The position numbers and the translations under genes were made by a program. Positions 1 through 64,000 of a stretch of 64,000 bases of DNA are shown piece by piece. This DNA is from Paracoccaceae bacterium. GTDB lineage: Bacteria > Pseudomonadota > Alphaproteobacteria > Rhodobacterales > Rhodobacteraceae. The stretch is taken from NCBI GenBank assembly GCA_046348855.1, contig JAXMDK010000016.1:36721-100720 (forward strand), written 5' to 3'. The notes below the pieces were generated by a model. The model saw only the letters and a list, made by a program, of their open reading frames with translations, did no database searches and was not told the DNA's origin. Each line of letters opens with the position of its first letter. The stretch's first letter is position 1.

Positions 1-1014
1 ACCAAAAGCGCCGTCAAGATAGATGCCAGGTTCGATCGAAAAGACATTGCCGGGCGCCAGCGCACGGTCGGAGACGCCGGTGATATAGGGCTCCTCGTGC
101 AGCTCGATCCCCAGCCCGTGGCCGGTCCGGTGCAGGAACCGCTCGCCATATCCGGCTTCGGTGATGACCTCGCGCGCCGCCTCGTCGACCTTGCGGGCGG
201 CAACGCCGGGGCGAGAGGCGGCGATGGCCGCCTGCACCGCTTCGTCGACGATCCGCGTCACCTTCAGGAAATCGGCGGTGGGCGTGCCGAACCAGCCCAC
301 TCGGGTCATGTCGGACGGATAGCCCATGTGGCGCGCGCCGGCGTCGATCAGGACGGCGCTATTGGCAGCCAGCCGCGACGGCCCGGTGTGGTGGTGGCAG
401 AAGGCCCCGTTCGGGCCGAAGCAGACCGAGATGAACTCGGTCGCGGCGCCCTGGGCCTCGTAGCTGGCGGCGATGGCGTCGGCGACCTCCAGCTCGGTGA
501 TCCCCTCGCGCAACGCGGCAAAGCCGGCGGCGACGGCGCGGTCGTTGACCAGCGCGCTGGCCTTCAGCGCCCGGTATTCGGCCTCGTCCTTTTCGGCGCG
601 CAGCAGGCTAACGGTGCGGTCGGTGAAGCTGCGCCGCGCGCCGGGCAGCGCGTCCAGCACCCGCAGCGCGAAATCGGCGCGCATGGCTTCGTCCAGCGAC
701 AGGCTGACGTGGGCGGGGTCGATGCCGCAGCGGGCGATCAGCCCGGCCATCGCCTCGGCCGGGCCCTCGTCGTCGCGCCAGGTGTGGAAGGGCAGGTCGG
801 TGTGCTGGCGCACGCTCAGCGCGTTCAGCTGCGGAATCAGGAGCCCCGCGTAGCTTTGGCTGACGAACAGCAGCACCGGCCGTTCGTCGCCGTGCGGGTC
901 GAGCCCGGTCAGCCAGCGCAGGTGCGAGGTCGGCCCCAGCACCGTCAGGTCGGTCGCGGTTTCGGCCATCTGCCGGCGCAGCCGCGCCATCCGGTCCTTG
1001 GTCATATCGGTCAT
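1..1014 (-). CDS. Xaa-Pro peptidase family (M24) protein, 3' end runs off the window
   Basis: Not in the ORF track because it is open at the edge. Manual translation from ATG 1014 gives MTDMTKDRMARLRRQM... and ends ...GHGLGIELHEEPYI...VFSIEPGIYLDGAFG (M24 metal-binding motifs). ATGA overlap with the upstream regulator. Confidence 0.9.
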   Translation of the reverse strand, partial: MTDMTKDRMARLRRQMAETATDLTVLGPTSHLRWLTGLDPHGDERPVLLFVSQSYAGLLIPQLNALSVRQHTDLPFHTWRDDEGPAEAMAGLIARCGIDPAHVSLSLDEAMRADFALRVLDALPGARRSFTDRTVSLLRAEKDEAEYRALKASALVNDRAVAAGFAALREGITELEVADAIAASYEAQGAATEFISVCFGPNGAFCHHHTGPSRLAANSAVLIDAGARHMGYPSDMTRVGWFGTPTADFLKVTRIVDEAVQAAIAASRPGVAARKVDEAAREVITEAGYGERFLHRTGHGLGIELHEEPYITGVSDRALAPGNVFSIEPGIYLDGAFG

Positions 1015-1655
1015 TGCTTTTCCCGGCTTGTGGCCGGCGCCGCGCCGGTTTCGGCGCGCAGCGGCGGCGAAAAGGCGGCAGCGCCGGGTGTGTGGAACAG
1101 CGTCAGGGTTCCGGCCCACAGGATGCGGGTCGGCCGGTCGCTGGCGTTGAAATAGGAATGCGGGCTGGTGCCGCGATAATGCAGGCTGTCGCCCTCGGTC
1201 AGGTAGAAGGAGGTGCCATCGACCACCTGGGTGATCGAGCCGTCCAGCACATAGATGATTTCCTCGCCCTCGTGGCTGACCGTTTCCGAATGGAACCCGG
1301 CCGGGACATGCATGATGAAGCACGACAGTTCGTTGCCGGGAAACTCGGCCCCCAGCCGTTCGTATTCGATTGACGAACCATTGACCGCAAACCGCATCCG
1401 GCCGGCTGCCCGGGTGACGGAATCGGCGGCGCGCGGCGTGACGATGAAATAGTCGATGCCGACGCCCAGCGCCTTCGCCACCTGCGCCAGCGTTCCCAGC
1501 GTGGGGGTGGCATTGTCGCGTTCCAGCTGGCTGAGATAGCTGTAGGAGACCCCGGACCGTTCGCCCAGTTGCTGAAGCGTCAGGTGCAACTGCCTCCGCC
1601 GCTTGCGGATCAGCACCCCGATCTTCTGGCCGGCGTTGCCCTGCGGCGCGATCAT
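1011..1655 (-). CDS. XRE-family HTH regulator with C-terminal cupin
   Basis: LTLQQLGERSGVSYSYLSQLER HTH; cupin HEGEE...GDSLHY...PH. Confidence 0.9.
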   Translation of the reverse strand: MIAPQGNAGQKIGVLIRKRRRQLHLTLQQLGERSGVSYSYLSQLERDNATPTLGTLAQVAKALGVGIDYFIVTPRAADSVTRAAGRMRFAVNGSSIEYERLGAEFPGNELSCFIMHVPAGFHSETVSHEGEEIIYVLDGSITQVVDGTSFYLTEGDSLHYRGTSPHSYFNASDRPTRILWAGTLTLFHTPGAAAFSPPLRAETGAAPATSREKQ

Positions 1656-1698
1656 CGGCGACTCGTTCCCCCCGGAAAGCCTGACCCTGACCTACACA

Positions 1699-1732
1699 AC
1701 AAAAAATTTTTGTAAAACAGAAAAATTTTATT
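1699..1732. promoter_or_regulatory. AT-rich palindrome, candidate operator/promoter of the XRE-cupin/peptidase unit
   Basis: ACAAAAA-A-TTTTTGT at 1699-1713 and a similar AGAAAAATTTTATT at 1719-1732, in a ~70% GC background. Confidence 0.4.
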
Positions 1733-2901
1733 CATGCAGGGGAGAACAGCCCGGCCAGCGCCTCGCACAGCCGGTCCATTTCGGCGGGCGCATTGTAGCC
1801 CTGCACCGACAGGCGGGCGAAGGACCGTCCCGACCAGCGGGGAAAGGGCATTTCGATGGCCCGCTCGCGCAACAGCCGGTCGCGCATCGCCAAAGGCTCG
1901 CAATCGGGCACCGGCATCGACACCATCTGCGGCGCGCAGAACTCGGGCGCGGCGATGGGCGGCAGGCCGGTCAGCCCCGCCACCCGCGCCGCCGTCGCCT
2001 GCGCCAGCGCCGTGCAGCGGCCGATCACCCCCGGCCAATCCTGCGCCCGCCGGAACTCCAGCGCCGCCGGAACCGCCAGGAAGGCCGCATGGTCGCGGGT
2101 GCCCTGGAACTGGAACGCATCCTGAAAGGCGCTGTGGCCGAAGGGGCCGGGCGAGGCGCCCCCGGCGGTCCAGCCGTGGCTGATGACCGCGGGGCTGAGT
2201 AGCCCCTGCACCGCGCGGCGGGCATGCAGAAAGGCCGACCCTTTCGGCGCCATCAGCCATTTGTGGCAGTTGCCGACATAGAAATCGGCGCCCAGCGCCG
2301 GAAGGTCCAGCGCCACCTGCCCCGGCGCATGGGCACCGTCGATCACCGTCCAGATGCCGCGCGCCCGGGCGGCGGCAATGGCCGGCGCGATGGGAAACAG
2401 AAGCGCGGTCGGCGAGGTGATGTGGCTCAGGAACAGGACCCTGGTGCGGGGGGTAAACCCCGCCAGAATCGTCTCTGTAAAGGCCTTTTCCGAGGTCAGC
2501 GGCAAGGGAACCGTCACCGTCCGCACCACTGCACCAGTCCGCGCCGCAACGAAGGCCCAGGTCTTTTCCAGCGCCGCATATTCATGGTCGGTGGTCAGGA
2601 CCTCGTCGCCCGCCGCCAAGGGCAGCGACCGCGCCACGACGTTCAGCCCGGCGGTGGCGTTGACGACCGGCGCCAGATCGTCGGGGTCGGCGCGCAGTTC
2701 GGCAGCCAGCGCCGCCCGCGCCTCGGCCAGAACCACCGCCAGATGGCGGGGGTCCATGAACGCCACCGGCTGGCGTTCCAGCCGCGCCTGCCAGTCCTGA
2801 TAGGCGGCAAAGACCGGGCGCGGGCAGGCGCCGTAGGTGCCGTGGGTCAGGAAGGTCACATCGGGGTCAAGCTGGAACAGCCTCTTCAGATCGTCCGCCA
2901 C
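1732..2901 (-). CDS. Class V PLP-dependent enzyme (isopenicillin N epimerase / C-S lyase-like)
   Basis: FLTHGTYGACP, SHITSPT, IDGAHAPG, GNCHKWL (PLP lysine), QGTRD. Confidence 0.85.
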   Translation of the reverse strand: MADDLKRLFQLDPDVTFLTHGTYGACPRPVFAAYQDWQARLERQPVAFMDPRHLAVVLAEARAALAAELRADPDDLAPVVNATAGLNVVARSLPLAAGDEVLTTDHEYAALEKTWAFVAARTGAVVRTVTVPLPLTSEKAFTETILAGFTPRTRVLFLSHITSPTALLFPIAPAIAAARARGIWTVIDGAHAPGQVALDLPALGADFYVGNCHKWLMAPKGSAFLHARRAVQGLLSPAVISHGWTAGGASPGPFGHSAFQDAFQFQGTRDHAAFLAVPAALEFRRAQDWPGVIGRCTALAQATAARVAGLTGLPPIAAPEFCAPQMVSMPVPDCEPLAMRDRLLRERAIEMPFPRWSGRSFARLSVQGYNAPAEMDRLCEALAGLFSPA

Positions 2902-2931
2902 CCCGTCCCCCCGATCCGCCTCGGCCCTGCC

Positions 2932-3969
2932 CTACCGCCAGTCCAGCACGACCTTGCCGGAAAGGCCAGACTTCATCGCCGCGAACCCGTCCTTGAACTC
3001 GTCGACCTTGAAGCGGTGGGTGATGACCTTGCGGATATCCAGCCCGTTGGTCAGCATGGCGATCATCTTGTACCAGGTCTCGAAGATCTCGCGGCCATAG
3101 ACGCCCTTGATGGTGATGGCCTTGAAGACGATGCGGCTCCAGTCCACCGGGCTTTTGCCCGGCGGGATGCCCAGCATGGCGATGCGCCCGCCCATCACCA
3201 TCGCCTCGACCATCTGGTCGAGCGCCGCCTGATTGCCCGACATTTCCATGCCGACGTCGAAGCCCTGCTGCATCTTCAGCCGGGCCTCGACGTCCTTCAG
3301 GTCTTCCTTCGCCACGTTCACCGGCACCAGGTCCGTCACTTGCGCCGCCAGATCGAGCCGCGCCTGATTGACGTCGGTGATGACGATGTGGCGGGCGCCG
3401 ACATGGCGGGCGACGGCGGCGGCCATGATGCCGATCGGCCCGGCGCCGGTGATCAGCACATCCTCGCCCACCAGGTCGAACGACAGGGCGGTATGGACGG
3501 CATTGCCCAGCGGATCCAGGATCGCGCCGATCTCGTCGTCGATCTCGTCGGGCAGCGGCACGACGTTGAAGGCCGGCAGCCGCAGGTACTGGGCGAAGGC
3601 GCCGGGTTCGTTGACGCCGATGCCGCGGGTTTCGGGGTCAAGATGGAACTTGCCCGACCGCGACTGGCGGCTGTGATGGCCGATCAGGTGGCCCTCGCCC
3701 GAACAGCGCTGGCCGACCTTCAGGTCGGTGACGTTGCGGCCCACCTCGACGATCTCGCCGGCGAACTCATGCCCCGTGACCAGCGGCACCGGCACGGTGC
3801 GCGCCGCCCAGTCGTCCCAGTTCCAGATATGGATGTCGGTGCCGCAGATGCCGGTCTTGTTGATGCGGATCAGCACATCGTCGGGGCCGATCTCGGGCAC
3901 CGGGCGGCGCTCCATCCACAGACCGGGTTCGGGTTTGGCCTTCACCAGCGCCTTCATTTCGTTCGACAT
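2932..3969 (-). CDS. tdh: L-threonine 3-dehydrogenase
   Basis: [45 protein letters not shown]; adjacent to kbl. Confidence 0.97.
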
Positions 3970-5165
3970 CAGATCGCCCCTACTGCCCTGCCCGCCGCCC
4001 GGAAGGCGTCGATGGCAAAATCAAGATCCTTGCGCGCCAGCCGCGCGTTCATCTGGGTGCGGATGCGGGCCTGGCCCCTCGGCACCACCGGGAAGAAGAA
4101 CCCCGCGACATAGACGCCGCGGTCATAAAGCTCGGCCGCCATGCGCTGCGACAGTTCGGCATCGCCCAGCATCACCGGGATGATCGGATGTTCGCCCGGC
4201 AGCAGGCGGAAACCCGCATCCTCCAGCCCCGCCCGCCAGTAACGGGCATTGTCGAAAAGCTGCGCGCGCAGATCGTCAGCCACCTCGACCAGATCGAGCG
4301 CCGCCAGCCCGGCGGCGACCACCGGCGGCGGCAGCGCATTGGAAAACAGGTAGGGCCGCGCCCGCTGGCGCAGCAGGTCGATCACCGGCTGCGGCCCGGC
4401 GATATAGCCGCCCAGCGCCCCGCCCAGCGCCTTGCCCAGCGTGCCGGTCAGGATGTCGACCCTGTGGGCGACATGGGCATGATGCGGCGTGCCGCGCCCC
4501 TGCGGGCCGACAAAGCCGGTGGCGTGGCAGTCGTCGACCATCACCATCGCCCCGTACTTGGCGGCCAGCGCGGTGATCTCGCGCAGGTTGGCCAGATAGC
4601 CGTCCATCGAAAAGACGCCATCGGTGGCGATCAGGATGAAGCGGGCGCCCTTGGTCCGCGCCTCGTTCAGCCGCGCCTCAAGGTCGGCCATGTCGGAATT
4701 GGCATAGCGATAGCGCTGCGCCTTGCACAGGCGGATGCCGTCGATGATCGAGGCATGGTTCAGCGCGTCGGAAATCACCGCATCCTCGGGGCCGAGCAGC
4801 GGCTCGAACAGGGCGCCGTTGGCGTCGAAGCAGGCGGCGAACAGGATCGCGTCATCCTTGCCCAGAAAGCGCGCCAGCCGTTCCTCCAGCGCGCGATGGA
4901 TGTCCTGGGTGCCGCAGATGAACCGGACCGAGGCCATGCCGTAGCCGTGATCCTCCATCGCCCTGGTGGCGGCGGCGATCAGTTCGGGGCTGTCGGCCAG
5001 GCCCAGATAGTTGTTGGCGCAAAGGTTCAGCAGATAGCGGCCATTGACCGCGACCTGCTTGCGCTGGGCGGTGGTGATCAGCCGCTCGCGCTTCAGCAGC
5101 CCCTCAGCCTCGATCGCGGCCAGGGTTCCGCGCAGGTGATCGAGAAACGCCACTCTTTCCGACAT
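3969..5165 (-). CDS. kbl: Glycine C-acetyltransferase (2-amino-3-ketobutyrate CoA ligase)
   Basis: [47 protein letters not shown]. Confidence 0.97.
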
Positions 5166-5290
5166 GGCAGATACTCCTCCAGTATGACGGAACTATGCTC
5201 TCGGGTCGGGGTTGTGTCAATATATTGGATATGAATCCGCCACAGCGGAATGAACGGATCGCATCATGCCGGCGCCGCGCGGCGCGGCGG

Positions 5291-5848
5291 TCAACTGTTC
5301 TGCACGATCAGGATCGCCCGCGCCGGGCCATCGGCAGCGATCCGGTGCGGACGGTCGGCGAAATAGCGGGCGGTGTCGCCGGTCGACAGGCGACGCTCTT
5401 CTTCGCCCGACGCGACCGTCACCGCCCCTTCCAGAACCGTCAGATGTTCGCGGCAGCCGGGGCTGTGCGGGTCCGACGCCAGTTCGCCACCTGCCGCGAA
5501 TGACAGCTCGTACACCTCGTGCTCGCCCGCCGCCTCGGCCGGCGACAGGATGCGGATGCGCACCCCCTGGCCGCGCCCGTCGATGGTCGGCGCCGCCTCG
5601 GCGCGGATAACCTCGATCCCCGGCGCGGTCTTGCCTTCCAGCAGCCCGGCGAAATCCACCTGCAGCGCCTGAGTCAGGTTCCACAGCGTCGCCACGGTCG
5701 GGCTGGATTCCCCGCGCTCGATCTGGCTGACCATCGACCGGCTGACGCCCGACAGCTTCGCCACCGCGTCCAGGCTCAGCCCCTTGGACTTGCGCGCCGC
5801 TTTCAGCGAGGCGGCGAGGCGGACATGGATGTCGGGGCGGGGATTCAT
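5291..5848 (-). CDS. XRE-family regulator with cupin, probable kbl-tdh regulator
   Basis: SLDAVAKLSGVSRSMVSQIERGESSPT HTH plus cupin (PHSPGCREHL). Confidence 0.9.
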   Translation of the reverse strand: MNPRPDIHVRLAASLKAARKSKGLSLDAVAKLSGVSRSMVSQIERGESSPTVATLWNLTQALQVDFAGLLEGKTAPGIEVIRAEAAPTIDGRGQGVRIRILSPAEAAGEHEVYELSFAAGGELASDPHSPGCREHLTVLEGAVTVASGEEERRLSTGDTARYFADRPHRIAADGPARAILIVQNS

Positions 5849-5882
5849 GATGCAATCAGAGTGAGGCCGCCCGCGTCGCTCG

Positions 5883-6800
5883 TCAACCGGGCAGGTTGGC
5901 GGTGCCGTCGGGATCGGCGGCCTGATCGACCAGCCAGGCGCGGAAGGCCTGCAGCGGCGGATACCATTCGCCGACCTTGGGCCAGACCAGGAAATAGCTG
6001 CCCTCGGCCAGCGTCGGCCGGCCCCAGGCGGCGACCAGCCGCCCGTCGGCCAGTTCCGACTGGGCCAGGAACTCCGGCAACAGCGCCACCCCCATGCCGT
6101 AGATCGCCGACTGGATCATGGTGGCGAACTGGTCGAACAGCATCCCCGTGGGCGGCCGCGCCTCGACCCCGTGCTGGCGGAACCAGCTGGCCCAGGCGGT
6201 CGGGCGGGTCTCCAGCTGCAGAAGCGGCAGGTCCAGCAGGCTTTCGGGGCCGCCGACCGGATGCGCCTCCAGGAACTGCGGCGCGCAGCAGGCCACCAGC
6301 CGTTCGTCGAACAGTTTCTGGAACCCGGCATTCGGCCAGGTCGCCGCGCCGAAATGGATGGCGGCGTCGAAGCCCTCCTCCTCGAAGTCGAAGGGCCGGA
6401 CCCTTGTGCCCAGGTTGATCGTCACGCCGGGATGGGCGGCCAGGAACCGCGGCAGGCGCGGCGCCAGCCAGCGGGTGCCGAAGGTCGGCAGGATCGCCAG
6501 CGAAAGCGTGCCGCCCCCGGTGTTCGACCGCACCCGCATCGACCCGCGCGAGATCAGGTCCAGCGCCTTGACCACATCGCGGGCATAGGCCATCGCCGCA
6601 TCGGTCGGCACCAGCCGGCGGCCTTCGCGCAGGAACAGCGCCACCCCCAGCTGCGCCTCGAGATTCTGGATCAGCCGGCTGACCGCACCCTGCGTCAGGT
6701 CCAGGTCGCGCGCCGCGGCCAGGGTCGACCCGGTGCGGCAGACCGATTCGAAGGCCTGCAGCAGGCTGACCGAGGGCAGAAGGCGGCGGGCGACGGCCAT
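5883..6800 (-). CDS. LysR-family regulator (GcvA/GcdR-like), divergent from the lysine/glutaryl-CoA operon
   Basis: LTQGAVSR HTH, PTFGTRWLAPRL, substrate-binding domain; divergent from the gcdH operon. Confidence 0.92.
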   Translation of the reverse strand: MAVARRLLPSVSLLQAFESVCRTGSTLAAARDLDLTQGAVSRLIQNLEAQLGVALFLREGRRLVPTDAAMAYARDVVKALDLISRGSMRVRSNTGGGTLSLAILPTFGTRWLAPRLPRFLAAHPGVTINLGTRVRPFDFEEEGFDAAIHFGAATWPNAGFQKLFDERLVACCAPQFLEAHPVGGPESLLDLPLLQLETRPTAWASWFRQHGVEARPPTGMLFDQFATMIQSAIYGMGVALLPEFLAQSELADGRLVAAWGRPTLAEGSYFLVWPKVGEWYPPLQAFRAWLVDQAADPDGTANLPG

Positions 6801-6897
6801 ATATGCGCTCCATACATATAATATCGCCAGAATAGGGTTATTTTCACGGGGAACAATGGCCTAACCGCATAGCCAACCGAATCTCCGGGGGAAGCCC

Positions 6898-8103
6898 ATG
6901 TCCGATCCGTTCCGCCGCGCCGCCCGCATCGCCACTGTCGAGCTGTCGGAAATCCTGCAGGTGTCCGAAGCCGCCGCCGCGATGAAGAAGGCGGGCCACG
7001 ACGTGATCTCGCTCGGCACCGGCGAGCCCGACTTTCCGACGCCGCCCGCCGTCGTCGACGCCGCCCACCGCGCCGCCCAGGCCGGAGAGACCACCTATAC
7101 CGCCACCGCCGGCACCGCCGCGCTGCGCCAGGCGATTGCGGCGGATTGCGAACGGACCAACGGCTACCGGCCCGAACCCGCCGAAATCATCGTCTGCACC
7201 GGCGCCAAGCAGGTGATCTTCAATGCCATGTTCGCCACGCTGGAACCCGGCGACGAGGTCATCGTCGGCGCGCCCTACTGGACCAGCTATCCCGACATCA
7301 TCGGCGTCTGCGGCGGCAAGCCGGTGATCGTGCCGACCAAGGCCGACAGCGGCTTTGCCATCACCGCCGACCAGTTGCGCGCGGCGATCACCCCCCGCAC
7401 CCGCTGGCTCCTGCTCAATTCGCCCGGCAACCCGTCCGGCGCCGTCTATCACCGGGCGCAGCTTGACGCGCTGGCCGAGGTGCTGCGCGACCATCCCCAT
7501 GTCGGCATCATCGCCGACGAGATCTACCAGCACATCTGCTACGTGCCCTTCGCCTCGTTCCGCATGGTCGCCCCCGACCTCGCCGACCGCACGCTGATCG
7601 TGAACGGCGTGTCGAAAAGCTATGCGATGACCGGCTGGCGGATCGGCTGGGGGATCGCGCCCCGGCGGCTGATCGACGCGATGATCGCCGTCCAGGGACA
7701 GATCACCTCGGGCGCCTCGTCGGTCAGCCAGGCGGCGGCACTGGCGGCGCTGACCGGCGACCAGCAGATGCTGGCCGCGCGCAACGACGATTTCCGCGCC
7801 CGCCGCGACATGGTGCGCGACGCGCTGAACGCCACCGGCGTGATTCGCTGCGGGTCGGCCGACGGGGCCTTCTACCTGTTCCCCGACTGCACGCAGACCT
7901 TCGGCAAGACCGCGCCGGACGGAACAAGGATCGAAAAGGATGCCGACTTCTGCGCCGCCCTGCTAAGGTCCGAAGGTGTCGCGCTGGTTCCCGGCCGCGC
8001 CTTCGGCGTGCCCGGCCATTTCCGCCTGTCCTACGCCTATTCGCGCGCCTCGCTGACCGAGGCCTGCAAACGCATCGCCCGTTTCTGTCAATCGCTCGCC
8101 TGA
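6898..8103 (+). CDS. Class I/II aminotransferase, by context a 2-aminoadipate aminotransferase
   Basis: GEPDFPTP, NSPGNPSG, DEIY, GVSKSYAMTGWRIG. Confidence 0.88.
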   Translation: MSDPFRRAARIATVELSEILQVSEAAAAMKKAGHDVISLGTGEPDFPTPPAVVDAAHRAAQAGETTYTATAGTAALRQAIAADCERTNGYRPEPAEIIVCTGAKQVIFNAMFATLEPGDEVIVGAPYWTSYPDIIGVCGGKPVIVPTKADSGFAITADQLRAAITPRTRWLLLNSPGNPSGAVYHRAQLDALAEVLRDHPHVGIIADEIYQHICYVPFASFRMVAPDLADRTLIVNGVSKSYAMTGWRIGWGIAPRRLIDAMIAVQGQITSGASSVSQAAALAALTGDQQMLAARNDDFRARRDMVRDALNATGVIRCGSADGAFYLFPDCTQTFGKTAPDGTRIEKDADFCAALLRSEGVALVPGRAFGVPGHFRLSYAYSRASLTEACKRIARFCQSLA

Positions 8104-8112
8104 GGAACCATC

Positions 8113-9321
8113 ATGGCCCTGAAACCGAAAGACGCCCCCGACCTGTCCCGCTTCGACTGGGAAGATGCCTTCCGCCTGAACGACCAGCTGACCGAGGACG
8201 AGCGCATGATGCGCGACGCCGCCCGCGCCTATGCGGCCGAAAAGCTCCAGCCGCGCGTCACCGAGGCCTACCGCGACGAAAAGACCGATCCGGCGATCTT
8301 CCGCGAAATGGGCGCGATGGGCCTTCTCGGCGTCACCGTCCCCGAGGAATACGGCGGGCTGGGCGCCAGCTACGTCGCCTATGGCCTGGTGGCGCGCGAG
8401 GTCGAGCGGGTCGACAGCGGCTACCGCTCGATGATGTCGGTGCAGTCGTCGCTGGTCATGTATCCGATCTATGCCTACGGCTCGGAAGCGCAGCGCAAGA
8501 AATACCTGCCGAAACTCGCCTCGGGCGAATTCATCGGCTGCTTCGGCCTGACCGAACCCGACGCCGGTTCCGACCCCGCCGGCATGAAGACCCGCGCCAC
8601 GAAAACCGCGAGCGGCTATGTGCTGAACGGCTCGAAGATGTGGATCTCGAACGCGCCGATCGCCGACGTGTTCGTGGTCTGGGCCAAGTCCGAGGCGCAT
8701 GGCGGCAAGATCCGCGGCTTCGTGCTGGAAAAGGGTATGAAGGGCCTCTCGGCACCGAAGATCGGCGGCAAGCTTTCCTTGCGCGCCTCGATCACCGGCG
8801 AGATCGTGATGAAGGACGTGGAAGTTGGCGAGGACGCGCTTCTGCCGAACGTCGAGGGTCTGAAAGGCCCGTTCGGCTGCCTCAACCGCGCCCGCTACGG
8901 CATTGCCTGGGGGGTGATGGGCGCCGCCGAGGCCTGCTTCCACGCCGCCCGCCAGTATGGGCTCGACCGCAAGCAGTTCAACAAGCCAATCGCCCAGACC
9001 CAGATCTTCCAGCTGAAGCTCGCCAACATGCTGACCGAGATTTCGCTGGGGCTTCAGGCCTCGCTCCGCGTCGGCCGGCTGATGGACGAAGCCAACGCCG
9101 CGCCCGAGATGATCTCGATCATCAAGCGCAACAACTGCGGCAAGGCGCTGGAAATCGCCCGCCACGCCCGCGACATGCACGGCGGCAACGGCATCCAGGA
9201 AGATTTCCAGATCATGCGCCACATGGTCAACCTCGAAACGGTCAACACCTACGAGGGCACCCATGACGTCCATGCCCTGATCCTGGGCCGCGCCATCACC
9301 GGGCTTCAGGCCTTCTTCTGA
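8113..9321 (+). CDS. gcdH: Glutaryl-CoA dehydrogenase
   Basis: [56 protein letters not shown]. Confidence 0.96.
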
Positions 9322-9333
9322 TTTTCCCTTGAA

Positions 9334-9391
9334 AAATACTCCCGCCGGAGGCGCCTGGCCTTGCCGGCGGATGCCTCCGGCGGGAGTATTT
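9334..9391. repeat. 19-bp perfect inverted repeat (REP-like doublet)
   Basis: AAATACTCCCGCCGGAGGC (9334-9352) and GCCTCCGGCGGGAGTATTT (9373-9391). Confidence 0.8.
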
Positions 9392-9425
9392 GCGCAAGGA
9401 AAAGCCGCAACAGAGACGAAAAGAC

Positions 9426-11615
9426 ATGGATCGCGCCGATATCGTCCACGACAACTTCCTGCGCCGGGTGGCGGCGCGCGACTTTCCGGCCGGCACCGCG
9501 CCGGCGGGCCCGCTGACGGCCACCGACGCGGTCGCGGCCTACCGCGCCGGGTGTCTCACCCGCGCGCTCGACCGGCAGAGCCGGGCGATGCAGAAGGCCG
9601 GCCAGGGGTTCTATACCATCGGCTCCTCGGGGCACGAAGGTCTGGCGGCGGTGGCGCTGGCGCTCCGGCCAACCGACATGGCCTTCCTCCACTACCGCGA
9701 TGCCGCCTTCCAGATCGCCCGGGCCGGTCAGGTCGACGGCCAATCGATCGCCTGGGACATGCTCCTCTCCTTCGCTGCCTCGTCCGAAGACCCGATCTCG
9801 GGCGGGCGGCACAAGGTGCTGGGCTCGAAGGCGCTGAACATCCCGCCGCAGACCTCGACCATCGCCAGCCACCTGCCGAAGGCGGTGGGGGCGGCCTATG
9901 CCATCGGCGCGGCGCGCCGCCACCGGCCCGAACATCAGGAACTGCCCGACGATTCCATCGTCTATTGTTCGTTCGGCGACGCTTCGGCCAACCATGCGAC
10001 CGCCCAGACCGCCTTCAACACCGCCGGCTGGACCTCCTGGCAGTCGATCCCGCTGCCCTTGCTCTTCGTGTGCGAGGACAACGGCATCGGCATTTCCACC
10101 AAGACGCCGAAAGGCTGGATCGCCGCCGGGTTCCAGAACCGGCCGGGGCTGAAATATTTCCATTGCGACGGGCTTGATCTCTACGACACGTTCCGGGTGG
10201 CGCAAGAAGCCGCCGACTATGTGCGGACCCGCCGCAAGCCCGCCTTCCTGCATGTCAAGACCATCCGCCTTTACGGCCATGCCGGCGCCGACGTGCCGAC
10301 CACCTACCTTTCGCGCGAGGAGGTCGAGGCCGAGGAGGCGCACGATCCCTTGCTGCATGCGGTGCGGCTTCTCGACCAGGCCGGGGCGCTCTCGCCCGAT
10401 CAGGCGCTGGCGATCTATCAGGAAACCAACGCCCGCGTTCAGCGCGTCGCGGCCGAGGCGGTGACCCGCCCGCGGCTGAAGACGGCGGCCGAGGTCATGG
10501 CCAGCCTGATCCCGCCGAAACGCGCCTGCAAGCCCACCAACGGGCCGACCGCCGAAGCTCGCGCCACCGCCTTCGGCGCCGACATGAAGCAGATGGACGA
10601 GCCGCAGATCATGTCGCGGCTCATCAACTGGGCGTTGACCGACCTGATGCTGGCGCATGGCGAGATCGTCATGATGGGCGAGGATGTCGGCCGCAAGGGC
10701 GGCGTCTATGGCGTCACGCAGAAACTGTTCGCCCGTTTCGGACAGGACCGGATGATCGACACGCTGCTCGACGAACAGTCGATCCTCGGCCTTGCCATCG
10801 GCATGGCGCAGAACGGCTTCGTGCCGATGCCGGAAATCCAGTTCCTCGCCTATCTCCACAATGCCGAGGACCAGATCCGGGGCGAGGCGGCGACGCTGTC
10901 GTTCTTCTCGAACGGCCAGTACACCAACCCGATGGTGCTCAGGATCGCCGGCCTCGGCTATCAGAAGGGCTTCGGCGGCCATTTCCACAACGACAATTCG
11001 GTCGCCGTCCTGCGCGACATTCCCGGCGTCATCCTCGCGGTGCCGTCGAACGGCGCCGACGCCGCGAAGATGCTGCGCGAATGCGTGCGTCTGGCGCGGG
11101 AAGAGCAGCGGGTCGTGGTGTTCCTCGAACCGATCGCGCTTTACCCGATGCGCGACCTTCACGGCGAAAAGGACGGCGGCTGGATGTGCCGCTATCCCGA
11201 TCCGTCCGAGGTGATCCCCTTGGGCGAGGTCGGCGTGCATGGCGCGGGCGAGGATATCGCCATCGTCACCTTCGGCAACGGTTACTACCTGTCGCGCCAG
11301 GCCGAGGCGCGGCTGGCGGCCGGGGGCGTGAAGGCGCGCGTCATCGACATGCGCTGGCTGTCGCCCCTGCCGGCCGAGGCGCTGGTCACGGCGGTCGGGG
11401 GCGCGAAGCGTATCCTGGTCGTCGATGAAACCCGCCGGTCGGGCGGGGTGGCCGAAGCCTTGATGGCGCTCTTCGCCGAACGGACGAAGGTGCCGCTGGC
11501 CCGCCTGACCGCCGAGGACAGCTTCATCGCCACCGGCCCGGCCTATGCCGCCACCATGCCCTCGGCCGACAGTGTCTATTCCGCGGCAAAAGCCCTGATC
11601 GGGGGTGGGAAATGA
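9426..11615 (+). CDS. Fused 2-oxoacid dehydrogenase E1 alpha/beta (ThDP-dependent), candidate 2-oxoadipate decarboxylating component
   Basis: Alpha half: GHEG, HYRD, ThDP motif GDA...EDNGIGIS, RLYGH. Beta half: GEDVG, DEQSILG, EIQF, GGHFH. Start taken at MDRADIV. Confidence 0.88.
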   Translation: MDRADIVHDNFLRRVAARDFPAGTAPAGPLTATDAVAAYRAGCLTRALDRQSRAMQKAGQGFYTIGSSGHEGLAAVALALRPTDMAFLHYRDAAFQIARAGQVDGQSIAWDMLLSFAASSEDPISGGRHKVLGSKALNIPPQTSTIASHLPKAVGAAYAIGAARRHRPEHQELPDDSIVYCSFGDASANHATAQTAFNTAGWTSWQSIPLPLLFVCEDNGIGISTKTPKGWIAAGFQNRPGLKYFHCDGLDLYDTFRVAQEAADYVRTRRKPAFLHVKTIRLYGHAGADVPTTYLSREEVEAEEAHDPLLHAVRLLDQAGALSPDQALAIYQETNARVQRVAAEAVTRPRLKTAAEVMASLIPPKRACKPTNGPTAEARATAFGADMKQMDEPQIMSRLINWALTDLMLAHGEIVMMGEDVGRKGGVYGVTQKLFARFGQDRMIDTLLDEQSILGLAIGMAQNGFVPMPEIQFLAYLHNAEDQIRGEAATLSFFSNGQYTNPMVLRIAGLGYQKGFGGHFHNDNSVAVLRDIPGVILAVPSNGADAAKMLRECVRLAREEQRVVVFLEPIALYPMRDLHGEKDGGWMCRYPDPSEVIPLGEVGVHGAGEDIAIVTFGNGYYLSRQAEARLAAGGVKARVIDMRWLSPLPAEALVTAVGGAKRILVVDETRRSGGVAEALMALFAERTKVPLARLTAEDSFIATGPAYAATMPSADSVYSAAKALIGGGK

Positions 11616-12646
11616 CCCGCAAGACCGCCGTCGTCATCTGCCCTGGCCGGGGCACCTACACCAAGGCCGAGCTTGGCTATCTGGGCCGCCATTTCACCGA
11701 CAAGGCGCTCCTGGCCAGCTTCGACGCCACCCGCCGCGATCTCGGGCAGGACACGCTGTCGGCGCTGGACGGGGCGGCCAGCTATTCGGTAGCCCGCCAC
11801 ACCCGCGGCGACAATGCCAGCGGGCTGATCTATGCCTGCACGCTCGGCGACTTCCGCGCCATCGACGCGGGCAGGATCGACGTGGTCGCCGTCACCGGCA
11901 ATTCGATGGGCTGGTATTCGACGCTGGCCTGCGGCGGGGCACTGACCGCCGAAGGCGGGTTCGAGGTGGTCAACACGATGGGCACCCTGATGCAGGAAGC
12001 CCTGATCGGCGGCCAGATCATCTATCCGTTCCTGGGCGAGGACTGGCGGCCCGACCCGGCCAAGAAGGCCGGGCTGCTGGCGCTGGCGGCCGAGATCGGC
12101 GCCCGGCCCGGCCATGTGCTGGCCCTGTCCATCGACCTTGGCGGCATGCTGGTGCTGGCCGGAAACGACGCGGGGCTCAAGGCGTTCGAAACCTCGGTTC
12201 CGCCGGTTCAGGGCCGGTTCCCGATGCGGCTGGCCAACCATGCCGGCTTCCATTCGGCGCTGCAGGCGCCGGTCGCCGAACGCGGCCGCGCCCGGCTTTC
12301 GCCTTCGCTCTTCGGTCAGCCAAAGCTCCCCATGATCGACGGGCGCGGGGTCATCTGGTGGCCGGGGGCGACCGACATCCACCGGCTCTGGGATTATACC
12401 CTCGGCCACCAGGTGACCGAACCCTACGACTTCACCGCCGCCATCCGCATCGCCGCCCGCGAATTCGCCCCCGATCTCTTCATCATCACCGGCCCCGGTA
12501 CCACGCTCGGGGGCGCGGTTGCCCAGTCGCTGATCCTGGCGAACTGGCGTAACATGGGCGCGAAGGCCGATTTCCAGTCACTCCAGCAAACCGCGCCGCT
12601 TCTTGCCGCCATGGGCATGGAAGACCAGCGCGCCATCGTCACCTGA
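11612..12646 (+). CDS. FabD/ACP S-malonyltransferase-like acyltransferase (atypical)
   Basis: CPGRG (cf. FPGQG), GNSMG nucleophile motif (cf. GHSLG), AGFHS catalytic His, GPG; ATGA overlap with E1. Confidence 0.85.
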   Translation: MTRKTAVVICPGRGTYTKAELGYLGRHFTDKALLASFDATRRDLGQDTLSALDGAASYSVARHTRGDNASGLIYACTLGDFRAIDAGRIDVVAVTGNSMGWYSTLACGGALTAEGGFEVVNTMGTLMQEALIGGQIIYPFLGEDWRPDPAKKAGLLALAAEIGARPGHVLALSIDLGGMLVLAGNDAGLKAFETSVPPVQGRFPMRLANHAGFHSALQAPVAERGRARLSPSLFGQPKLPMIDGRGVIWWPGATDIHRLWDYTLGHQVTEPYDFTAAIRIAAREFAPDLFIITGPGTTLGGAVAQSLILANWRNMGAKADFQSLQQTAPLLAAMGMEDQRAIVT

Positions 12647-12656
12647 GGAGGTTTCC

Positions 12657-14156
12657 ATGACCCACGACGACATCCTGAAGGCCGCGGGCCTCACCAAGAC
12701 CGACCTGACCGGCGGCACGCTGGTCGTGCGCTCGCCCATCGACGGCGCCGAACTGGCCCGGCTGCATGAAACCGCCCCGGCCGACATGACCAAGGTCATC
12801 GCCCGGTCGCAGGCGGCGTTCAAGGCCTGGCGCGAAGTGCCGGCCCCGCGCCGGGGCGAACTGGTGCGGCTCCTGGGCGAGGAACTGCGCGCCGCCAAGG
12901 CGGAACTCGGCGCGCTGGTGACGCTCGAGGTCGGCAAGATCACCTCCGAAGGTCTCGGCGAAGTGCAGGAGATGATCGACATCTGCGATTTCGCCGTCGG
13001 CCTGTCGCGGCAGATCTACGGGCTGACCATCGCCTCGGAACGGCCCGGCCACCGGATGATGGAAACCTGGCATCCGCTTGGCCCCTGCGCGATCATCACC
13101 GCCTTCAACTTCCCGGTGGCGGTCTGGTCGTGGAACGCGGCGCTGGCGCTGGTCTGCGGCGACCCGGTGATCTGGAAACCGTCGGAAAAGACCCCGCTGA
13201 CCGCCATCGCCACCCAGAAGATCATGGACCGCGCCCTGAAACGCTTCGGCACCGACGCGCCCGAAGGCCTGTGCCAGCTGGTCATCGGCGGCCCGGCTAT
13301 CGGCGAGGCGCTGGTCGGCTCGAAGGACGTGCCGATCGTGTCGGCCACCGGCTCGACCCGCATGGGCGGGATCGTCGGGCCGAAGGTCTCGGCCCGCTGG
13401 GGCCGGCCGATCCTGGAACTGGGCGGCAACAATGCGATGATCGTCGCGCCCTCGGCCGACATGGACATGGCGGTGCGCGCCATCGTCTTTTCGGCGGTGG
13501 GCACCGCCGGCCAGCGTTGCACCTCGCTCCGCCGGCTGATCGCCCACAACTCGATCAAGGACGAGCTGGTGGCGAAACTGTCCAAGGCCTATGCCAGCCT
13601 GCCGGTCGGCGACCCGCGCAAGGGCACGACGCTGGTCGGCCCGCTGATCGACGCCGCCGCGAAGGACAAGATGCAGGCGATGCTGGGCCGCGCGACGGCC
13701 GAAGGCGGCAAGGTCCACGGCGGCAAGGTCGTCACCGACGGCGTGCCGGCCGGCAACTACGTCAGCCCTGCCATCGTCGAGATGCCCGGCCAGACCGAAA
13801 CGGTGCGCGAGGAAACCTTCGCCCCGATCCTCTATGTCCTCGGCTATGACACGCTGGACGAGGCCATCGCGCTCCAGAACGACGTGCCGCAGGGCCTGTC
13901 GTCCTGCATCTTCACCCTGAACATGCGCGAGGCCGAAACCTTCCTGTCGGCTTCGGGCTCGGACTGCGGCATCGCCAACGTCAACATCGGCCCCTCGGGC
14001 GCCGAGATCGGCGGGGCCTTCGGCGGCGAAAAGGAAACCGGCGGCGGCCGCGAATCGGGCTCGGACGCCTGGAAGGGCTACATGCGGCGGCAGACCAACA
14101 CCCTGAACTATTCGGCGAAACTGCCGCTGGCGCAGGGCGTTAAGTTCGACATCTGA
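12657..14156 (+). CDS. amaB: L-piperideine-6-carboxylate / aminoadipate-semialdehyde dehydrogenase (ALDH7 family)
   Basis: EGLGEVQEMIDICDFAVGLSRQ, ELGGNNA, GTAGQRCT, GAEIGGAFGGEKETGGGRESGSD; GAGGAG RBS. Confidence 0.9.
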   Translation: MTHDDILKAAGLTKTDLTGGTLVVRSPIDGAELARLHETAPADMTKVIARSQAAFKAWREVPAPRRGELVRLLGEELRAAKAELGALVTLEVGKITSEGLGEVQEMIDICDFAVGLSRQIYGLTIASERPGHRMMETWHPLGPCAIITAFNFPVAVWSWNAALALVCGDPVIWKPSEKTPLTAIATQKIMDRALKRFGTDAPEGLCQLVIGGPAIGEALVGSKDVPIVSATGSTRMGGIVGPKVSARWGRPILELGGNNAMIVAPSADMDMAVRAIVFSAVGTAGQRCTSLRRLIAHNSIKDELVAKLSKAYASLPVGDPRKGTTLVGPLIDAAAKDKMQAMLGRATAEGGKVHGGKVVTDGVPAGNYVSPAIVEMPGQTETVREETFAPILYVLGYDTLDEAIALQNDVPQGLSSCIFTLNMREAETFLSASGSDCGIANVNIGPSGAEIGGAFGGEKETGGGRESGSDAWKGYMRRQTNTLNYSAKLPLAQGVKFDI

Positions 14157-14181
14157 CATCGCCGTCAATCACCCTGTTTGG

Positions 14182-14209
14182 AAAGGCCCGCCATATTGGC
14201 GGGCCTTTT
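14182..14209 (+). terminator. Intrinsic terminator after the aldehyde dehydrogenase
   Basis: AAAGGCCCGCCA-TAT-TGGCGGGCCTTTT. Confidence 0.8.
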
Positions 14210-14336
14210 CGTCATTATGTGTATTAATTCATCAATTATGGCTGAAATGACCGAAGCAATCGCCAGCCGGACACAGCAGATTGCGCACCGAAGCGGCCCG
14301 CCATGCGCGGCCCCGACAAGAAGAAAAGGATAGATC

Positions 14337-15416
14337 ATGTCGTTCAGGAAAGTGGCCGTCCTCGGCCTGGGCAAAGTCGGCCATCTGGCCGCGGAACTTC
14401 TGGCGGAATCGGGCTTCGAGGTCACCGGCATCGACGCGCGCGACATCAAGGCGCCCTTCGCCACCCGCAAGGTCGACCTGAAGGATACCGCCGCCCTGGC
14501 CGACGTGCTGAAGGGGCAGGAGGCGATCCTGTCCTGCCTGCCCTACCACCTGAACATCGGCGTCTCGACCGTCGCCCACGGCCTTGGCCTGCACTATTTC
14601 GACCTGACCGAGGACGTGCCCACCACCAAACACATCCGCGAGCTTGCCAAGACCTCCAAGGGCATCATGGCGCCGCAGTGCGGCCTGGCCCCCGGCTTCG
14701 TCGGCATCGTCGGCGCCCACCTGGCCGACCAGTTCGACAAGGTCCGCTCGATCCGCCTGCGCGTCGGCGCGCTGCCGCAGAACCCCACCGGCCTTCTCGG
14801 CTATGCCTTCAACTGGTCGCCCGAAGGCGTCGTCAACGAATATCTGAACGACTGCGAAGTGATCGAGGAAGGCGTCCTGAAATCGGTCTCGGCGATGGAA
14901 TGGCTGGAAACCATCTACATCGACGGGATGCAGCTTGAAGCCTTCACCACCTCGGGCGGGCTCGGTACCATGTGCGAAACCTACGCCGACAAGATCGAGA
15001 ATCTCGACTACAAGACCATGCGCTACCCTGGCCATGTCAAGCTGATGAACTTCTTCTTCCACGAGCTTCTGATGCGCGAAAACCGGGCCGAGGCCGGCCG
15101 CATCCTGACCAACGCCAAGCCGCCGGTCGACGAGGATGTGGTCTATGTCCATGTCGCCGCCGAAGGCACCCAGAACGGCCAGATGCGCCGCAAGGAATTC
15201 GTGCGCTCCTACTATCCGATCGAGATCGGCGGCAAGCACCGCACCGCCATCGCCTGGACCACCTCGGCCTCGGTCGTCGCGGTGATCGAGATGGTGAACG
15301 AAGGCAAGCTGCCGCAGAAGGGCTTCCTCAAGCAGGAGGAAATCCCGCTGGAACCCTACCTGAAGACCCGGACGGGGAACTATTACAACGTCGGCCACAG
15401 AAGCCGGCACGCTTGA
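14337..15416 (+). CDS. Saccharopine dehydrogenase family, probable L-lysine 6-dehydrogenase
   Basis: GLGKVG, YFDLTEDV, PQCGLAPG, WSPEGVVNEY, FTTSGGLGT, YKTMRYPGH. Confidence 0.82.
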   Translation: MSFRKVAVLGLGKVGHLAAELLAESGFEVTGIDARDIKAPFATRKVDLKDTAALADVLKGQEAILSCLPYHLNIGVSTVAHGLGLHYFDLTEDVPTTKHIRELAKTSKGIMAPQCGLAPGFVGIVGAHLADQFDKVRSIRLRVGALPQNPTGLLGYAFNWSPEGVVNEYLNDCEVIEEGVLKSVSAMEWLETIYIDGMQLEAFTTSGGLGTMCETYADKIENLDYKTMRYPGHVKLMNFFFHELLMRENRAEAGRILTNAKPPVDEDVVYVHVAAEGTQNGQMRRKEFVRSYYPIEIGGKHRTAIAWTTSASVVAVIEMVNEGKLPQKGFLKQEEIPLEPYLKTRTGNYYNVGHRSRHA

Positions 15417-15436
15417 CCAGTGAGCGGGTTGATCGG

Positions 15437-15466
15437 GGGGCGGAGCGATCCGCCCCTTTCCTTTTT
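15437..15466 (+). terminator. Intrinsic terminator
   Basis: GGGGCGGA-GCGA-TCCGCCCC followed by a T-rich tract. Confidence 0.75.
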
Positions 15467-15595
15467 CCGGTCTTTTCCCGCCCCCTTGCGCGATTGTCGC
15501 ACTTTCGTGAACAGGCCGGAATTTTCTCTCTGGCCGCCCGAAAGCCGCGCTATAGAGTTGGCAGAGTCGGTGAGTCCCATTTCAGGAGGTCCGTC

Positions 15596-16201
15596 ATGCC
15601 GCCAAACAAGTCCATTCGTTTCCTGATCTTTTCCCTCCTGATGCTGGCCGCCACCCAGGCGCAGGCGCATATCGGCAATGGCGTCGCCGGCGGGTTCTGG
15701 AGCGGCTTCTTCCACCCGCTGTTCGGGCTCGACCATATCGTCGCCATGGTCGGCGTCGGCCTGTGGGGCGCGTTCCTCGGGGCGCCGGCCATCTGGCTGT
15801 TGCCGGTGGTCTTTCCGCTGGTGATGTCGTTCGGGGGGATGCTGGGGATCATGGGCGTGCCCATGCCCGGCGGCGAGACCGGCATCGAGACCGGCATCGC
15901 ACTGTCGGGGATCGTGCTCGGGGCGGCGGTCCTGTTCGGCATCCGCGCGCCCAACTGGGTCGCGGCGGTCATCGTCGGCCTGTTCGCCATCTGTCACGGC
16001 TATGCCCACGGCGCCGAAATGCCGGGCGCGGCCAATGCCTTTTCGTTCGCGCTGGGTTTCGTCATCGCCACCGGCATGCTGCACCTGTGCGGCATCGCGC
16101 TGGGGTTCCTCACGCTCCTGCCCAAGGGGCGCTACGTGGTCAGCAGCCTCGGTGGGGTGATCTGCGCCATCGGCGGCGCCTTCCTGTTCGGTTACCTATG
16201 A
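15596..16201 (+). CDS. HupE/UreJ family Ni/Co permease
   Basis: Signal peptide ending AQA-H, GFFHPLFGLDH, HGYAHGAEMP, GF...TGMLH; AGGAGG RBS. Confidence 0.92.
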   Translation: MPPNKSIRFLIFSLLMLAATQAQAHIGNGVAGGFWSGFFHPLFGLDHIVAMVGVGLWGAFLGAPAIWLLPVVFPLVMSFGGMLGIMGVPMPGGETGIETGIALSGIVLGAAVLFGIRAPNWVAAVIVGLFAICHGYAHGAEMPGAANAFSFALGFVIATGMLHLCGIALGFLTLLPKGRYVVSSLGGVICAIGGAFLFGYL

Positions 16202-16818
16202 AGACCCTTCCGCGCATCAGCCTTGTCGCGCTGACCGTTGCGCTTCTGCCCGTGGCGGCCGAGGCGCACAATTTCGCCAAGGGCACGATCTTCCCCCAGA
16301 TCGTCGAGGGGATCGGCGCTTCGATCAACAGCCCCAGCGGCCTGCTGACCCTGATTCCCCTGGGCATCATGGCCAGCGTCTGGCAGACCGAGGGGATGCT
16401 GCGGCTGATGGCGCCCCTGGTCGCCGGCCTCGTCGCCGGTGTCTTCCTCGCGCTGTTCGGCAGCCCGGCCTATGTGGTGCCGTCGCTCTGCATCGGGATC
16501 CTCAGCGCGCTGCTGGCGGTCATCGCCCGGCCCTGGCCGTTCGCGCCGCTGGCGGCGCTGGCGGCGGCGGCGGGAGTGCTGGTCAACATGGTCACGCTCG
16601 AAGGCCACGGGTTCGGCGAATTGCAGTTCGGCATCTATGTCGGCATCGTCCTTGGCGCCGCGGTGATTCCGCTGATCGCGGCCGCGGTCACGCGCGGGGC
16701 GCTGCAAAAGGTGCCGGCCTTCTGGATGCAGATCGCCGTGCGGGTCATCGCCTCGTGGTCGGCGGCCATCGCGCTGATGTACATGACCTTCCAGTTCAAG
16801 GCGATCATGGGCGGCTGA
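16198..16818 (+). CDS. Divergent HupE/UreJ-like membrane protein
   Basis: Signal peptide AEA-HN, about 6 hydrophobic segments, C-terminal RVIASWSAAIALM; ATGA-coupled to hupE. Confidence 0.65.
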   Translation: MKTLPRISLVALTVALLPVAAEAHNFAKGTIFPQIVEGIGASINSPSGLLTLIPLGIMASVWQTEGMLRLMAPLVAGLVAGVFLALFGSPAYVVPSLCIGILSALLAVIARPWPFAPLAALAAAAGVLVNMVTLEGHGFGELQFGIYVGIVLGAAVIPLIAAAVTRGALQKVPAFWMQIAVRVIASWSAAIALMYMTFQFKAIMGG

Positions 16819-16910
16819 ACCGCCGGAAGGAGCCGGGCAGCAACAAGCCCGGCAACTGTCTTCGGCAAGCAGGGGCAGGGCGGGTGCCACCCTCCCCGCG
16901 CGCCCAACGC

Positions 16911-17017
16911 GCCCCGGAGTTGATCCGGGGCCTCGCCGACCAACCGACGCGCCCTCCCCGGCACGCGCCTGGCAAACCTTTCCAGAAAGACCCCGGCAGG
17001 GTGCGCTTCAGCGCACC
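16911..17017. repeat. Cluster of REP-like hairpins
   Basis: GCCCCGGA-GTTGA-TCCGGGGC at 16911-16931; GCAG-GGTGCGCT-TC-AGCGCACC at 16996-17017. Confidence 0.55.
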
Positions 17018-17313
17018 ACCATCGGCCGAGCAACATTTCGCACAAGAGGTGGCGTTGAAGCGGGAGCGACACTTGCTGTAGAGCCGGGTTTCGCGGCCCA
17101 AATCCGCGTCACGCCAGAAATAGCGTACCAGCTTTGTCGTAGCCGTAGGCGTCGACTTCCTTGAGCAACCGAGCATGCCGTTCGTCTAAGCGCAACAAAC
17201 TGCGTTGTTGTAGATATATGCACCACACAAGCACGACAAGCTTGCTCGCTGTGATTTCAACTGCTACAGCCTGCCTTGTAGAACTCGGAACGCCCCGTGG
17301 AGCGCAACAAGTC

Positions 17314-18447
17314 ATGCACAACCATCTCGATGGCGCCGTTTCCTATCACTATGGCAAGTTCCCGCCTGACAATTTGCGCTTTGAGGAATTGCTCAATCCG
17401 GTCAGTGATGCCGCAAGTGCAATCGCACGGTACGACCAGATGCTTGCCGCGATGCACAACAGCGAGATTCTGCTGGCGCCACTGCGCAACCAGGAAGCGG
17501 TCGTCTCATCCCGTATGGAGGGGACGATTTCAACCCTCGATGAAATCCTGCGCATCGAGGCCGAGGAAGAGGCAGATCAAGACGGCGCATTTCGCATGGC
17601 GCGCAGTGAAGCTGTCGAAACCTTTCTCTACTCTCGCGCCATGCAGCGCTTGCAACGTGAAATCGAGTCGGGAAAGCCGCTGTCCGAGTTCATGATACGA
17701 GCCGCTCATCAGATTCTTCTCTCGTTCGGGCGGGGCGCCGCGAAATCGCCGGGAGCATATAAGACCGAACAGAACTACATCGGTGAAAGACGCAGGCAGC
17801 CGGTTTCCTTCGTGCCGATCAGCCCGGAGGCACTACCCACGGGGATGCAATCGCTTGTTGCCTTTGTTCGCGACAACCCCCTCAACTGCCTGCTGAAGAT
17901 CGCAATAGCGCACGTCGAGTTTGAAGCTCTGCACCCGTTCAAGGATGGCAACGGGCGGATCGGCCGCATGCTGATCACGCTGATGTTATGGACGTCTGGC
18001 CTGATCCGGCAGCCGCATTTCTACGTTAGCTCCTATTTTGAACACTATCGCGATGACTACATCGACATGATGCGCCGCGTCTCATCGCATGACGAATGGA
18101 CCGAGTGGTGTGTGTTCTTTCTAAATGGGCTGCGCAGTCAGGCAGAACGAAACATCTCGACCGCCCAGAGGATTTTCGGTCTCTATGAGGATATGAAGCT
18201 GCGATTCCGGGAAGAGCTGAAAAGCGAGTGGGCAATCGAAGCGTTGGACTTCATGTTCGCAAACCCCAGCTTCAAGAACAGCAAGTTCACCAGCCATGAC
18301 CGTATTCCGCCCCATGTTGCGGCAAACATGTCCAGAAAGTTGCGCGACGCGGGCATCTTGTCACAGATAGCGCCCGGTTCGGGACGGCGACCAGCCATCT
18401 ACGGATTTGCGCCCTTGATCGCAATCGTTCGAGATGAAGACGCATGA
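17314..18447 (+). CDS. Fic family protein with N-terminal inhibitory helix and C-terminal HTH
   Basis: HPFKDGNGRIGR Fic motif, SSRMEGT inhibitory motif; visibly lower GC; start uncertain (frame open from 17161). Confidence 0.92.
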   Translation: MHNHLDGAVSYHYGKFPPDNLRFEELLNPVSDAASAIARYDQMLAAMHNSEILLAPLRNQEAVVSSRMEGTISTLDEILRIEAEEEADQDGAFRMARSEAVETFLYSRAMQRLQREIESGKPLSEFMIRAAHQILLSFGRGAAKSPGAYKTEQNYIGERRRQPVSFVPISPEALPTGMQSLVAFVRDNPLNCLLKIAIAHVEFEALHPFKDGNGRIGRMLITLMLWTSGLIRQPHFYVSSYFEHYRDDYIDMMRRVSSHDEWTEWCVFFLNGLRSQAERNISTAQRIFGLYEDMKLRFREELKSEWAIEALDFMFANPSFKNSKFTSHDRIPPHVAANMSRKLRDAGILSQIAPGSGRRPAIYGFAPLIAIVRDEDA

Positions 18448-18529
18448 GGCCGCGCGGCTAAATAAGCTACCCGAGCGTCAGCCAACCGAACACAGCAAGC
18501 CGCAGCAGCTGCCCGGCGCCCCCCACTCC

Positions 18530-19018
18530 TCACCTCACCCCCTCCCGCTCCGCCTTCACCCGCTTCAGATATTCGATCCGCTCCCGCCGCCTGGCGCCGT
18601 CGGTCGCCGCCCGTTCCGCCGCTTCCTGCGCCGCCATCTCCTGCTGGATCAGGTCGAAGACCTCCCGCCTGAGGCTCCTCTCCTCCTCCTCGGGGGTCGG
18701 GCGGTAGCCGACCATCTCGGGGCCGGAGGCGAGGCCCGACAGCCGGGTCAGCATGAAGGCGCGCAGCACGTTGTTCATCCGCGTCAGATACCCCGGCCCC
18801 ATGGCGCGGAAGAAGCTCAGGATGTCCTCGTCGAGCCTCAAGGTCAGCTTGCGCTTCGGCGCCACGGCGGGGGCGCGCAGCATCTCGAACCAGGCGCGGG
18901 GCAGGCGGCGGCTGTCGTTCAGCCCCCAGCGCAGGTCGGCCTCCAGATCGCGCAGCGTGCAGGCCAGCCGGTGGTAGGCGATGGCCTTGTCGCGTCCGGC
19001 CTTGGTCAAATTGGTCAT
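18530..19018 (-). CDS. BrnA antitoxin family (DUF4415-like) protein
   Basis: KRKLTLRLDEDILSFFRAMGPGYLTRMNNVLR ribbon-helix-helix signature; AGGAGG upstream of ATG 19018. Confidence 0.8.
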   Translation of the reverse strand: MTNLTKAGRDKAIAYHRLACTLRDLEADLRWGLNDSRRLPRAWFEMLRAPAVAPKRKLTLRLDEDILSFFRAMGPGYLTRMNNVLRAFMLTRLSGLASGPEMVGYRPTPEEEERSLRREVFDLIQQEMAAQEAAERAATDGARRRERIEYLKRVKAEREGVR

Positions 19019-19181
19019 CGCGGCCCTCCTGCCTGTCGCGGACAGGATCACCGGGCGGGGGAAAGGCCGGGTAAAGGGACCGCGCGGCCTGTCGGGACGG
19101 AGGCGGGACGCGGACGGGACGGAAAGGGGACGGATTGCGCCCGCCGCTTCCAACAGGTCTTGGCAGGTGGGTCGGCATTTA

Positions 19182-19197
19182 TTATACATTCGTATAA
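19182..19197. promoter_or_regulatory. Palindromic operator candidate
   Basis: TTATAC-ATTC-GTATAA in an AT-rich patch 23 bp before the flavoenzyme ATG. Confidence 0.55.
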
Positions 19198-19220
19198 CAA
19201 ACCCTGCAGGAGCCCCGACC

Positions 19221-21296
19221 ATGCGCGACCCCCGCTACGACATCCTGTTCGAACCCGTCCGCATCGGTCCGCTGACCACCAAAAACCGCTTCTGGCAGGT
19301 GCCGCATTGCTCGGGCATGGGCTACCGCTATCCCAATGCCGAGGCGCGGATGCGGGGGATCAAGGCCGAGGGCGGCTGGGGGGTGATCTCGACCCAGGAA
19401 GCCGAGATCCATCCGACCTCGGACATCTCGCCGGCGAACGAGGCAAGGCTTTGGAATGGCGACGATATTCCGGCCTTGCGGCTGATGACCGACGCGGTCC
19501 ACGAACATGGCGCGCTGGCGGCGATCCAGCTGGTGCACAACGGCCTTCACACTGCCAACCGCTTCAGCCGGATGATCCCGCTGGCCCCGTCGCCGGCGCT
19601 TTATGACGGCAACGACCCGGTGCAGGCGCGGGCGATGGACAAGACCGACATCGCCGCCATGCGCCGCTGGTACGTGCAGGCGGCGCGGCGGGCGCGCGAG
19701 GCGGGGTTCGACGTGATCTATGTCTATGCCGGCCACGACATGAGCGTGCTGCAGCATTTCCTGTCCCGCCGCCACAACCACCGGACCGACGAATATGGCG
19801 GCAGCTTCGAAAACCGCCTGCGGCTGTTCCGCGAGGTGATCGGCGACGTGCGCGACGCGATCGGCGACCGCGCGGCGCTGGCGGTGCGGCTGGCGGTCGA
19901 CGAGCTGATGGGACCGGAAGGTATCACCTTCGACAGTGAAGGCCGCGATATCATCGCTGCGCTCGCCGAAGAGCCGGACGTGTGGGACGTGAACCTGTCG
20001 AACTGGTCGAACGACAGCCAGACCTCGCGCTTTTCCGACGAGGGTTTTCAGGAGCCGTACACCGCCTTCGTAAAGTCTGTGACGACGAAACCCGTGGTCG
20101 GCGTCGGCCGCTATACCAGCCCCGACAGCATGGTCCGGGTGGTCCGCAAGGGCATACTCGACTTCATCGGCGCGGCCCGACCGTCGATCGCCGACCCTTT
20201 CCTGCCCCGCAAGATCGAGGAAGGCCGGATCGACGACATCCGCGAATGCATCGGCTGCAACATCTGCACCTCGGGCGACAATACCTGCGTGCCGATGCGC
20301 TGCACCCAGAACCCGACGGTGGGCGAGGAATGGCGTCGCGGTTGGCATCCCGAACGGATCGCGCCGGCGGCCTCGCCCGAAGCCGCGCTGATCGTCGGTG
20401 GCGGGCCGGCGGGGCTCGAGGCGGCGCGGGCATTGGCCCAGCGCGGGGTCGAGGTGACGCTGGCCGAGGCCGGGACCGAATGGGGCGGCCGGGTCAGCCG
20501 CGAAGCCCGGTTGCCGGGACTGGCGGCCTGGGGGCGGGTGCGCGACTGGCGGCTGGGGCAACTGAAGAACCTGCCGAACGCGCAGATGTATCTGCAAAGC
20601 CCGCTCTCCGCCGACGACATCCTTGCCTATGGCATCGCCCATGTGGCGCTGGCCACCGGCGGGCGCTGGCGCGCCGACGGGGTCGGGCGCACCCACCGCC
20701 GGCCGCTGCATTTCATCGCCGAGGGCGCGGTGGTGACGCCGGACGATATGATGGACCGCGGGGCGGCGGCGGTCGCGGACCGGGGGCCGGTCGTGATCTT
20801 CGACGACGACTGGTTCTACATGGGCAGCCTGATGGCCGAGGTGGCGGCCCGCGCCGGGCGCGAGGTGACGCTGGTGACCTCCGACGTGATGGTCGGTTCG
20901 TTTTCGCAGAATACGCTGGAACAGATCCGCATCCAGAAGCAGCTTCTGGCGTTGGGGGTGCGGCTGCTGCCCAACCAGGCGCTGGCCGGGCGCGGATCGG
21001 ACTGGCTGGATCTGGCCTGCACCTATTCCGGCACCGCCCGGCGGATCGATTGCGGGGTGCTGGTCCCGGTGACGGCGCGGCTGCCGGTCGCGACGCTGTG
21101 GGACGAGCTGAAGGCGCGCGAATCCGAATGGGCCGATGCCGGGCTGAAAAGCGTGACGCGGATCGGCGATTGCCTGGCACCGGGCACGATTGCCGCCGCC
21201 AACCATTCGGGCCACCTTTATGCGCGAACCTATGGCGAGGTGCCGGACCCCGACGCCACCCCCTTCCGGCGCGAGGATCTGGCGCGGATCTACTGA
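19221..21296 (+). CDS. Trimethylamine/dimethylamine/histamine dehydrogenase-like flavoenzyme (OYE barrel, 4Fe-4S, nucleotide-binding domain)
   Basis: MRDPRYDILFEP, QVPHC (covalent FMN Cys), YVYAGH, CIGCNIC...CTQN, GGGPAGLE. Confidence 0.88.
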   Translation: MRDPRYDILFEPVRIGPLTTKNRFWQVPHCSGMGYRYPNAEARMRGIKAEGGWGVISTQEAEIHPTSDISPANEARLWNGDDIPALRLMTDAVHEHGALAAIQLVHNGLHTANRFSRMIPLAPSPALYDGNDPVQARAMDKTDIAAMRRWYVQAARRAREAGFDVIYVYAGHDMSVLQHFLSRRHNHRTDEYGGSFENRLRLFREVIGDVRDAIGDRAALAVRLAVDELMGPEGITFDSEGRDIIAALAEEPDVWDVNLSNWSNDSQTSRFSDEGFQEPYTAFVKSVTTKPVVGVGRYTSPDSMVRVVRKGILDFIGAARPSIADPFLPRKIEEGRIDDIRECIGCNICTSGDNTCVPMRCTQNPTVGEEWRRGWHPERIAPAASPEAALIVGGGPAGLEAARALAQRGVEVTLAEAGTEWGGRVSREARLPGLAAWGRVRDWRLGQLKNLPNAQMYLQSPLSADDILAYGIAHVALATGGRWRADGVGRTHRRPLHFIAEGAVVTPDDMMDRGAAAVADRGPVVIFDDDWFYMGSLMAEVAARAGREVTLVTSDVMVGSFSQNTLEQIRIQKQLLALGVRLLPNQALAGRGSDWLDLACTYSGTARRIDCGVLVPVTARLPVATLWDELKARESEWADAGLKSVTRIGDCLAPGTIAAANHSGHLYARTYGEVPDPDATPFRREDLARIY

Positions 21297-22045
21297 GCCG
21301 CCAGCACCAGCCAGCCGGCCAGTTCCGCGACCTGCTGGGTCGCGCCTAGCACATCGCCGGTCTGCCCGCCGATCTTGCGGCGGGCAAGCAGCCCCAGCCC
21401 GGCGGCAGCGGCTGCCATGACCGGCAGGGCCAGCCATTTTCCGGCCGGCAGGCACAGGGCAAGCGCCACGACGCCCAAGCCGACCGCGGCCGCGACCCGG
21501 GCGGGTTCGATCCCGCCCGCCGCCCGGCCCAGCCCGTCCGGCCGCGCCGGCGGCAGAAGCCACAGCGCAACCGGCATGGCGGCGCGGCTGGCGGCTGACA
21601 GGCCGACCAGCGCCGCGCCACCCATACCGTGCGGCAGGCTGGCCAGCGCCCCCACCCGGATCAGCAGGGAAAAGCCCAAGGCCAGCGCGCCATAGCTGCC
21701 GATCCGGCTGTCGCGCATGATCTCCAGCCGCCGCGCGGCATCGCGCCCGCCCCAGAATCCGTCGGCCAGATCGGCCAGCCCATCCTCGTGCAATCCGCCG
21801 GTGGCAAGGACCAGCGCCAGGATTGCCAGCGCCGCCGCCAGGAACGGCGGCAGGCCGGCCCGCAGCGCCGCGCAATCGACGATGGCCGCGATCAGCCCGA
21901 TGGTGGCCCCGACCAGCGGCCAGGCCCAGGCCGAGGCGCCCATCGCCGGCGCCTCGCCCCTTATCCGCCCGACCGGCAGGCGGCTGAGCGTCAGGAACGC
22001 CATCCTGAGTTCATCCAGCACCCGCGCGGCCGGAGCGGAGGTCAT
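21290..22045 (-). CDS. cobS: Adenosylcobinamide-GDP ribazoletransferase (cobalamin synthase, CobS/CobV)
   Basis: TGGLHEDGLADLADG, IMRDSRIGSYG, GGQTGDVLGA. Confidence 0.95.
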   Translation of the reverse strand: MTSAPAARVLDELRMAFLTLSRLPVGRIRGEAPAMGASAWAWPLVGATIGLIAAIVDCAALRAGLPPFLAAALAILALVLATGGLHEDGLADLADGFWGGRDAARRLEIMRDSRIGSYGALALGFSLLIRVGALASLPHGMGGAALVGLSAASRAAMPVALWLLPPARPDGLGRAAGGIEPARVAAAVGLGVVALALCLPAGKWLALPVMAAAAAGLGLLARRKIGGQTGDVLGATQQVAELAGWLVLAAQ

Positions 22046-23058
22046 GCCTCGGACACGCCGGCTTCGCCAAAGGTGGCCATGCCGTTGTGGCAGGCCAGCG
22101 CCGACCGCACGATGCCGAGCGCCAACGCCGCACCCGAGCCTTCGCCCAGCCGCATGTCGAATTCCAGCACCGGTCGCTTGCCGATCGCGGCCAGAAGCTT
22201 GCGGTGGCCGGGTTCGGCGCTGGCATGGCCGACAAGGCAATGGTCCAGAAGCCGCGGATCGGCCACCGCCAGCACCGCCGCCGCCGCCGTACAGATGAAC
22301 CCGTCGAGGATGACCGGCACCCGCGCCGCCCGTGCCGCCAGCACCGCGCCGCAGATCGCCGCCTGTTCGCGCCCGCCGAGCGCCGCGAGAATCGCCCCGG
22401 CATCGCCTTTCGTCCCGGCATGGAGCGCGAGGCCGCGTTCGATCGCGCCGACCTTCCGGGCGATTCCGGCCGTGTCAGAGCCGGTTCCGGGGCCGACCCA
22501 GTCCCGCGCCGCGCCGCCGAAGCAGGCCGAGGCCAGCGCCGCCGCGACCGTCGAATTGCCGATGCCCATTTCGCCCAGGATCAGGATGTCGGCGCCCTCG
22601 TCCACCGCCGCCGCACCACGGTTCAATGCCTCAAGCGTTTCCACCTCGGTCATCGCCGGACCTTCGGTGAAATCGGCGGTCGGCTGGTCGAGATCGAGCG
22701 CGATGACGTTCAGGTCGGCCCCGTTCACCCGGCAAAGCTGGTTGATCGCTGCGCCGCCCGCCTGGAAGTTCGCCACCATCTGCGCGGTCACTTCCTGCGG
22801 ATAGGGGTTCACGCCCTGGGCGCAGATGCCGTGGTTGCCGGCAAAGACCAGCGCCTGCGCCCGCCAGATTTCCGGCCGCACGGTGGCGCGCCAGGTGGCC
22901 ATGAACTCGGCGATCTCCTCCAGCCGGCCCAGCGACCCCGGCGGCTTGGTCAGGCTGTTCTGCCGAGCCCGGGCACCCTCGGCGGCCGCCGTGTCGGCGG
23001 CGGGCAGGCGGGCGGCCAGCCCGGGCAGGTCGGAAAGGGAGGCAAGCGTGTAGGTCAT
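22042..23058 (-). CDS. cobT: Nicotinate-nucleotide--DMB phosphoribosyltransferase
   Basis: LTKPPGSLGRLE, GEMGIGNST, RLGEGSGA. Confidence 0.96.
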   Translation of the reverse strand: MTYTLASLSDLPGLAARLPAADTAAAEGARARQNSLTKPPGSLGRLEEIAEFMATWRATVRPEIWRAQALVFAGNHGICAQGVNPYPQEVTAQMVANFQAGGAAINQLCRVNGADLNVIALDLDQPTADFTEGPAMTEVETLEALNRGAAAVDEGADILILGEMGIGNSTVAAALASACFGGAARDWVGPGTGSDTAGIARKVGAIERGLALHAGTKGDAGAILAALGGREQAAICGAVLAARAARVPVILDGFICTAAAAVLAVADPRLLDHCLVGHASAEPGHRKLLAAIGKRPVLEFDMRLGEGSGAALALGIVRSALACHNGMATFGEAGVSEA

Positions 23059-23059
23059 G

Positions 23060-23566
23060 TCATTTCACCTTCAGGGGCAGGCCGGCGACGGCGAGGATGA
23101 CTTCATCCGCGACCGCCGCGACCTGCTGGTTAATCTGCCCGGCCGCATCGCGGAAATCACGGGCAAGTCTGTTTTCCGGCACGATCCCCGCGCCGACTTC
23201 GTTGGTGACGATCACCACCGGATCGGTCTGTCGCGGCAGGACCGCGCAAAGGTCGCGCCCCGCTGCCTGCCAGTCCTGCCCGGCCAGCATCAGGTTGGTC
23301 AGCCACAGCGTCAGGCAGTCGATCAGGCGCGGCCCGTGGCCGTCCGTCGCCCGCAGCGCGCCGGGCAGATCGAAGGGCGCGGGATGGTCGGTCCATTCCG
23401 GCCCCCGCCGCGCCCGGTGGGCGGCGACCCGCGCCGCCATTTCGCCGTCGCGCACCTCGGCGGTGGCGATGTAGGTCGCGCGCGGGCCGAAGGACAGCGC
23501 CTTCGTCTCGGCAATGACGCTTTTGCCCGACCGCGCGCCTCCGGTGATAAGTATCGTCTTGCCCAT
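23060..23566 (-). CDS. cobU: Adenosylcobinamide kinase / guanylyltransferase (CobU/CobP)
   Basis: TGGARSGKS, DCLTLWLTN, TNEVGAGIVP, AGLPL. Confidence 0.95.
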   Translation of the reverse strand: MGKTILITGGARSGKSVIAETKALSFGPRATYIATAEVRDGEMAARVAAHRARRGPEWTDHPAPFDLPGALRATDGHGPRLIDCLTLWLTNLMLAGQDWQAAGRDLCAVLPRQTDPVVIVTNEVGAGIVPENRLARDFRDAAGQINQQVAAVADEVILAVAGLPLKVK

Positions 23567-23617
23567 GGCCCGGTGACAAAGCAGAAACGGGCCGGCCACG
23601 GAAGGGGGAATGCGACA

Positions 23618-24196
23618 GTGGAAGGGGCGGGCGCGACAGAGCTTATTTTGATCCGCCATGCGCCGGCGCTGAACGGCGGGCGGCTGTGCGGACGCACCGA
23701 TGTCGCCGCCGACCTGAGCGATGCTGCGGCCGTCGCGGCGACGGCACGGGCACTCGGCCGGCCGGTGCGGCTGGTGGTCAGCCCGGCGCTCCGCTGCCGG
23801 CAGACGGCCGGCGCACTGTGGCCGGGCCTTGCCGCCATTTCCGATCCGCGCCTGTGGGAACAGGATTTCGGCCGCTGGGATGGCCGCCCGCTGGCCGACC
23901 TGCCCGATCTCGGCCCCCTGTCGCGCGCCGAACTGGCCGCGCATCGCCCGCCCGAAGGGGAAAGCTTCGCCGATCTCTGCGCCCGCGTGGCACCGGCCAT
24001 CGCCGCCATCGCCGCCGAAGGGCCAGCGACCATCGTCGCTCATGCCGGGATCGTGCGGGCCGCGCTGGCCCTGGCGCTCGGCGATGGCGCGGCGGGGCTC
24101 GGCTTCCAGGTCGCGCCCCTGTCGGTCACGCGGCTGGTCGCGTTGGGCGGCGGACACTGGTCGATCGGTTCGGTCAACTGGACAGCGCCGGCATGA
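23618..24196 (+). CDS. Histidine phosphatase family (BluF / CobC-like ribazole phosphatase)
   Basis: LIRHAP, EQDFGRWDG, GESF, VAHAG; first gene of a blu-type operon; GTG start assumed. Confidence 0.85.
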   Translation: MEGAGATELILIRHAPALNGGRLCGRTDVAADLSDAAAVAATARALGRPVRLVVSPALRCRQTAGALWPGLAAISDPRLWEQDFGRWDGRPLADLPDLGPLSRAELAAHRPPEGESFADLCARVAPAIAAIAAEGPATIVAHAGIVRAALALALGDGAAGLGFQVAPLSVTRLVALGGGHWSIGSVNWTAPA

Positions 24197-24987
24197 TCCG
24201 CGTCGAGGGGCATTTCGGCGAACTGATGCAGGGCCGGATCGGGCCGGGAGGGCCGGTGGCTTTGGTCAGCCTGCCCTGTCCGGCGCTGGCGGTCGAGGCG
24301 CAGCGCTCGCCGTTGGCCGATCCGCACGGGCTTCTGGCGCCGGGGCGGGCGCGGGCGCTGTTGGCGGCGCTGGACCTGCCCGACCCCGGCCCCTTCACAC
24401 TGACCGCGACGATGCCGCGCGGCGGCGGCGCCGGGGCCTCGACGGCGGCGCTGGTGGCGCTGGCCCGTCTGGCCGGATCGGACCATGCCCCCGACGCGCT
24501 GGCCCGCGCCTGTGTCGCCGTCGAAGGCGCCAGCGATCCGCTGATGTATCCCGCGCCCGAAAGGCTGCTCTGGGCCTCGCGGCGGGCCGAGGTGCTGGCG
24601 ACCCTGCCGCCCCTGCCCCGCCTGGCGGTGATCGGCGGCTTTCACGGGCCGAACCGGCGCACCGATCCCTTGGACGACGACTTTCCCGACATCGCCGATC
24701 TGGTCGGCCCATGGGAACGGGCGGCGGCGGCCGGCGACCTTCGCACCATCGCCCGGCTCGCCAGCACCTCGGCCCGCCGGACGCTGGAGCGCCGTGGCCC
24801 GCACCCGGACCCGACCGAGGCGGTGGCCGAAGCCGCCGGGGCCCTGGGCTTTGTCATTGCCCATACCGGATCGGCCCGAGGGCTGATATTCCCCGAAGGA
24901 TCGATTCCCCTTTCGGCGCACGACCGGCTTGCCCGCGCCGGTTTCCGGCGGATTGTGAGTTTTGCGGTGGGAGGTTGTGCAGGATGA
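24193..24987 (+). CDS. bluE: L-threonine kinase (BluE/PduX-like, GHMP family)
   Basis: GHFGELMQG, PRGGGAGASTA, AHTGSARG; lies between the phosphatase and cbiB. Confidence 0.82.
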   Translation: MIRVEGHFGELMQGRIGPGGPVALVSLPCPALAVEAQRSPLADPHGLLAPGRARALLAALDLPDPGPFTLTATMPRGGGAGASTAALVALARLAGSDHAPDALARACVAVEGASDPLMYPAPERLLWASRRAEVLATLPPLPRLAVIGGFHGPNRRTDPLDDDFPDIADLVGPWERAAAAGDLRTIARLASTSARRTLERRGPHPDPTEAVAEAAGALGFVIAHTGSARGLIFPEGSIPLSAHDRLARAGFRRIVSFAVGGCAG

Positions 24988-25925
24988 CGAATGCCGGGAT
25001 CATGCTGGTCGCGCTGGCCATCGAGGCCGTCGTGGGCTGGCCGGATGTCCTCTTTGCCATGATCGGCCATCCGGTGACCTGGATCGGCCGGCTTATCACC
25101 CGGCTGGACAAATGGCTGAACCTCGCCGGGACCGATGAAAACGACCGGCGACTGGCCGGGGTGGCGGCGGCGCTGCTGGTGATCGTGGTGGCGGCGATCG
25201 CCGGGATGATCCTGCGCTGGCTGCTGCCGGAGACGCTGACGGGCCTGCTGATCGCGGCGGTGATCTGCTGGCCGCTGCTGGCGGCGCGGTCGCTTTACAC
25301 CCATGTCGCCGCCGTGGCCCGGCCGCTGGCCGAGGGCGACCTGATCGCGGCGCGGGCGGCGGTGGCCCGCGTCGTCGGACGCGACCCGCAGCAGCTGGAC
25401 GAAGCGGGGGTGGCCCGCGCCGCCCTGGAAAGCCTGGCCGAAAATGCCTCGGACGGGGTGATCGCGCCGCTTTTCTGGGGGGTGCTGTTCGGCCTGCCCG
25501 GCATTGCCGCCTACAAGGCGATCAACACGCTGGATTCGATGATCGGCCACAAGACGCCGCGCCACATGGCCTTCGGCTGGGCGGCGGCGCGGATCGACGA
25601 CCTGGCCAACCTGATACCGGCCCGGCTGACCGGGCTTCTGTTCGCGGCGACCTCACCCAATGCGCCGGCCGCGTTCGGCTGCATGGTGCGCGACGCCGGC
25701 AAGCACCGCTCGCCCAACGCCGGCTGGCCCGAGGCGGCAATGGCCGCGTCGCTGGGCGTGCGGCTGTCGGGGCCGCGCACCTATGACGATCATGTCGCCG
25801 ACGAACCCTGGATCAACGGCGAGGCGCCCGACCCCGGCGCGCGCGACCTGGAACGCGGCCTGCGCCACTACCGGACGATGATGCTGGCGGTGGCGGCGCT
25901 CTTGGCCATCCTCTGGCTGGTCTGA
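24984..25925 (+). CDS. cbiB: Adenosylcobinamide-phosphate synthase (CbiB/CobD)
   Basis: HPVTWIG, ESLAENASDG, YKAINTLDSMIG, SPNAGWPEAA. Confidence 0.95.
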   Translation: MTNAGIMLVALAIEAVVGWPDVLFAMIGHPVTWIGRLITRLDKWLNLAGTDENDRRLAGVAAALLVIVVAAIAGMILRWLLPETLTGLLIAAVICWPLLAARSLYTHVAAVARPLAEGDLIAARAAVARVVGRDPQQLDEAGVARAALESLAENASDGVIAPLFWGVLFGLPGIAAYKAINTLDSMIGHKTPRHMAFGWAAARIDDLANLIPARLTGLLFAATSPNAPAAFGCMVRDAGKHRSPNAGWPEAAMAASLGVRLSGPRTYDDHVADEPWINGEAPDPGARDLERGLRHYRTMMLAVAALLAILWLV

Positions 25926-25927
25926 CG

Positions 25928-26893
25928 ATGCGCGACCACGGCGGCAACATCGACCGGGCGGTCGGGATCTTCGGTGGACCGGCGGCGGACTGGATCGACC
26001 TGTCGACCGGCATCAACCGGGTGCCCTACCCGCTGCCGGCCCTGCCCGCCACTGCCTGGACGCAACTGCCGACAGCCAGCGCGCGCGACGGGCTGATCGC
26101 CGCCGCCCGCGCCGCCTACGGCACATCGGCGGCGATCCTGCCGGTGGCTGGCGCCCAGGGGGCGATCCAGATGATCCCCCGGCTCGGGCCGCCCGGACTG
26201 GCACGGGTGCTGTCGCCGACCTACAACGAACATGCCGCAAGTCTGTCGGCGGCGGGCTGGCGGGTCGAAACCGTCTCTGATCCAGCCGAAATCGCCGGGG
26301 CCGACCTGGGTGTGATTGTCAATCCGAACAACCCCGACGGGCGGGAAAGCACACCCGCGGCGCTCCGCGATCTGGCGGGAAAGGTCGGGCGGCTGGTCGT
26401 CGACGAAAGCTTTGCCGACATGACGCCCGGCCTGTCGGTCGCCGCTTCGGCCGGGCAGCCGGGGCTTCTGGTGCTGCGGTCGTTCGGCAAGTTCTACGGG
26501 CTGGCCGGGCTGCGGCTGGGCTTCGTGCTGGGCGATGAGGCCGAGATCGCCCGACTGGCGGCGATGGCCGGCCCCTGGCCGGTGTCGGGCGCGGCAATCG
26601 AGGTCGGGCGCGTGGCGCTGGCCGACCGGGCCTGGGCCGCCGCAACCATCGCCCGCCTGCAGGACGAAGCGCACCGGGTCGACGGGCTGGCGGCACGGGC
26701 GGGCTGGCAGCCGCTTGGTGGCACCACGCTCTTTCGCCTCTACGATACGCCCGATGCACCCGCCGCGCAGGCGCGGCTGGCACGGGCGCGGATCTGGTCG
26801 CGGATCTTTCCGTGGTCGGCCCGCTGGCTGCGGCTGGGGCTGCCCGGCGGCGACGCCGAATGGGCGCGCCTGGAACGGGCGCTGGCAGTCTAA
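25928..26893 (+). CDS. cobD: Threonine-phosphate decarboxylase
   Basis: RDHGG, DLSTGIN, NPNNPDG, RSFGKFYGLAGLRLG. Confidence 0.93.
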   Translation: MRDHGGNIDRAVGIFGGPAADWIDLSTGINRVPYPLPALPATAWTQLPTASARDGLIAAARAAYGTSAAILPVAGAQGAIQMIPRLGPPGLARVLSPTYNEHAASLSAAGWRVETVSDPAEIAGADLGVIVNPNNPDGRESTPAALRDLAGKVGRLVVDESFADMTPGLSVAASAGQPGLLVLRSFGKFYGLAGLRLGFVLGDEAEIARLAAMAGPWPVSGAAIEVGRVALADRAWAAATIARLQDEAHRVDGLAARAGWQPLGGTTLFRLYDTPDAPAAQARLARARIWSRIFPWSARWLRLGLPGGDAEWARLERALAV

Positions 26894-28086
26894 CCGCGAA
26901 CCGGCATGGCAAGACCGCCGAGCCGCGCCGCCGCCGCGCGCCCGGCATGGCGGCCGCTGGCCATACAGGCGGTCAGCAGGTAGCCGCCGGTCGGCGCTTC
27001 CCAGTCGAGCATTTCGCCGGCGGCGAACAGGCCGGGGATCGCCTTCAGTTCCAGCCCGCCGGTCAGGCCGTCGCCGCGGATACCGCCGGCCGACGAAATC
27101 GCCTCGGCAAGCGGGCGCGGTCCGCCGTGCGGCACCGGCAGCGCCTTGACCAGCCGGGCCAGTGCGTCAGGGTCGCGCGGCAGGGGCTGGCCCCATTCCA
27201 GCAGCAGCGCCAGCCGCATCGGATCGGACAGCACCGACTTGCGCAGGAAATTTCCGATGCTGTCGCTTCGGCGCGGGCGCGACAGCCGGGCGGTCAGGTC
27301 GGCAAGGCTGCGGTCGGGGGTCAGGTCCAGCGTCAGCGTCGCGCCATCGCGGACCGCCGCCGACACCGCATAGATGCCGCCACCCTCGATCCCGCGTTCA
27401 GACAGGACGAATTCGGCCCGCACCGTCTGGCCCCCGGCAGAGATCGTCACGCCCTTGACCGGCTGGCCCATATGCCGCGCCATCCGCGCCGACCACCCGA
27501 TTCGCAAGCCCATGTTTGCCGGCCGGAACGGTGCGATGCCGACACCTTTCGCCGCCAGCCACGGCACCCAGGCGGCGTCGGACCCGAGCCTTGGCCAACT
27601 GGCGCCGCCCAGGGCCAAAACGGTAACTTCCGGCGTCAACTTCTGCGGCCCGTTCGGCGTGTCGAAGACCAGCCCGTCGCCATCAAATCCCGTCCAGCGC
27701 CAGCGGGTGCGCAAGTCGACGCCCAGACCGGCCAGCCGCGCCAGCCAGGCCCGAAGCAGCGGCGAGGCCTTCATGCCGACCGGAAAGACCCGGCCGCTGC
27801 TGCCGGTAAACAGGCTCTGTTCCAGCCCTTTTGCCCAGTCCTGCACCTGCTCGGGACCGAAGTCGCGAACCACCGGGCGCAGCCAGTCGGCGCTGATCCG
27901 GTCGGCAAAGGCCGGGGCCGGTTCATCCCTGGTGAGGTTCAGCCCGGACTTGCCGGCCATCAGCAGCTTGCGGGCCATCGTCGGCTTGGCTTCAGCGACC
28001 AGCGGCGCGAAACCGGCGCGGGCCAGCTCCTCGGCGGCCATCAGCCCCGCCGGCCCGCCGCCGATGACCAGCGCCCGTGGGTTCAC
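26890..28086 (-). CDS. HI0933/BaiN-like NAD(P)/FAD-dependent flavoprotein
   Basis: GGGPAGL, GKSGLNLT, GSSGRVFP, GEMLDWEAPTGGYLL. Confidence 0.88.
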   Translation of the reverse strand: MNPRALVIGGGPAGLMAAEELARAGFAPLVAEAKPTMARKLLMAGKSGLNLTRDEPAPAFADRISADWLRPVVRDFGPEQVQDWAKGLEQSLFTGSSGRVFPVGMKASPLLRAWLARLAGLGVDLRTRWRWTGFDGDGLVFDTPNGPQKLTPEVTVLALGGASWPRLGSDAAWVPWLAAKGVGIAPFRPANMGLRIGWSARMARHMGQPVKGVTISAGGQTVRAEFVLSERGIEGGGIYAVSAAVRDGATLTLDLTPDRSLADLTARLSRPRRSDSIGNFLRKSVLSDPMRLALLLEWGQPLPRDPDALARLVKALPVPHGGPRPLAEAISSAGGIRGDGLTGGLELKAIPGLFAAGEMLDWEAPTGGYLLTACMASGRHAGRAAAARLGGLAMPVRG

Positions 28087-29393
28087 TTGGCCGCGCCGCG
28101 CAGTTCGACGACCCGGTGCGGATAGGGCATTTCGATCCCTTCGGCCTTCAGCGCCCGCCAGACGGCGAACAGCACCTGGCTGCCGTACTTGTTCTTGCCG
28201 TCGTCGATGCCGTTCACCCAGTATTCCACCGCGAAATCAACGGAGCTTTCGCCGAAGCGGCGCAGTTCGCAGTCCGGCCCGTCCGGGGCCTTCAGGACGA
28301 AGGGTAGCGCCGCCACCGCGGTCTCGATGATCGGGGGAACCCGGTCCAGGTCGGTTTCGTAGCTGACCGAAAAGGCGGCCTCGTAACGGTTGGCGCTGCC
28401 CTGATCGGAATAGTTGACGACGCGGGTGGTGATGAAATGTTCGTTCGGGACCACGATCCAGCGGCCGTCGAAGGTTTCCAGGATGCAGGCCCGCGCCGTC
28501 ATCTTGACGATGGTTCCCTTTTCGCCGCCGTCGAGTTCGACATAATCGCCGACCGTCGCCTGCCCCTCGATCAAGAGGATGATCCCGGAGATGAAGTTGG
28601 CGGCGATCTGCTGAAGCCCCAGGCCGATGCCGACACCCAGCGCGCCGCCCAGAACGGCGATGGTGGTCAGGTTGATGCCCATGATCTGCAGGAGCAGCAG
28701 GAAGGCCGCACCAAAGATCGCCACTTCGGCGGCCTTGGCGGCCAGTTCACGGGTGGCGGGGCGCAGTTCCTCCTGCGCCTTGATGTAGTCGGCGCTCTGC
28801 CGGTTCGACCATGATCCCAGCCAGAACAGCAGGCTTCCCGCGACGGCGCCGCGCAGAAGCGCCATGACCGAGAAGGTGATGTTGCCCATCTCGATGGTCA
28901 GGCTGTCCAGCCAGGCGGCAATCGGCTGGGTCAGGCCCAGCGCATAGACCGCCGCGACCGGCACCAGCACATAGCGCCCCAGAAGCCGCAGGAACGGGTC
29001 GCGCAGCACATGGGCGACGAACAGGCGGGCCGCGAAGAACAGGAACAGCCGCTTGCCGAAGGCGATTACCGCGCCCGAACCGAACACCTGCCGGGTAAAG
29101 GCCTCGCCCAGCGCGGTCATGCCATAAGCGATCAGCGGCAGGACCATCGGCAGGAACCGCAGCGCCAGCCGAACGATGGCGGCGAGCAGCCCGTGGCTGT
29201 CGGCGATGGGCTGCAACAGGCTGCGCAGTTTCGGCACCAGCCGCCGTTCAGCCAGCACCGCCAGCCCCCAGGCCACCAGCAGCAGCGCCAGTTGCGACCA
29301 GGCGGCCGGGCTGGTCAGCCAGCCCAGTGCCAGTTGCCAAGCCTGATTGCCATAGGCCATCAGCTTGGTCACGATTTCCGGCTGTCCGTTCAT
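28083..29393 (-). CDS. MscS-family mechanosensitive channel
   Basis: GGALGVGIGLGLQQIAANFISG, IVVPN, GIEMPYPHR. Confidence 0.92.
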   Translation of the reverse strand: MNGQPEIVTKLMAYGNQAWQLALGWLTSPAAWSQLALLLVAWGLAVLAERRLVPKLRSLLQPIADSHGLLAAIVRLALRFLPMVLPLIAYGMTALGEAFTRQVFGSGAVIAFGKRLFLFFAARLFVAHVLRDPFLRLLGRYVLVPVAAVYALGLTQPIAAWLDSLTIEMGNITFSVMALLRGAVAGSLLFWLGSWSNRQSADYIKAQEELRPATRELAAKAAEVAIFGAAFLLLLQIMGINLTTIAVLGGALGVGIGLGLQQIAANFISGIILLIEGQATVGDYVELDGGEKGTIVKMTARACILETFDGRWIVVPNEHFITTRVVNYSDQGSANRYEAAFSVSYETDLDRVPPIIETAVAALPFVLKAPDGPDCELRRFGESSVDFAVEYWVNGIDDGKNKYGSQVLFAVWRALKAEGIEMPYPHRVVELRGAAK

Positions 29394-29454
29394 GGCCTGC
29401 CCCGCCGCCTGCTGTCGCGTCACCTCTGGCAACAAAATGCCGGTCAGGCAAGCC

Positions 29455-30231
29455 TCAGGGCACGAGCGCGGCGATCAGCCCGCCATGGACGGCCGGGGCC
29501 GCCGCCAGGCATCCCGCAGTCCGGGGATCGGCCCGGTTGAAGCGCAGCGCCGCCCCCAGCCGGTCGCTGACCCGCGCGCCTGCCCGTTCGGCGATCAAGC
29601 TACCCGCGGCGATGTCCCATTCCCAGGTCGGCCGCAGGGTCAGCATCGCGTCGAAGGCGCCTTCGGCCACCAGGCACAGCCGCCAGGCCAGGGACGAGCG
29701 GAACATCCGGCGGACCGGCGGCGGCGTCCGGTCGCGCCAATGTTCGGGCGCCAGCGTCGGGCGCGAGGTCAACAGGGTTGCCTCGTCCAGCCGGCCGCGC
29801 CCGGAACAGCGGATCGGCTGGCCGTTGCACCGGGCAGGCTGTCCGGCGGCGGCGGCATAAAGCCGGTCCTGCGCCGGCAGAAACACTGCGGCCGCCGTCA
29901 CCCGCCCGGCATCGGCCACCGCCAGCGACACGGCGAAATCGGGGGTGCCGTCCAGAAAGGCGCGGGTGCCGTCGATCGGGTCGATGATGAAGGTGCGTGC
30001 CGCGCCCAGCCGCCCCGGCTCGTCGGCGCTTTCCTCGGACAGCCAGCCATAGTCGGGCCGCGCCGCGCGCAGGTCGGCCGCCAGCATCCGGTCGATGGCC
30101 AGGTCGGCCTCGCTGACCGGGCCGGCGCCGTCGCCCTTGTCCCAGGTCTCGGGCGAGCGGCGCCAATAGCGCAGGGCGATGGCGCCGGCGGCGCGCGCGG
30201 CCGCGTCCAGCAGGGCCAGGTCGTCGCTCAT
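29455..30231 (-). CDS. Inositol monophosphatase / CysQ family phosphatase
   Basis: WLSEE, IDPIDGT, WEWDIAAG. Confidence 0.9.
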   Translation of the reverse strand: MSDDLALLDAAARAAGAIALRYWRRSPETWDKGDGAGPVSEADLAIDRMLAADLRAARPDYGWLSEESADEPGRLGAARTFIIDPIDGTRAFLDGTPDFAVSLAVADAGRVTAAAVFLPAQDRLYAAAAGQPARCNGQPIRCSGRGRLDEATLLTSRPTLAPEHWRDRTPPPVRRMFRSSLAWRLCLVAEGAFDAMLTLRPTWEWDIAAGSLIAERAGARVSDRLGAALRFNRADPRTAGCLAAAPAVHGGLIAALVP

Positions 30232-31574
30232 TGGCCGGCGATGGTCAGCCCGTCGATCAGCAGGCTGGGGACCAGGTGGCTGAGGTGCGGCCGCGCGTCG
30301 TTGGCGGGCACGATCCGCATCAGCATGTCGCGCAGGTTGCCGGCGACGGTGCATTCGTTGACGGCAAAGGCGATCTGGCCGCCCTCGACCCAGAAACCCG
30401 ACGCACCCCGCGAATAGTCGCCGGTGTTGGGGTTGACCGAAGCGCCGAGAAAGCCGGTGACCAGCAGCCCGGTGCCCATGGCGGCGATCAGGTCGGCGCG
30501 GCTTTGGTCGCCCTGCGTCAGCGCGATGTTGCTGTTGCCCGGCTGCGGCACGGCGGAGGTCCCGCGCGAGGCCGAGGCGGTCGAACGCATCCCCAGCCGC
30601 CGCGCGGTGCCAAGGTCCAGCGTCCAGCCGGTCAGCACGCCATCGGCCACGATGTCGCGCCGGAAGGTCGCCAGCCCTTCGCCATCGAAGGGGCGCGAGC
30701 CCGACAGGCGCGGGCGATGGGGGTCTTCGGTCAGGTTCAGACCATTGGGCAGGACCTGCTGGCCCAGCGCGTCGCGCAGCCACGATGCGCCGCGGACGAT
30801 GGCGCTGCCGTTGGTGGCGGCCAGAAGGTGGCCGATCAGGCTGGCGCTGATCCGTTCGTCGAACAGGACCGGAAAGGTGCCGGTGCCGGGCTTGCGCGCA
30901 CCGGCGCGGGCGACGGCGCGTTCGCCGGCCTGCCTGCCCACTTCCTCGGGCGCCGGCAGGTCGGCCTGGTGGGCGCGCGATTCGGCGGCCCAGTCGCGCT
31001 CCATCCCCAGGCCCTCGCCGGTGATCGCCACCGCCGAGACCGACCGCGAGGTGCGCGCATAGCCGCCCGCGAAGCCGTTGGTCGCCGCCAGGTGGAACCG
31101 CCGCCGCGCGTAAGAGGCCGAGGCGCTGTCAATCTGCGCCACGCCCTTCACCGCCAGCGCCGCAGCCTCGGCCCGGCGAGCGTCCTGTTCCAGCTCGGCA
31201 GCCGTTGGGTCGGGTGTCGGGTCGGCCAGATCGAGCCCGCCGCCATCGCGCACCGCGGCCAGATCGCCCACATCGGCCAGCCCCAGCGACGTGTCCTCGG
31301 GCGCTTCGCGGGCCATCGCCACGGCGCGTTCGGCCATCTCGGCGATGGTGCGCGCCGACAGGTCAGAGGCCGACACCGCCGCCTGTCGCCGGCCGACCAG
31401 CACCCTGAGCCCGATCTCTACCCCGTCCGACCGTTCTGCCTGTTCCAGCGCGCCCTTGCGCACATCGACCGCAATCGCGGTGCCGTCCACGGCCATGGCG
31501 TCGGCGTCGGTCGCCCCCGCCTGCCGCGCCGCCTGAAGAAGCGCCGCCGTCAGGCTTTCCAGTCTGTCAGTCAT
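30228..31574 (-). CDS. pmbA: TldD/PmbA family protein (PmbA-like)
   Basis: SRPFDGEG, NPNTGDYSRGASG, VAGNL, PSLLID. Confidence 0.85.
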   Translation of the reverse strand: MTDRLESLTAALLQAARQAGATDADAMAVDGTAIAVDVRKGALEQAERSDGVEIGLRVLVGRRQAAVSASDLSARTIAEMAERAVAMAREAPEDTSLGLADVGDLAAVRDGGGLDLADPTPDPTAAELEQDARRAEAAALAVKGVAQIDSASASYARRRFHLAATNGFAGGYARTSRSVSAVAITGEGLGMERDWAAESRAHQADLPAPEEVGRQAGERAVARAGARKPGTGTFPVLFDERISASLIGHLLAATNGSAIVRGASWLRDALGQQVLPNGLNLTEDPHRPRLSGSRPFDGEGLATFRRDIVADGVLTGWTLDLGTARRLGMRSTASASRGTSAVPQPGNSNIALTQGDQSRADLIAAMGTGLLVTGFLGASVNPNTGDYSRGASGFWVEGGQIAFAVNECTVAGNLRDMLMRIVPANDARPHLSHLVPSLLIDGLTIAGQ

Positions 31575-31632
31575 TCTGCCGTTCCTGCCAAGTTTCTTGG
31601 CTAATGACATATGCGCCCCGGCGGACAAGCGA

Positions 31633-31665
31633 AAGGGCCGCCCGACATCTGCGCGGGCGGCCCTT
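31633..31665 (-). terminator. Hairpin terminator after the DUF2125-like gene
   Basis: AAGGGCCGCCCG...CGGGCGGCCCTT inverted repeat. Confidence 0.65.
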
Positions 31666-31682
31666 CGCCGATTTGCCGGGGT

Positions 31683-33203
31683 TTACTGGAGCCGCTGGCC
31701 GTTGGCGTAAAGCCCGCCGTCTTCCTTGAACTCGATCTTCGACTTGACCGCATCGTCGCCGGCCGGAACCGTGAACATGCCCAGCATCATCTTGTAGCCG
31801 GCGACCTGGTCCTGCGCGATCAGGCCCATGCCCACCAGATTGTCCATGAGCTTGTTGGCGCCGGTCAGGTTCAGGTCGACGGCGCCAATCGGCTTGGGCG
31901 TCGGGCCGCTGTTGTCGAAGGTGAAATCGCCGGTGCCGGTCAGCTCGGCGCCCGCAGCCTTGGCTTGCAACTGGTTCAGCTTGGCCGCCGACACTTCGAA
32001 GGGCGAGCGGTTGCCCGCGCCATCGGCGCCTTCGGCCTTTTTCACCAGCTCTTCGCTTTGCTTGGGATCGAAGATGTCGATCAGCGGCCGGATCGAGCCG
32101 GTCATGCCCAGAACCAGGGTGGCCGGGTCATGCGGCAGTTTCGCGGCCGGATCGACCATGTTCCACAGCGTGTCCGAGATCTTCAGGTCGATCAGCTTGA
32201 CCATCAGCGCGGCAGGCTTGGCCTCGTCGGACTTCGACACCGGCATCACGAAGTTGAAGGCCGATTGCGCCAGCGACATCTCGACCGGGAAGGGCATCGG
32301 GCCGGTCACCGACAGCTTGCCATCGGCCGAATCGCCGCCATAGGAAATCCCGTCCTTGGACATGGCGACCGACAGCTTGCCCGCGCCGCCGCTGCCTTCG
32401 GCCTTGACCGGGCCATCCTTGCCGGTGGTGTCGACCTTCATGGTGCTGCCCGCATAGGCGAGGTCGCCCTTGAAGCCGAAACCCGCCTGCAGCGCGGCGT
32501 TCATGTCGGCCATGCTGACCGCAGCCGGAACCATGCCGCTGCCGGTGGCGGTCAGGCCCGAGAAGGACCCGGACATGTTGAAGGTCTCGCCGCTGTCGGG
32601 CGTGGCGCCGGTCACGGCATAGTCCAGCGTGTCGGCCTTCATGTCGGTGGTCATGGTCCGGCCTTCGGCCTTTTCGACATGGCTCTTGCCGCTGCCGCCC
32701 TTGATCGTGAACTGGACCTTCACCGGGGCGTCCTGACCGTCGGTCTTCACCTCGTCGACCGAGAAGGTCAGGTCGGGAATCTCGGACACCATGTCCATGC
32801 TTTCGACCGTGCCGCTGAACTTCGCCGAATAGCCGGTCTGGGTGACCTTCATCTTGGTTTCGATCGGTTTGCCGTCGGCCGGGGTGACGGTCATCGTGAT
32901 CGGCAGTTCGGCCGGCAGGGTCAGCTCGACCGTCCCGTCGCCCAGATCCTTCAGCCGCAATTCAGAGACGGAAAATTCCGTCTTGGCGGTCGTGGCGTCG
33001 CCTTGCGCCCACTTGGCATCCTTGACCACCAGCGTGTCGCCGTCGCGGGCTTCGGACCCGGTGGTGATGGTCTGACCCATGCCGGCGTAGTAGTCCTTCC
33101 ACTCCTGCCAGACCTGTTCGGGGGTCACGTCGGCATGGACGGCGCCCGCGCCAAGGATCACGGCAAGCGCGGTGCTGGCGCCGAGGTTGGTCATTCGTTT
33201 CAT
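31683..33203 (-). CDS. Exported DUF2125-like protein
   Basis: Signal peptide AVHA-DVTPEQVW, beta-rich sequence, C-terminal LYANGQRLQ. Confidence 0.7.
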   Translation of the reverse strand: MKRMTNLGASTALAVILGAGAVHADVTPEQVWQEWKDYYAGMGQTITTGSEARDGDTLVVKDAKWAQGDATTAKTEFSVSELRLKDLGDGTVELTLPAELPITMTVTPADGKPIETKMKVTQTGYSAKFSGTVESMDMVSEIPDLTFSVDEVKTDGQDAPVKVQFTIKGGSGKSHVEKAEGRTMTTDMKADTLDYAVTGATPDSGETFNMSGSFSGLTATGSGMVPAAVSMADMNAALQAGFGFKGDLAYAGSTMKVDTTGKDGPVKAEGSGGAGKLSVAMSKDGISYGGDSADGKLSVTGPMPFPVEMSLAQSAFNFVMPVSKSDEAKPAALMVKLIDLKISDTLWNMVDPAAKLPHDPATLVLGMTGSIRPLIDIFDPKQSEELVKKAEGADGAGNRSPFEVSAAKLNQLQAKAAGAELTGTGDFTFDNSGPTPKPIGAVDLNLTGANKLMDNLVGMGLIAQDQVAGYKMMLGMFTVPAGDDAVKSKIEFKEDGGLYANGQRLQ

Positions 33204-33337
33204 GGCTGGCCTTTCTCAAAATCGTGCCGGAGCGGAAAATCACCCCACGTTACCAGCAAGACCGGCGGCGCGGAATGGTGGTATTCCGCCATTCCCGCGT
33301 GCTTATATCAGGCAAACCGGCAGAATTAGGGCAGGGC

Positions 33338-33958
33338 ATGATCGGACTGGAGAAAAACGGCGGGCTGTGGATTGCAACGCTCCGGCGGCCGGACAAGGCC
33401 AACGCGCTGACCGGGCGGATGCTGGCGGACCTGACCGACATCGCGCAAGCGGCCGCCGGCGAGGCCCGTGCCCTGGTCCTGACCGGCGAAGGCCGGGTGT
33501 TTTCGGCCGGCGCCGATCTTGACGAGGCGCGCGCCGGGCTGGCCGCCGACCCGGTCTGGGAACGGCTGTCGGGCGCGATCGCGGCGCTTCCCTGCCTGAC
33601 CATCGCGGCGCTGAACGGCACGCTGGCCGGCGGCGCCTTCGGCATGGCGCTGGCCTGCGACCTGCGGCTGGCGGTGCCCGAGACGCGCTTCTTCTACCCG
33701 GTGATGCGGCTGGGCTTCCTGCCGCAACCTTCGGACCCCGTCCGCCTTGCCCGGCTGGTCGGGCCGGCAAGGGCGCGGATGATCCTGATGGCCGGCCAGA
33801 AGATCGGCGCGGCCGAGGCGCTGGCCTGGGGCCTGGTCGACCGGATCGTCGCCGAGACCGACCTTCTGCCGCAGGCCGCGGCGCTGGCCACGGACGTGCT
33901 GGCAGCCGACCCCGCCCATGCCGCAGCGATCAAGGCGATGATCGGCGGCGGCGCTTGA
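33338..33958 (+). CDS. Enoyl-CoA hydratase/isomerase family (short form)
   Basis: RPDKANAL, FSAGADL, NGTLAGGAFG. Confidence 0.88.
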   Translation: MIGLEKNGGLWIATLRRPDKANALTGRMLADLTDIAQAAAGEARALVLTGEGRVFSAGADLDEARAGLAADPVWERLSGAIAALPCLTIAALNGTLAGGAFGMALACDLRLAVPETRFFYPVMRLGFLPQPSDPVRLARLVGPARARMILMAGQKIGAAEALAWGLVDRIVAETDLLPQAAALATDVLAADPAHAAAIKAMIGGGA

Positions 33959-34013
33959 GCAAGGCGCGGCGCTGGCATAAGTTGCCGACCGCACCTTGAC
34001 CCCCGGAGAATCC

Positions 34014-34259
34014 ATGACCCAGCGCCTGCACCTCGTCTTCGGCGGCGAACTCGTCAGTCCGGCCCGCAACGTCTTCAAGGACGTATCGAAGATTCACGTC
34101 GTCGGCATCTTCCCGGACTATGACAGCGCCCATGCGGCCTGGAAGGCCCAGGCCCAGCGCACCGTCGACGATGCGCACGTCCGCTACTACATCGCCCACC
34201 TGCACCGGCTGCGCGATGAGGAACGGGCCGCCAGCCCGACCGAGGAACTGGGCGCGTAG
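34014..34259 (+). CDS. DUF4170-like small conserved protein
   Basis: LHLVFGGEL, VGIFPDY, QRTVDDAH; GGAGA RBS. Confidence 0.8.
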   Translation: MTQRLHLVFGGELVSPARNVFKDVSKIHVVGIFPDYDSAHAAWKAQAQRTVDDAHVRYYIAHLHRLRDEERAASPTEELGA

Positions 34260-34269
34260 GGCGGCGGGA

Positions 34270-35487
34270 TTGGCGCGCTCGCTCGCCCTTGGGCTTTACC
34301 TGCTGATGGCCGAACGCGGCGCGCGTCCGCGCGCCGATGCCCGCCCGCCGCGACCCGAGGGCGAGCTTCTGTGGGTCCATGCCGGGTCCGGCACCCGGTC
34401 CGAGACGCTGCGCCAGCTCCTTGACGGGCTGGCGGCGGCTCGCGGCGGGCTGGGGCTGCTGATCACAGCCGAGGGCGCGCTGCCGCCCTTGGGCGACATT
34501 GCCTGCCAAAGCGAGATTGCGCCGCCCGACAACCTGCCCGACGTGCGCGCCTTTCTCGACCATTGGCGCCCGGATGCGGGTCTGTTCCTGGGAAATTCGC
34601 TGCCTCCGGCCCTGTTGACCGAGGCGCATGGTCGCGCCGTGCCGCTGGTGCTGGCCGATGCCCAGTTCGACCAGGCGGCGATCCCGGTCTGGCGGCGCGG
34701 CATCGTCGGTTCGGTCCTGTCGCGCTTTTGCCGGATCCTGGCGCGGGACGCCGGCAGCGTCGCGGCGCTTCAGCGGATCGGCGGGCGCGGGCTGGCGGTC
34801 GAGCTGGTGGGCCGGATCGACACGGTCCCCGACCCCCTGCCCTGCGACGAGGCCGAGCGCGAGGCGATGGCCGAACTTTTGCGCGCCCGCCCGGTCTGGC
34901 TGGCGAGCGGCTGCCCCGAGACCGAGGAAGAGGCGGTGATTGCCGCCCATGTCCATGCGATGAGCCAGGCGCACCGGCTGCTTTTGATCCTGATGCCGGC
35001 CGACCCCGACCGCGCGCCAGCGCTCGCGCAGCGCATCGGCGAACGGGAAGGGCTGATCGTCGCCTGCCGCTCTGCCGACGAAGACCCTTTGCCGGACGTT
35101 CAGGTGCTGATCACCGACGGGCCGACCGAGCTTGGCCTCTGGTATCGGCTGGCGCCGGTCACCTACCTGGGCGGCAGCCTTGGCGGCCCGGCGGTGCGCG
35201 ACCCGGCCGAAGCCGCGACGCTCGGGTCGGCCAGCGTCCACGGACCCGGCACCGCCCCCTACGGCGAGGAGCTTCAGCGCCTGGGCGAGGCGCGGGCCAC
35301 CCGGCCGATCGGCTCGCCCACCGACCTGTGTGCGGCGGTAGCCGAGCTCATCGCCCCGGACAAGGCGGCGCTCCTGGCGGGCAACGCCTGGATGTCGACC
35401 TCGGGCGGGGCCGAGGCGGTCGAGCGGATCGTGACCGCAACGCTGGGCGCGCTGGACCGGGCGCCGCGCGACCGGCTGGCAAGCTGA
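34270..35487 (+). CDS. Divergent Kdo-transferase (WaaA/KdtA)-like GT-B protein
   Basis: [32 protein letters not shown]; directly upstream of lpxK; several canonical motifs altered; TTG start assumed. Confidence 0.75.
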
Positions 35488-36485
35488 TGGCCACCGCGCC
35501 GGACTTCTGGTTCCGCCCGCCCGCCCGGCCCGGCTGGGCCGCGCGGGTGCTGACGCCCTTGGGCTGGCTCTACGGGGCCGCCACCGCGCGGCGGCTGGCG
35601 CAGGGCGGCACAGGCTTCGATCCCGGCGTGCCGGTGATCTGCGTCGGCAACATCAATGCCGGCGGCACCGGCAAGACCCCCACCGTCATCGCGCTCGCCG
35701 AACGGCTGGCGGCGCGCGGGCGCCAAGTGCATGTGGTCAGCCGCGGCCACGGCGGCACGGAACGCGGGCCCCTGCGCGTCGACGAGCGGCGACATACCGC
35801 GGCTGAGGTGGGCGACGAACCCCTGCTTCTGTCGGCCTTCGCGCCCACCTGGGTGGCGCGCGACCGCGCCGCCGGCTGCCGCGCCGCCGCCCTAGCCGGG
35901 GCCGAGGCGATTCTTCTGGACGACGGCCACCAGAATCCAACGGTCCGCAAAAGCCTGTCGCTGGTGGTGGTCGATGCGGCGAAAGGCTGGGGCAACGGCC
36001 GCTGCCTGCCCGCCGGTCCCCTGCGCGAGCCGGTGGCGCGCGGCGTGGCCCGCGCTGACCTGGTCCTGGCGATCGGCCCGCCCCCGGCGCAGGCCGATTT
36101 CGCCGCGCGCTGGGGGTCGGCGATCACCCGCCCGCTGGTCACCGCCACGCTCGGGGTTCTGGAAACCGGAATGGACTGGCGCGGCCTCAGGGTGCTGGCC
36201 TTTGCCGGCATCGGCCACCCCGAGAAGTTCTTCGCCAGCCTCGCTGACTGCGGCGCCGAGGTGGTGCGCGCCATTCCCTTCGGCGATCACGAACCCTACA
36301 CCGCCGCCATCCTGCAACGGCTGCGCCATGAAGCCGCAACGCTTGGCGCCCAGCTTGTCACCACCGAAAAAGACGCCGCGCGCCTGCCCGTCGCCTTCCG
36401 CACCGAGGTCCTGACCCTGCCGGTCCGGCTGGCGGTCGCCGACTGGGCACCGCTCGACGCCGCCTTCGACCGGCTCGGCCTGTAG
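35487..36485 (+). CDS. lpxK: Tetraacyldisaccharide 4'-kinase
   Basis: [39 protein letters not shown]. Confidence 0.96.
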
Positions 36486-36531
36486 GCCGGGCGCCCAAGG
36501 CCCGATGGAGGCGCCCTTGCCCCTCCCTGAT

Positions 36532-36588
36532 TTCATCTTGGCCCAAATATCCTGGGGGTCCGGGGGTGATACCCCCGGTCTTCGCGCC
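36532..36588 (+). repeat. Interspersed intergenic repeat (copy 1)
   Basis: TTCATCTTGGCCCAAATATCC followed by a GC hairpin; matches 61696-61716 at 20/21 positions. Confidence 0.7.
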
Positions 36589-36589
36589 T

Positions 36590-37222
36590 TCAGAATTCGA
36601 CGCCCTTCTGGCCCTTGATGCCCGACCGGAACGGATGCTTGACCAGCGTCATCTCGGTCACCAGGTCGGCGGCCTCGATCAGCGTCTCCGAGGCATTGCG
36701 GCCGGTCAGCACCACATGGGTCATCGGCGGCTTTTCGTCGCGCAGGAAGGCCAGGACCTCGGCCTCGTCGAGATAGCCGTAGCGCAGCGCGATGTTGATC
36801 TCGTCCAGCAGGACCATGCGGTTGCGGTCGTCGCGGATCAGGTCCTTGGCCTTGTCCCAGCCGCGGCGGGCGGCGGCGATGTCGCGGTCCTTGTCCTGGG
36901 TTTCCCAGGTGAAGCCCTCGCCCATCGCGTAGAACTGGCAGATGTCGCCGAAATGCGACTCGATCAGGGTGCGCTCGCCGGTCGACCAGGCGCCCTTGAT
37001 GAACTGGACGACGGCGCAGGGCATGCCGTGGGCGATGCAGCGCAGAATCATCCCGAAGGCGGACGAGCTTTTGCCCTTGCCCGGGCCGGTATGGACGATG
37101 ATCAGCCCCTTTTCGCCCTCCTTGGTCGCCATGATCTTGTCGCGCGCGGCCTTCTTCTTGGCCATCTTGCCGGCGTGGCGGGCGGCGTCATCCGGCGCAT
37201 CGGTCGTTTTCGGTTCGGTCAT
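36590..37222 (-). CDS. cobO: Cob(I)yrinic acid a,c-diamide adenosyltransferase
   Basis: HTGPGKGKSS, QFIKG, GEGFTW, LDEIN, TGRNA, KHPF. Confidence 0.96.
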   Translation of the reverse strand: MTEPKTTDAPDDAARHAGKMAKKKAARDKIMATKEGEKGLIIVHTGPGKGKSSSAFGMILRCIAHGMPCAVVQFIKGAWSTGERTLIESHFGDICQFYAMGEGFTWETQDKDRDIAAARRGWDKAKDLIRDDRNRMVLLDEINIALRYGYLDEAEVLAFLRDEKPPMTHVVLTGRNASETLIEAADLVTEMTLVKHPFRSGIKGQKGVEF

Positions 37223-37273
37223 GGTCCCTTCCGTTGCTTGACAGGGCCGGGCGCTTGGCCCAGAGGAGAGCGG

Positions 37274-37460
37274 TGCTGGTTCCTGTCCTATGACAGGCGA
37301 AGAGGGAATGCGACAGGGATTGCGACGACTGGTCGCGTGATCCCGAAGCGCAGCCGCCCCCGCGACCGTGACCGGAGAGGCCCCGATACCACTGGCGACA
37401 GCCGGGAAGGTGGCGGGCCGGGGGGCAAGCCCCGCTCCGCAAGCCGGGAGACCTGCCAGC
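37274..37460 (+). ncRNA. Cobalamin riboswitch upstream of DUF1636-cobW-cobN
   Basis: AGGGAA, GCCCCCGCGACCGTGA, CCACTG, GGGAAGG, B12-box AGCCGGGAGACCTGCC. Confidence 0.93.
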
Positions 37461-37561
37461 GCGAGAGGTTCGTTGACGGCGGACGGGGTGTTCCGCGACC
37501 GGCTCGGGCGGCATCCGCCCCCGCAGGGTCATGGCTCCCCGCCCGTGAAAGGAAGGGAAGC

Positions 37562-37927
37562 GTGTCGGTCACGCTGCATGTCTGCATCACCTGCCGCCGG
37601 GGTGCGCCCGCGGACGCCGACGGCCCCAGGCCCGGCGCGGCGCTGCATCAGGCGCTGGTCGCCGCCGGCGCGCCGGACGGGGTGGCGATCCGCCCGGTCG
37701 AATGCCTGTCGGCCTGCGACAACGGCTGCAACATCGCGCTGTCGGCCCCCGGCCGCTGGTCCTATGTCTATGGCCACATGGACCCGGACCTGCATGTCGC
37801 CGACATCCTGGCCGGCGCCGCGGCCTATGCCGCCGCCGCCGACGGGCTGGTCCCCTGGCGCGACCGCCCGCAGATTTTCCGCAAGCAGTCGCTTGCCCGC
37901 ATTCCCCCATTGGAGCCAATCCCATGA
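37562..37927 (+). CDS. DUF1636 family Cys-rich putative metal/Fe-S protein
   Basis: VCITCR, ECLSACDNGC, PGRWSYVYG, PWRDRP. Confidence 0.82.
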   Translation: MSVTLHVCITCRRGAPADADGPRPGAALHQALVAAGAPDGVAIRPVECLSACDNGCNIALSAPGRWSYVYGHMDPDLHVADILAGAAAYAAAADGLVPWRDRPQIFRKQSLARIPPLEPIP

Positions 37928-38973
37928 GCGATCTGAACAAGATTCCCGTTACCGTCATCACCGGCTTCCTTGGCGCCGGCAAGACGACGCTGATCCGCCA
38001 CCTGATGGCCAATCCGCAAGGCAAGCGTCTTGCCGTTCTGGTCAACGAATTCGGCAGCGTCGGCGTCGACGGCGACATCCTGAAAAGCTGCGCCGACGAG
38101 AATTGCCCGGTCGAAAACATCGTCGAACTGGCCAACGGCTGCATCTGCTGCACGGTGGCAGACGATTTCATCCCGACGATCGAGGCCCTGATGGCCCTGC
38201 CGCAGCGGCCCGACCATATCCTGATCGAAACCTCGGGGCTGGCGCTGCCGAAGCCCTTGCTGAAGGCCTTCGACTGGCCGGCGATCCGCTCGAAGATCAC
38301 CGTCGACGGCGTCGTCACACTGGCCGATGCCGAGGCGGTGGCGGCGGGCCGGTTCGCGCCCGACGAGGCGGCGGTTCAGGCCCAGCGCGCCGCCGATGAC
38401 AGCATCGACCATGAAACGCCGCTGTCGGAAGTGTTCGAGGATCAGATTTCCTGCGCCGACATCGTGCTTCTGTCCAAGGCCGATCTGGCCGGCGCGGCCG
38501 GCCTGACCGCCGCCCGGGCGGTCATCGAAGCCGAGGCCCCGCGCAAGCTGCCGATCCTGGCGATGGAGGAGGGCCGCATCGACCCCCGCCTGATCCTGGG
38601 GCTGAATGCAGCGGCCGAGGACGACATCGCGGCACGGCCCTCGCACCATGACGGGCACGATGATCACGAACATGACGATTTCAACACCATCGTCGTCGAC
38701 TTGCCGGAAGTGGTCGACCCCGAGGCGCTGAAGGCCGCCATCGTGCGGCTGGCGCGCGACCAGAAGATCCTGCGGGTCAAGGGCTATGTCGCCGTCACCG
38801 GCAAGCCGATGCGGCTGCTGGTGCAGGCGGTGGGCGAACGGGTGCGGGCGCAATACGACCGGCCCTGGGGCGATCAGCCCCGCCTGTCGCGGCTGGTGGT
38901 GATCGGCGAACAGGCCGATGTCGATACCGACGCGATCCGCCTGGTCCTGACCCCCGAAACGCTGAGGGCCTGA
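37924..38973 (+). CDS. cobW: Cobalamin biosynthesis metallochaperone GTPase CobW
   Basis: GFLGAGKTT, GCICCT, ETSGLA, His-rich HHDGHDDHEHDD. Confidence 0.96.
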   Translation: MSDLNKIPVTVITGFLGAGKTTLIRHLMANPQGKRLAVLVNEFGSVGVDGDILKSCADENCPVENIVELANGCICCTVADDFIPTIEALMALPQRPDHILIETSGLALPKPLLKAFDWPAIRSKITVDGVVTLADAEAVAAGRFAPDEAAVQAQRAADDSIDHETPLSEVFEDQISCADIVLLSKADLAGAAGLTAARAVIEAEAPRKLPILAMEEGRIDPRLILGLNAAAEDDIAARPSHHDGHDDHEHDDFNTIVVDLPEVVDPEALKAAIVRLARDQKILRVKGYVAVTGKPMRLLVQAVGERVRAQYDRPWGDQPRLSRLVVIGEQADVDTDAIRLVLTPETLRA

Positions 38974-38982
38974 GGTCCGGCC

Positions 38983-41900
38983 ATGCACGTCGTCTTCCGC
39001 GAAAGCCACGGGCTTGAGGAAACCGAGACCCCGACCGACCTGGGCCAGAGCCCGGCCGATCTGGTGGTCCTGTCCTTTTCCGACAGCGACCTTGGCGCCT
39101 TCGCGGCAGGCTGGCACCGGGCGGCAGGCGGGTTGCCGACTCTGAGGCTCGCCAATCTGGTGGCGCTGAAACATCCGCTGTCGGTCGACACCTATGTCGA
39201 ATCGACGCTGGCCGGGGCCAGGGGCATCCTGATCCGGCTGATCGGCGGCGAAAGCTATTGGCCCTATGGATTGGCACAGGTGCAGGATCTGGCGCGGCGG
39301 CGGGGAATCGCGCTGGCGGTCCTGCCTGCCGACGGGCGCGAGGATCCGCGGCTCGACCAATTGTCGACGCTGCCGGTCTCGACCCTGCGGCGGCTGTCGC
39401 AACTGTGCGACGCGGGCGGCGCGGTGGCGGCGCAGGCGGCGTTGCAGCAGCTGGCGCTGGCGGCGGGGCTTTACGCCGGGCCGGTGGCGGGCGACAAGGC
39501 GGTGCCCGAATTCGGCTTTTACCGGCCCGGCCTGGGGGTCGCGCAACCGCCGCAGCCGGGTGAACGGCCCTTGGTGCTAGTCTCGTTCTACCGTTCCTAC
39601 CTGACCGCCGCCGACACCGATCCGGTCGATGCGCTGGTCGCGGCGCTTGACGAACGCGGGTTCGAGGCGGTGGGCGTCTTTGCCGCCAGCCTCAAGGACC
39701 ATGCGGCGGCGGCCTGGCTTCAGGCCGAACTGGCGCGGCTGAAGCCTGCCGCCATCGTCAATGCCACCGCCTTTTCCGCGCGGGGGGCGAACGGTGAGGC
39801 ATCGGCGCTGGATACGACCGGCTGCCCAGTGTTCCAGGTCGCGCTATCGACGGCGCGGCGCAAGGATTGGGCGGCCTCGGACCGCGGCCTGTCGCCCGCC
39901 GACCTGGCCATGCATGTGGTGCTGCCCGAGGTCGACGGGCGCATCTTCGCCGGCGTCGTCAGCTTCAAGCAGCCGACGAAACGCGACCCCGACCTGCAAT
40001 TCTCGCGCTTCGCCCACCGCGCCGATCCGTCGCGGGTGGCCGCCGTCGCCGACCGGGTGGCGGGTTGGCACCGGCTGGGCGCGACCCCGCCCGCCGAACG
40101 CCGGCTGGCGCTGGTTCTGTCGACCTATCCGGGCAAGGCGCATCAGCTGGCCCATGCCGTCGGGCTGGACGCGCTGGCATCGGCCGGGGCGATCCTTGCG
40201 GATCTGGGCGAGGCGGGCCATGCCGTCGAACCCGCAGGCGATCTCGGCAAGGCCCTGCTGGCGGAACAGCTCGAATGGCCGGTTTCGGCCTATATAGACA
40301 CTGTTTTGGCCCTGCCCGAACCCTTGCGCGCTGCGCTGTTCGCGGCCTGGGGCGACCCGGCCGACGATCCGCTGGTGCAAGGGGGGGCCTTCCGCTTCGC
40401 CTGCCTGCGTCGAGGGCAGGCGCTTGTCGCGCTGCAGCCCGAACGCGGCGAGGTCGCGACCCGGGGCGACGATTACCACGACCTGTCGCGCACCCCGCGC
40501 CATTCCTACGTGGCCTTCTACCTGTGGCTTCGGGCGCAGGGTCTGCATGCGCTGGTCCATATCGGCGCCCACGGCACGCTGGAATGGTTGCCGGGCAAGT
40601 CGGTGGCGCTGTCCGACGCCTGCTGGCCCGAGGCGCTGACCGGCGCGCTGCCGGTCCTTTATCCGTTCATCGTCAACGACCCCGGCGAGGCCGCGCAGGC
40701 CAAGCGGCGGATCGGCGCGGTGACGATCGGCCACCTGCCGCCGTCGATGGTGGCAAGCGCCGTGCCCGAGGGGCTTTTGCGTCTGGAACGGATGCTGGAC
40801 GAATATTCCACCGCCGACGGGCTCGACCCGGCCCGCCGCGACCGGCTGATCGCCTCCGTGCGGTCCGAGGCGCAGGCGGCAGGGGTCGAGACCGACCTCG
40901 GCATCCCGCCCGAGGCCTCGCCCGCCGAAGCCATCACCCGGATCGACCGCTTCGTCTGCGACATCAAGGAAAGCCAGTTCGGCGAGGGCCTGCACGTCTT
41001 TGGCCGGGGCCAGTGCGGGGCCGAGGAGCGCGCCGGGCTTCTGGCCGGGCTGGCGGGGCGGCGGGTCGCGGCCGGACCCAGCGGTTCGCCAGCGCGGGGG
41101 CGCAGCGACGTGCTGCCCACCGGGCGCAACCTCTACACCACCGATCCGCGCGCGGTGCCGTCGCGCGCCGCCCATGCCCAGGGCGTGAAACTGGCCGAGG
41201 AACTGCTGCGCAAGCATCTGCAGGATCATGGCGACTGGCCACGCGCGCTGGTCGTCGATCTGTGGGGGTCGGCCACCATGCGCACCGCCGGCGAGGAATT
41301 CGCCATGGCGCTGCATCTGGCCGGTCTTGCCCCGCGCTGGGACGCGGGGTCCGAACGGGTTTCGGGCTTCGAGGTGATCCCGCTGGCGCTGCTGCGCCGG
41401 CCGCGCATCGACGTGACCTTGCGGGTTTCGGGCCTGTTTCGGGACGTTTTTCCCGGCCTGGCGCAACTCTTTGAAGGCGCCGCGACCGCCTTGGCCGCCC
41501 GCGACGAATCGGCTGAGGACAATCCCTATCTGCGCCCGACGCCCCGGGTCTTTGGCCCCCGGCCCGGCCTCTACGGCCTGGCGATGGGCGCGGCGATCGA
41601 GGATTATTCGGGCACTGGCCAGCAGACGGCGGGCGAGGCCTGGCTGGCCGGGTCGGAATGGACGGTCGGCAGCGGCGAGGCCCGGCAGGCGCGCGCCGCG
41701 CTTGAAGATCGGGTGCGCGGCGCCGACGGGTTCGTGCATGTGCAGGACCTGGGTGAAAGCGACCTGTTGCTTGCCTCGGACTATGCGGCACACGAAGGTG
41801 GCTTCGCCGCCGCCGTGGCCCGGCTGGGCGGGGCGGACAAGGCGCTTTACCATCTGGACGCCACCCAGCCCGACCGGCCCCGCGCCCGCACTCTGCCCGA

Positions 41901-42228
41901 GGAAATTGCCCGCGTCGTCCGCAGCCGCGCCGCCGATCCGCGCTGGGCGACCGGCATGATGGCGCACGGCTTCCGGGGCGCCGCCGAAATTGCCGCGACG
42001 CTCGACCATCTGGCGGCGTTCCAGCATCTGGCCCGCGCGGTGCCGCCGCATCTTTTCGATCTTTATCATGACGCGACGCTCGGGCGCGACGATCTGGTGG
42101 CGTTCATGGAGCGGGAAAACCCCCTGGCGCTGCAGGCGCTGCGGGATCGGTTCGCAGCGCTGCGCGAGGCGGGCCTGTGGGTGACGCGCCGCAATTCGAT
42201 AGCGGCGATGATGGGGGCGGCATCGTGA
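38983..42228 (+). CDS. cobN: Cobaltochelatase subunit CobN (short form)
   Basis: MHVVFRES, LPEVDGR, GAHGTLEWLPGK, LPTGRN, DVTLRVSGLFRD. Confidence 0.96.
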   Translation: MHVVFRESHGLEETETPTDLGQSPADLVVLSFSDSDLGAFAAGWHRAAGGLPTLRLANLVALKHPLSVDTYVESTLAGARGILIRLIGGESYWPYGLAQVQDLARRRGIALAVLPADGREDPRLDQLSTLPVSTLRRLSQLCDAGGAVAAQAALQQLALAAGLYAGPVAGDKAVPEFGFYRPGLGVAQPPQPGERPLVLVSFYRSYLTAADTDPVDALVAALDERGFEAVGVFAASLKDHAAAAWLQAELARLKPAAIVNATAFSARGANGEASALDTTGCPVFQVALSTARRKDWAASDRGLSPADLAMHVVLPEVDGRIFAGVVSFKQPTKRDPDLQFSRFAHRADPSRVAAVADRVAGWHRLGATPPAERRLALVLSTYPGKAHQLAHAVGLDALASAGAILADLGEAGHAVEPAGDLGKALLAEQLEWPVSAYIDTVLALPEPLRAALFAAWGDPADDPLVQGGAFRFACLRRGQALVALQPERGEVATRGDDYHDLSRTPRHSYVAFYLWLRAQGLHALVHIGAHGTLEWLPGKSVALSDACWPEALTGALPVLYPFIVNDPGEAAQAKRRIGAVTIGHLPPSMVASAVPEGLLRLERMLDEYSTADGLDPARRDRLIASVRSEAQAAGVETDLGIPPEASPAEAITRIDRFVCDIKESQFGEGLHVFGRGQCGAEERAGLLAGLAGRRVAAGPSGSPARGRSDVLPTGRNLYTTDPRAVPSRAAHAQGVKLAEELLRKHLQDHGDWPRALVVDLWGSATMRTAGEEFAMALHLAGLAPRWDAGSERVSGFEVIPLALLRRPRIDVTLRVSGLFRDVFPGLAQLFEGAATALAARDESAEDNPYLRPTPRVFGPRPGLYGLAMGAAIEDYSGTGQQTAGEAWLAGSEWTVGSGEARQARAALEDRVRGADGFVHVQDLGESDLLLASDYAAHEGGFAAAVARLGGADKALYHLDATQPDRPRARTLPEEIARVVRSRAADPRWATGMMAHGFRGAAEIAATLDHLAAFQHLARAVPPHLFDLYHDATLGRDDLVAFMERENPLALQALRDRFAALREAGLWVTRRNSIAAMMGAAS

Positions 42229-43397
42229 AAACCGGCTCTGTCAGGCCCGAAATCAAGGGTTGGTGCCCCGGGGCCCTGCGGCCGATGATGTCCGGCGACG
42301 GGCTGGTGGTGCGCGTCCGGCCGCGCGGCGGGCGGCTGACGCAGGACCAGATGCGCGGCATCGCGGCGCTGTCGGCGCGGTTCGGCAACGGGCTGATCGA
42401 CCTGTCGGCGCGCGCCAATCTGCAAATGCGCGGCGTGGCCGAGGCCAGCCACGGACAGCTGATCGACGGGCTGCGGGCGCTTGGCCTGATCGACCCGTCG
42501 ACCGAGGTCGAGGCGCGGCGGAATCTGGTTGTCACCCCCTTCTGGCGGGCTGGCGACGGCACCATCGAACTGGCGGGCCGGCTGGCCGAGGCGCTGGCGG
42601 CGGACGATGCGCCGATGACGCCCGGCAAGTTCGGCTATGCAGTGGATTGCGGTCCGGCGCCGGTGCTGGGTGAAACCTCTGCCGACATCCGCATCGAGCG
42701 GGACACGGCGGGTCGCCTTCTGGTGCGTGCCGATGGCGCGACGACCGGCGCGACGGTCACGATGGAGTCGGCCGCTGCGGCGGCACTGGAACTTGCCGGC
42801 TGGTTCCTCGCCTCGGGCGGTGCACCGCAGGGGCGCGGGCGGATGGCGGCGCATCTGGCGCGAGGGGTGCGGTTGCCCGGCCGCTTTGCCGAGGTTGCCG
42901 CTGCCTCGGTGCCGGCCCATCCCCAGCAGCCCGGCCCCCGACCGCAGGGCTTTCTCGTCGGCTTCGAATTCGGGCAGGTTTCGGCTGAGACCGTCGCGGC
43001 ACTGGCCGAGGCCGGCTCGGTGCGGCTGACCCCTTGGCGCATGGTCCTGATCGAAGGGGCGACCGATGCGCCGGCCCTTCCCGACCTCATCACCACGCCC
43101 GACGATCCGCGACTGCGGGTGATCGCCTGCACCGGCGCACCCGGCTGCCCCCAAGGCTTGGCTACGACCCGGCCGCTGGCACGGGCGCTGGCACGGCGGA
43201 TTCCGCGCGGACAAACACTTCATGTATCCGGCTGCGGCAAGGGCTGCGCCCATCCCGGCCCCGCCGACCTGACCCTGGTGGCCCGCCCGGACGGCCGGTT
43301 TGACCTGATCCGAAACGGCACCACCGCCGATCCACCGCTCCGCGCCGGCCTAGACACGGCCAGCCTGATCCACAGCCCCGATTTCCTGACCGAGTAG
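42225..43397 (+). CDS. cobG: Precorrin-3B synthase
   Basis: KGWCPGALRPMMSGDG, ACTGAPGC, HVSGCGKGCA. Confidence 0.92.
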   Translation: MKTGSVRPEIKGWCPGALRPMMSGDGLVVRVRPRGGRLTQDQMRGIAALSARFGNGLIDLSARANLQMRGVAEASHGQLIDGLRALGLIDPSTEVEARRNLVVTPFWRAGDGTIELAGRLAEALAADDAPMTPGKFGYAVDCGPAPVLGETSADIRIERDTAGRLLVRADGATTGATVTMESAAAAALELAGWFLASGGAPQGRGRMAAHLARGVRLPGRFAEVAAASVPAHPQQPGPRPQGFLVGFEFGQVSAETVAALAEAGSVRLTPWRMVLIEGATDAPALPDLITTPDDPRLRVIACTGAPGCPQGLATTRPLARALARRIPRGQTLHVSGCGKGCAHPGPADLTLVARPDGRFDLIRNGTTADPPLRAGLDTASLIHSPDFLTE

Positions 43398-43400
43398 ACC

Positions 43401-44030
43401 ATGCCCCACAGCTACCAAACCGACGGCGCCGCGATCTATCTGGAAAGCTTCGCCACCATCCGGGCCGAAGCCGACCTCGCGCGCTTTACCCCCGAAGAAG
43501 AAATCGTCGCCGTCCGTATGATCCATGCCGCCGGCATGGTCGGGCTGGAACGCCACATCCGCTTTTCGCCGGGCATGGCCATTGCCGCCCGCGCAGCGCT
43601 GGAAGCCGGCGCGCCGATCCTGTGCGACGCGCGGATGGTCAGCGAAGGCATCACCCGGTCGCGCCTGCCCGCCGACAACCCGGTGATCTGCACCTTGCAC
43701 GACCCGCGGGTGCCGGATCTGGCGCGCAACATGGCCAACACCCGGTCAGCCGCGGCGCTGGAACTGTGGCGGCCACATCTGGCCGGATCGGTGGTCGCCA
43801 TCGGCAATGCCCCGACGGCGCTGTTCCACCTGCTGAACATGCTCGAGGATCCGGCCTGCCCGCGTCCGGCCGCAATCATCGGCTGCCCGGTGGGCTTCGT
43901 CGGCGCAGCCGAATCGAAGGCGGCGCTGATGGCCGACCTGCCGGCGCCGTCGGTCATTGTCGAGGGGCGGCTGGGCGGATCGGCCATCACCGTCGCTGCC
44001 GTCAACGCCCTGGCGAGTCGCACAGAATGA
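43401..44030 (+). CDS. cobH: Precorrin-8X methylmutase
   Basis: SFATIR, TRSAAA, IGNAPTAL, PVGFVGAAESK. Confidence 0.96.
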   Translation: MPHSYQTDGAAIYLESFATIRAEADLARFTPEEEIVAVRMIHAAGMVGLERHIRFSPGMAIAARAALEAGAPILCDARMVSEGITRSRLPADNPVICTLHDPRVPDLARNMANTRSAAALELWRPHLAGSVVAIGNAPTALFHLLNMLEDPACPRPAAIIGCPVGFVGAAESKAALMADLPAPSVIVEGRLGGSAITVAAVNALASRTE

Positions 44031-44749
44031 GCGGCGGCAAGGTCATCTGCGTCGGCCTTGGCCCCGGCGACCCCGACCTGATGAGCGTTCGCGCCGACCG
44101 GATGGTGCGCGGCGCGGCCCATGTCGCCTACTTCCGCAAACGCGGCTACGAAGGCCAGGCGCGGCGGATCGTCGAAGGGATGCTGCGGACGGACGCCACC
44201 GAATATGCGATGGACTATCCGGTGACGACCGAGATCAGCTTCGCCGACCCGGAATACAACCGGCTGATGGCAGAATTCTATGAGCACTGGGCCGAAAAAC
44301 TGGCGCTTTTGGCCGGAACAGAGACGGTTCTGGTGCTGTGCGAAGGCGATCCGTTCTTTTACGGCAGCTTCATGCATCTTTACACCCGGCTGCGCGACCG
44401 GGTGCCGGTCGAGGTGGTGCCCGGCATCACCGGGATGTCCGGCTGCTGGACGGCGACGGGCGAGCCGATCACCTGGGGCGACGACGTGCTGACGGTGGTG
44501 ACCGCCACGATGAGCGAGGCCGACCTGACCGCGCGGGCGCGGGCGACCGATGCGCTGGTGGTGATGAAGATCGGCCGCAACCTCGACAAGCTGCGCCGCG
44601 CGCTGCAGGCCGCCGGCCGGCTGGACGACGCCTGGCTGGTCGAACGCGGCACCATGCCCGACCAGAAGGTCCACCGCCTGGCGACCGCGCCCGCCAAGGT
44701 GCCCTATTTCTCGATCGCGGTCATCCACGGCCAGGGGCGCCGGCCATGA
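44027..44749 (+). CDS. cobI: Precorrin-2 C20-methyltransferase
   Basis: GLGPGDPDL, YPVTTE, CEGDPFFYGS, MKIGRN. Confidence 0.95.
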   Translation: MSGGKVICVGLGPGDPDLMSVRADRMVRGAAHVAYFRKRGYEGQARRIVEGMLRTDATEYAMDYPVTTEISFADPEYNRLMAEFYEHWAEKLALLAGTETVLVLCEGDPFFYGSFMHLYTRLRDRVPVEVVPGITGMSGCWTATGEPITWGDDVLTVVTATMSEADLTARARATDALVVMKIGRNLDKLRRALQAAGRLDDAWLVERGTMPDQKVHRLATAPAKVPYFSIAVIHGQGRRP

Positions 44750-45480
44750 GCGGCTGGCTGAAGATTGCCGGCCTCGGGCCCGGCGACGAGGCGCTGCTGA
44801 CCGATCAGGTGCGCACCGCGCTGGAACAGGCGACGGACGTGGTGGGCTACATTCCCTATGTCGCCCGGGTGGCCGAGCGGCCCGGCCTGCGGCTTCATCC
44901 GTCCGACAACCGGGTGGAGCTGGACCGTGCCAACCATGCGCTGGACATGGCGGCCGAGGGACGGCGGGTGGTGGTGGTTTCGTCCGGCGATCCCGGCGTC
45001 TTCGCGATGGCGGCGGCGGTGTTCGAGGCGCTGGAAGCGCGGCCCGACCCCGACCGTTTCGACATCGAGGTCCTGCCCGGCATCACCGCGATGCTGGCCG
45101 CCGCCGCGCGGCTGGGGGCGCCCTTGGGCCACGATTTCTGCGCGATCAACCTGTCGGACAATCTCAAGCCCTGGGAGGTGATCGAACGACGGCTGAGGCT
45201 AGCGGCGCAGGGCGGATTTGCGATGGCCTTCTACAACCCCCGCGCCGCCTCTCGCCCCGGCCGGTTTGAACGGGTGCTGGAGATCCTGCGCGCCGAACTG
45301 CCGGGGTCGGTGCTGGTGTCCTTCGCCCGCGCGGTGTCCACGCCGGAGGAACGGCTTCAGACCGTGACGCTTGACGCCGCCGCACCCGACATGGCCGACA
45401 TGCGCACGATGGTCATCGTCGGCAATGCCGATACCCGTCGGGTCGGGCGCTTCATCTATTCGCCGAGGCGCGCGGGATGA
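44746..45480 (+). CDS. cobJ: Precorrin-3B C17-methyltransferase
   Basis: SSGDPGVF, GAPLGHDF, LSDNLKPW, FYNP. Confidence 0.95.
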   Translation: MSGWLKIAGLGPGDEALLTDQVRTALEQATDVVGYIPYVARVAERPGLRLHPSDNRVELDRANHALDMAAEGRRVVVVSSGDPGVFAMAAAVFEALEARPDPDRFDIEVLPGITAMLAAAARLGAPLGHDFCAINLSDNLKPWEVIERRLRLAAQGGFAMAFYNPRAASRPGRFERVLEILRAELPGSVLVSFARAVSTPEERLQTVTLDAAAPDMADMRTMVIVGNADTRRVGRFIYSPRRAG

Positions 45481-46208
45481 GCGTCCAGCCACGCCATCAC
45501 CGCCTCGGCGCTGTGCAGCACCAACCGCGGCGGAATCTCCGGCCGGTCGATCAGGATCACCGGAATCCCCAAGGTTCGAGCCGCTTTCAGCTTGGCTTCT
45601 GCCCCCGCACCGCCGGCGTTCTTGGCGACGATATGGGTGATGCAATGGTCCTTCAGCAACGCCAGATCGCCGGCTTCGGTGAAGGGGCCGCGGGCGATGA
45701 CCGCCTCGGCGTCCGGCAGGGGCAAAGGCCCGTCCGGCGGATCGACCAGCCGCAACAGGTAATGGTGCCAGGGCTTGGCGCCGAAGGGGGCAAGGGTCTG
45801 CTTGCCGATGGCCAGGAAGACCCGGCCCGGTCGTTCGGGCAGGGCGGCGACGGCGGACTGAAGGTCGGGAACCCGCTGCCAGTCGTCGCTCGGCCCGGCC
45901 TGCCAGGGCGGCCGCTCCAGCGCGCACAGGGCGGTGCCGGTTTCGGCGCAGGCGGCGACGGCGTTGCGGCTCATCGTGGCGGCGAAGGGGTGGGTCGCGT
46001 CGACGACATTGCTGATCCGTTCGGCCCGCAGATAGTCGGCCAACCCTTCGGCGCCGCCGAAGCCGCCGATCCTTGTCGGCAGCGGCTGGGCCAGCGGCGC
46101 GTCGGTGCGCCCCGCGTAGGAAAAGACCGCGTCGATCCCGGCCGACGCCAGGGCGCGCGCCAGGGCGGACGCTTCAGTTGTTCCGCCCAACAGAAGGACG
46201 CGGCGCAT
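45456..46208 (-). CDS. cobK: Precorrin-6A reductase
   Basis: LLGGTTEA, GGFGG, DATHPFA, RGPF, KNAGG. Confidence 0.95.
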   Translation of the reverse strand: MRRVLLLGGTTEASALARALASAGIDAVFSYAGRTDAPLAQPLPTRIGGFGGAEGLADYLRAERISNVVDATHPFAATMSRNAVAACAETGTALCALERPPWQAGPSDDWQRVPDLQSAVAALPERPGRVFLAIGKQTLAPFGAKPWHHYLLRLVDPPDGPLPLPDAEAVIARGPFTEAGDLALLKDHCITHIVAKNAGGAGAEAKLKAARTLGIPVILIDRPEIPPRLVLHSAEAVMAWLDAHPARLGE

Positions 46209-47394
46209 GTCTGATCCCTGGCTGACGATCATCGGTCTGGGCGAAGATGGACTGGCCGGCCTGTCCGAGGCAAGCCGCGCCGCGCTGGCGCGGGCGGAAA
46301 TCATCTTCGGCGGGCCGCGCCATCTGGATCTGGTGGCGGCCGGCGCGCGGGGCCGCGCCTGGCCGGTGCCGTTCAGCATCGAGCCGGTTCTGGCCGAAAA
46401 GGGCCGGCGGCTGGTAGTGCTGGCGTCGGGCGATCCCTTCTGGTTCGGCGCCGGCGGCAGCCTGTCGACCGGCCTGACGCCTTCGGACTGGACCTGCCAC
46501 CCGGCGCCCTCGACCTTTTCGCTGGCGGCGGCACAGCTGGGCTGGCGGCTTGAGGAAGTCCTGTGTTTCGGCCTTCACGCCGCGCCCTTCGCCCGCATCC
46601 GGCCGGTCCTGTCGCGCGGCCAGCGGCTGATCTGCCTGATGCGCGATGGCGGGGCGGTGGCCGAAATGGCTGGCTGGCTGAGCGGGCAGGGCTTCGGCCC
46701 GTCGCAGTTGACGGTGCTCGAGGCGCTTGGCGGTCCGCGGCAACGGGCGCGGAGCGTTGAGGCGCAGGACTACGGGCTTGCCGATGTCGCCCATCCGGTG
46801 GCGCTGGCCATCGCGGTAAAGGGCGCCAAGGGCCTGCCGCGCAGTTCCGGCCTGCCGGACGCGCTGTTCGCGTCGGACGGGGTGATGACCAAACGGCCGG
46901 TCCGGGCGCTGACCCTGTCGGCCCTGGCGCCGCGCGCCGGCGAACTGCTGTGGGACCTGGGGGCCGGGTCGGGTTCGGTGTCGGTCGAATGGTGCCTGGC
47001 CGCGCCCGGCGCCCGCGCACAGGCGGTCGAATCACGGGCCGACCGGGCCGACCTGATCCGCGCCAATGCGGCGGCCTTCGGGCTGGACCATCGGCTGACG
47101 CTGACGCAGGCGGACTGGCCGTCGGCCCTTGGCGATCTGCCGACGCCAGATGCGGTTTTCATCGGCGGCGGCGCGGATCTGGCAAGGATAGAGACGATTT
47201 TTTCTCTTGTGCCATCTGGCACCCGGATCGTGGCCAATGCGGTGACCATCGACACGGAAATGGCGCTGCTGGCGGCGCGCGAACGGTTCGGCGGCACGCT
47301 GATGCGCTTCGACCTGGCCGAGGCAGCGCCCCTGGGGCGGATGACCGGCTGGCTGCCGGCGCGGCCGGTGGTGCAATGGAGCGTCGAGCGATGA
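46207..47394 (+). CDS. cobL: Precorrin-6Y C5,15-methyltransferase (decarboxylating)
   Basis: [30 protein letters not shown]. Confidence 0.95.
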
Positions 47395-47753
47395 GGGTGG
47401 CGGGGATCGGCTTTCGCGGCGCGGCCAGCCTGCAATCGCTGATCGATGCAGTGGCCCGGGCCGGCGGCGGCGCCGATGCGCTGGCCACCGCCGAATCGAA
47501 GGCCGGGGCCGAGGTGGCGCAGGCGCTGGCCCGCGCGCTGGGCCTGCCGCTGATCGCGGTGGGGCGCACCGATCTGGAACGGCAGCCGGTGCTGAGCCAT
47601 TCGGCAAAGGTCGCCGAACGGTTCGGAACCGGATCGGTGGCCGAGGCGGCGGCGCTGGCGGCGGCCGGGCCGGGGGCGCGGCTTCTGGGGCCGCGGGTGG
47701 TTTCTCAAGACGGGCTGGCGACAGCGGCGCTGGCAGAAAGGACAGACGAATGA
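47391..47753 (+). CDS. cobE: CobE / CbiG C-terminal domain protein
   Basis: [22 protein letters not shown]. Confidence 0.8.
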
Positions 47754-48532
47754 CGGTTCACTTCATCGGGGCGGGGCCGGGGGCCGCCGATCTCATCACA
47801 TTGCGCGGCCGCGACCTGATCGCCGGCTCGCCGGTTTGCCTTTATGCCGGATCGCTGGTGCCCGAGGCGCTGCTGGCCCATTGCCCGCCGGGCGCGCGGA
47901 TCGTGAACACCGCGCCGCTGTCGCTGGACGAGATCATCGCCGAAATCCGCCGGGCCCATGACGAAGGCAAGGATGTGGCGCGCCTGCATTCGGGCGACCT
48001 GTCGGTCTGGTCGGCGATGGGCGAACAGCTGCGTCGGCTGCGGGCGGAGGGCATTCCCTATGACGTGACGCCCGGCGTGCCGTCCTTTGCCGCCGCCGCC
48101 GCGACGCTGGGGGCGGAACTGACCCTGCCCGGAGTGGCGCAGTCGGTGGTGCTGACGCGGACCTCGGGCCGCGCCTCGGCAATGCCGCCGGGCGAAACGC
48201 TGGAGAATTTCGCCCGGACCGGCGCGGTTTTGGCCATCCATCTGTCGGTCCATGTCCTTGACCGGGTGGTTGCGGAACTGACCCCACACTATGGCGCCGA
48301 CTGCCCGGTGGCGGTGGTCTGGCGCGCCAGCTGGCCCGACGAACGGGTGGTGCGGGCGACGCTCGCCACGCTGGAAACCGCCGTCGCGCAAGAGATGGAG
48401 CGGACGGCGCTGATCTTCGTCGGCCATTCGATCGGGGCGGAAAGCTTTGACGAAAGCAGGCTCTATGCCGGCGATTATGACCGCCGTTACCGACCGGTCG
48501 GCACCCACCCGCGCTTTCCCGACGCGCAATGA
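47750..48532 (+). CDS. cobM: Precorrin-4 C11-methyltransferase
   Basis: [29 protein letters not shown]. Confidence 0.96.
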
Positions 48533-49839
48533 TTCCGCCCGGCCTGATCATCTCCGCCCCGGCTTCGGGCACCGGCAAAACCACGCTGATGCTGGGGCTT
48601 CTGGCGGCCTTCCGGGCGCGGGGCATCGAGGTGCAGCCCTTCAAGAGCGGGCCGGACTATATCGATCCGGCCTTTCACCGCGCCGCAGCGGGGCGGGCCT
48701 CGCTGAACCTGGAAAGCTGGGCGATGTCGCAGGCGCGCATCGCCGGGCTGATCGCCGCCGCCGAGGGAGCCGAACTGATCCTCGCCGAAGGGTCGATGGG
48801 GCTGTTCGACGGGGTGGCGCTGCCGGGCGAGGCCGGAACCGGGGCCAGCGCCGACATCGCCGCCCTGACCGGCTGGCCGGTGGTTCTGGTGCTGGATGTT
48901 TCGGGGCAGGCGCAGTCGGCGGCGGCGGTGGCGCTTGGCTTTGCGGCGATGCGGCCCGAGGTCAGGATCGCCGGGGTGGTGCTGAACCGGGTGGCCAGCC
49001 CCCGGCACGAGGCGCTGGTGCGGGCGGGGATAGCGGCAGCCGGCATCACGGTGCTGGGCGCCTTGCCACGGCAGGCGGCGATCGAAATGCCCGAACGCCA
49101 CCTGGGGCTCGTGCAGGCCGAAGAGACGCCTGAACTGGACCGGATCATCGCCGCGGCAGGAACCTTCGTCGCCGCGCATGTCGACCTTGAGGGGCTGTGG
49201 GCCGCCGCGCGGCCGACGGCGCTGGCCAGCGGCACGGCGCTGCCTTGCAGGCCCCCGGGCCAGCGGATCGCCCTGGCGAGAGACGCGGCCTTTTCCTTCG
49301 TCTATCCCCACCTTCTGGACGGCTGGCGGCGGGCGGGGGCGGAAATCCTGCCGTTTTCGCCGCTGGCCGATCAGGAACCCGACCCAAGCGCCGATTGCTG
49401 CTGGCTGCCCGGCGGCTACCCGGAGTTGCACGGGGGGGCGCTGGCGGCGGCGGGGCGGTTCCGGCAGGGATTGCGGCACTTTGCCGAGACCCGCCCAGTC
49501 CACGGCGAATGCGGGGGCTATATGGCGATGGGCGCCGGTCTGGTCGACGCCAAGGGGCAGCGCCATGAAATGGCGGGGCTGATGGGGCTGGAAACCTCGT
49601 ACGAAAAGCGGCGGATGCATTTGGGCTACCGGCTGGCCGAACTGGCGGCGCCGATCCCCGGCCACGGGGCAGGCGCGCGGCTGCGCGGCCATGAGTTCCA
49701 TTATTCGACAATCCTGAAACAACCGGATATGGCGCTGGCGCAAGTCGTGGATGCCAACGGCGATCCGGTGCCCGAGACCGGGTCGCGGCGCGGCCTGGCG
49801 ACCGGCACCTTCTTTCACCTGATCGCGGAGGCGACATGA
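48529..49839 (+). CDS. cobB: Hydrogenobyrinic acid a,c-diamide synthase
   Basis: [38 protein letters not shown]. Confidence 0.96.
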
Positions 49840-50558
49840 GCGGGTTCGTCAGTTTCGTCTCGTCCGGTCCCGGCGACCCGGAACTGCTGACGCTGAAGGC
49901 GGTCGACCGGCTGAAGCGGGCCGACGCCGTCCTGTTCGACGACCTGTCGTCGGGGCCGATCCTGCAACATGCCCGGCCGGGCGCCGACATGGTGGGGGTG
50001 GGCAAGCGCGCCGGCCGCCCGTCGCCCAAGCAGGACCACGTCAGTCGCCTGCTGGTCGACTATGCCCGCGGCGGCGCACGGGTGGTGCGGCTGAAGTCGG
50101 GCGATTCGGGCCTGTTCGGGCGGCTGGAGGAGGAACTGACCGCGCTGCGCGAGGCCGGAATCGACTACGAGATCATTCCCGGCGTGCCCTCGGCGATGGC
50201 GGCGGCGGCGGCGGCGGGCATTCCGCTGACCCGGCGGCTGACGGCGCGGCGAGTGCAGTTCGTGACCGGCCACGACCTGACCGGCGCCCTGCCGACCGAC
50301 CTGAATTTCGCCGCGCTGGCCGACCCAACGGCGACCACGGTGATCTTCATGGGCAAGCGCACCTTCGGCGAACTGGCGCGGCGGCTGACCGAGGCAGGAC
50401 TGGCGGCCGACACGCCGGCAATCCTGGCCGAAAGCGTCTCTACCCCGGCGCAAAAGCTGGTACGGGGCACGCTCACCAGCATGGAGCGGCTGATCGCCGA
50501 GGAAGCCTCGGACGGGCCGGCGCTGATCCTGCTCGGGCCTTTGGCCGAGGGGCGGTGA
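49836..50558 (+). CDS. cobA: Uroporphyrinogen-III C-methyltransferase
   Basis: GPGDPELLTLKA, VGKRAG, RLKSGD..LFGRLEEE, VTGH. Confidence 0.92.
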   Translation: MSGFVSFVSSGPGDPELLTLKAVDRLKRADAVLFDDLSSGPILQHARPGADMVGVGKRAGRPSPKQDHVSRLLVDYARGGARVVRLKSGDSGLFGRLEEELTALREAGIDYEIIPGVPSAMAAAAAAGIPLTRRLTARRVQFVTGHDLTGALPTDLNFAALADPTATTVIFMGKRTFGELARRLTEAGLAADTPAILAESVSTPAQKLVRGTLTSMERLIAEEASDGPALILLGPLAEGR

Positions 50559-50881
50559 TGGACCATGTCGCCACCGTCTGCCGGTCCTGCCCCGCCGGCC
50601 AGGCCGGGCTGGCGCAGCGGCTGACGGCTGCCTTGTCCGCTGCCGGGCTGGCGTTGGAGGTGCGCGAAACCGACTGCCTGTCGGGCTGCACGCGGCCGTC
50701 GGCGCTGGCGTTCCGGGCACCGGGCAAGACCGCCTATCTGTTCGGCGACATCACCGATGCCGACCTGCCCGACATCCTGACCTTCGCCCGGCTTTACCTT
50801 GCGGCGCACGACGGCAACCTGGCCGATGCGCGGCCGCTGGGCGCACTCAGGACCAAGGCGCTGGCCCGGATTCCGGGCTGA
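50555..50881 (+). CDS. Second DUF1636 family protein
   Basis: VCRSC, CLSGCTRP, PGKTAYLFGD, LARIP. Confidence 0.8.
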   Translation: MMDHVATVCRSCPAGQAGLAQRLTAALSAAGLALEVRETDCLSGCTRPSALAFRAPGKTAYLFGDITDADLPDILTFARLYLAAHDGNLADARPLGALRTKALARIPG

Positions 50882-50962
50882 ACGGCAACGTGGGTCGCAC
50901 CTGACCCCCGCGCTGCCGCTTTCCGCCTTGACCGGGCAGGCGGACTCGGGCCACATGGTCGG

Positions 50963-51158
50963 GCACGGTGGTTCCAGGTGCGAAGCACAGGAACCTGAAA
51001 CGGGAATGGGGAGGGGTGGACCAAAGGCGGCACCCGAAACCCCAACCGCCCCCGCGACTGTAAGCGGCGAGCGGCTTTCCGATGGCCACTGATCCGGGCA
51101 ACCGGGCCGGGAAGGCGGAAAGCAGGCTTTGACCCGCGAGTCAGGAGACCGGCCGTGC
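50963..51158 (+). ncRNA. Cobalamin riboswitch upstream of cbtBA
   Basis: P1 GCACGG/CCGTGC, GGGAA, GCCCCCGCGACTGTAAG, CCACTG, GGGAAGG, GAGTCAGGAGACC. Confidence 0.93.
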
Positions 51159-51206
51159 GGGAAGGCAACGCGAAAGCCGTCGGGTGTGACGGCATGAGGA
51201 GAGAAA

Positions 51207-51377
51207 ATGAACGCGATCAACCATTCCGCCGCCAAGTCCGCTTCGGGCCTGATGTCCATCGTCCTCGTCGCCCTGATCGGCGCGACCATCGTCTTTGCGG
51301 CGGGCCTTGCCCATTCGCAGACGCTGCATGACGCGGCGCACGACATGCGCCACTCGACCGGGTTCCCCTGCCACTAA
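51207..51377 (+). CDS. cbtB: Cobalt transporter subunit CbtB
   Basis: Below the ORF-track size cutoff; manual translation MNAINH...one TM...LHDAAHDMRHSTGFPCH*. Confidence 0.93.
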   Translation: MNAINHSAAKSASGLMSIVLVALIGATIVFAAGLAHSQTLHDAAHDMRHSTGFPCH

Positions 51378-51397
51378 GGCAGCGCGACACCCAACCG

Positions 51398-52183
51398 ATG
51401 ATCTATCGCATGCTGTCCAGCGCGTTGTTCGCTGGCTTTGCGGCGGGGCTGCTTGCGGCCCTGCTGCAATATGCGTTTGACGAGAAGCTGATCCTTCTGG
51501 CCGAACGTTATGAAACGGGCGAACTGGTGCATTTCCAGTCCGCCCCGCCCGCCGGGCATGACCATTCTGCCGCTACCGCCGCACCGGCAGACACGATGCA
51601 GACCATGCCCGCCACCCCGACCGATCCAACCGCCGAGACCGGCACCACCGGCCACGACCATGCAGCTGCCACCGACGACGAGGTGTCGCCGCTGAAACGC
51701 CACGGACTGACCGCGCTGTTCGCGATCCTGGTCTATTCGGGCTATGCGCTGATCCTGGTCGCGGCCTATGCGACGGCGGAACAGTGGGGCTACCGGCCGT
51801 CGGTGCGCGACGGGCTTCTGTGGGGGCTGGCGGGTTTTGCCGCCCTGCAACTGGCCCCGGCAATGGGGCTGGAGCCGGAACTTCCCGGCACGCCGGCCGC
51901 CGATCTGGACGCGCGCCAAGTCTGGTGGATCGGGACGGCGCTGGCCACGGCCCTCGGCCTCGGGTTGATCGCCTTCGGGCGCAATCTGCTGGTCAAGGCG
52001 GTGGGCGTCGGGCTTCTGGCCCTGCCGCACCTGGTCGGCGCGCCCGAGCTTGACGGCTTTGCCGGCTCCGCGCCGCCCGAACTTGCCGCGCGGTTCGCCG
52101 CCCGCAGCCTTGGCATCGGGCTGTGCGTCTGGGTGGTGCTGGGTGGATTGCTGGCCCGGTTCTGGTCCGGCAAGGAAGCCTGA
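51398..52183 (+). CDS. cbtA: Cobalt transporter subunit CbtA
   Basis: AERYE, PELPG, ARQVWW, LPHLVGAP; follows cbtB. Confidence 0.93.
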   Translation: MIYRMLSSALFAGFAAGLLAALLQYAFDEKLILLAERYETGELVHFQSAPPAGHDHSAATAAPADTMQTMPATPTDPTAETGTTGHDHAAATDDEVSPLKRHGLTALFAILVYSGYALILVAAYATAEQWGYRPSVRDGLLWGLAGFAALQLAPAMGLEPELPGTPAADLDARQVWWIGTALATALGLGLIAFGRNLLVKAVGVGLLALPHLVGAPELDGFAGSAPPELAARFAARSLGIGLCVWVVLGGLLARFWSGKEA

Positions 52184-52206
52184 GCCACACGGTCAATCAA
52201 CAGCTG

Positions 52207-52236
52207 ACCCCGCGCATGGACATGCGCGGGGTTTTT
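52207..52236 (+). terminator. Intrinsic terminator between cbtA and cobF
   Basis: ACCCCGCGCATG-GA-CATGCGCGGGGT-TTTT. Confidence 0.8.
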
Positions 52237-52265
52237 CGTGAAGAGGAGCGGCAACGGAGGACACC

Positions 52266-53015
52266 ATGATCGAGCTCGTCCTGGTCGGCATCGGCACCGG
52301 CAACCCCGACCACTTGACGCTTCAGGCCATCAAGGCCCTGAACGCGGCCGATCTGGTGATGATCCCGCGCAAGGGCGAAACCAAGGCCGATCTCGCCGAA
52401 CTGCGCCGCGCGATCTGCGCCGAGGTGGTGACGAACCCGAAGGTGCGCTTCGCCGAATTCGACCTGCCGGTCCGCGACGCGGCTAACCCCAGCTACCGGC
52501 AGGGCGTGGACGATTGGCACGACGCCATCGCCAAGGTCTGGAAAGACACTATCCTTGCCGAAAACGGGCCGGATGGCCGGGTTGCGCTGCTGGTGTGGGG
52601 CGACCCGTCGCTTTATGACAGCACGCTGCGGATCGCGGCGCGGGTCGGGCGCGATCTGGCCCTGACCGTGACGGTCGTGCCCGGCATCACCTCGCTTCAG
52701 GCGCTGACCGCAGCGCACGCGATCCCGATCAACGACCTTGGTGCACCCTTCATCGTCACCACCGGGCGACGGCTGCGCGACGAAGGCTGGCCCGAGGGCG
52801 CCGACACGCTGGCGGTCATGCTGGACGGCGACTGTTCCTTCGGCGCCATCGACCCGGCGGGGGTTTCGATCTGGTGGGGCGCCTATGTCGGCATGAAGGA
52901 ACAGATCACCCTGTCCGGGCCGCTGTCCGAGATGGCGGACAGGATCATCGAGACCCGGGCGCGGGCGCGGGCCGAACATGGCTGGATCATGGACATCTAC
53001 ATCCTGCGCCGCTAG
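52266..53015 (+). CDS. cobF: Precorrin-6A synthase (deacetylating)
   Basis: GIGTGNPDHLT, WGDPSLYDST, WWGAY, HGWIMDIY. Confidence 0.95.
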   Translation: MIELVLVGIGTGNPDHLTLQAIKALNAADLVMIPRKGETKADLAELRRAICAEVVTNPKVRFAEFDLPVRDAANPSYRQGVDDWHDAIAKVWKDTILAENGPDGRVALLVWGDPSLYDSTLRIAARVGRDLALTVTVVPGITSLQALTAAHAIPINDLGAPFIVTTGRRLRDEGWPEGADTLAVMLDGDCSFGAIDPAGVSIWWGAYVGMKEQITLSGPLSEMADRIIETRARARAEHGWIMDIYILRR

Positions 53016-54037
53016 CTGCGGCGGATCGTGTCGCCGGGCTGAAGCTTGGGAGTCAACTCGATCCGTTCGCCACCGATCTGTTCGGCATGGCCGTGGCCGG
53101 CGATGATCTGCGCCGCCTGGCGGCCGATTTCGCGGCGGCAGGCGTCCATCGTTGCCAGCCGGCGCGGCAGGCCATCCAGCAGATCGACACCGTTGAACCC
53201 GGCCAGCCCCAGGCGGCCCGGCACGTCAATGCCCTTGTCCAGGCAGTACAACAGCCCGCCCGCCCCGATCATGTCGTTGGAATAATAGAGGAAATCCAGA
53301 TCCGGCGTGCGTTTCAGGATTGCCTCGGTCATTTCGCGGCCCTTCAGCAGCGCCGAACCGCCCGAATAGAATTCCCGGTCGGCAAGCTCGATCCCGGCTT
53401 CGCGCAGGCCCGCCTCGAACCCTTCGAGCCGTTTGCGCGCCCGATGGTCGTCGGGCATCTTGGTGCCGAGGAAGCCGATCCTGCGGTAGCCTGCCTTGAC
53501 GATGGCGCGGGCCATTTCCAGGCCGGCGCGCTTGTGGGAAATGCCCACCACCGAATCCACCGCCTCGCCATCGACATCCATGATCTCGACAATCGGGATG
53601 CCGGCGTTTTCCAGCATCGCCCGCGCATTGGCTGAATGTTCCAGCCCGGCCACGATTACCCCCGACGGCCGCCAGGACAGCATTTCGTAAAGGACCGCCT
53701 CTTCCTTGTCGGGCGAATAGTTGGTGACGCCAAACACCGGTTGCAGGCCGGTATCCTCAAGTTCCTCGGAAATGCCGCTGAGGACTTCGGGAAAGACCAG
53801 GTTCGACAGCGACGGCACGATCACCGCCACCAGGTTGACCCTCTGCGAGGCCAGCGCCCCGGCGATCTTGTTGGGCACGTAGCCCAGCCGCCGCGCCGCC
53901 TCGAGCACGCGGTCGCGGGTCGCCTCGCTGACATCGCCGCGGTTGCGCAGCACCCGGCTGACGGTCATCTCCGAAACGCCGGACGCTTCGGACACGTCGC
54001 GCAGCGTCAGGGTGCGTTTCGGATCGTTCGATGCCAT
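53012..54037 (-). CDS. LacI-family transcriptional regulator
   Basis: TLRDVSEASGVSEMTVSRVL, LGYVPN. Confidence 0.93.
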   Translation of the reverse strand: MASNDPKRTLTLRDVSEASGVSEMTVSRVLRNRGDVSEATRDRVLEAARRLGYVPNKIAGALASQRVNLVAVIVPSLSNLVFPEVLSGISEELEDTGLQPVFGVTNYSPDKEEAVLYEMLSWRPSGVIVAGLEHSANARAMLENAGIPIVEIMDVDGEAVDSVVGISHKRAGLEMARAIVKAGYRRIGFLGTKMPDDHRARKRLEGFEAGLREAGIELADREFYSGGSALLKGREMTEAILKRTPDLDFLYYSNDMIGAGGLLYCLDKGIDVPGRLGLAGFNGVDLLDGLPRRLATMDACRREIGRQAAQIIAGHGHAEQIGGERIELTPKLQPGDTIRRS

Positions 54038-54160
54038 GCCGGGAACCTCGCTGTGCCTTCCACGCCCCTAGCGTAAGAAGGTTGGCCCCCGACAGGCAAG
54101 CGCAAAGACCGGCCCCTTGCAAGCCGGCGCGTTTGACGCGACAAGGAGAGCGGCCCGTGC

Positions 54161-54236
54161 GGCCCCGTAGCTCAGGGGATAGAGCGGCCGCCTCCTAAGC
54201 GGCAGGTCGCAGGTTCGAATCCTGCCGGGGTCGCCA
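54161..54236 (+). tRNA. tRNA-Arg (anticodon CCT)
   Basis: Cloverleaf GGCCCCG TAGCTCAG..., anticodon arm GCCGC-CT-CCT-AA-GCGGC, GGTTCGAATCC, encoded CCA. Confidence 0.96.
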
Positions 54237-54266
54237 GGCAAGCCCGTCGCGGGCCGGAGGGCGGCA

Positions 54267-54854
54267 ATGCAGAAGATCCAGACGCAGGGCGTGCATCACA
54301 TCACCCTGATGGGTGCGGGCCGCCAGATTTCCATCGATTTCTGGGAGGGGTTGCTGGCCATGCCCCTGGTCTTCGACCAGCCCAATCTGGACAATGCGGC
54401 CGAGGGGCATCTGTATTTCGATCCGGGCGACGGGCGGCTGATCACCATCTTTACCGACGAAGACCGCCAGCCCGACCCGGCGCACAAGAAGCCTGCCGTC
54501 GGCGACGTGCACCACCTGGCCTTCGCAGTATCGCGGGTCAGCTTCACCCAGGCGGTGCAGCGGCTGGCCGACCGGGGCATCTGGAATACCGGAGTGCGCG
54601 ACCGCGGGTTCATGGATTCGATCTATTTCCACGACCCGATGGGGCTGCTGATCGAACTGGCCACCTACAAGTTCGAGCCGCCCGCCGGCTGGCGTCATGC
54701 CGACGTGCTGCGCGAGGCGCACCTGATCCGGGTGGCGCGCGGCGACAAGGCGATTGCCGAGGTGCATCTGGCCGACGCCATCGAGGTGCTGGTGGCGCGC
54801 GGCCAGCCGTCGCTGTCGGCCGACCGCAGCGCCAAGGATCCCTATGGCCGCTGA
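54267..54854 (+). CDS. VOC/glyoxalase family protein
   Basis: GVHHIT, HHLAF, DRGFMDSIYF.DP.GLLIELA. Confidence 0.88.
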   Translation: MQKIQTQGVHHITLMGAGRQISIDFWEGLLAMPLVFDQPNLDNAAEGHLYFDPGDGRLITIFTDEDRQPDPAHKKPAVGDVHHLAFAVSRVSFTQAVQRLADRGIWNTGVRDRGFMDSIYFHDPMGLLIELATYKFEPPAGWRHADVLREAHLIRVARGDKAIAEVHLADAIEVLVARGQPSLSADRSAKDPYGR

Positions 54855-55581
54855 CGCCCGCGAACCGCGCCGTCTGGTCTGGCTGGATCTGGCGCGCACG
54901 GCGGCGCTGGCGGCGATGGCCAGCTATCATTTCGGCTTTGACCTCCAGGCATTCGGGAAGATCGAACCCGGCACGATGACCACTGGCGCGGGGGCGCTTT
55001 ATGCCCGCGCCATCGCCTCGACATTCCTGTTTCTGGTGGGGATCGGGCTTTATCTGGCGCACGGGCGCGGCGTCCGCTGGCGGCCGTTCCTGCGGCGGCT
55101 GGCGATGATCGGGGCGGGGGCCTTGCTGGTCAGCGCCGCGACCTGGGCCGACCTCGGGCCGGGCTTCGTCTTCTACGGGATATTGCACTCGATCGCGGTA
55201 TCGAGCCTTGTCGGGCTGTTGTTCCTGCGCCTGCCCGCGCCTCTGACGGCGCTGGTGGCGCTGGCCGTGTTTCTCGCGCCGCACTACCTGCGCACCGGGG
55301 CGTTCGATGTGCCGTGGCTGATCTGGACCGGGCTGACCACCCTGCCCAACCAGTCGGCGGATTTCGAGCCGCTGTTCCCCTGGCTCGCACCCGTGCTGTT
55401 CGGCATCGCCGCTGCGCGGGCCAGCGCCGGGGCGCGGCTCTGGGCGCCACGGGCGGGGTCGCTGCCCCGCTGGCTGCGGATCCTGTCCTGGCCGGGGCGG
55501 CACAGCCTGCTGGTCTATCTGATCCACCAGCCGCTGATGATCGCCGCGATGCTGGGCCTGCGCCAGTTGGGCCTGTTCTGA
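54844..55581 (+). CDS. DUF1624 / HGSNAT-like membrane acyltransferase domain protein
   Basis: LDLART, FYGILH, DFEPLFPW, GRHSLLVYLIHQP. Confidence 0.8.
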   Translation: MAADAREPRRLVWLDLARTAALAAMASYHFGFDLQAFGKIEPGTMTTGAGALYARAIASTFLFLVGIGLYLAHGRGVRWRPFLRRLAMIGAGALLVSAATWADLGPGFVFYGILHSIAVSSLVGLLFLRLPAPLTALVALAVFLAPHYLRTGAFDVPWLIWTGLTTLPNQSADFEPLFPWLAPVLFGIAAARASAGARLWAPRAGSLPRWLRILSWPGRHSLLVYLIHQPLMIAAMLGLRQLGLF

Positions 55582-55584
55582 CCC

Positions 55585-56826
55585 TCAGGGCAGGTCCAGC
55601 GGCCGGTCGCCGCTGGCATCGCGGATCCGGGTCGGCAGGCCCATCGTGCCCAGAAGCTTCAGGAACGGCTTGGGGTCCAGCTCCTCGACATTGGCCATCC
55701 GGCCCACGTCCCAGATGCCGTCGGCGATCAGCAGCGCCGCGGCCACCGGCGGAACGCCGGCGGTATAGGAGATCCCCTGGCTGCCGGTTTCCAGATAGGC
55801 GTCCTTGTGGTCGGCGACGTTGTAGATCAGCACTTCGGCCGGCTGGCCACCCTTTTCGCCCCGGACAATGTCGCCGATGCAGGTCTTGCCCACATAGTCC
55901 GGCGCCAGCGAGGCCGGGTCGGGCAGCACCGCCTTGACCAGTTTCAGCGGCACGACTTCTTGCCCTTCGGCGGTCCGGACCGGCTTTTCCGACAGAAGGC
56001 CAAGGTTGTTCAGGACGGTGAAGACATTGATGTAATGGTCGCCGAACCCCATCCAGAACCGCACGTCGGCCTTCGGATAGCGGGCCGACAAGGAATGCAC
56101 CTCGTCATGGCCGGTCAGATAGGCCTTCTGCGCGCCGACCACTGGCAGGTCAAACGTCTGGCCGACCTCGAACATGCGGTTTTCCTGCCAGCGGCCCTTT
56201 TGCCAGCTGTAGACCGTGCCGGTGAATTCGCGGAAATTGATCTCGGGGTCGAAGTTCGTCGAAAACCAGCGGCCGTGGGACCCGGCGTTGATGTCGACGA
56301 TGTCGATGCTGTCCACCCGGTCCAGCCAGTCATCCGCCGCAAGCCGAGCATAGGCGTTGACCACGCCGGGATCGAACCCCACACCCAAAATCGCGGTGAC
56401 GCCCGCCCGTTCGCAGGCGACGCGGCGCTTCCATTCGTAGTTGCCATACCACGGCGGGGTTTCGCAGACCTTCGCCGGGTCTTCGTGGATGGCGGTGTCC
56501 AGATAGGCGGCGCCGGTGTCGATGCAGGCCTGAAGCACGGTCATGTTGACGAACGAGGACCCGACATTGATGACGATCTGCGCGCCGGTGTAGCGGATCA
56601 GCCCGGCCACTGCGCCCGCGTCCATCGCGTCGACAAAATGGGCTTGAAACCGGCCGGGCACCTTCATCGCCCGCTTGTCCTGCACCCCGGCGATGATCGC
56701 CTCGGCCTTGGCCAGGGTGCGGCTGGCGATGTGCAGGTCGCCCAGCACGTCGTTGTGCTGCGCGCATTTGTGCGCAACGACCTGCGCCACGCCGCCGGCG
56801 CCGATGATCAGCACGTTGCGCTTCAT
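55585..56826 (-). CDS. Carboxy(nor)spermidine synthase/dehydrogenase (saccharopine dehydrogenase family)
   Basis: GAGGVAQVVAHKCAQ, GFDPGV, TNFDPEINFRE, SYTAGVP; downstream of nspC. Confidence 0.92.
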   Translation of the reverse strand: MKRNVLIIGAGGVAQVVAHKCAQHNDVLGDLHIASRTLAKAEAIIAGVQDKRAMKVPGRFQAHFVDAMDAGAVAGLIRYTGAQIVINVGSSFVNMTVLQACIDTGAAYLDTAIHEDPAKVCETPPWYGNYEWKRRVACERAGVTAILGVGFDPGVVNAYARLAADDWLDRVDSIDIVDINAGSHGRWFSTNFDPEINFREFTGTVYSWQKGRWQENRMFEVGQTFDLPVVGAQKAYLTGHDEVHSLSARYPKADVRFWMGFGDHYINVFTVLNNLGLLSEKPVRTAEGQEVVPLKLVKAVLPDPASLAPDYVGKTCIGDIVRGEKGGQPAEVLIYNVADHKDAYLETGSQGISYTAGVPPVAAALLIADGIWDVGRMANVEELDPKPFLKLLGTMGLPTRIRDASGDRPLDLP

Positions 56827-56840
56827 GTTCCCATCCTTCC

Positions 56841-57938
56841 TTACGACAGGCTTGCCGCGTAGTCATCGTAGCCGAACGACCGCACCAGCCGCACCTGACC
56901 GTCCGGTTCGCGTACCGCAATCGACGGCATGTTGACGCCGTTGAACCAGTTCTTCTTGACCATCGTGTAACCGGCCGCATCCTGAACCGAGATGCGGTCG
57001 CCGATGTTCAGCGGTTTCGGGAACCGGAATTCGCCGAAAATATCGCCCGCCAGGCAGGACTTGCCGCAAACCATGTAGGCGTGGGGGCCTTCGTCCGGGG
57101 CAATCTTCGCCGGCTGGCGGTAGATCAGCAGGTCCAGCATGTGCGCCTCGATGGACGAATCGACGATGGCCAGCCTCTTGCCGTTGTCCAGCAGGTCGAG
57201 CACGGTGACCTCCAGCGTCGTCGAATTGGTGATCGCCGCCTCGCCGGGTTCGAGATAGACCTGCACGCCGAACCGTTCGGCGAAGGCCTTCAGCCGCGCC
57301 GCCAGCCGGTCCACCGGATAGCCGGCCCCGGTGAAATGGATGCCGCCGCCAAGGCTGACCCACTTCACCCGCGACAGAAGCGGGGCGAACTCGTCCTCAA
57401 TCCGGGTCAGCTGCCGGTCGAACAGGTCGAAATCGGCGTTTTCGCAGTTGTAGTGGATCATGAAGCCGGAAATCCGGTCGATGACCGCCAGGATTTTGGC
57501 CGCGTCCCATTCGCCCAGTCGCGAAAACGGCCGGGCCGGGTCGGCCAGATCGAAGCCGCTGGTCGAAAAGCGCGGGTTCAGCCGCAGGCCGCGGGCGATA
57601 TGGCCGGCGCGGTTGCCGAACCGTTCCAGCTGGGCGATCGAGTTGAAGATGATCTTGTCGGCATAACCGACCGCCTCCTCGATCTCGTGATCGGCCCATG
57701 CGACCGAATAGGCATGGGTTTCGCCGCCGAACTTCTCGCGCCCCAGCCGCAGTTCGTAAAGCGACGAGGATGTGGTGCCATCCATATGGTCGCGCATCAG
57801 GTCGAACACCGACCAGGTGGCGAAGCATTTCAGCGCCAACAGCGCCTTGGCGCCCGATCCGGCGCGCAGGCGGTCGATGACCTGCATGTTGTGCAAGAGC
57901 TTCGCCTTGTCGATCAGGTAAAAGGGCGTCTGGATCAT
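56841..57938 (-). CDS. nspC: Carboxynorspermidine decarboxylase
   Basis: LLALKCF, LGGG, YLEPGE, SCLAGD, YTMVKKNWFNG. Confidence 0.93.
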   Translation of the reverse strand: MIQTPFYLIDKAKLLHNMQVIDRLRAGSGAKALLALKCFATWSVFDLMRDHMDGTTSSSLYELRLGREKFGGETHAYSVAWADHEIEEAVGYADKIIFNSIAQLERFGNRAGHIARGLRLNPRFSTSGFDLADPARPFSRLGEWDAAKILAVIDRISGFMIHYNCENADFDLFDRQLTRIEDEFAPLLSRVKWVSLGGGIHFTGAGYPVDRLAARLKAFAERFGVQVYLEPGEAAITNSTTLEVTVLDLLDNGKRLAIVDSSIEAHMLDLLIYRQPAKIAPDEGPHAYMVCGKSCLAGDIFGEFRFPKPLNIGDRISVQDAAGYTMVKKNWFNGVNMPSIAVREPDGQVRLVRSFGYDDYAASLS

Positions 57939-58003
57939 GGGCACCCCCGGTCCGGCAGAGGAAAGCGCCCCTATAGGGCCAAGGGGACAGCCGCGCAAGC
58001 GGC

Positions 58004-58714
58004 TCAGATCATGCGGATCGCGTCCTTCTTCACCGCCAGCATGTAGCCCCGCCGGGTGATATTGCGGACCAGCAGTTCGGCCACCATCTGGTTGCCCAAG
58101 GCGTCGCGCAGCCGCTTGATGCGCATGGCGCCGGCGGCCTCGTCGCAATCCGCCTCGCGCTTGCCCGAGATCACCGCCTCTATCTGCGCGCCGGTCAGGA
58201 TGTCGTCGTCCATCCGCGCCTCGGCCAGCACCGACAGGGTTTCGATGGCGGCCCCGGTCAGGCGGAATTCCATGTCGTTCAGCACCACCGCATTCTCGGC
58301 CCGGCTGATCAGCAGCGACGACACCTGGATGCCCTGCTTCTGGATCGCCTCCATCCGCCGGTTCAGCGCCAGGATCATCACCAGGAACACCAGCGCCGCG
58401 ATCAGAAGCGCGGTGGCAAAGACCAGAAGCACGAAGATGATCGTGCGGTAACTGGCCAGCACCTGCGAAAAGGCGGTACCGGACTGGGCGAGGATTTCCA
58501 GCAGCTTGATCTGGTCGCTGGTGGTCAGCGCGTCGTTTTCGACAAAGATCCGCTCGACCCGGGCGTTGAAGGCATTGGCGTCGGGCAGCGACCAGAACAG
58601 AAAGGCCGCGGCAACCAGCAGGATCGCCACGATTGCGGCAATGCCCAGAACCAGGACGCGGTTGCCCGATTTCAGGGCAAGCCCGGCCGGATGGTCCCTG
58701 TCTTCCGCACTCAT
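58004..58714 (-). CDS. Two-TM membrane protein with C-terminal winged-helix-like domain
   Basis: Two long hydrophobic segments; C-terminal IKRLRDALG...VRNITRRGYML resembles the OmpR wing. Confidence 0.7.
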   Translation of the reverse strand: MSAEDRDHPAGLALKSGNRVLVLGIAAIVAILLVAAAFLFWSLPDANAFNARVERIFVENDALTTSDQIKLLEILAQSGTAFSQVLASYRTIIFVLLVFATALLIAALVFLVMILALNRRMEAIQKQGIQVSSLLISRAENAVVLNDMEFRLTGAAIETLSVLAEARMDDDILTGAQIEAVISGKREADCDEAAGAMRIKRLRDALGNQMVAELLVRNITRRGYMLAVKKDAIRMI

Positions 58715-58726
58715 TCGCCGCCCCGT

Positions 58727-58969
58727 TCAGCCCGAGGGAATGATGGCGGTGATGGCCAGCAGCGTCCAGCCCTGTCCGGCCAGCATCGGCGCAAGCGCGG
58801 CGGCGGCGGCCTGGGGCGAGGCACAGGCGGCGGCGGGCAGGCTGGCGGACCCGGCCTGAAGCTGCAGCGGGTTATCGCGCTTGGCCTTGTAGTGGACGGT
58901 GCAATCGGCACTGGCCGCGCCGGCCAGCGACAGGAAGGCAATCAAAAGGGCAAGCGGGCGCAACATCAT
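58727..58969 (-). CDS. Small exported protein with two cysteines
   Basis: Signal peptide ASA-DC, YKAKRDNPLQL; 12 bp upstream of the membrane wHTH gene. Confidence 0.65.
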   Translation of the reverse strand: MMLRPLALLIAFLSLAGAASADCTVHYKAKRDNPLQLQAGSASLPAAACASPQAAAAALAPMLAGQGWTLLAITAIIPSG

Positions 58970-59144
58970 GGGCGGAAACCTGCGCGTCCACGGCCCGCTA
59001 ATCAATAGCAAAGACGCCAGGGGGGCTGACAGGGCCCCCGGTTATCGGATAGCGAGGCGGCGTTATTGCACTGGGCAGGTCCGGCGCTCATGTAATGGGG
59101 CGTGACCCGCCGGTTCTGCCCGGCGACCGATGAAAGGACAAAAG

Positions 59145-59630
59145 ATGAAACGCCAGTTGATTGCCGGTGCGACCGCCCTGGCCCTGGTCCTGTCCGGCCT
59201 GACGGTTGTGCCCGCCGAAGCCAAGGGCAAGAACAACGATGCGCTGAAGCTGCTGCTGGGGGCGGCGGCAGTCGGGATCCTGCTGAACCAGATGAACGCG
59301 GCGCAGGGCGCGACCCCGCAGGGCTTCCTGACCCAGCGGCCCCGCCACAGCCCCGATATCTGGAGCGGCGATGATGAGGACAACCGGTGGAACGGCTATG
59401 GCCATGCCATCCGTGCGGGGACCGTCCCCGGCGAATGCCTGACCGACATGCGGATGGACGGGCGCCTGCGCGAAGTGGTGTCGGGCCGCTGCCTGAACCA
59501 GTTCGGCCTGGCCGGCAGCCTGCCGGACGAATGCGCCTTCAACGTCCGCACCAGCTATGGCCGGCGCACCGTCTACGGGCCGCAGTGCCTGCGCGACTAC
59601 GGCTATCGGATCGACCGGGCGCGCTATTGA
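59145..59630 (+). CDS. Exported hypothetical protein with four cysteines
   Basis: Signal peptide AEA, PGECL...GRCL...PDEC...YGPQCL; AAGGA RBS. Confidence 0.7.
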   Translation: MKRQLIAGATALALVLSGLTVVPAEAKGKNNDALKLLLGAAAVGILLNQMNAAQGATPQGFLTQRPRHSPDIWSGDDEDNRWNGYGHAIRAGTVPGECLTDMRMDGRLREVVSGRCLNQFGLAGSLPDECAFNVRTSYGRRTVYGPQCLRDYGYRIDRARY

Positions 59631-59751
59631 ACAGGGGCGAGCATCGGGCAGACCGGGCGGCGTCCCCCTGGCGCCGCCCGCCCAGGGGCGGATGTGGCAG
59701 CATCCGCCCCACCGGCTTGTGCAGCCCGGGCTTTGCCGCGATGCATAGGGC

Positions 59752-60361
59752 ATGACCGGCGCCGCCGACTTCAGCCATGAAACCGCTGCCCGTGTGCGCG
59801 GGTTCTGGCCGGTGGCCGGCGTCGACGAGGCCGGGCGCGGCCCGCTGTGCGGCCCGGTGGTGGCGGCGGCGGTGATCCTCGACCCCGACCGCATCCCGCC
59901 CGGCCTGAACGATTCCAAGAAACTCACCGCGGCCCGGCGCGAGGCGCTGTTCGCCCAGATCCTCGCCCAGGCCGAATGCGGCGTCGGCCTGGCAAGCCCG
60001 GCCGAGATCGACGAACTGAACATCCTGCGCGCCAGCCATCTGGCGATGGAGCGCGCCATCGCCGCCCTGCCCCGCCCGCCCGCGCATGTGCTGATCGACG
60101 GCAACCTGATTCCGCGCGGACTGGCGACGCCGGCCGAGGCGGTCGTGAAGGGCGATGCGCTATGCCTGACCGTCGCCGCCGCCTCGGTCGTCGCCAAGGT
60201 GACGCGCGACCGGATCATGGTGGATTTGGCGCAACAGCACCCCGGCTATGGCTGGGCGAAAAACGCCGGCTACCCGACCAGGGACCATCTGGCGGCCCTG
60301 CAAATCCTTGGTGTGACCCCACACCATAGGCGTTCGTTCAAGCCCGTCCACAACATCTTGT

Positions 60362-60387
<26 letters not shown>
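59752..60387 (+). CDS. rnhB: Ribonuclease HII
   Basis: GVDEAGRGPL, DSKKL, IDGN, KGD, HRRSFKPV. Confidence 0.96.
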
Positions 60388-61590
<1,203 letters not shown>

Positions 61591-61637
61591 ATTCAGTTAC
61601 CGCCGGTGCCTGTGGCCAGACCACGGCACATACCTGG

Positions 61638-61667
61638 CCCCGCCGTAGCGATACGGCGGGGATTTTT
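61638..61667 (+). terminator. Intrinsic terminator after ccrM
   Basis: CCCCGCCGTA-GCGA-TACGGCGGGG-ATTTTT. Confidence 0.75.
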
Positions 61668-61695
61668 CGCGCCTTGCCCTGCGGCCAGCGTCCCG

Positions 61696-61739
61696 TTCAT
61701 CTTGGCACAAATATCCCGGGGTGCGGGGCAGAGCCCCGC
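61696..61739 (+). repeat. Interspersed repeat (copy 2)
   Basis: TTCATCTTGGCACAAATATCC followed by hairpin GCGGGGC-AGA-GCCCCGC. Confidence 0.7.
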
Positions 61740-62876
61740 AAGCACGCCCCGCGCGGCATCGGCAAACGCCCCCGGTTATAGTCCCCCCAGTCGGTCACAT
61801 CGGGGTAGAACCGCCGCCGCCAGGCACGGACCCGCGGGTTCATCCGCCGCCGCCACAGGGGCGGAATCATCGCCAGCCAGGTCATCGCCGGATAGCCGTA
61901 GGGAAGTTGCGGGGCCTGGTCGGCGGCGTAGGTCTGCAACAAGGGATAGCGTCGGTCCGGCCGGAAATGATGGTCGGAATGGCGCTGGAGATTGATCAGG
62001 AACCAGTTCGTCGCCCGGTGGTCGGCGTTCCAGCTGTGGTGCGGCGCGACAGATTCGTAGCGCCCTTCGCCCAGATGGCGACGGGTCAGGCCGTAATGTT
62101 CGACGTAGTTGGTCAATTCCAGATGCCAGACCGCGACGAGCGCCTGAAAGGCGAAGAGCCCCACCCCCTGCCAGCCGCCGAGCGCGAACGCCGCACCCAA
62201 TGCCGCCGCCTGCAAGAGCCCATAGCGCCAGAACGGGTTGGACCTGTCGCCCATCCCGCGCCCGGCCCGCGCCAGAAGCTGCCTTTCGGCCCGCCAGGCC
62301 GAGGCCGGCCCTTCGCGCAGGACACGTGGGAAAAAGCGGTGGAACCCCTCGTTGTAGCGGGCGGTCACCGCATCGCGCACCGTGCCGACATAGCGGTGGT
62401 GGACCAGCAGATGTTCGCTGCGGAAATGGCTGTAAAGAACCAGCGCCATCAGGATGTCGGCCAGCCAGCGTTCGGTCCGGTTCCTCTGGTGCATGAGTTC
62501 ATGGGCATAGACGATGCCGACCGCGCCGGTGGTCAGGCCGATCCCGAAGAACAGCGCCAGCTTTTCGACCGGCCCCAGCGCGCCGGGCTGGGCCGACCAC
62601 CAGATCGAACCGTAGATCGCCGCCAGTTCGAAGACCGGCCAGACCAGGGTGATCAGCCGGTGGCGGAACAGCGCGGTCTCGGCGGTCTCGACCGGCGGGT
62701 TCTCCTCGTTCCGGCTCAGGACCACATCCAGCAGGCTCAGCACCCCATAGCCGTAAAGCGGCGGCAAGATCAGCATCCAGCCGCCATGCGCCGCCCCCAG
62801 CCACAGAAGCGGCAGCATCCCGAACGATATCAGGAAGGGCAGCGCCCGGATCGGGCTCTTGGCACGGGGAACTCAT
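61697..62876 (-). CDS. alkB: Alkane 1-monooxygenase (AlkB family) with an apparent +1 frameshift near the 5' end
   Basis: HELMH, EHLLVHH, NYVEHYGL, LQRHSDHH. The intact frame runs from 62818; a likely true ATG at 62876 is out of frame by one base. Confidence 0.88.
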
Positions 62877-62928
62877 GGGGCACCTGCAAGGCGGCAACGG
62901 CCCATTCTAGGGGGACGGCGGCGGCGGC

Positions 62929-64000
62929 TCAACCGCCGGATCGGGCCAGCGCCAGGTCGTGGACCTTGCGCATCAGCGTCGGCAGGTCGGCGGCGCGGAA
63001 ATCGGCGGGCAGGTGGAACGCGCCCTTTTCGGGATTGGCGCCCTGCGGGACGGTGGCGGCCATCACCGTCAGAGACAGATGAAAATGGGTAAAGGTGTGC
63101 TGCACCTCGCCCTCCAGCCGTGCCCAGTCGGCGGCCAGCGGCGGGGCCGGCGCCGGATCGCCCGGCCCCCAGTCGCTGCAGGAAAGCCGAGCATTCCGCC
63201 CAAAAGCCCATGCGGCGGCCGAAGCTCCAAGAGGATCGCCCCGTCGGTGCGACGGGCGACATAGGCAATGCCGCGACGGCGGGGCTTGGCGGGCTTTGCC
63301 GCCCGGCGCGGCAGATCGGCGGCGCAGCCCGCGATCCGCGCCGCGCAAGCGCCTGTCAAGGGGCACAGCGCGCAGGCCGGATTGCGCGGCGTGCAGATCG
63401 TGGCGCCCAGATCCATCATCGCCTGGGCATGATCGCCGGGGCGCGTCGCGGGCGTCAACCGGGCGGCCAGCGCCCGCAGTTCCGCCTTGGCGGCCGGGAG
63501 TGGCGTCTGCACCGCGTAAAGGCGGGCCACGACCCGCTCGACATTGCCGTCGACCACCGCCGCCGGCCGGTCGAAGGCGATGGCCGCCACGGCCGCCGCC
63601 GTATAGGGACCGATGCCCGGCAGCGCCAGCAGCCCGGGCAGATCGTCGGGAAACCGGCCGCCGCAATCCAACACGACCGCGCGGGCGCACTTCAGCAGGT
63701 TGCGGGCACGGGCATAATAGCCAAGCCCCGCCCATTCGGCCATCACCGCCTGATCCGGCGCCGCTGCAAGATCGGCAACGGTCGGCCAGCGGGCGATGAA
63801 GCGGGTGAAATAGCCGGTCACCGCCGCCACCGTCGTCTGCTGCAACATCACCTCGGACAGCCAGACCCGGTAGGGATCGGGCTGATGCCCGGCCTGCCGG
63901 TCGGCCGGAGAGACCCGCCAGGGCATGCGGCGGGCATGCCGGTCGTACCATGCCAGCAGCGCCCGGCCGATCGCAGCCGCTTCGTCCCCTGCCCCGCCCG
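62929..64000 (-). pseudogene. mutY: A/G-specific adenine glycosylase MutY, frameshifted near 63180 (real or sequencing error); 5' end outside the window
   Basis: LLAWYD, WLSEVMLQQT, GLGYYARARN, VDGNVERV and the Fe-S cysteines are in one frame; HTFTHFHL and LPTLMRK are in another. Confidence 0.85.

Follow-up and report, generated by a model that had tools for sequence, protein, structure and literature searches.

The updated annotation of Ruegeria (Silicibacter) pomeroyi DSS-3 lists lysdh (SPO0234) and aasadh (SPO0235) and reports that several genes of both lysine pathways have been experimentally verified (PMC4334477). Pseudomonas putida consumes 2-oxoadipate by the HglS/YdiJ route, in which the characterised enzyme HglS (bioRxiv 10.1101/2020.01.30.927905) forms D-2-hydroxyglutarate, which is then converted to 2-oxoglutarate. 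In animals, the 2-oxoadipate dehydrogenase complex, composed of DHTKD1 (E1a), DLST (E2o), and DLD (E3), converts 2-oxoadipate, CoA, and NAD+ to glutaryl-CoA, CO2, and NADH, and a dedicated E1 there borrows parts of another complex (PMC9367764).

In the present study, we analysed a window of 64,000 nucleotides from a Paracoccaceae bacterium. The results largely support the view that nearly all genes required for the conversion of lysine to crotonyl-CoA via 2-aminoadipate are grouped in one cluster, putatively controlled by a LysR-type regulator. Though this pathway is already known, the step from 2-oxoadipate to glutaryl-CoA appears to be carried out in a new way, as it may be performed by a FabD-like acyltransferase paired with a thiamine-dependent E1 of the fused type. 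Our literature search found no published description of such a pair.

Layout and transcription units of the cluster

All seven genes of the set were present and intact, each at the place given in the initial annotation: a LysR gene diverges from genes for an aminotransferase, GcdH, a fused E1, a FabD-like protein, and a P6C dehydrogenase (ALDH7), which are followed by a strong terminator and a LysDH-like gene. The genome is a metagenome-assembled genome with 88.5% completeness, and gene absences are thus provisional. The E1 and FabD-like genes were adjacent in all 61 related loci reaching far enough upstream, and genes for GcdH, ALDH7, the aminotransferase, LysDH, and LysR recurred in their neighbourhood in Paracoccaceae, Roseobacteraceae, Sphingomonadales, and Rhizobiales, indicating that the gene order is not due to chance.

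The LysR-type regulator (5883–6800, minus strand) contains PF00126 (HTH_1) and PF03466 (LysR_substrate) and is GcvA-like, its top NCBIfam match being the GcvA subfamily at 242.8 bits, under the 288-bit cut-off. In relatives, its orthologues (62–84% identity) lie divergently upstream of the aminotransferase or GcdH gene. The divergent control region (6801–6880) carries an LTTR box together with two other conserved boxes, one AATAGnGTTATT-like and one CATAAnGCATA-like, and a promoter-like site was found on the LysR strand at 6847–6818. The LTTR box, ATATG-N9-CATAT, had been proposed as a candidate dyad and lies exactly at 6801–6819; it contains T-N11-A and is kept, with the consensus ATATGC-N7-GCATAT, in more than 15 related genomes in which the first gene is the aminotransferase gene or gcdH, and because of this conservation it is not a chance match. 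The regulator, presumably together with an effector, may bind this box and control the five-gene operon.

The operon ends at an intrinsic terminator (14180–14216, plus strand; −26.8 kcal/mol, z = −5.9), whose 14-bp stem (14180–14210) lies downstream of the ALDH gene with a T-rich run behind it; the terminator previously placed between ALDH and LysDH is thus real. LysDH lies behind this terminator as a separate transcription unit, as had also been suggested. The region upstream of LysDH (14240–14300, plus strand) holds a block, GAAAT..ACCG..AATCGCCAGC..GATTG-like, conserved in about 15 relatives; the LysR box is absent from this region, which matched zero Rfam families at threshold. Because the conserved motif differs from the LysR box, LysDH need not share the regulation of the operon. 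A second terminator follows LysDH at 15435–15458 (annotated as 15435–15468, plus strand); its z-score is weak (−19.7 kcal/mol, z = −1.75), but it has a 10-bp GC stem with a T run behind it. A very stable REP-like hairpin (9334–9391, plus strand; −54 kcal/mol, z = −8) is located between gcdH and the E1 gene, and its core has seven other copies in the genome. In relatives, this position is likewise occupied by that hairpin or by a different strong one.

The proposed 2-oxoadipate step

GcdH (8113–9321, plus strand), a member of the acyl-CoA dehydrogenase family encoded by one copy in the genome, is a glutaryl-CoA dehydrogenase of the decarboxylating type, which forms crotonyl-CoA and CO2. It showed full-length matches to the GCDHs of Burkholderia pseudomallei (608 bits) and human (556 bits), compared with only 186 bits for the non-decarboxylating D. 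multivorans enzyme, and would turn glutaryl-CoA into crotonyl-CoA as the fifth step of the pathway.

The fused E1 alpha–beta thiamine-diphosphate enzyme (9426–11615, plus strand; PF00676 [E1_dh], PF02779 [Transket_pyr], and PF02780 [Transketolase_C]) is a putative 2-oxoadipate decarboxylase/dehydrogenase. Its open reading frame spans 9390–11615, and the likely true start, ATG at 9426, gives a protein of 729 amino acids, matching the length of its homologues. The translation shows the ThDP motif GDA...EDNG and a complete E1-beta C-terminal domain, and it keeps the residues aligned with the activating beta-Glu59 and with beta-His128 of the G. stearothermophilus E1, the latter being one of the residues that catalyse the reductive acylation of lipoamide. 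E1 has one copy in the genome and had no equivalog match in NCBIfam. The start codon of the FabD-like gene (11612–12646, plus strand) overlaps the E1 stop codon, and the two genes are translationally coupled. Its product, a FabD-fold serine acyltransferase and putative glutaryl transferase, matches FabD structures at 1e-8 and TIGR00128 at 35.8 bits (cut-off, 260.9 bits), and a genuine fabD lies elsewhere in the genome, on contig C12. The Ser/His dyad is kept, with the GNSMG Ser and the FH His both invariant, but the acyl pocket is remodelled: a Met replaces the malonate-binding Arg of FabD, and a new Arg appears in the PGxG loop.

No E2, lipoyl carrier, or E3 gene was found in the cluster or in any related locus, and the genome has two E2 genes outside the cluster. 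The 2-oxoadipate step must thus borrow parts encoded elsewhere, and the initial annotation went too far in calling the cluster complete and every step assignable. We suggest that the fused E1 uses thiamine diphosphate to decarboxylate 2-oxoadipate, with reductive glutarylation of a lipoyl group that it obtains in trans, probably from the E2 of the cell's pyruvate or 2-oxoglutarate dehydrogenase. The FabD-like serine acyltransferase may then shift the glutaryl group to CoA by way of an acyl-serine, with re-oxidation of the lipoyl group by the housekeeping E3. FabD transfers acyl groups between two thiol carriers via acyl-serine, and the role proposed for the FabD-like protein fits this chemistry, though our literature search found no precedent for an enzyme of the FabD fold that uses a lipoyl thioester as substrate. 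We estimate the probability at about 0.72 that the cluster encodes the lysine 6-dehydrogenase/2-aminoadipate route, with the 2-oxoadipate step performed by E1 and the FabD-like protein together with a borrowed lipoyl E2 and E3.

HglS (PF07063) was found neither in the cluster, as noted before, nor in the rest of the 88.5% complete assembly. In sister genera, LysDH, ALDH7, and the orthologous aminotransferase (AT) are joined to HglS and a D-2-hydroxyglutarate-dehydrogenase-like gene, which replace E1, FabD-like, and GcdH; the gene order is ALDH7–LysDH–ABC transporter–AT–HglS–FAD oxidase in one such genome (G427), and LysR diverging from AT–ALDH7–HglS–YdiJ-like in another (G281). Among the 200 genera of the family sampled, HglS was found in seven, none of which had the FabD-like protein. 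The front end is thus joined to either of two back ends that never co-occurred in this sample, supporting 2-oxoadipate as the product of the aminotransferase and the substrate of the E1 pair. The FabD-like protein occurred in 33 of the 200 genera and ALDH7 in 45, with both in 18 (odds ratio 6.2); LysDH occurred in 23, of which 13 also had the FabD-like protein (odds ratio 10).

It is unlikely that the front end and GcdH act as proposed while glutaryl-CoA is a promiscuous product of the housekeeping 2-oxoglutarate dehydrogenase complex and the E1/FabD-like pair serves another 2-oxoacid or loads a carrier protein. Consistent with such a division of labour, zero loci have E2 or E3 beside the pair, and 15 of the 33 FabD-like-positive genera lacked an ALDH7 match (a soft count, with seven candidates scored per genome), indicating that the pair is not strictly tied to the lysine route. 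Furthermore, in Sphingomonadales the pair adjoins a flavin monooxygenase with no lysine genes there, and 22 of the 45 ALDH7-positive genera had neither FabD-like nor HglS, so that other handling of 2-oxoadipate, or a halt at 2-aminoadipate, exists. Nevertheless, gcdH is the most frequent neighbour of the pair, the pair fills the HglS slot in otherwise equivalent clusters and never occurred with HglS in the 200 genera, no ACP gene lies nearby, and the malonate-binding Arg has been lost from the FabD-like pocket, all of which argue against this division of labour.

A very improbable alternative is that E1 decarboxylates 2-oxoadipate non-oxidatively to glutarate semialdehyde, which an aldehyde dehydrogenase oxidises to glutarate and a CoA-transferase encoded elsewhere converts to glutaryl-CoA, with the FabD-like protein as a hydrolytic or proofreading accessory that, for example, clears stray glutaryl from lipoyl groups. 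This would make E2 and E3 unnecessary; CaiB, a CoA-transferase of A. tumefaciens, makes glutaryl-CoA from glutarate (PMC7645780), and the mammalian serine hydrolase ABHD11 strips glutaryl adducts from lipoate (PMC12643935). However, E1 retains the residue aligned with beta-His128 and the E1-beta C-terminal domain, a CoA-transferase is neither in the cluster nor recurrent in related loci, and GcdH–E1–FabD-like trios exist without a nearby ALDH gene.

Probable route from lysine to 2-oxoadipate

In the proposed route, LysDH would oxidatively deaminate the epsilon-amino group of lysine to 2-aminoadipate semialdehyde, which cyclises to P6C. The putative L-lysine 6-dehydrogenase (14337–15416, plus strand; PF03435 and PF16653) has the saccharopine-dehydrogenase fold, and its top solved match, at about 30% identity, was 3abi, the L-lysine 6-dehydrogenase of P. 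horikoshii (PMC10413350). It belongs to a clade other than that of the R. pomeroyi type, having 41% identity to an Aliiroseovarius protein that is encoded beside ALDH7 and scores 184 bits against the R. pomeroyi fragment 3ic5. Relatives with 87–94% identity bear the NCBI name 'L-lysine dehydrogenase', and LysDH adjoins ALDH7 in many genera. No lysine–oxoglutarate reductase was found in the genome (88.5% complete), in which alanine dehydrogenase and PntA are the sole members of the AlaDh_PNT family, making a saccharopine route unlikely. The lysine 6-dehydrogenase function previously assigned to this 'saccharopine dehydrogenase' from its context is strengthened by the cross-genome evidence, the similarity to the Ruegeria-type protein, and the top structural match, though we infer the activity itself; the earlier interpretation of the locus as a lysine-to-crotonyl-CoA cluster stands for the main pathway, and not for completeness, for LysDH activity as a given fact, or for co-regulation of LysDH.

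It is highly unlikely that this gene acts on another amine and that the operon degrades P6C or semialdehyde derived from pipecolate, D-lysine, or imported 2-aminoadipate, since, against the separate transcription unit with its own upstream motif, zero NCBIfam equivalog matches, the low identity to the solved LysDH, the lack of LysDH in many clusters, and a second protein of the same fold in the window (carboxynorspermidine-synthase-like), two LysDH clades are each repeatedly found beside ALDH7, LysDH in G427 has ALDH7 on one side and a polar-amino-acid ABC transporter on the other, no lysine–oxoglutarate reductase was found as a saccharopine source, and among solved structures a LysDH is matched best and not a saccharopine reductase.

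ALDH7 (12658–14156, plus strand), an AmaB-type L-piperideine-6-carboxylate/2-aminoadipate-semialdehyde dehydrogenase, passed the NCBI P6C dehydrogenase equivalog NF050084 with 813.5 bits against a 730-bit cut-off and would oxidise the semialdehyde/P6C to 2-aminoadipate. Its open reading frame begins at 12603, and the likely true start is ATG at 12658, 12 nt past the FabD-like stop codon and preceded by a GAGGAGG ribosome-binding site.

The class Ib aspartate-aminotransferase-like enzyme (6898–8103, plus strand; PF00155, class I), whose closest solved relatives are AatB and AatA of S. meliloti, is a putative 2-aminoadipate:2-oxoglutarate aminotransferase. Its G-x-K-Q Lys, PLP lysine, and C-terminal Arg are all kept, and it has a housekeeping paralogue with 50% identity on contig C19. 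In the phylogenetic tree, the aminotransferases of the HglS and E1/FabD-like clusters grouped, with 100/100 support, in a single clade that excludes the housekeeping AspAT paralogues, containing only members of 2-oxoadipate clusters, including two beside HglS. The function suggested for it from context is strengthened by this shared clade and by the same front end beside HglS in sister genera: the dedicated AspAT-Ib-type enzyme may transfer the amino group of 2-aminoadipate to 2-oxoglutarate, forming 2-oxoadipate. However, in two close relatives (G259 and G402) the cluster lacks a dedicated aminotransferase, which counts against this reading.

Comparison with described systems

The lysdh–aasadh pair of R. 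pomeroyi (Neshich et al., 2013, via PMC4334477), a bacterium belonging to the same taxonomic order, likewise has a saccharopine-dehydrogenase-fold LysDH beside an ALDH7-type aminoadipate-semialdehyde dehydrogenase, and shares the first two steps. Whereas the role described there is the production of aminoadipate as an osmolyte, LysDH and ALDH7 here accompany an aminotransferase, GcdH, and a module for 2-oxoadipate, pointing to full catabolism. The HglS route consumes the same 2-oxoadipate and, in sister genera, is found in the corresponding slot of the genome, following the same aminotransferase and ALDH7; however, HglS is an Fe(II) oxygenase of unrelated chemistry, and the end product is 2-oxoglutarate instead of crotonyl-CoA.

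The proposed net reaction and the position in lysine catabolism are those of the animal 2-oxoadipate dehydrogenase complex, as is the borrowing of parts by a dedicated E1. However, DHTKD1 is a homodimeric E1o-type enzyme, while the cluster E1 is of the fused alpha–beta PDH/BCKDH type and is thus an analogue, not an orthologue, with a private FabD-fold acyltransferase that animals do not have. This acyltransferase has in common with FabD (malonyl-CoA:ACP transacylase; TIGR00128; 1mla, 2g2z) the fold by sequence, the Ser–His dyad, and the overall length, and differs in carrying about 40 additional, conserved residues at its C-terminus. Mitochondrial ABHD11 is likewise a serine enzyme acting on the S-glutaryl-lipoyl groups of E2 in lysine catabolism, but it has an alpha/beta hydrolase fold and hydrolyses the adduct to glutarate (PMC12643935), whereas the FabD-like protein may transfer the glutaryl group to CoA. 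Actinobacterial OdhA offers a precedent for an E1 with its own acyltransferase and a lipoyl group supplied in trans (PMC10415282). Its architecture, with no lipoyl domain on E1, is that proposed for the cluster pair, though OdhA has as its acyltransferase an E2 catalytic domain of the canonical kind, fused to E1o, whereas the FabD-fold serine enzyme of the cluster is a separate protein coupled to an alpha–beta-type E1.

Organization and candidate control elements of the cluster

The host genome (3.36 Mb in 49 contigs, 88.5% complete) carries the window on contig C16, and the closest named relatives of its proteins belong to Albidovulum, Defluviimonas, Frigidibacter, and other Paracoccaceae. 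The G+C content across the region was 63–70%, and calling genes by third-position GC gave one clean gene set, whose families were assigned with Pfam and NCBIfam profiles. A LysR gene on the reverse strand (5883–6800) is divergent from a forward-strand series encoding a class I aminotransferase (6898–8103), an acyl-CoA dehydrogenase (GcdH, 8113–9321), a fused alpha-beta E1 (9390/9426–11615), a FabD-like protein without a Pfam match (11612–12646), and an aldehyde dehydrogenase (ALDH7, 12603/12658–14156). The likeliest start of E1 is ATG 9426, giving 729 aa as in its homologues, and that of ALDH7 is ATG 12658, with a GAGGAGG site ahead of it. The ATG of the FabD-like gene overlaps the E1 stop codon, and it does so in relatives as well. 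A terminator on the forward strand (14180–14216) follows the aldehyde dehydrogenase gene as a 14-bp GC-rich hairpin with a T-rich tail (−26.8 kcal/mol, z = −5.9), and beyond it lies the forward-strand gene of a LysDH-like protein (14337–15416) with another terminator at its 3′ side. The initial annotation had described this layout with a terminator and a dyad, and it was confirmed because the gene set, the terminators, and the dyad, at exactly 6801–6819, were all located.

The LysR protein has HTH_1 and LysR substrate domains, and together with its divergent orientation and a T-N11-A box in the shared control region these features identify it as an LTTR. The candidate LysR box, with the consensus ATATGC-N7-GCATAT, abuts the LysR start codon, was found in more than 15 relatives, and is kept whether the aminotransferase gene or gcdH is first in the operon; two more conserved boxes lie downstream of it. 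Upstream of the LysDH-like gene (14240–14300), approximately 15 relatives share a conserved block (GAAAT..ACCG..AATCGCCAGC..GATTG-like), which is unlike the LysR box and may bind a second regulator or belong to a promoter. A riboswitch or other known RNA ahead of this gene or in the operon was rejected, as just two sub-threshold Rfam matches were obtained, both on terminators. One match, to the SorX sRNA (14119–14211; 25 bits against a gathering score of 46.6 bits), overlaps the ALDH7 3′ end and the terminator and probably reflects mere terminator similarity. Between gcdH and E1 (9334–9391) lies a REP-like perfect palindrome with arms of approximately 20 bp (−54 kcal/mol), and the genome holds seven further copies of its core, CTCCCGCCGGAGG. 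In many Paracoccaceae this gap likewise contains the palindrome or a different strong hairpin, and the hairpin may give the two operon halves unequal expression levels.

Other parts of the window were also noted. On the reverse strand at 2932–5848, a Tdh-like gene of the zinc alcohol-dehydrogenase fold (2932–3969), a Kbl-like gene of the class I/II aminotransferase fold (3969–5165), and an HTH_3-cupin regulator gene (5291–5848) probably form a unit for threonine degradation that has no relation to the lysine cluster. Directly 3′ of the LysDH-like gene (15500–18500), the G+C content falls to 0.57–0.64, and because this segment also holds an ORF without a Pfam match (15763–16818) and a Fic/DOC-domain gene (17161–18447), it may have been acquired. 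On the reverse strand at 55585–58148, a second saccharopine-dehydrogenase-fold gene (415 bits on carboxynorspermidine synthase against a cut-off of 800 bits) adjoins an nspC-like decarboxylase gene (403 bits, just below the 409-bit cut-off), and the two look like a divergent polyamine pair.

Candidate enzymes flanking the 2-oxoadipate step

The chemistry of the lysine 6-dehydrogenase/2-aminoadipate pathway is textbook knowledge. The LysDH-like protein has the saccharopine-dehydrogenase fold, with an NAD(P)-binding N-terminal domain and a C-terminal domain (PF03435 and PF16653), and alignment placed the glycine-rich loop GLGKVG at residues 9–14. Its top solved relative was 3abi (1e-18), the L-lysine 6-dehydrogenase of Pyrococcus horikoshii (PMC10413350), and saccharopine reductases matched at 1e-6 or weaker. 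It was nearer to characterized LysDH than to saccharopine reductase, carboxyspermidine dehydrogenase, or homospermidine synthase. Over its full length it was 41% identical to an Aliiroseovarius protein of the Ruegeria-type clade that is encoded directly upstream of ALDH7. This Aliiroseovarius protein matched 3ic5, the solved N-terminal fragment of a 'putative saccharopine dehydrogenase' of R. pomeroyi, with 184 bits over 116 residues, and we infer that 3ic5 is SPO0234. In Ruegeria pomeroyi, lysdh (SPO0234) adjoins aasadh (SPO0235); the updated DSS-3 annotation gives their functions and reports experimental verification for several genes in the two lysine pathways (PMC4334477).

LysDH-like genes of both clades were detected in 23 of 200 genera of the family, 16 of which also had ALDH7 in a search that scored seven candidates per genome, and by their coordinates the two genes were often adjacent. 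Relatives 87–94% identical to the LysDH-like protein carry the NCBI name 'L-lysine dehydrogenase'. The saccharopine route was rejected: no lysine-oxoglutarate reductase was found in the 88.5% complete genome, the sole AlaDh_PNT proteins of which are PntA and an alanine dehydrogenase scoring 508 bits on its own equivalog, and saccharopine would thus not be expected among the metabolites of this host. Considering together the structure match, the Ruegeria-type identity, the adjacency to ALDH7, the lack of a lysine-oxoglutarate reductase, and the NCBI names, the LysDH-like gene likely encodes an L-lysine 6-dehydrogenase. The LysDH-like protein shares 89% identity with a protein of a Brucella sp., which hints at horizontal transfer of its gene.

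The assignments of ALDH7 as the L-piperideine-6-carboxylate dehydrogenase and of GcdH as the glutaryl-CoA dehydrogenase are well founded. ALDH7 scored 813.5 bits on the corresponding equivalog NF050084 (ALDH7/AmaB), above its 730-bit cut-off. GcdH matched the solved Burkholderia and human GCDH over its full length with 608 and 556 bits, respectively, against at most 240 bits for other acyl-CoA dehydrogenases and 186 bits for the non-decarboxylating Desulfococcus enzyme, placing it with the decarboxylating glutaryl-CoA dehydrogenases. The genome carries one copy of each gene.

The aminotransferase belongs to the class Ib aspartate-aminotransferase group, with S. meliloti AatB and AatA as its top solved relatives, and retains the PLP lysine, the C-terminal Arg, and the Lys of the G-x-K-Q motif, which we take to contact the acidic side chain in class Ib AspAT. 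A separate housekeeping paralogue, 50% identical, is encoded on contig C19. In the maximum-likelihood tree, 19 aminotransferases from clusters of the E1 type and two from clusters with HglS formed one clade with 100/100 support, from which nine paralogues at other loci of the same genomes were separate; a single Kaistiaceae cluster aminotransferase was placed outside this clade. Genomic context thus points to a putative 2-aminoadipate aminotransferase. Close relatives of the Gemmobacter type (genomes G259 and G402 and loci L014–L024) have the order LysR-GcdH-E1-FabD-like-ALDH7-LysDH without a dedicated aminotransferase. In G259 and G402, AspAT is present only as the housekeeping paralogue, which presumably does the transamination.

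Exchange with the HglS route and distribution

HglS converts 2-oxoadipate to D-2-hydroxyglutarate (bioRxiv 10.1101/2020.01.30.927905). As the initial annotation had stated, this route was not seen here: the assembly, at 88.5% completeness, gave no match to PF07063, the HglS family, and HglS was detected in seven of 200 related genera. In one relative (G427), the gene order is ALDH7, LysDH (65% identical), a polar-amino-acid ABC transporter, the aminotransferase (58%), HglS, and an FAD-linked oxidase; in another (G281), LysR is divergent from the aminotransferase, ALDH7, HglS, and a 960-aa YdiJ-like FAD/Fe-S oxidase. One front end is thus joined either to HglS with a 2-hydroxyglutarate-dehydrogenase-like gene or to E1-FabD-like-GcdH.

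Class-wide sampling detected the FabD-like gene in three of 250 genomes, and sampling at the family level was adopted because these positives were too sparse. Across the 200 genera of the family, the FabD-like gene was found in 33 and HglS in seven, with no co-occurrence. ALDH7 was found in 45 genera, 18 with the FabD-like gene, five with HglS, and 22 with neither; its negatives are soft, since seven candidates per genome were scored. The FabD-like gene was enriched in ALDH7-positive (odds ratio 6.2) and LysDH-positive genera (odds ratio 10), with p-values that overstate the enrichment because related genera are not independent. GcdH, present in 191 of the 200 genera, was uninformative as a phylogenetic profile and was dropped. 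The culturable relatives Gemmobacter aquatilis DSM 3857, Albidovulum sediminicola WL0075, and Defluviimonas aestuarii JCM 18630 also have the cluster. In five Sphingomonadales loci (L026, L050, L053, L055, and L074), the E1/FabD-like pair is followed by flavin-containing monooxygenase-like and CinA/MoCF-like genes, not by lysine genes. The module swap and the distribution are the strongest evidence that the aminotransferase may make 2-oxoadipate and that the pair may consume it. Glutaryl-CoA would be the most economical product, because gcdH lies in the same operon.

Ruegeria pomeroyi was already known to possess the LysDH-AASADH pair (PMC4334477), and in Phaeobacter inhibens 2-aminoadipate is among the labelled intermediates when lysine is degraded (PMC5653290). 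Agrobacterium tumefaciens turns 2-oxoadipate into a biotin precursor derived from glutaryl-CoA, a step to which no enzyme is assigned in the part of the account available to us (PMC7645780). In the literature searched, HglS was the only bacterial 2-oxoadipate enzyme named for the 2-aminoadipate branch, no report linked bacterial genes with the formation of glutaryl-CoA from 2-oxoadipate, and the GapMind paper did not discuss this step; neither the E1/FabD-like pair nor the full cluster was described. The pathway chemistry and the LysDH-AASADH pair are thus known, and the candidate role of the E1/FabD-like pair appears to have no prior account. The bacterial routes of lysine catabolism are still being filled in. 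The cluster and its HglS-bearing counterparts in sister genera represent a natural module swap, which gives a specific, testable function to a 'generic' AspAT paralogue and a 'saccharopine dehydrogenase', provides gene candidates for the ketogenic conversion of 2-oxoadipate to glutaryl-CoA in Alphaproteobacteria, and points to a possible new acyl-transfer solution in 2-oxoacid dehydrogenases. The source of glutaryl-CoA is of wider interest because it primes BioZ-type biotin synthesis in Alphaproteobacteria (PMC7645780). The cluster enzymes are also relevant to the engineered production of 2-aminoadipate, pipecolate, and glutarate, and in many genomes of Paracoccaceae and other Alphaproteobacteria, correct annotation would supplant the names 'ACP S-malonyltransferase' and 'saccharopine dehydrogenase'.

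The E1/FabD-like pair as a candidate 2-oxoadipate dehydrogenase

The translated E1 contains the ThDP motif GDA...EDNG and a full C-terminal domain, and retains the residues aligned with beta-Glu59 and beta-His128 of the Geobacillus stearothermophilus E1 (1w85), which we take to be the activating Glu and the active-site His, respectively; from these features, E1 looks catalytically complete. The FabD-like protein scored 35.8 bits on TIGR00128 against a cut-off of 260.9 bits, placing it outside that family, and a genuine fabD (321 bits) is present on contig C12. The FabD-like family (approximately 150 clusters at 50% identity, E < 1e-30) has an invariant Ser98, in GNSMG, and an invariant His214, which correspond to the catalytic Ser (GHSxG) and His of FabD and align with the host's own FabD. 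A nearly invariant Met123 occupies the aligned site of the malonate-binding Arg of FabD (R117 in E. coli numbering), which binds the malonyl carboxylate. The family also has a new fixed Arg in a PGxG loop and a conserved C-terminal tail of approximately 40 residues.

E1 requires an oxidant, and the FabD-like protein has no redox cofactor domain. An E2 (lipoyl domain with PF00198) was found beside E1 neither in the window cluster nor in 80 related loci, and the same held for a lipoyl protein or E3 beside the pair; a pyridine-nucleotide disulfide oxidoreductase was absent from the cluster, and the sole two E2 genes of the genome sit on other contigs. A hidden lipoyl, E2, or E3 gene near the pair was rejected by clustering all ORFs of the 80 loci and running the recurrent neighbours through Pfam, which returned only a flavin monooxygenase, a CinA-like protein, a deacetylase, an MFS transporter, and the like. 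Nor did an exhaustive search find the FabD-like protein fused to another domain, such as a lipoyl domain or ACP, among its best 150 matches, all of at most 391 aa. Distant family members added nothing to the locus comparison, since their contigs were short or came without DNA. The claim of the initial annotation that every step can be assigned thus held at the level of candidate genes but not for mechanism, as the cluster lacks an E2, a lipoyl protein, and an E3, and it is not self-sufficient.

We propose that E1 would glutarylate a lipoyl arm supplied in trans and that the FabD-like enzyme would pass the glutaryl group from this arm to CoA via an acyl-serine, which is the mechanism we prefer. 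ABHD11 demonstrates that serine enzymes are able to act on glutaryl-lipoyl thioesters (PMC12643935). With a probability of roughly one in three, the pair may represent a new kind of 2-oxoacid dehydrogenase system, in which a FabD-fold acyltransferase replaces the chloramphenicol-acetyltransferase-like E2 core and borrows the lipoyl arm of another complex, and may be the missing bacterial 2-oxoadipate dehydrogenase, an alternative to HglS widespread in Alphaproteobacteria. The proposed mechanism would mirror that of actinobacterial OdhA, in which an acyltransferase domain is built into the protein and the lipoyl groups used are those of the PDH E2 (PMC10415282).

Follow-up and report, generated by a model that had tools for sequence, protein, structure and literature searches.

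The 2-oxoacid dehydrogenases of the textbooks have, to our knowledge, a CAT-fold E2 core in every case. FabD-type enzymes can also serve a catabolic multi-enzyme complex, as MdcH does; in FabD itself, Arg117 binds the malonyl carboxylate and Gln11 belongs to the PGQG motif. The described system closest to the one reported here is the actinobacterial OdhA/KGD 'two-in-one' 2-oxoglutarate dehydrogenase, an E1 that has its own acyltransferase and no lipoyl domain, receives lipoyl-lysine in trans from the E2 of another complex and uses a shared E3 (PMC10415282). In animals, 2-oxoadipate dehydrogenase consists of the E1a DHTKD1 with a shared E2o (DLST) and E3 (DLD) (PMC9367764, PMC8146983), and in mammals the 2-oxoadipate E1 gives rise to glutaryl-lipoyl adducts which block the shared E2, and for whose removal the Ser-His enzyme ABHD11 is needed (PMC12643935). 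The need for ABHD11 illustrates that the trapping of glutaryl on borrowed lipoate is a real problem, and one that calls for a dedicated enzyme.

Here we report the analysis of a gene pair that lies within a LysR-controlled lysine operon of a Paracoccaceae genome from activated sludge, and encodes a fused alpha/beta E1 (E1ab) and a divergent FabD-fold acyltransferase (the FabD-like protein). We tentatively propose, at a little under even chances, that the two form a dedicated complex for the conversion of 2-oxoadipate to glutaryl-CoA in lysine catabolism, with no E2 of its own. The logic proposed for the pair, an E1 with a private acyltransferase and borrowed lipoyl and E3 functions, is that of OdhA. 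However, OdhA has a CAT-fold E2o domain fused to a SucA-type E1o, whereas here a FabD-fold Ser-His enzyme forms a separate, coupled chain, the E1 is a fused version of the heterotetramer type and its probable substrate is 2-oxoadipate; moreover, OdhA has been demonstrated, whereas the E1ab system is known from sequence and models. Since the FabD-like transferase is not homologous to E2o, we regard the pair as an analogue of OdhA and not as a member of that group. With the DHTKD1 system it would share both the reaction and its place in lysine catabolism, as well as a dedicated E1 that borrows E2 and E3, but DHTKD1 is a homodimeric SucA-like E1 for which the DLST core carries out acyl transfer, and it has no FabD-like subunit. 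Only the bacterial E1abs that lack a FabD-like partner would match the DHTKD1 model directly. ABHD11 would resemble the FabD-like protein as a Ser-His enzyme acting on glutaryl-lipoyl arms in a system whose 2-oxoadipate E1 uses a shared E2; it is, however, a free-standing, CoA-independent mitochondrial hydrolase of the alpha/beta-hydrolase fold, whereas the FabD-like protein has the FabD fold and is predicted to be bound to E1.

Operon organization

Within the window (the whole stretch of 64,000 nucleotides that was analysed) the operon has the gene order aminotransferase, gcdH, E1ab, FabD-like, P6C dehydrogenase and lysine-6-dehydrogenase-like. A LysR-family regulator gene (5883..6800, minus strand; Pfam HTH_1 and LysR_substrate) is divergent from it, and a divergent upstream LysR gene is also present in most related loci and in loci of the other proteobacterial class discussed below. 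The first gene of the operon (6898..8103, plus strand, as are all features that follow) encodes a class I/II aminotransferase (Pfam Aminotran_1_2, E 3e-77) whose top NCBIfam match is an aspartate transaminase model, under its cut-off; on context alone it would be a 2-aminoadipate:2-oxoglutarate transaminase. The product of gcdH (8113..9321) has three ACAD domains and matches GCDH entries in the PDB at E values of 1e-166 to 1e-208, the top solved relatives being the Burkholderia and human glutaryl-CoA dehydrogenases (E 1e-166 to 1e-182), and on its sequence it is a true glutaryl-CoA dehydrogenase. RNA folding of the gcdH-E1 spacer (9322-9425; -54.3 kcal/mol, z = -5.66, equalled by none of 200 shuffles) gives a long perfect hairpin at 9334..9391, which is a candidate attenuator, processing or stability element; no T-run follows it in the sequence.

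Downstream of the pair, amaB (12657..14156) encodes an L-piperideine-6-carboxylate (aminoadipate semialdehyde) dehydrogenase, scoring 813.7 bits against NCBIfam NF050084 (cut-off 730). The last gene (14337..15416) encodes an enzyme of the saccharopine dehydrogenase family (Pfam Sacchrp_dh_C and Sacchrp_dh_NADP) that matches none of the NCBIfam models; its closest solved relative is 3abi (PH1688; E 1e-18), and from this relative, together with the context, we take it to be a probable lysine 6-dehydrogenase. A terminator-like hairpin at 15435..15458, found by consensus scan and made up of a 10-pair stem followed by a TCCTTTTTCC T-run, closes the operon. An earlier note on this DNA had placed the pair between gcdH and an ALDH7 gene, and had held that the flanking genes cover the lysine pathway except for 2-oxoadipate decarboxylation. 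Both statements stand: gcdH lies upstream and the P6C dehydrogenase gene amaB downstream, and with the lysine-dehydrogenase-like and aminotransferase genes also present the sole step of the pathway without an assigned gene here is that from 2-oxoadipate to glutaryl-CoA.

This step is not mentioned in the GapMind carbon-source paper and its supplements, nor does the Phaeobacter lysine paper assign a gene to it; according to the BioZ paper, glutaryl-CoA-dependent biotin synthesis in Agrobacterium draws on 2-oxoadipate, but by way of glutarate and CaiB. The earlier note knew of no characterisation of an E1 paired with a FabD-like protein, and our full-text search of one literature collection likewise found no paper on the pair.

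The fused E1 and the FabD-like protein

E1ab (9426..11615, 729 aa) is a single-chain ThDP enzyme in which the Pfam domains E1_dh, Transket_pyr and Transketolase_C occupy residues 41-351, 398-571 and 600-716 respectively, and its start (MDRA...) agrees with the orthologue consensus. The alpha and beta motifs that had been read as intact are so: the ThDP motif GDA...EDNG (184-220), the E1beta-type residues Glu419/Glu450 and His519/521, and loop residue His285, the aligned counterpart of the catalytic His in human BCKDH E1alpha, are all there and show no variation. The nearest solved relatives are PDH and BCKDH E1s of the heterotetramer type, and by its domains, ThDP motif and catalytic Glu and His residues E1ab belongs among the heterotetramer (alpha2beta2)-type 2-oxoacid dehydrogenase E1s, with alpha and beta fused. 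It is probably an E1 that decarboxylates 2-oxoadipate. One sludge metatranscriptome has contigs almost identical to parts of E1ab, amaB and the lysine dehydrogenase gene, and none that covers the FabD-like gene; the library may contain DNA, so this indicates neither transcription nor its absence.

The coupling of E1 to a FabD-fold gene has been confirmed in both respects, as the E1ab stop codon overlaps the ATG of the next gene (11612..12646, 344 aa; P0001) as ATGA, and the fold of its product is that of FabD. By sequence the protein is highly divergent, with no Pfam match up to E = 10 (including PF00698), a score of 35.8 bits against TIGR00128 (cut-off 260.9), none of the curated FabD models being reached, and a match to the solved FabD chain 3hjv at E 2e-8. 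Its AlphaFold model (pLDDT 97.4) superposes on E. coli FabD 1mla with TM 0.75/0.84 and E 2e-18. The family is a distinct one, in that 151 representatives are found at E<1e-30 and FabD structures only at about 1e-8. With FabD and MdcH it shares the fold, the nucleophilic Ser elbow, the catalytic His and an equivalent of Gln267, and their ping-pong thioester-to-Ser-to-thiol chemistry is a template for the proposed reaction. It differs from them in having GNSMG for GHSxG, a C-terminal extension of about 35 residues, and an E1 as its partner; no ACP is present. In alignment with the genome's own FabD, PGQG becomes PGRG (Arg13 for Gln11) and LRG becomes TMG (Met123 for Arg117), and Arg13 is near-invariant in the family. 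Across 39 family members, neither Ser98, within GNSMG, nor His214 varies. These substitutions support, at the level of sequence, a protein that has kept its Ser-His dyad and has a remodelled acyl pocket, and which may be a glutaryl transferase bound to E1ab.

Two other roles for the protein were considered and dropped: that of a housekeeping FabD, since a canonical copy is present on contig C12, and that of a dead scaffold, in view of the invariance of Ser98 and His214. No fab or ACP genes were found among the neighbours examined of the FabD-like gene, the context being that of a catabolic operon.

Conservation of the pair

The survey of gene neighbourhoods that the earlier note had put forward, for co-occurrence of E1ab, FabD-like and gcdH, found the pairing to be conserved in two classes. 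In 90 of 92 loci with a FabD-like gene, the gene that ends immediately before it is an E1ab, and in most of these the two overlap or abut; in the remaining two loci the available upstream sequence is just 35 and 428 bases long. The pairing is far above chance. It extends across orders and into a second proteobacterial class, where a minimal unit of LysR and gcdH-E1ab-FabD-like is found with FabD-like proteins of only 36-49% identity, and an upstream E1ab was confirmed on short metagenome contigs with remote FabD-like members. The genes for GcdH, AmaB, lysine dehydrogenase, aminotransferase and LysR recur around the pair, the tightest link being that to gcdH.

The converse does not hold, as 6 of 20 sampled E1ab orthologues (about 30%) are without any detectable FabD-like gene, and three of these still adjoin gcdH. 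These partnerless genes are scattered through the tree. E1ab can evidently work without the acyltransferase in such genomes, presumably with a resident E2, and the FabD-like protein is therefore best seen as an optional dedicated subunit. Of the earlier proposal that it takes the place of the E2 core, the parts that find support are the pathway context, the conservation of the pair, the Ser-His dyad and, by model and covariation, the complex; obligatory replacement does not survive the partnerless orthologues. Because the FabD-like gene is dispensable for the retention of E1, it may even be that the E2 core of a resident complex performs the transfer in all cases. Genomes of both groups have between two and five E2 cores, so that the count is uninformative as to an extra E2 in the partnerless ones.

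The predicted complex

The two chains are not fused, unlike OdhA, and were modelled together using one E1ab chain with residues 1-73 omitted; real E1 is a dimer. The structure model scored 0.85, 0.85 and 0.84, and the best of three controls scored 0.00, in support of the complex whose prediction had been suggested. Among solved complexes 58 of 80 attain the mark of 0.85, as do 2 of 110 mismatched pairs, a calibration that is only rough here because our own alignments were used. At least 97% of contacts agree between runs, the partner pLDDT is at least 92, and a solved E1/FabD complex for the model to have memorised is not known to us. On E1ab the predicted partner-binding surface comprises residues 101-110, a loop that is longer than in solved E1alpha chains, together with 121 and 322-347; on the FabD-like side the predicted interface comprises the family-invariant DGRG (243-246) and EFAPD (284-288). 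The E1ab residues of lowest predicted error are conserved only when E1ab is paired with the FabD-like gene: R340 is Arg in 80/82 partnered E1s and in 0/6 partnerless E1s and 0/6 paralogues, R337 is Arg in 78/82 versus 1/6 partnerless, G105 is Gly in 81/82 versus 1/6, and position 110 is aromatic in 79/82 versus 2/6, counts that take in many close relatives and correspond to about six independent events. The model and the interface covariation together support direct binding of the two proteins, and the predicted complex, without its own E2, would be an undescribed build of 2-oxoacid dehydrogenase.

Lipoyl carriers and E2 cores

Whole-genome scans located no more than two E2 cores, which lie on contigs C28 and C12 next to SucA and the PDH E1. 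C16, the contig that holds the window, likewise has no lipoyl/biotinyl domain, GcvH or Pyr_redox_dim (E3-type) match, all of these being on other contigs, so that the reported absence of an E2, lipoyl domain and E3 applies to the whole of that contig. Nor were these found within about 8 kb of the pair in 109 related loci (1.48 Mb), where tblastn with this genome's CoA-transferase III, SucB, PdhC and PdhB lipoyl domain as queries gave no matches to any of the four, a search that a very divergent carrier would escape. The module thus differs from a canonical E1/E2/E3 complex, in which a cognate E2 with lipoyl domain(s), a peripheral-subunit-binding domain and a CAT-fold core is usually encoded in the operon of its E1. 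Candidate carriers elsewhere in the genome are SucB, PdhC, the lipoyl domain on PdhB and GcvH, and an E3 is also present; lipoylated E2s occur in all carrier genomes examined.

Proposed mechanism and alternatives

In the mechanism that follows, we infer which substrate is used, which lipoyl protein is the carrier, in which direction transfer runs and that CoA is the acceptor. E1ab would use ThDP to decarboxylate 2-oxoadipate and would reductively glutarylate a lipoyl-lysine arm borrowed from one of the resident lipoyl proteins. The FabD-like subunit, docked on the alpha half of E1ab, would accept the glutaryl group from S-glutaryl-dihydrolipoyl on Ser98, with His214 as the base, and pass it to CoA; the housekeeping E3 would then re-oxidise the arm, and GcdH would convert glutaryl-CoA to crotonyl-CoA. 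Such an add-on could free E1ab from the constraint of a borrowed E2 core's acyl specificity and keep glutaryl from being trapped on shared lipoyl arms, and lineages that have lost it would revert to the resident E2 core.

The strongest alternative, which we nevertheless consider unlikely, is that E1ab behaves as DHTKD1 does, docking a resident E2 (most likely SucB) and using both its lipoyl arm and its core, while the FabD-like protein is an ABHD11-like glutaryl-lipoyl thioesterase that hydrolyses stuck S-glutaryl-dihydrolipoyl and protects the TCA-cycle complex. ABHD11, also a Ser-His enzyme, has exactly such a role where a 2-oxoadipate E1 shares an E2 (PMC12643935), the partnerless E1ab genes beside gcdH imply that the E1 can dispense with its partner, and FabD-fold acyl hydrolases are known, one of which, PksD (8aw0), is among the fold matches of the FabD-like model. 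Glutarate so released could be re-activated by the several family III CoA-transferases of this genome, but the minimal three-gene operons place the pair in the position of a supplier beside gcdH with no CoA-transferase, and none of family III was found in the 109 loci. Hydrolysis would also waste the thioester, thiol-to-thiol transfer is the overwhelming mode of FabD-family enzymes, and the coupled one-to-one pairing and dedicated predicted interface are more in keeping with a catalytic subunit present in stoichiometric amounts than with a repair enzyme. Transfer to CoA is therefore the more likely outcome.

We regard it as improbable that the pair has a different substrate or job, such as another 2-oxo-dicarboxylate or the loading of acyl groups onto a biosynthetic carrier, with its location in the lysine operon a side branch. 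Sequence does not reveal substrate specificity, the pair stands alone among unrelated flanks in 13 of 80 loci, and a remote FabD-like relative (28% identity) adjoins an 80-aa ORF and an asparagine synthase gene. Against this, most loci, in two classes, link the pair to gcdH and/or amaB, lysine dehydrogenase and aminotransferase genes, the lysine-clade pair has neither an ACP gene nor a biosynthetic gene with it, and the pathway would otherwise be without its 2-oxoadipate step, the alternative 2-oxoadipate enzyme HglS (PF07063) not being found in this genome, which is 88.5% complete. A lipoate-free complex, in which the acyl group, oxidised by another acceptor, would go directly or via Ser98 to CoA in an E2- and lipoyl-independent 2-oxoacid:CoA system, is very improbable, for while it would suit the lack of a lipoyl domain, E2 or E3 within about 8 kb in the 109 loci, the predicted binding of the transferase to E1 and a paralogous E1ab clade adjoining an NADPH-dependent FMN reductase gene (a hint of other redox partners for some fused E1s), the conserved unit encodes nothing that is a candidate for the oxidant, be it a flavin domain, a ferredoxin or an Fe-S protein, E1ab has ordinary heterotetramer-type catalytic residues, including the loop His of lipoamide reductive acylation, lipoylated E2s accompany it in every carrier genome examined, and some generic partner must serve the partnerless E1abs.

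The two-protein complex with borrowed lipoyl arms might further represent a third architecture of oxidative 2-oxoacid decarboxylation, a wider claim that we hold as possible with the balance somewhat against it. In it, a single-chain E1 and a FabD-fold acyltransferase, as a binary complex, would replace the E2 catalytic core non-homologously, parasitise the lipoyl arms of other complexes, supply the long-unassigned bacterial step from 2-oxoadipate to glutaryl-CoA and solve ABHD11-type glutaryl-lipoyl trapping at the site of synthesis. If a FabD-fold enzyme on E1 does carry out the transfer, it would be the first non-homologous replacement of a CAT-fold E2 core. The pair would also provide genes for a step of bacterial lysine (possibly tryptophan or pipecolate) catabolism that pathway databases leave to 'OGDH promiscuity', and a compact two-gene route from 2-oxoadipate to glutaryl-CoA for metabolic engineers, while the partnered and partnerless lineages would constitute a natural experiment on how lipoyl arms can be shared without poisoning central metabolism. 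A widespread mis-annotation of both proteins would be corrected as well. At present E1ab is annotated as 2-oxoisovalerate dehydrogenase or even as 'MFS transporter', and the FabD-like gene as 'ACP S-malonyltransferase'.

Organization of the operon

Together, E1ab, a fused E1 alpha/beta ThDP enzyme, and the divergent FabD-fold protein encoded beside it are classed here as a predicted 2-oxoacid dehydrogenase system whose acyltransferase subunit is optional and non-homologous. Our search of the literature found no paper describing the pair. Domain scans and gene calls in the window place it within a single catabolic unit (5883-15458) that opens with a LysR gene read divergently from the minus strand (5883-6800) and is closed by a terminator-like hairpin (15435-15458, plus strand). 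Between these, all on the plus strand, lie genes for a class I/II aminotransferase identified by domain scan (6898-8103), an acyl-CoA dehydrogenase (8113-9321) whose solved relatives (E 1e-166 to 1e-208) identify it as a true glutaryl-CoA dehydrogenase (gcdH), the 729-residue E1ab (9426-11615), with E1_dh, Transket_pyr and Transketolase_C all in a single chain, the 344-residue FabD-like protein (11612-12646), which has no Pfam match, an aldehyde dehydrogenase (amaB, 12657-14156) and a saccharopine-dehydrogenase-family protein (14337-15416). The amaB product scores 813.7 bits, against a cut-off of 730, with the curated model for L-piperideine-6-carboxylate dehydrogenase, and the closest solved relative of the last protein is 3abi, which we take to be the lysine 6-dehydrogenase of Pyrococcus. 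The stop codon of E1ab overlaps the ATG of the FabD-like gene as ATGA, and wherever sequence can decide, the earlier note was right throughout.

A hairpin whose perfectly paired stem runs to about 20 bp (-54 kcal/mol, z -5.7) fills the gcdH-E1ab spacer at 9334-9391. No T-run stands behind it, and it might serve in attenuation, or in the processing or stability of the mRNA. Directly past the operon is a HupE/UreJ-family membrane protein gene (15638-16201), followed further on by an ORF with a BrnA-antitoxin domain (18530-19222, minus strand), each recognized by a Pfam match only.

Features of the two proteins

By its sequence, E1ab is an ordinary heterotetramer-type E1 turned single-chain. Its closest solved relatives are the alpha and beta chains of PDH and BCKDH E1, and in 28 orthologues the ThDP motif, the E1beta-type Glu and His residues and the loop His285, aligned to the catalytic histidine in human BCKDH E1alpha, are invariant; where E1ab has the loop 101-110, solved E1alpha chains have a shorter one. 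Public names for E1ab include '2-oxoisovalerate dehydrogenase E1', 'thiamine pyrophosphate-dependent enzyme' and even 'MFS transporter', the last (in NCBI records for the proteins P0274, P0308, P0317, P0325, P0342, P0350, P0362 and P0376) being an evident annotation error that is spreading through MAG records.

The predicted model of the FabD-like protein (pLDDT 97.4) has a FabD fold (1mla TM 0.75/0.84), and the protein falls below every curated FabD model tested; its public name is 'ACP S-malonyltransferase'. Among 39 family members, the most distant 32% identical, neither Ser98 (in GNSMG) nor His214 varies, and Arg13 is near-invariant at the position of FabD Gln11; in the window's protein the malonyl-binding Arg117 of FabD has become Met123. 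The enzyme therefore looks catalytically active, with a remodelled acyl pocket in which Arg13 may bind the carboxylate of a C5 diacid, which lies farther out.

Conservation of the pair and loss of the partner

The FabD-like proteins form a distinct and moderately large family, which counts 151 representative clusters at E<1e-30, among 1.8 billion, and no fewer than 586 genomic loci. Of 92 loci with a member, 90 have the end of an E1ab gene immediately upstream, usually overlapping or abutting, and in the remaining two almost no upstream DNA is present. Carriers that can be cultured include Gemmobacter aquatilis DSM 3857, Defluviimonas aestuarii JCM 18630 and Fuscovulum blasticum DSM 2131. Around the pair recur, in many combinations, gcdH, amaB, the putative lysine 6-dehydrogenase gene, an aminotransferase gene and LysR; in a second proteobacterial class, where identity of the FabD-like protein is just 36-49%, the unit is reduced to LysR and gcdH-E1ab-FabD-like. 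In Pseudomonas this slot carries gcdG, the gene for glutarate CoA-transferase, and this position is the strongest contextual argument for glutaryl-CoA as the product of the pair. Over 1.48 Mb of pair loci, a search turned up no E2, no lipoyl domain and no family III CoA-transferase.

A search with E1ab, run against 400 genomes at the level of the phylum and 400 at that of the class, found a lysine-clade orthologue in 20 genomes, with an adjoining FabD-like gene in 14 and none in six, although gcdH still precedes E1ab in three of these six loci (L104, L106 and L120). In a profile search of the whole genomes of four of the six and of the x-clade genome G135, the only matches, at 52-77 bits, were to housekeeping FabD. 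On a rapidly built tree, in which some branches are long, the six partnerless E1abs are scattered among the partnered ones, which suggests that the FabD-like gene has been lost repeatedly. E1ab can be kept without the acyltransferase, and the 'E2-less' module of the earlier note is therefore no strict replacement of E2. Partnerless E1abs would most simply function like DHTKD1, with a resident E2.

A long-branched paralogous E1ab clade (loci L108-L113, in genomes G135, G043, G310, G241, G361 and G151; 48-51% identical) is also without a FabD-like partner. Its recurring context comprises a GNAT acetyltransferase, an NADPH-dependent FMN reductase, a GST, an acyl-CoA dehydrogenase and sometimes asparagine synthase, and the flavin reductase adjoining this orphan E1 is intriguing.

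Predicted complex

The complex was modelled from E1ab residues 74-729 and the FabD-like protein with an alignment for each, and scored 0.85, 0.85 and 0.84, the best of three controls reaching 0.00; 58 of 80 solved complexes reached that mark, as did 2 of 110 mismatched pairs, a comparison that is only rough because our own alignments were used. The runs share at least 97% of contacts, with a partner pLDDT of at least 92. As no solved E1/FabD complex is known to us, recall of one by the model is unlikely; the model supports binding of the two proteins but does not show it. The predicted interface comprises residues 101-110, 121 and 322-347 of E1ab and residues 5, 92, 245-247, 251-252, 276-287, 311 and 313 of the FabD-like protein, taking in the family-invariant DGRG and EFAPD motifs, both of which FabD lacks.

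The partnerless genes provide an independent test of this modelled interface. Arg340 of E1ab, whose contacts are the best determined, is kept in 80 of 82 partnered proteins and in none of the six partnerless ones or six paralogues; Arg337 is found in 78 of 82 versus one of six, Gly105 in 81 of 82 versus one of six, and an aromatic residue at position 110 in 79 of 82 versus two of six. Of the partnerless genes, the one nearest the partnered alphaproteobacterial clade, at 72% identity, carries the changes R337D, R340E and W110R. Because the partnered set holds many close relatives, the weight of this covariation rests on about six independent partnerless lineages.

Proposed mechanism

Family scans of the whole genome, in an assembly that is 88.5% complete, found two E2 cores and no more, adjoining SucA on contig C28 and PDH E1 on C12, the contig that also encodes canonical FabD. 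The window's contig, C16, has no lipoyl/biotinyl domain, GcvH or E3-type match, all of these lying on other contigs, which agrees with the earlier note, where no E2, lipoyl domain or E3 was found in the window. HglS, the other known enzyme consuming 2-oxoadipate, was not found in the same scan.

The E1 needs a two-electron acceptor, and the conserved unit encodes none; since the catalytic residues of E1ab are of the lipoamide-dependent type, a lipoyl arm supplied in trans is the economical inference. Such supply has been demonstrated in actinobacteria, where OdhA/KGD combines an E1 with a transferase of its own and relies on the lipoyl groups of E2p (PMC10415282). In mammals the 2-oxoadipate E1 and OGDH share DLST, and glutaryl-lipoyl adducts persist and inactivate OGDH unless they are removed by the Ser-His enzyme ABHD11 (PMC12643935). 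By analogy, this may provide the rationale for a private transferase on E1ab, in that a bound FabD-type enzyme could unload glutaryl from the lipoyl arm at once and pass it productively onto CoA. Productive transfer would be possible because FabD chemistry runs from thioester to Ser to thiol. A borrowed lipoyl arm, from which the E1ab-bound FabD-like protein moves glutaryl to CoA, is thus the reading that we tentatively prefer, at a little short of an even chance.

The FabD-like protein might instead be an ABHD11-like hydrolytic 'arm cleaner', productive transfer being left to a resident E2 core, which we consider rather unlikely beside the thiol-directed chemistry of FabD. Another substrate or role for the pair, which stands on its own amid unrelated genes at 13 loci, is more doubtful, and a lipoate-independent mechanism, set beside the lipoamide-type residues of E1ab, is very improbable.

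Other related loci

The remotest FabD-like relative found (L085:393-3762; 28% identical) is followed by an 80-residue ORF of ACP-like size and asparagine synthase, has no E1ab within its 428 bases of upstream DNA, and probably belongs to a different subfamily. In the gammaproteobacterial Sedimenticola hydrogenitrophicus (L024 and L034) the E1ab/FabD-like/amaB block is 76-83% identical to that of the Paracoccaceae, pointing to contamination or to a recent transfer; the E1ab of L034 is split in two by a frameshift at about codon 320. DNA near-identical to 9300-12700 is present in public runs from activated-sludge, wastewater, biofilm and soil metagenomes of nine studies, so that the source organism represents a Paracoccaceae lineage that recurs in wastewater.

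Follow-up and report, generated by a model that had tools for sequence, protein, structure and literature searches.

What does the protein encoded at 11612..12646 of the window (the whole stretch of DNA analysed, 64,000 nucleotides) do, given that NCBI and JGI list its relatives as 'ACP S-malonyltransferase'? Its recognisable motifs are CPGRGTY (residues 10-16), GNSMGWY (96-102), VVNTMGTLMQEA (119-130) and NHAGFHS (209-215). The gene and the codons that bear on the question are:

11612..12646, plus strand: FabD-like Ser-His acyltransferase (P0001), an open reading frame translated to 344 aa
11648..11650, plus strand: codon of Arg13, at the FabD Gln11 position in the hhalign and HMMER register; Arg in 40 of 41 family members
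11900..11905, plus strand: codons of Asn97 and Ser98, in the GNSMG nucleophile elbow (FabD His91-Ser92); Ser in 41 of 41 members, Asn in 39 of 41
11978..11980, plus strand: codon of Met123, at the FabD Arg117 malonyl-carboxylate anchor; Arg or Lys in 0 of 41 members
12251..12253, plus strand: codon of His214, the catalytic His (FabD His201), in the motif H-x-A-F-H-T/S; His in 41 of 41 members

The protein was aligned with solved FabDs (3hjv, 3h0p, 6smd and 5ypv) using HMMER, and a 41-member family profile was compared by hhalign with E. coli K-12 FabD taken from NC_000913 (Prob 98.6, E 8e-16). The register was identical in these two independent alignments. Arg13, Tyr16, Asn97 and Ser98 pair with Gln11, Gln14, His91 and Ser92 of E. 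coli FabD, and Met123, Phe213-His214 and Gln267 pair with Arg117, Ser200-His201 and Gln250. The GQGSQ loop and GHSLG elbow of FabD are replaced by GRGTY and GNSMG. Both substitutions read in the earlier note, Met opposite Arg117 and Arg opposite Gln11, were confirmed, and so was its statement that the catalytic Ser and His are kept: the pair Ser98 and His214 falls on Ser92 and His201 and is present in all 41 members. No alignment made, by HMMER or hhalign, places an Arg at FabD position 117, where the protein has Met123.

Conservation was counted over 41 diverse family members, with identity down to 28%. The column of FabD Arg117 contains Met in 32 members, Thr in three, Leu and Ala in two each, and Val and Ile in one each, and Arg13, Tyr16, Asn97, Gln135 and Gln267 form a conserved pocket set. 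Judged from this alignment, the residue changes are conserved throughout the family and are no accident of one sequence. The family, which is unnamed and was defined in this analysis by its alignment, consists of E1-coupled FabD-like proteins of ~340-360 aa with the motifs PGRG(S/T)Y, GNS(M/L)GWY, H-x-A-F-H-(T/S), DG-x-G and GPG, all of which P0001 carries. At E<1e-30 it counts 151 clusters (50% identity), and members occur in no fewer than 598 species genomes.

An AF2 model of the protein (pLDDT 97.5) has the FabD fold. The top Foldseek matches were FabD/MCAT structures (TM 0.7-0.8, 17-22% identity), and the PksD structure 8aw0 was among the structural matches. The earlier note's reading of an active Ser-His enzyme fits this predicted fold and the invariance of Ser98 and His214. 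The fabD model TIGR00128 (EC 2.3.1.39) scored the protein at 35.8 bits, where the cut-off is 260.9, and the mdcH score was far under its cut-off. A Pfam search returned no match of any kind, including none to Acyl_transf_1 at E<=0.01. The same genome has a genuine fabD elsewhere, on contig C12, where it scores 321 bits and fabG comes next. The low score, the lack of a Pfam match and the separate fabD together give good support to the warning in the earlier note that the protein is not a malonyl transferase and that the automated label misleads. It is almost certainly not the fatty-acid enzyme FabD, and we place it in an uncharacterised clade of FabD-fold Ser-His acyltransferases. A second malonyl-CoA:ACP transacylase, true to the database label, would account for the retained fold and dyad and for the name given to relatives. 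Against it stand the Met at the anchor position, where the family never has Arg or Lys, the score so far below the cut-off, the true fabD-fabG pair elsewhere and a catabolic, E1-coupled gene setting, and we find it barely credible.

The gene directly upstream encodes a fused E1, and the two genes overlap:

9426..11615, plus strand: fused E1 alpha/beta thiamine-diphosphate dehydrogenase (Pfam E1_dh, Transket_pyr and Transketolase_C)
10434..10445, plus strand: Arg349 and Arg352 of E1, in the helix ..TNARVQRV.., whose conservation tracks the acyltransferase
11612..11615, plus strand: ATGA overlap of acyltransferase start and E1 stop, read directly from the sequence, with GGGGGTGGGA just before it

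The E1 reading frame opens at TTG 9390, and the ATG at 9426 agrees with the start of relatives. The PDB relatives of the fused protein are the E1 alpha and beta chains of BCKDH and PDH, and Pfam identified no extra redox domain in it. In alignments with solved E1 alpha and beta chains, His297 and His533 match the histidines of the HS..D and HSDS/HSQS motifs, with which E1 enzymes load the lipoyl arm.

In each of the ~72 loci whose DNA extends upstream of the acyltransferase, the next gene on that side encodes a fused E1. The adjacency extends to acyltransferase relatives of 52-67% identity and, outside lysine clusters, to relatives of 44% and 34% identity, in which stop and start codons overlap. 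Among 251 Rhodobacterales genomes, an adjacent E1 was found in 55 of the 55 that bear the acyltransferase. For the 28%-identity member P0230, no E1 gene was called in the 392 nt upstream, which is all that its contig holds. Arg349 and Arg352 are present in 99% and 100%, respectively, of 73 E1s with an acyltransferase next door. Among 12 E1 orthologues without the acyltransferase, Arg349 is retained in two and Arg352 in one, with substitutes that vary by clade; in a control with the 12 most divergent partnered E1s, no column fell below 0.42. This pattern of conservation makes the Arg349/Arg352 patch a candidate docking site for the acyltransferase.

The genes around the pair point to lysine catabolism:

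5883..6800, minus strand: divergent LysR-family regulator (HTH_1 and LysR_substrate)
6898..8103, plus strand: class I/II aminotransferase (PF00155, 260 bits), a candidate 2-aminoadipate aminotransferase, the role being taken from context
8113..9321, plus strand: glutaryl-CoA dehydrogenase-like acyl-CoA dehydrogenase, gcdH (Pfam Acyl-CoA_dh N, M and C)
12657..14156, plus strand: amaB, L-piperideine-6-carboxylate (aminoadipate semialdehyde) dehydrogenase (NF050084, 813.5 bits against a cut-off of 730)
14337..15416, plus strand: saccharopine-dehydrogenase-family, lysine 6-dehydrogenase-like protein (Sacchrp_dh_C and Sacchrp_dh_NADP)

The operon order is aminotransferase, gcdH, E1, acyltransferase and amaB, with the LysDH-like gene just downstream; the amaB ATG at 12657 is 11 nt past the acyltransferase stop and has GGAGG ahead of it. 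Among 80 related loci, gcdH orthologues (78-96% identity) adjoin E1 in 28, the LysDH-like gene co-occurs in 25, and the LysR regulator is kept beside the cluster in 40. Across these loci no E2, E3, lipoyl-protein or carrier gene is conserved near the E1-acyltransferase pair, no PKS or ACP genes were found, and no CoA-transferase is conserved in the cluster. The genome itself (88.5% complete) contains two E2 cores, one beside SucA and the other in the PDH cluster. In the literature searched, no genes were assigned to the bacterial enzyme set that converts 2-oxoadipate to glutaryl-CoA, and neither a paper on the pair nor biochemical or genetic data on it were found. The acyltransferase probably works with E1 at this 2-oxoadipate to glutaryl-CoA step. 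The glutaryl substrate proposed in the earlier note stands as a reading of context, namely the fused E1, gcdH, amaB, the LysDH-like gene and the aminotransferase, and all of its support is of that kind.

Many genomes have the E1 without its partner. No acyltransferase of the family is present in 30 of the 85 Rhodobacterales genomes that bear E1, and the E1-only cases are scattered over at least five places on the E1 tree. When five such genomes were searched again with the family profile, the best matches scored 46-57 bits and lay far from E1; they are probably housekeeping FabD. gcdH still adjoins E1 in 7 of 12 E1-only loci, and two E1-only genomes have just two E2 cores each. Because so many E1-bearing Rhodobacterales do without it, the acyltransferase is accessory and not an obligatory E2 substitute; E1 can evidently function without it, and the acyltransferase therefore cannot be the sole route to the CoA thioester. 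Neither the coupling to E1 nor this dispensability had been part of the earlier note.

We propose that 2-oxoadipate would arise from lysine by way of the LysDH-like enzyme, AmaB and the aminotransferase, and that it is most likely the compound oxidatively decarboxylated by E1; the product would be glutaryl-CoA, the substrate of GcdH. As E1 keeps the two lipoyl-loading histidines and the genome has no third E2, E1 probably borrows a lipoyl domain, and the likely lender is the 2-oxoglutarate or pyruvate dehydrogenase complex. The acyltransferase would dock on the alpha part of E1. Ser98, with His214 as base, would take glutaryl from the S-glutaryl-dihydrolipoyl arm and glutaryl would then pass to CoA, the protein in this way doing, or accelerating, the job of the E2 catalytic core. 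We know of no FabD-fold enzyme that uses a lipoyl arm. That the acyltransferase passes glutaryl from a borrowed, E1-loaded arm to CoA is the reading we favour, and we hold it tentatively, as plausible but somewhat short of probable.

The pocket would suit such a substrate: with Met in place of the deep malonyl anchor Arg117 and Arg13 newly lining the pocket, a carboxylate two carbons further out than that of malonyl could be accommodated. PksD and FabD both have the Gln11-position residue in the lining of the acyl pocket, and malonyl is anchored through Arg117 (PMC11775670). Arg13 may be a repositioned carboxylate anchor. Because it is conserved also outside lysine clusters, it may have a general role and need not be glutaryl-specific. 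A broader proposal, which we regard as possible but doubtful, is that a FabD-fold serine acyltransferase docked on a single-chain E1 replaces the CAT-fold E2 core, from lipoyl through acyl-serine to CoA, which would give 2-oxoacid dehydrogenases a new architecture, and that the pair is a portable two-gene module acting on 2-oxoadipate here and on other 2-oxoacids in other clusters.

The same residue changes bear on a different outcome for the acyl group. Hallmarks of FabD-fold acyl hydrolases are a missing counterpart of Arg117 and a missing His just ahead of the nucleophile (PMC11775670), and both PksD-type marks are present here as Met123 and Asn97. The protein could be a hydrolase riding on E1 that removes glutaryl, or acyl groups loaded in error, from lipoyl arms or other carriers unable to hand them on, for example from PDH-complex lipoyl domains mis-acylated by the orphan E1, keeping the borrowed carriers free. 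PksD is among its structural matches (8aw0), and its accessory, repeatedly lost distribution is more in keeping with a housekeeping or proofreading role than with a core step. However, in the hydrolases the Gln11 position remains Gln/His and position 117 is usually Gln/His too, where this family has Arg and Met. Release of free glutarate would waste the thioester needed by GcdH, encoded two genes upstream, and the cluster has no conserved CoA-transferase. We consider hydrolysis unlikely. Distinctly unlikely, too, is a self-contained, lipoyl-independent module without E2 or E3, in which another acceptor would oxidise the E1-bound intermediate and the acyl group would pass from thiamine diphosphate through Ser98 to CoA. 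The missing E2, E3 and lipoyl-protein genes near the pair, its translational coupling and its movement as a unit into non-lysine contexts all fit such a module; but E1 has no extra redox domain and retains both histidines characteristic of lipoyl-dependent E1s, and the orthologues that work without the acyltransferase argue for another, ordinary E1 outlet.

Two further explanations give the protein a role away from transfer to CoA. It could be a glutaryl-CoA:carrier-protein transacylase diverting a portion of the lysine-derived glutaryl-CoA to ACP, for example into the BioZ route by which alpha-proteobacteria make pimeloyl-ACP and biotin. CoA to ACP is the normal acyl direction of FabD-fold enzymes, and lysine-derived glutaryl-CoA does supply the pimelate moiety of biotin in alpha-proteobacteria, 2-oxoadipate feeding biotin synthesis in A. 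tumefaciens (PMC7645780). BioZ is, however, reported to be acylated directly by glutaryl-CoA (PMC7645780), the conserved neighbourhood holds no bio or ACP gene, and neither the strict E1 adjacency nor the acyltransferase-dependent E1 arginines would be explained; we judge this diversion highly improbable. The dispensability of the acyltransferase in many lineages and its apparent co-variation with an E1 surface patch would also suit a non-catalytic structural or regulatory subunit of E1 in which the FabD-like shape is merely kept. Even so, none of the 41 members, whose identity reaches down to 28%, lacks the Ser or the His, and the pocket residues are conserved as well, which is the pattern of an active enzyme and leaves a non-catalytic role very remote.

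The name 'ACP S-malonyltransferase', carried in hundreds of alpha-proteobacterial genomes, is almost certainly a misnomer that conceals a lysine-breakdown step. For the bacterial conversion of 2-oxoadipate to glutaryl-CoA, the operon supplies a specific candidate: its fused E1, with the FabD-fold enzyme as an optional partner. Should the favoured transfer from lipoyl arm to CoA be correct, this would be the first FabD-fold enzyme to move an acyl group off a lipoyl arm, and the E2 reaction would have a second solution unrelated to the first. The natural partner-minus E1 lineages and the tracking arginine patch (R349/R352) provide a ready-made experimental design.

Compared with E. coli FabD (TIGR00128; 1MLA, 2G2Z), the protein shares the two-subdomain fold (Foldseek TM 0.73-0.82) and has an identically placed Ser-His dyad and, as Gln267, the counterpart of Gln250. 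It differs in sequence (17-22% identity), in the changes Arg117 to Met, Gln11 to Arg, Gln14 to Tyr and His91 to Asn, in having LSIDLGGM in place of the small-subdomain motif VNFNSPGQ, and in a C-terminal extension of ~40 residues past the FabD alignment; its gene is E1-coupled in a catabolic operon and not in a fab cluster. The PksD/PedC-type acyl hydrolases of trans-AT PKS systems (8AVZ/8AW0; PMC11775670) share the FabD fold, the lack of the anchor Arg and a non-His residue before the Ser. They have a strictly conserved Gln/His at Gln12, in the oxyanion loop, whereas the present family has Arg13 in 40 of 41 members, and they act on ACP domains in PKS clusters, whereas no PKS or ACP gene lies near the FabD-like gene. 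The lipoyl domain, E1/E3-binding domain and CAT core of 2-oxoacid dehydrogenase E2 (PF00198 and PF00364) are all missing from the protein; an E2-like function is put forward as a hypothesis on its mode of action, and E2 membership is not claimed.

In the animal 2-oxoadipate complex, the E1a DHTKD1 shares E2o (DLST) and E3 (DLD) with the 2-oxoglutarate complex (PMC9367764, PMC8146983, PMC10003691). The likeness lies in the step, 2-oxoadipate to glutaryl-CoA as proposed here, and in a dedicated E1 without its own E2 or E3. DHTKD1 is, however, a homodimeric OGDH-type E1 and the present one is a fused alpha/beta protein of the heterotetramer type, and the animal complex has no FabD-like partner. 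The actinobacterial 2-oxoglutarate dehydrogenase OdhA uses the lipoyl domains of pyruvate dehydrogenase E2. This 'two-in-one' enzyme, OdhA/KGD, is described as an E1 permanently joined to an acyltransferase without its own lipoyl domain, and to that extent it is a precedent for an E1 tied to such an acyltransferase (PMC10415282). Both fold and chemistry differ: the acyltransferase of OdhA is a normal CAT-fold E2 core within one chain, whereas here it would be a separate FabD-fold Ser-His enzyme that acts through a covalent acyl-serine.

The FabD-like acyltransferase P0001 is encoded by an open reading frame of 344 aa at 11612..12646 (+). All four motifs listed in the earlier note (CPGRGTY, GNSMGWY, VVNTMGTLMQEA and NHAGFHS) were found in the protein. 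P0001 was placed in register with E. coli FabD by HMMER alignments to solved FabD structures, and by a profile-sequence hhalign comparison of a 41-member alignment of the family (A1) with E. coli K-12 FabD from NC_000913 (Prob 98.6). Both methods gave one common register, in which the E. coli numbering was verified.

Corresponding residues of E. coli FabD and P0001
FabD Gln11: P0001 Arg13
FabD Gln14: P0001 Tyr16
FabD His91: P0001 Asn97
FabD Ser92: P0001 Ser98
FabD Arg117: P0001 Met123
FabD Ser200-His201: P0001 Phe213-His214
FabD Gln250: P0001 Gln267

The earlier note had proposed that R117 is replaced by methionine, that a new arginine appears at the Gln11 position, and that the catalytic serine and histidine are kept. 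Met123 and Arg13 occupy these positions in both the HMMER and hhalign alignments, neither of which places an arginine at the R117 position, and Ser98 and His214 align with FabD Ser92 and His201. These features extend through the family. Among 41 full-length members (28-75% identity), Ser98, Gly100 and His214 are invariant, while Arg13 and Tyr16 are each present in 40 and Asn97 in 39. The column at position 123 contains M32, T3, L2, A2, V1 and I1, and never Arg or Lys. The AF2 model of P0001 is very confident (pLDDT 97.5), and its top structural matches are FabD/MCAT enzymes, with TM values of 0.7-0.8 at 17-22% identity.

When 1.8 billion representative proteins were searched, 151 clusters passed E<1e-30 and just 836 passed E<1e-3, which sets the P0001 family sharply apart from ordinary FabDs. 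NCBI and JGI name relatives of P0001 'ACP S-malonyltransferase'. This name is not justified, and is misleading, as the earlier note had warned: the fabD model gives P0001 35.8 bits (cut-off 260.9), no Pfam match to P0001 was found, and the same genome has, on another contig (C12), a genuine fabD (321 bits) with fabG after it. The score against the mdcH model is 36.4 bits (cut-off 297.9).

The ATG of P0001 and the TGA of the gene before it overlap (ATGA, with GGGGGTGGGA ahead of it), and the GGAGG-ATG of the next gene lies 11 nt past the P0001 TGA, indicating that P0001 belongs to a tightly packed operon. The genes of this region are, in order:

Divergent LysR regulator
Class-I/II aminotransferase
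GcdH-like acyl-CoA dehydrogenase
Fused E1 alpha/beta thiamine-diphosphate (ThDP) dehydrogenase, here called E1
P0001
L-piperideine-6-carboxylate dehydrogenase, amaB (NF050084, 813 bits, cut-off 730)
Saccharopine-dehydrogenase-family (LysDH-like) gene

This predicted gene set spans the conversion of lysine to 2-aminoadipate and 2-oxoadipate, plus that of glutaryl-CoA to crotonyl-CoA, and E1 and P0001 are placed exactly at its predicted 2-oxoadipate to glutaryl-CoA step. Two of the start codons called are probably incorrect. The E1 frame opens at TTG 9390, but its relatives start MDRA.., and ATG 9426 is probably the true start, giving a protein of ~729 aa (window 9390-9428). The amaB frame was called from TTG 12603, within the acyltransferase gene (window 12603-12660); ATG 12657 is its most likely start, as the match to the NCBIfam model begins only at residue 43 and there is a GGAGG-ATG at 12646-12659. 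Terminator-like hairpins follow amaB (14197-14214) and the LysDH-like gene (15435-15458), which suggests that the latter is transcribed apart from the five-gene operon.

The association with E1 is conserved in other genomes. We compared 80 loci from named genomes, mostly of Paracoccaceae with some Sphingomonadales, Hyphomicrobiales and Sedimenticola, encoding proteins 65-84% identical to P0001. The fused E1 was directly upstream of the acyltransferase wherever upstream sequence could be examined (~72 of the 80).

Other neighbours of the acyltransferase at the 80 loci
amaB: 48/80
LysR regulator: 40/80
gcdH (glutaryl-CoA dehydrogenase-like): 28/80
LysDH-like gene: 25/80
Aminotransferase: 20/80

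When all open reading frames of the 80 loci were clustered, no conserved lipoyl, ACP or E2 neighbour emerged; beyond the known lysine genes, the clusters were mostly spurious antisense frames of GC-rich genomes. E1 also adjoins relatives at 52-67% identity. It is adjacent, with a stop/start overlap, to the more distant P0129 (44% identity; neighbours IclR, FAA-hydrolase and luciferase-like genes) and P0219 (34%; EamA transporter and glycosyltransferase). These contexts indicate that the E1-acyltransferase pair is a portable unit, not confined to lysine clusters. At the most distant member found, P0230 (28% identity), no E1 gene was called within 392 nt upstream, and an 80-aa frame lacking a Pfam match, then an asparagine-synthase-like gene, lie downstream; this branch of the family may work with a small carrier protein. 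Two of the distant examples, both from metagenomes (L106 11282-11746, and the contig of another relative, P0174), have an HD-domain (YfbR-like) gene directly 3′ of the pair. A search for natural fusions gave one 1082-aa 'E1 + acyltransferase' protein (P0272; metagenome contig Ga0082021_1163826, L106 8001-11249), which was rejected: tblastn showed that its E1 part shifts reading frame near nt 9728 of L106, with the C-terminal third of E1 in another frame, so the apparent fusion is a read-through of a frameshifted contig.

E1 occurs more widely than its partner, and the pairing is strict for the acyltransferase only. Among 251 sampled Rhodobacterales genomes, the acyltransferase was found in 55, every time with E1 next door, and an E1 orthologue (E<1e-100) in 85. 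No family member was found anywhere in the genome in 30 of these 85, and E1 dispenses with the acyltransferase in roughly one carrier in three. In five complete E1-only genomes, a search with the family profile gave matches of 46-57 bits far from E1, probably to housekeeping FabD, and further, weaker matches in frames of ~2150 aa. In the E1 tree, the E1-only sequences are scattered among partnered ones at five or more separate points. At the 12 E1-only loci fetched, gcdH is beside E1 in seven, six of which also have LysR, and the genes downstream of E1 are mutually unrelated (an ABC transporter; a DAO oxidoreductase; a ThDP enzyme with a CoA-transferase). In one E1-only genome (L097 8264-11144), directly after gcdH, E1 is followed by genes for a ThDP enzyme resembling oxalyl-CoA decarboxylase and for a family-III CoA-transferase. 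No close amaB, LysDH orthologue or close aminotransferase copy was present at any of the 12 (L091-L102, ~6 kb), whereas amaB adjoins in 48/80 partnered loci; the acyltransferase may move together with the complete set of lysine-to-aminoadipate genes.

We compared 73 partnered with 12 unpartnered E1 sequences. Two arginines three residues apart, in the E1 sequence ..TNARVQRV.., depend on the partner: Arg349 is present in 99% of partnered E1s and 2/12 unpartnered, and Arg352 in 100% and 1/12 respectively. The replacements vary between clades, and two very distant pairs each keep one of the two arginines. In a control in which the 12 partnered E1s of greatest divergence (60-76% identity) stood in for the unpartnered group, no column fell below 0.42. 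The total of differing columns was the same in the comparison and the control (7 in each), and weight is therefore given to the two extreme columns alone, R349 and R352. Taken with the translational coupling of the two genes, these arginines suggest a docking site for the acyltransferase in the alpha part of E1. When the complex of the acyltransferase with the alpha (50-370) and beta (408-741) parts of E1 was predicted, one control came within 0.20 of the score of the real complex, and the docking proposal does not draw on this prediction.

The heterotetrameric BCKDH and PDH E1 enzymes are relatives of E1. In alignments, His297 falls on the histidine of the G-H-(H)-S..D loop in the alpha chain, and His533 on that of the L/Y-H-S-D/Q-S motif in the beta chain; these are the two residues with which E1 enzymes reductively acylate the lipoyl arm. 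A domain search found no extra redox domain in E1, and the E2 cores of its own genome (88.5% complete) are of the SucB and PDH types only. The most economical reading is that E1 is an orphan, borrowing a lipoyl domain. Five E1-only genomes have 5, 4, 2, 2 and 3 E2 cores, and five with E1 plus acyltransferase have 4, 3, 2, 2 and 2. These similar counts give no support to the acyltransferase replacing a missing E2. The E1-only genomes, two of them with just two E2 cores, indicate that E1 can work without the acyltransferase, presumably through a borrowed E2.

The invariant Ser-His dyad and conserved pocket residues indicate that P0001 is an enzyme. FabD-fold enzymes pass acyl groups between thiol carriers via an acyl-serine. 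With Met123, P0001 has lost the cationic residue that anchors a beta-carboxylate deep in the site. In PksD and FabD, the Gln11-position residue is part of the acyl-pocket lining (PMC11775670), and Arg13 could bind a carboxylate further along the acyl chain. A site suited to glutaryl, as put forward in the earlier note, fits the acyl group that the operon needs, but Arg13 is conserved outside lysine clusters too (P0129, P0219), so it is only a putative glutaryl-specific anchor. No paper on the family or on the E1-acyltransferase pair was found in literature searches that included bacterial 2-oxoadipate dehydrogenase, Phaeobacter lysine catabolism and GapMind.

We prefer, tentatively and at somewhat less than an even chance, a mechanism in which E1 would load glutaryl on a dihydrolipoyl arm and P0001 would move it to CoA at the E1 surface, thereby helping or bypassing the borrowed E2 core. 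The main rival is that P0001 is a hydrolase clearing mis-acylated carriers, a helper role that the accessory distribution of the acyltransferase would suit. The family has two hallmarks of PksD-type acyl hydrolases (PMC11775670), but differs from them in the residue at the Gln11 position, and hydrolysis would waste the thioester needed by GcdH. For the joining of an E1 to an acyltransferase without a lipoyl domain, actinobacterial OdhA provides a precedent (PMC10415282). Animal DHTKD1 uses E2o (PMC9367764, PMC8146983), a borrowing of the kind proposed here for the orphan E1.
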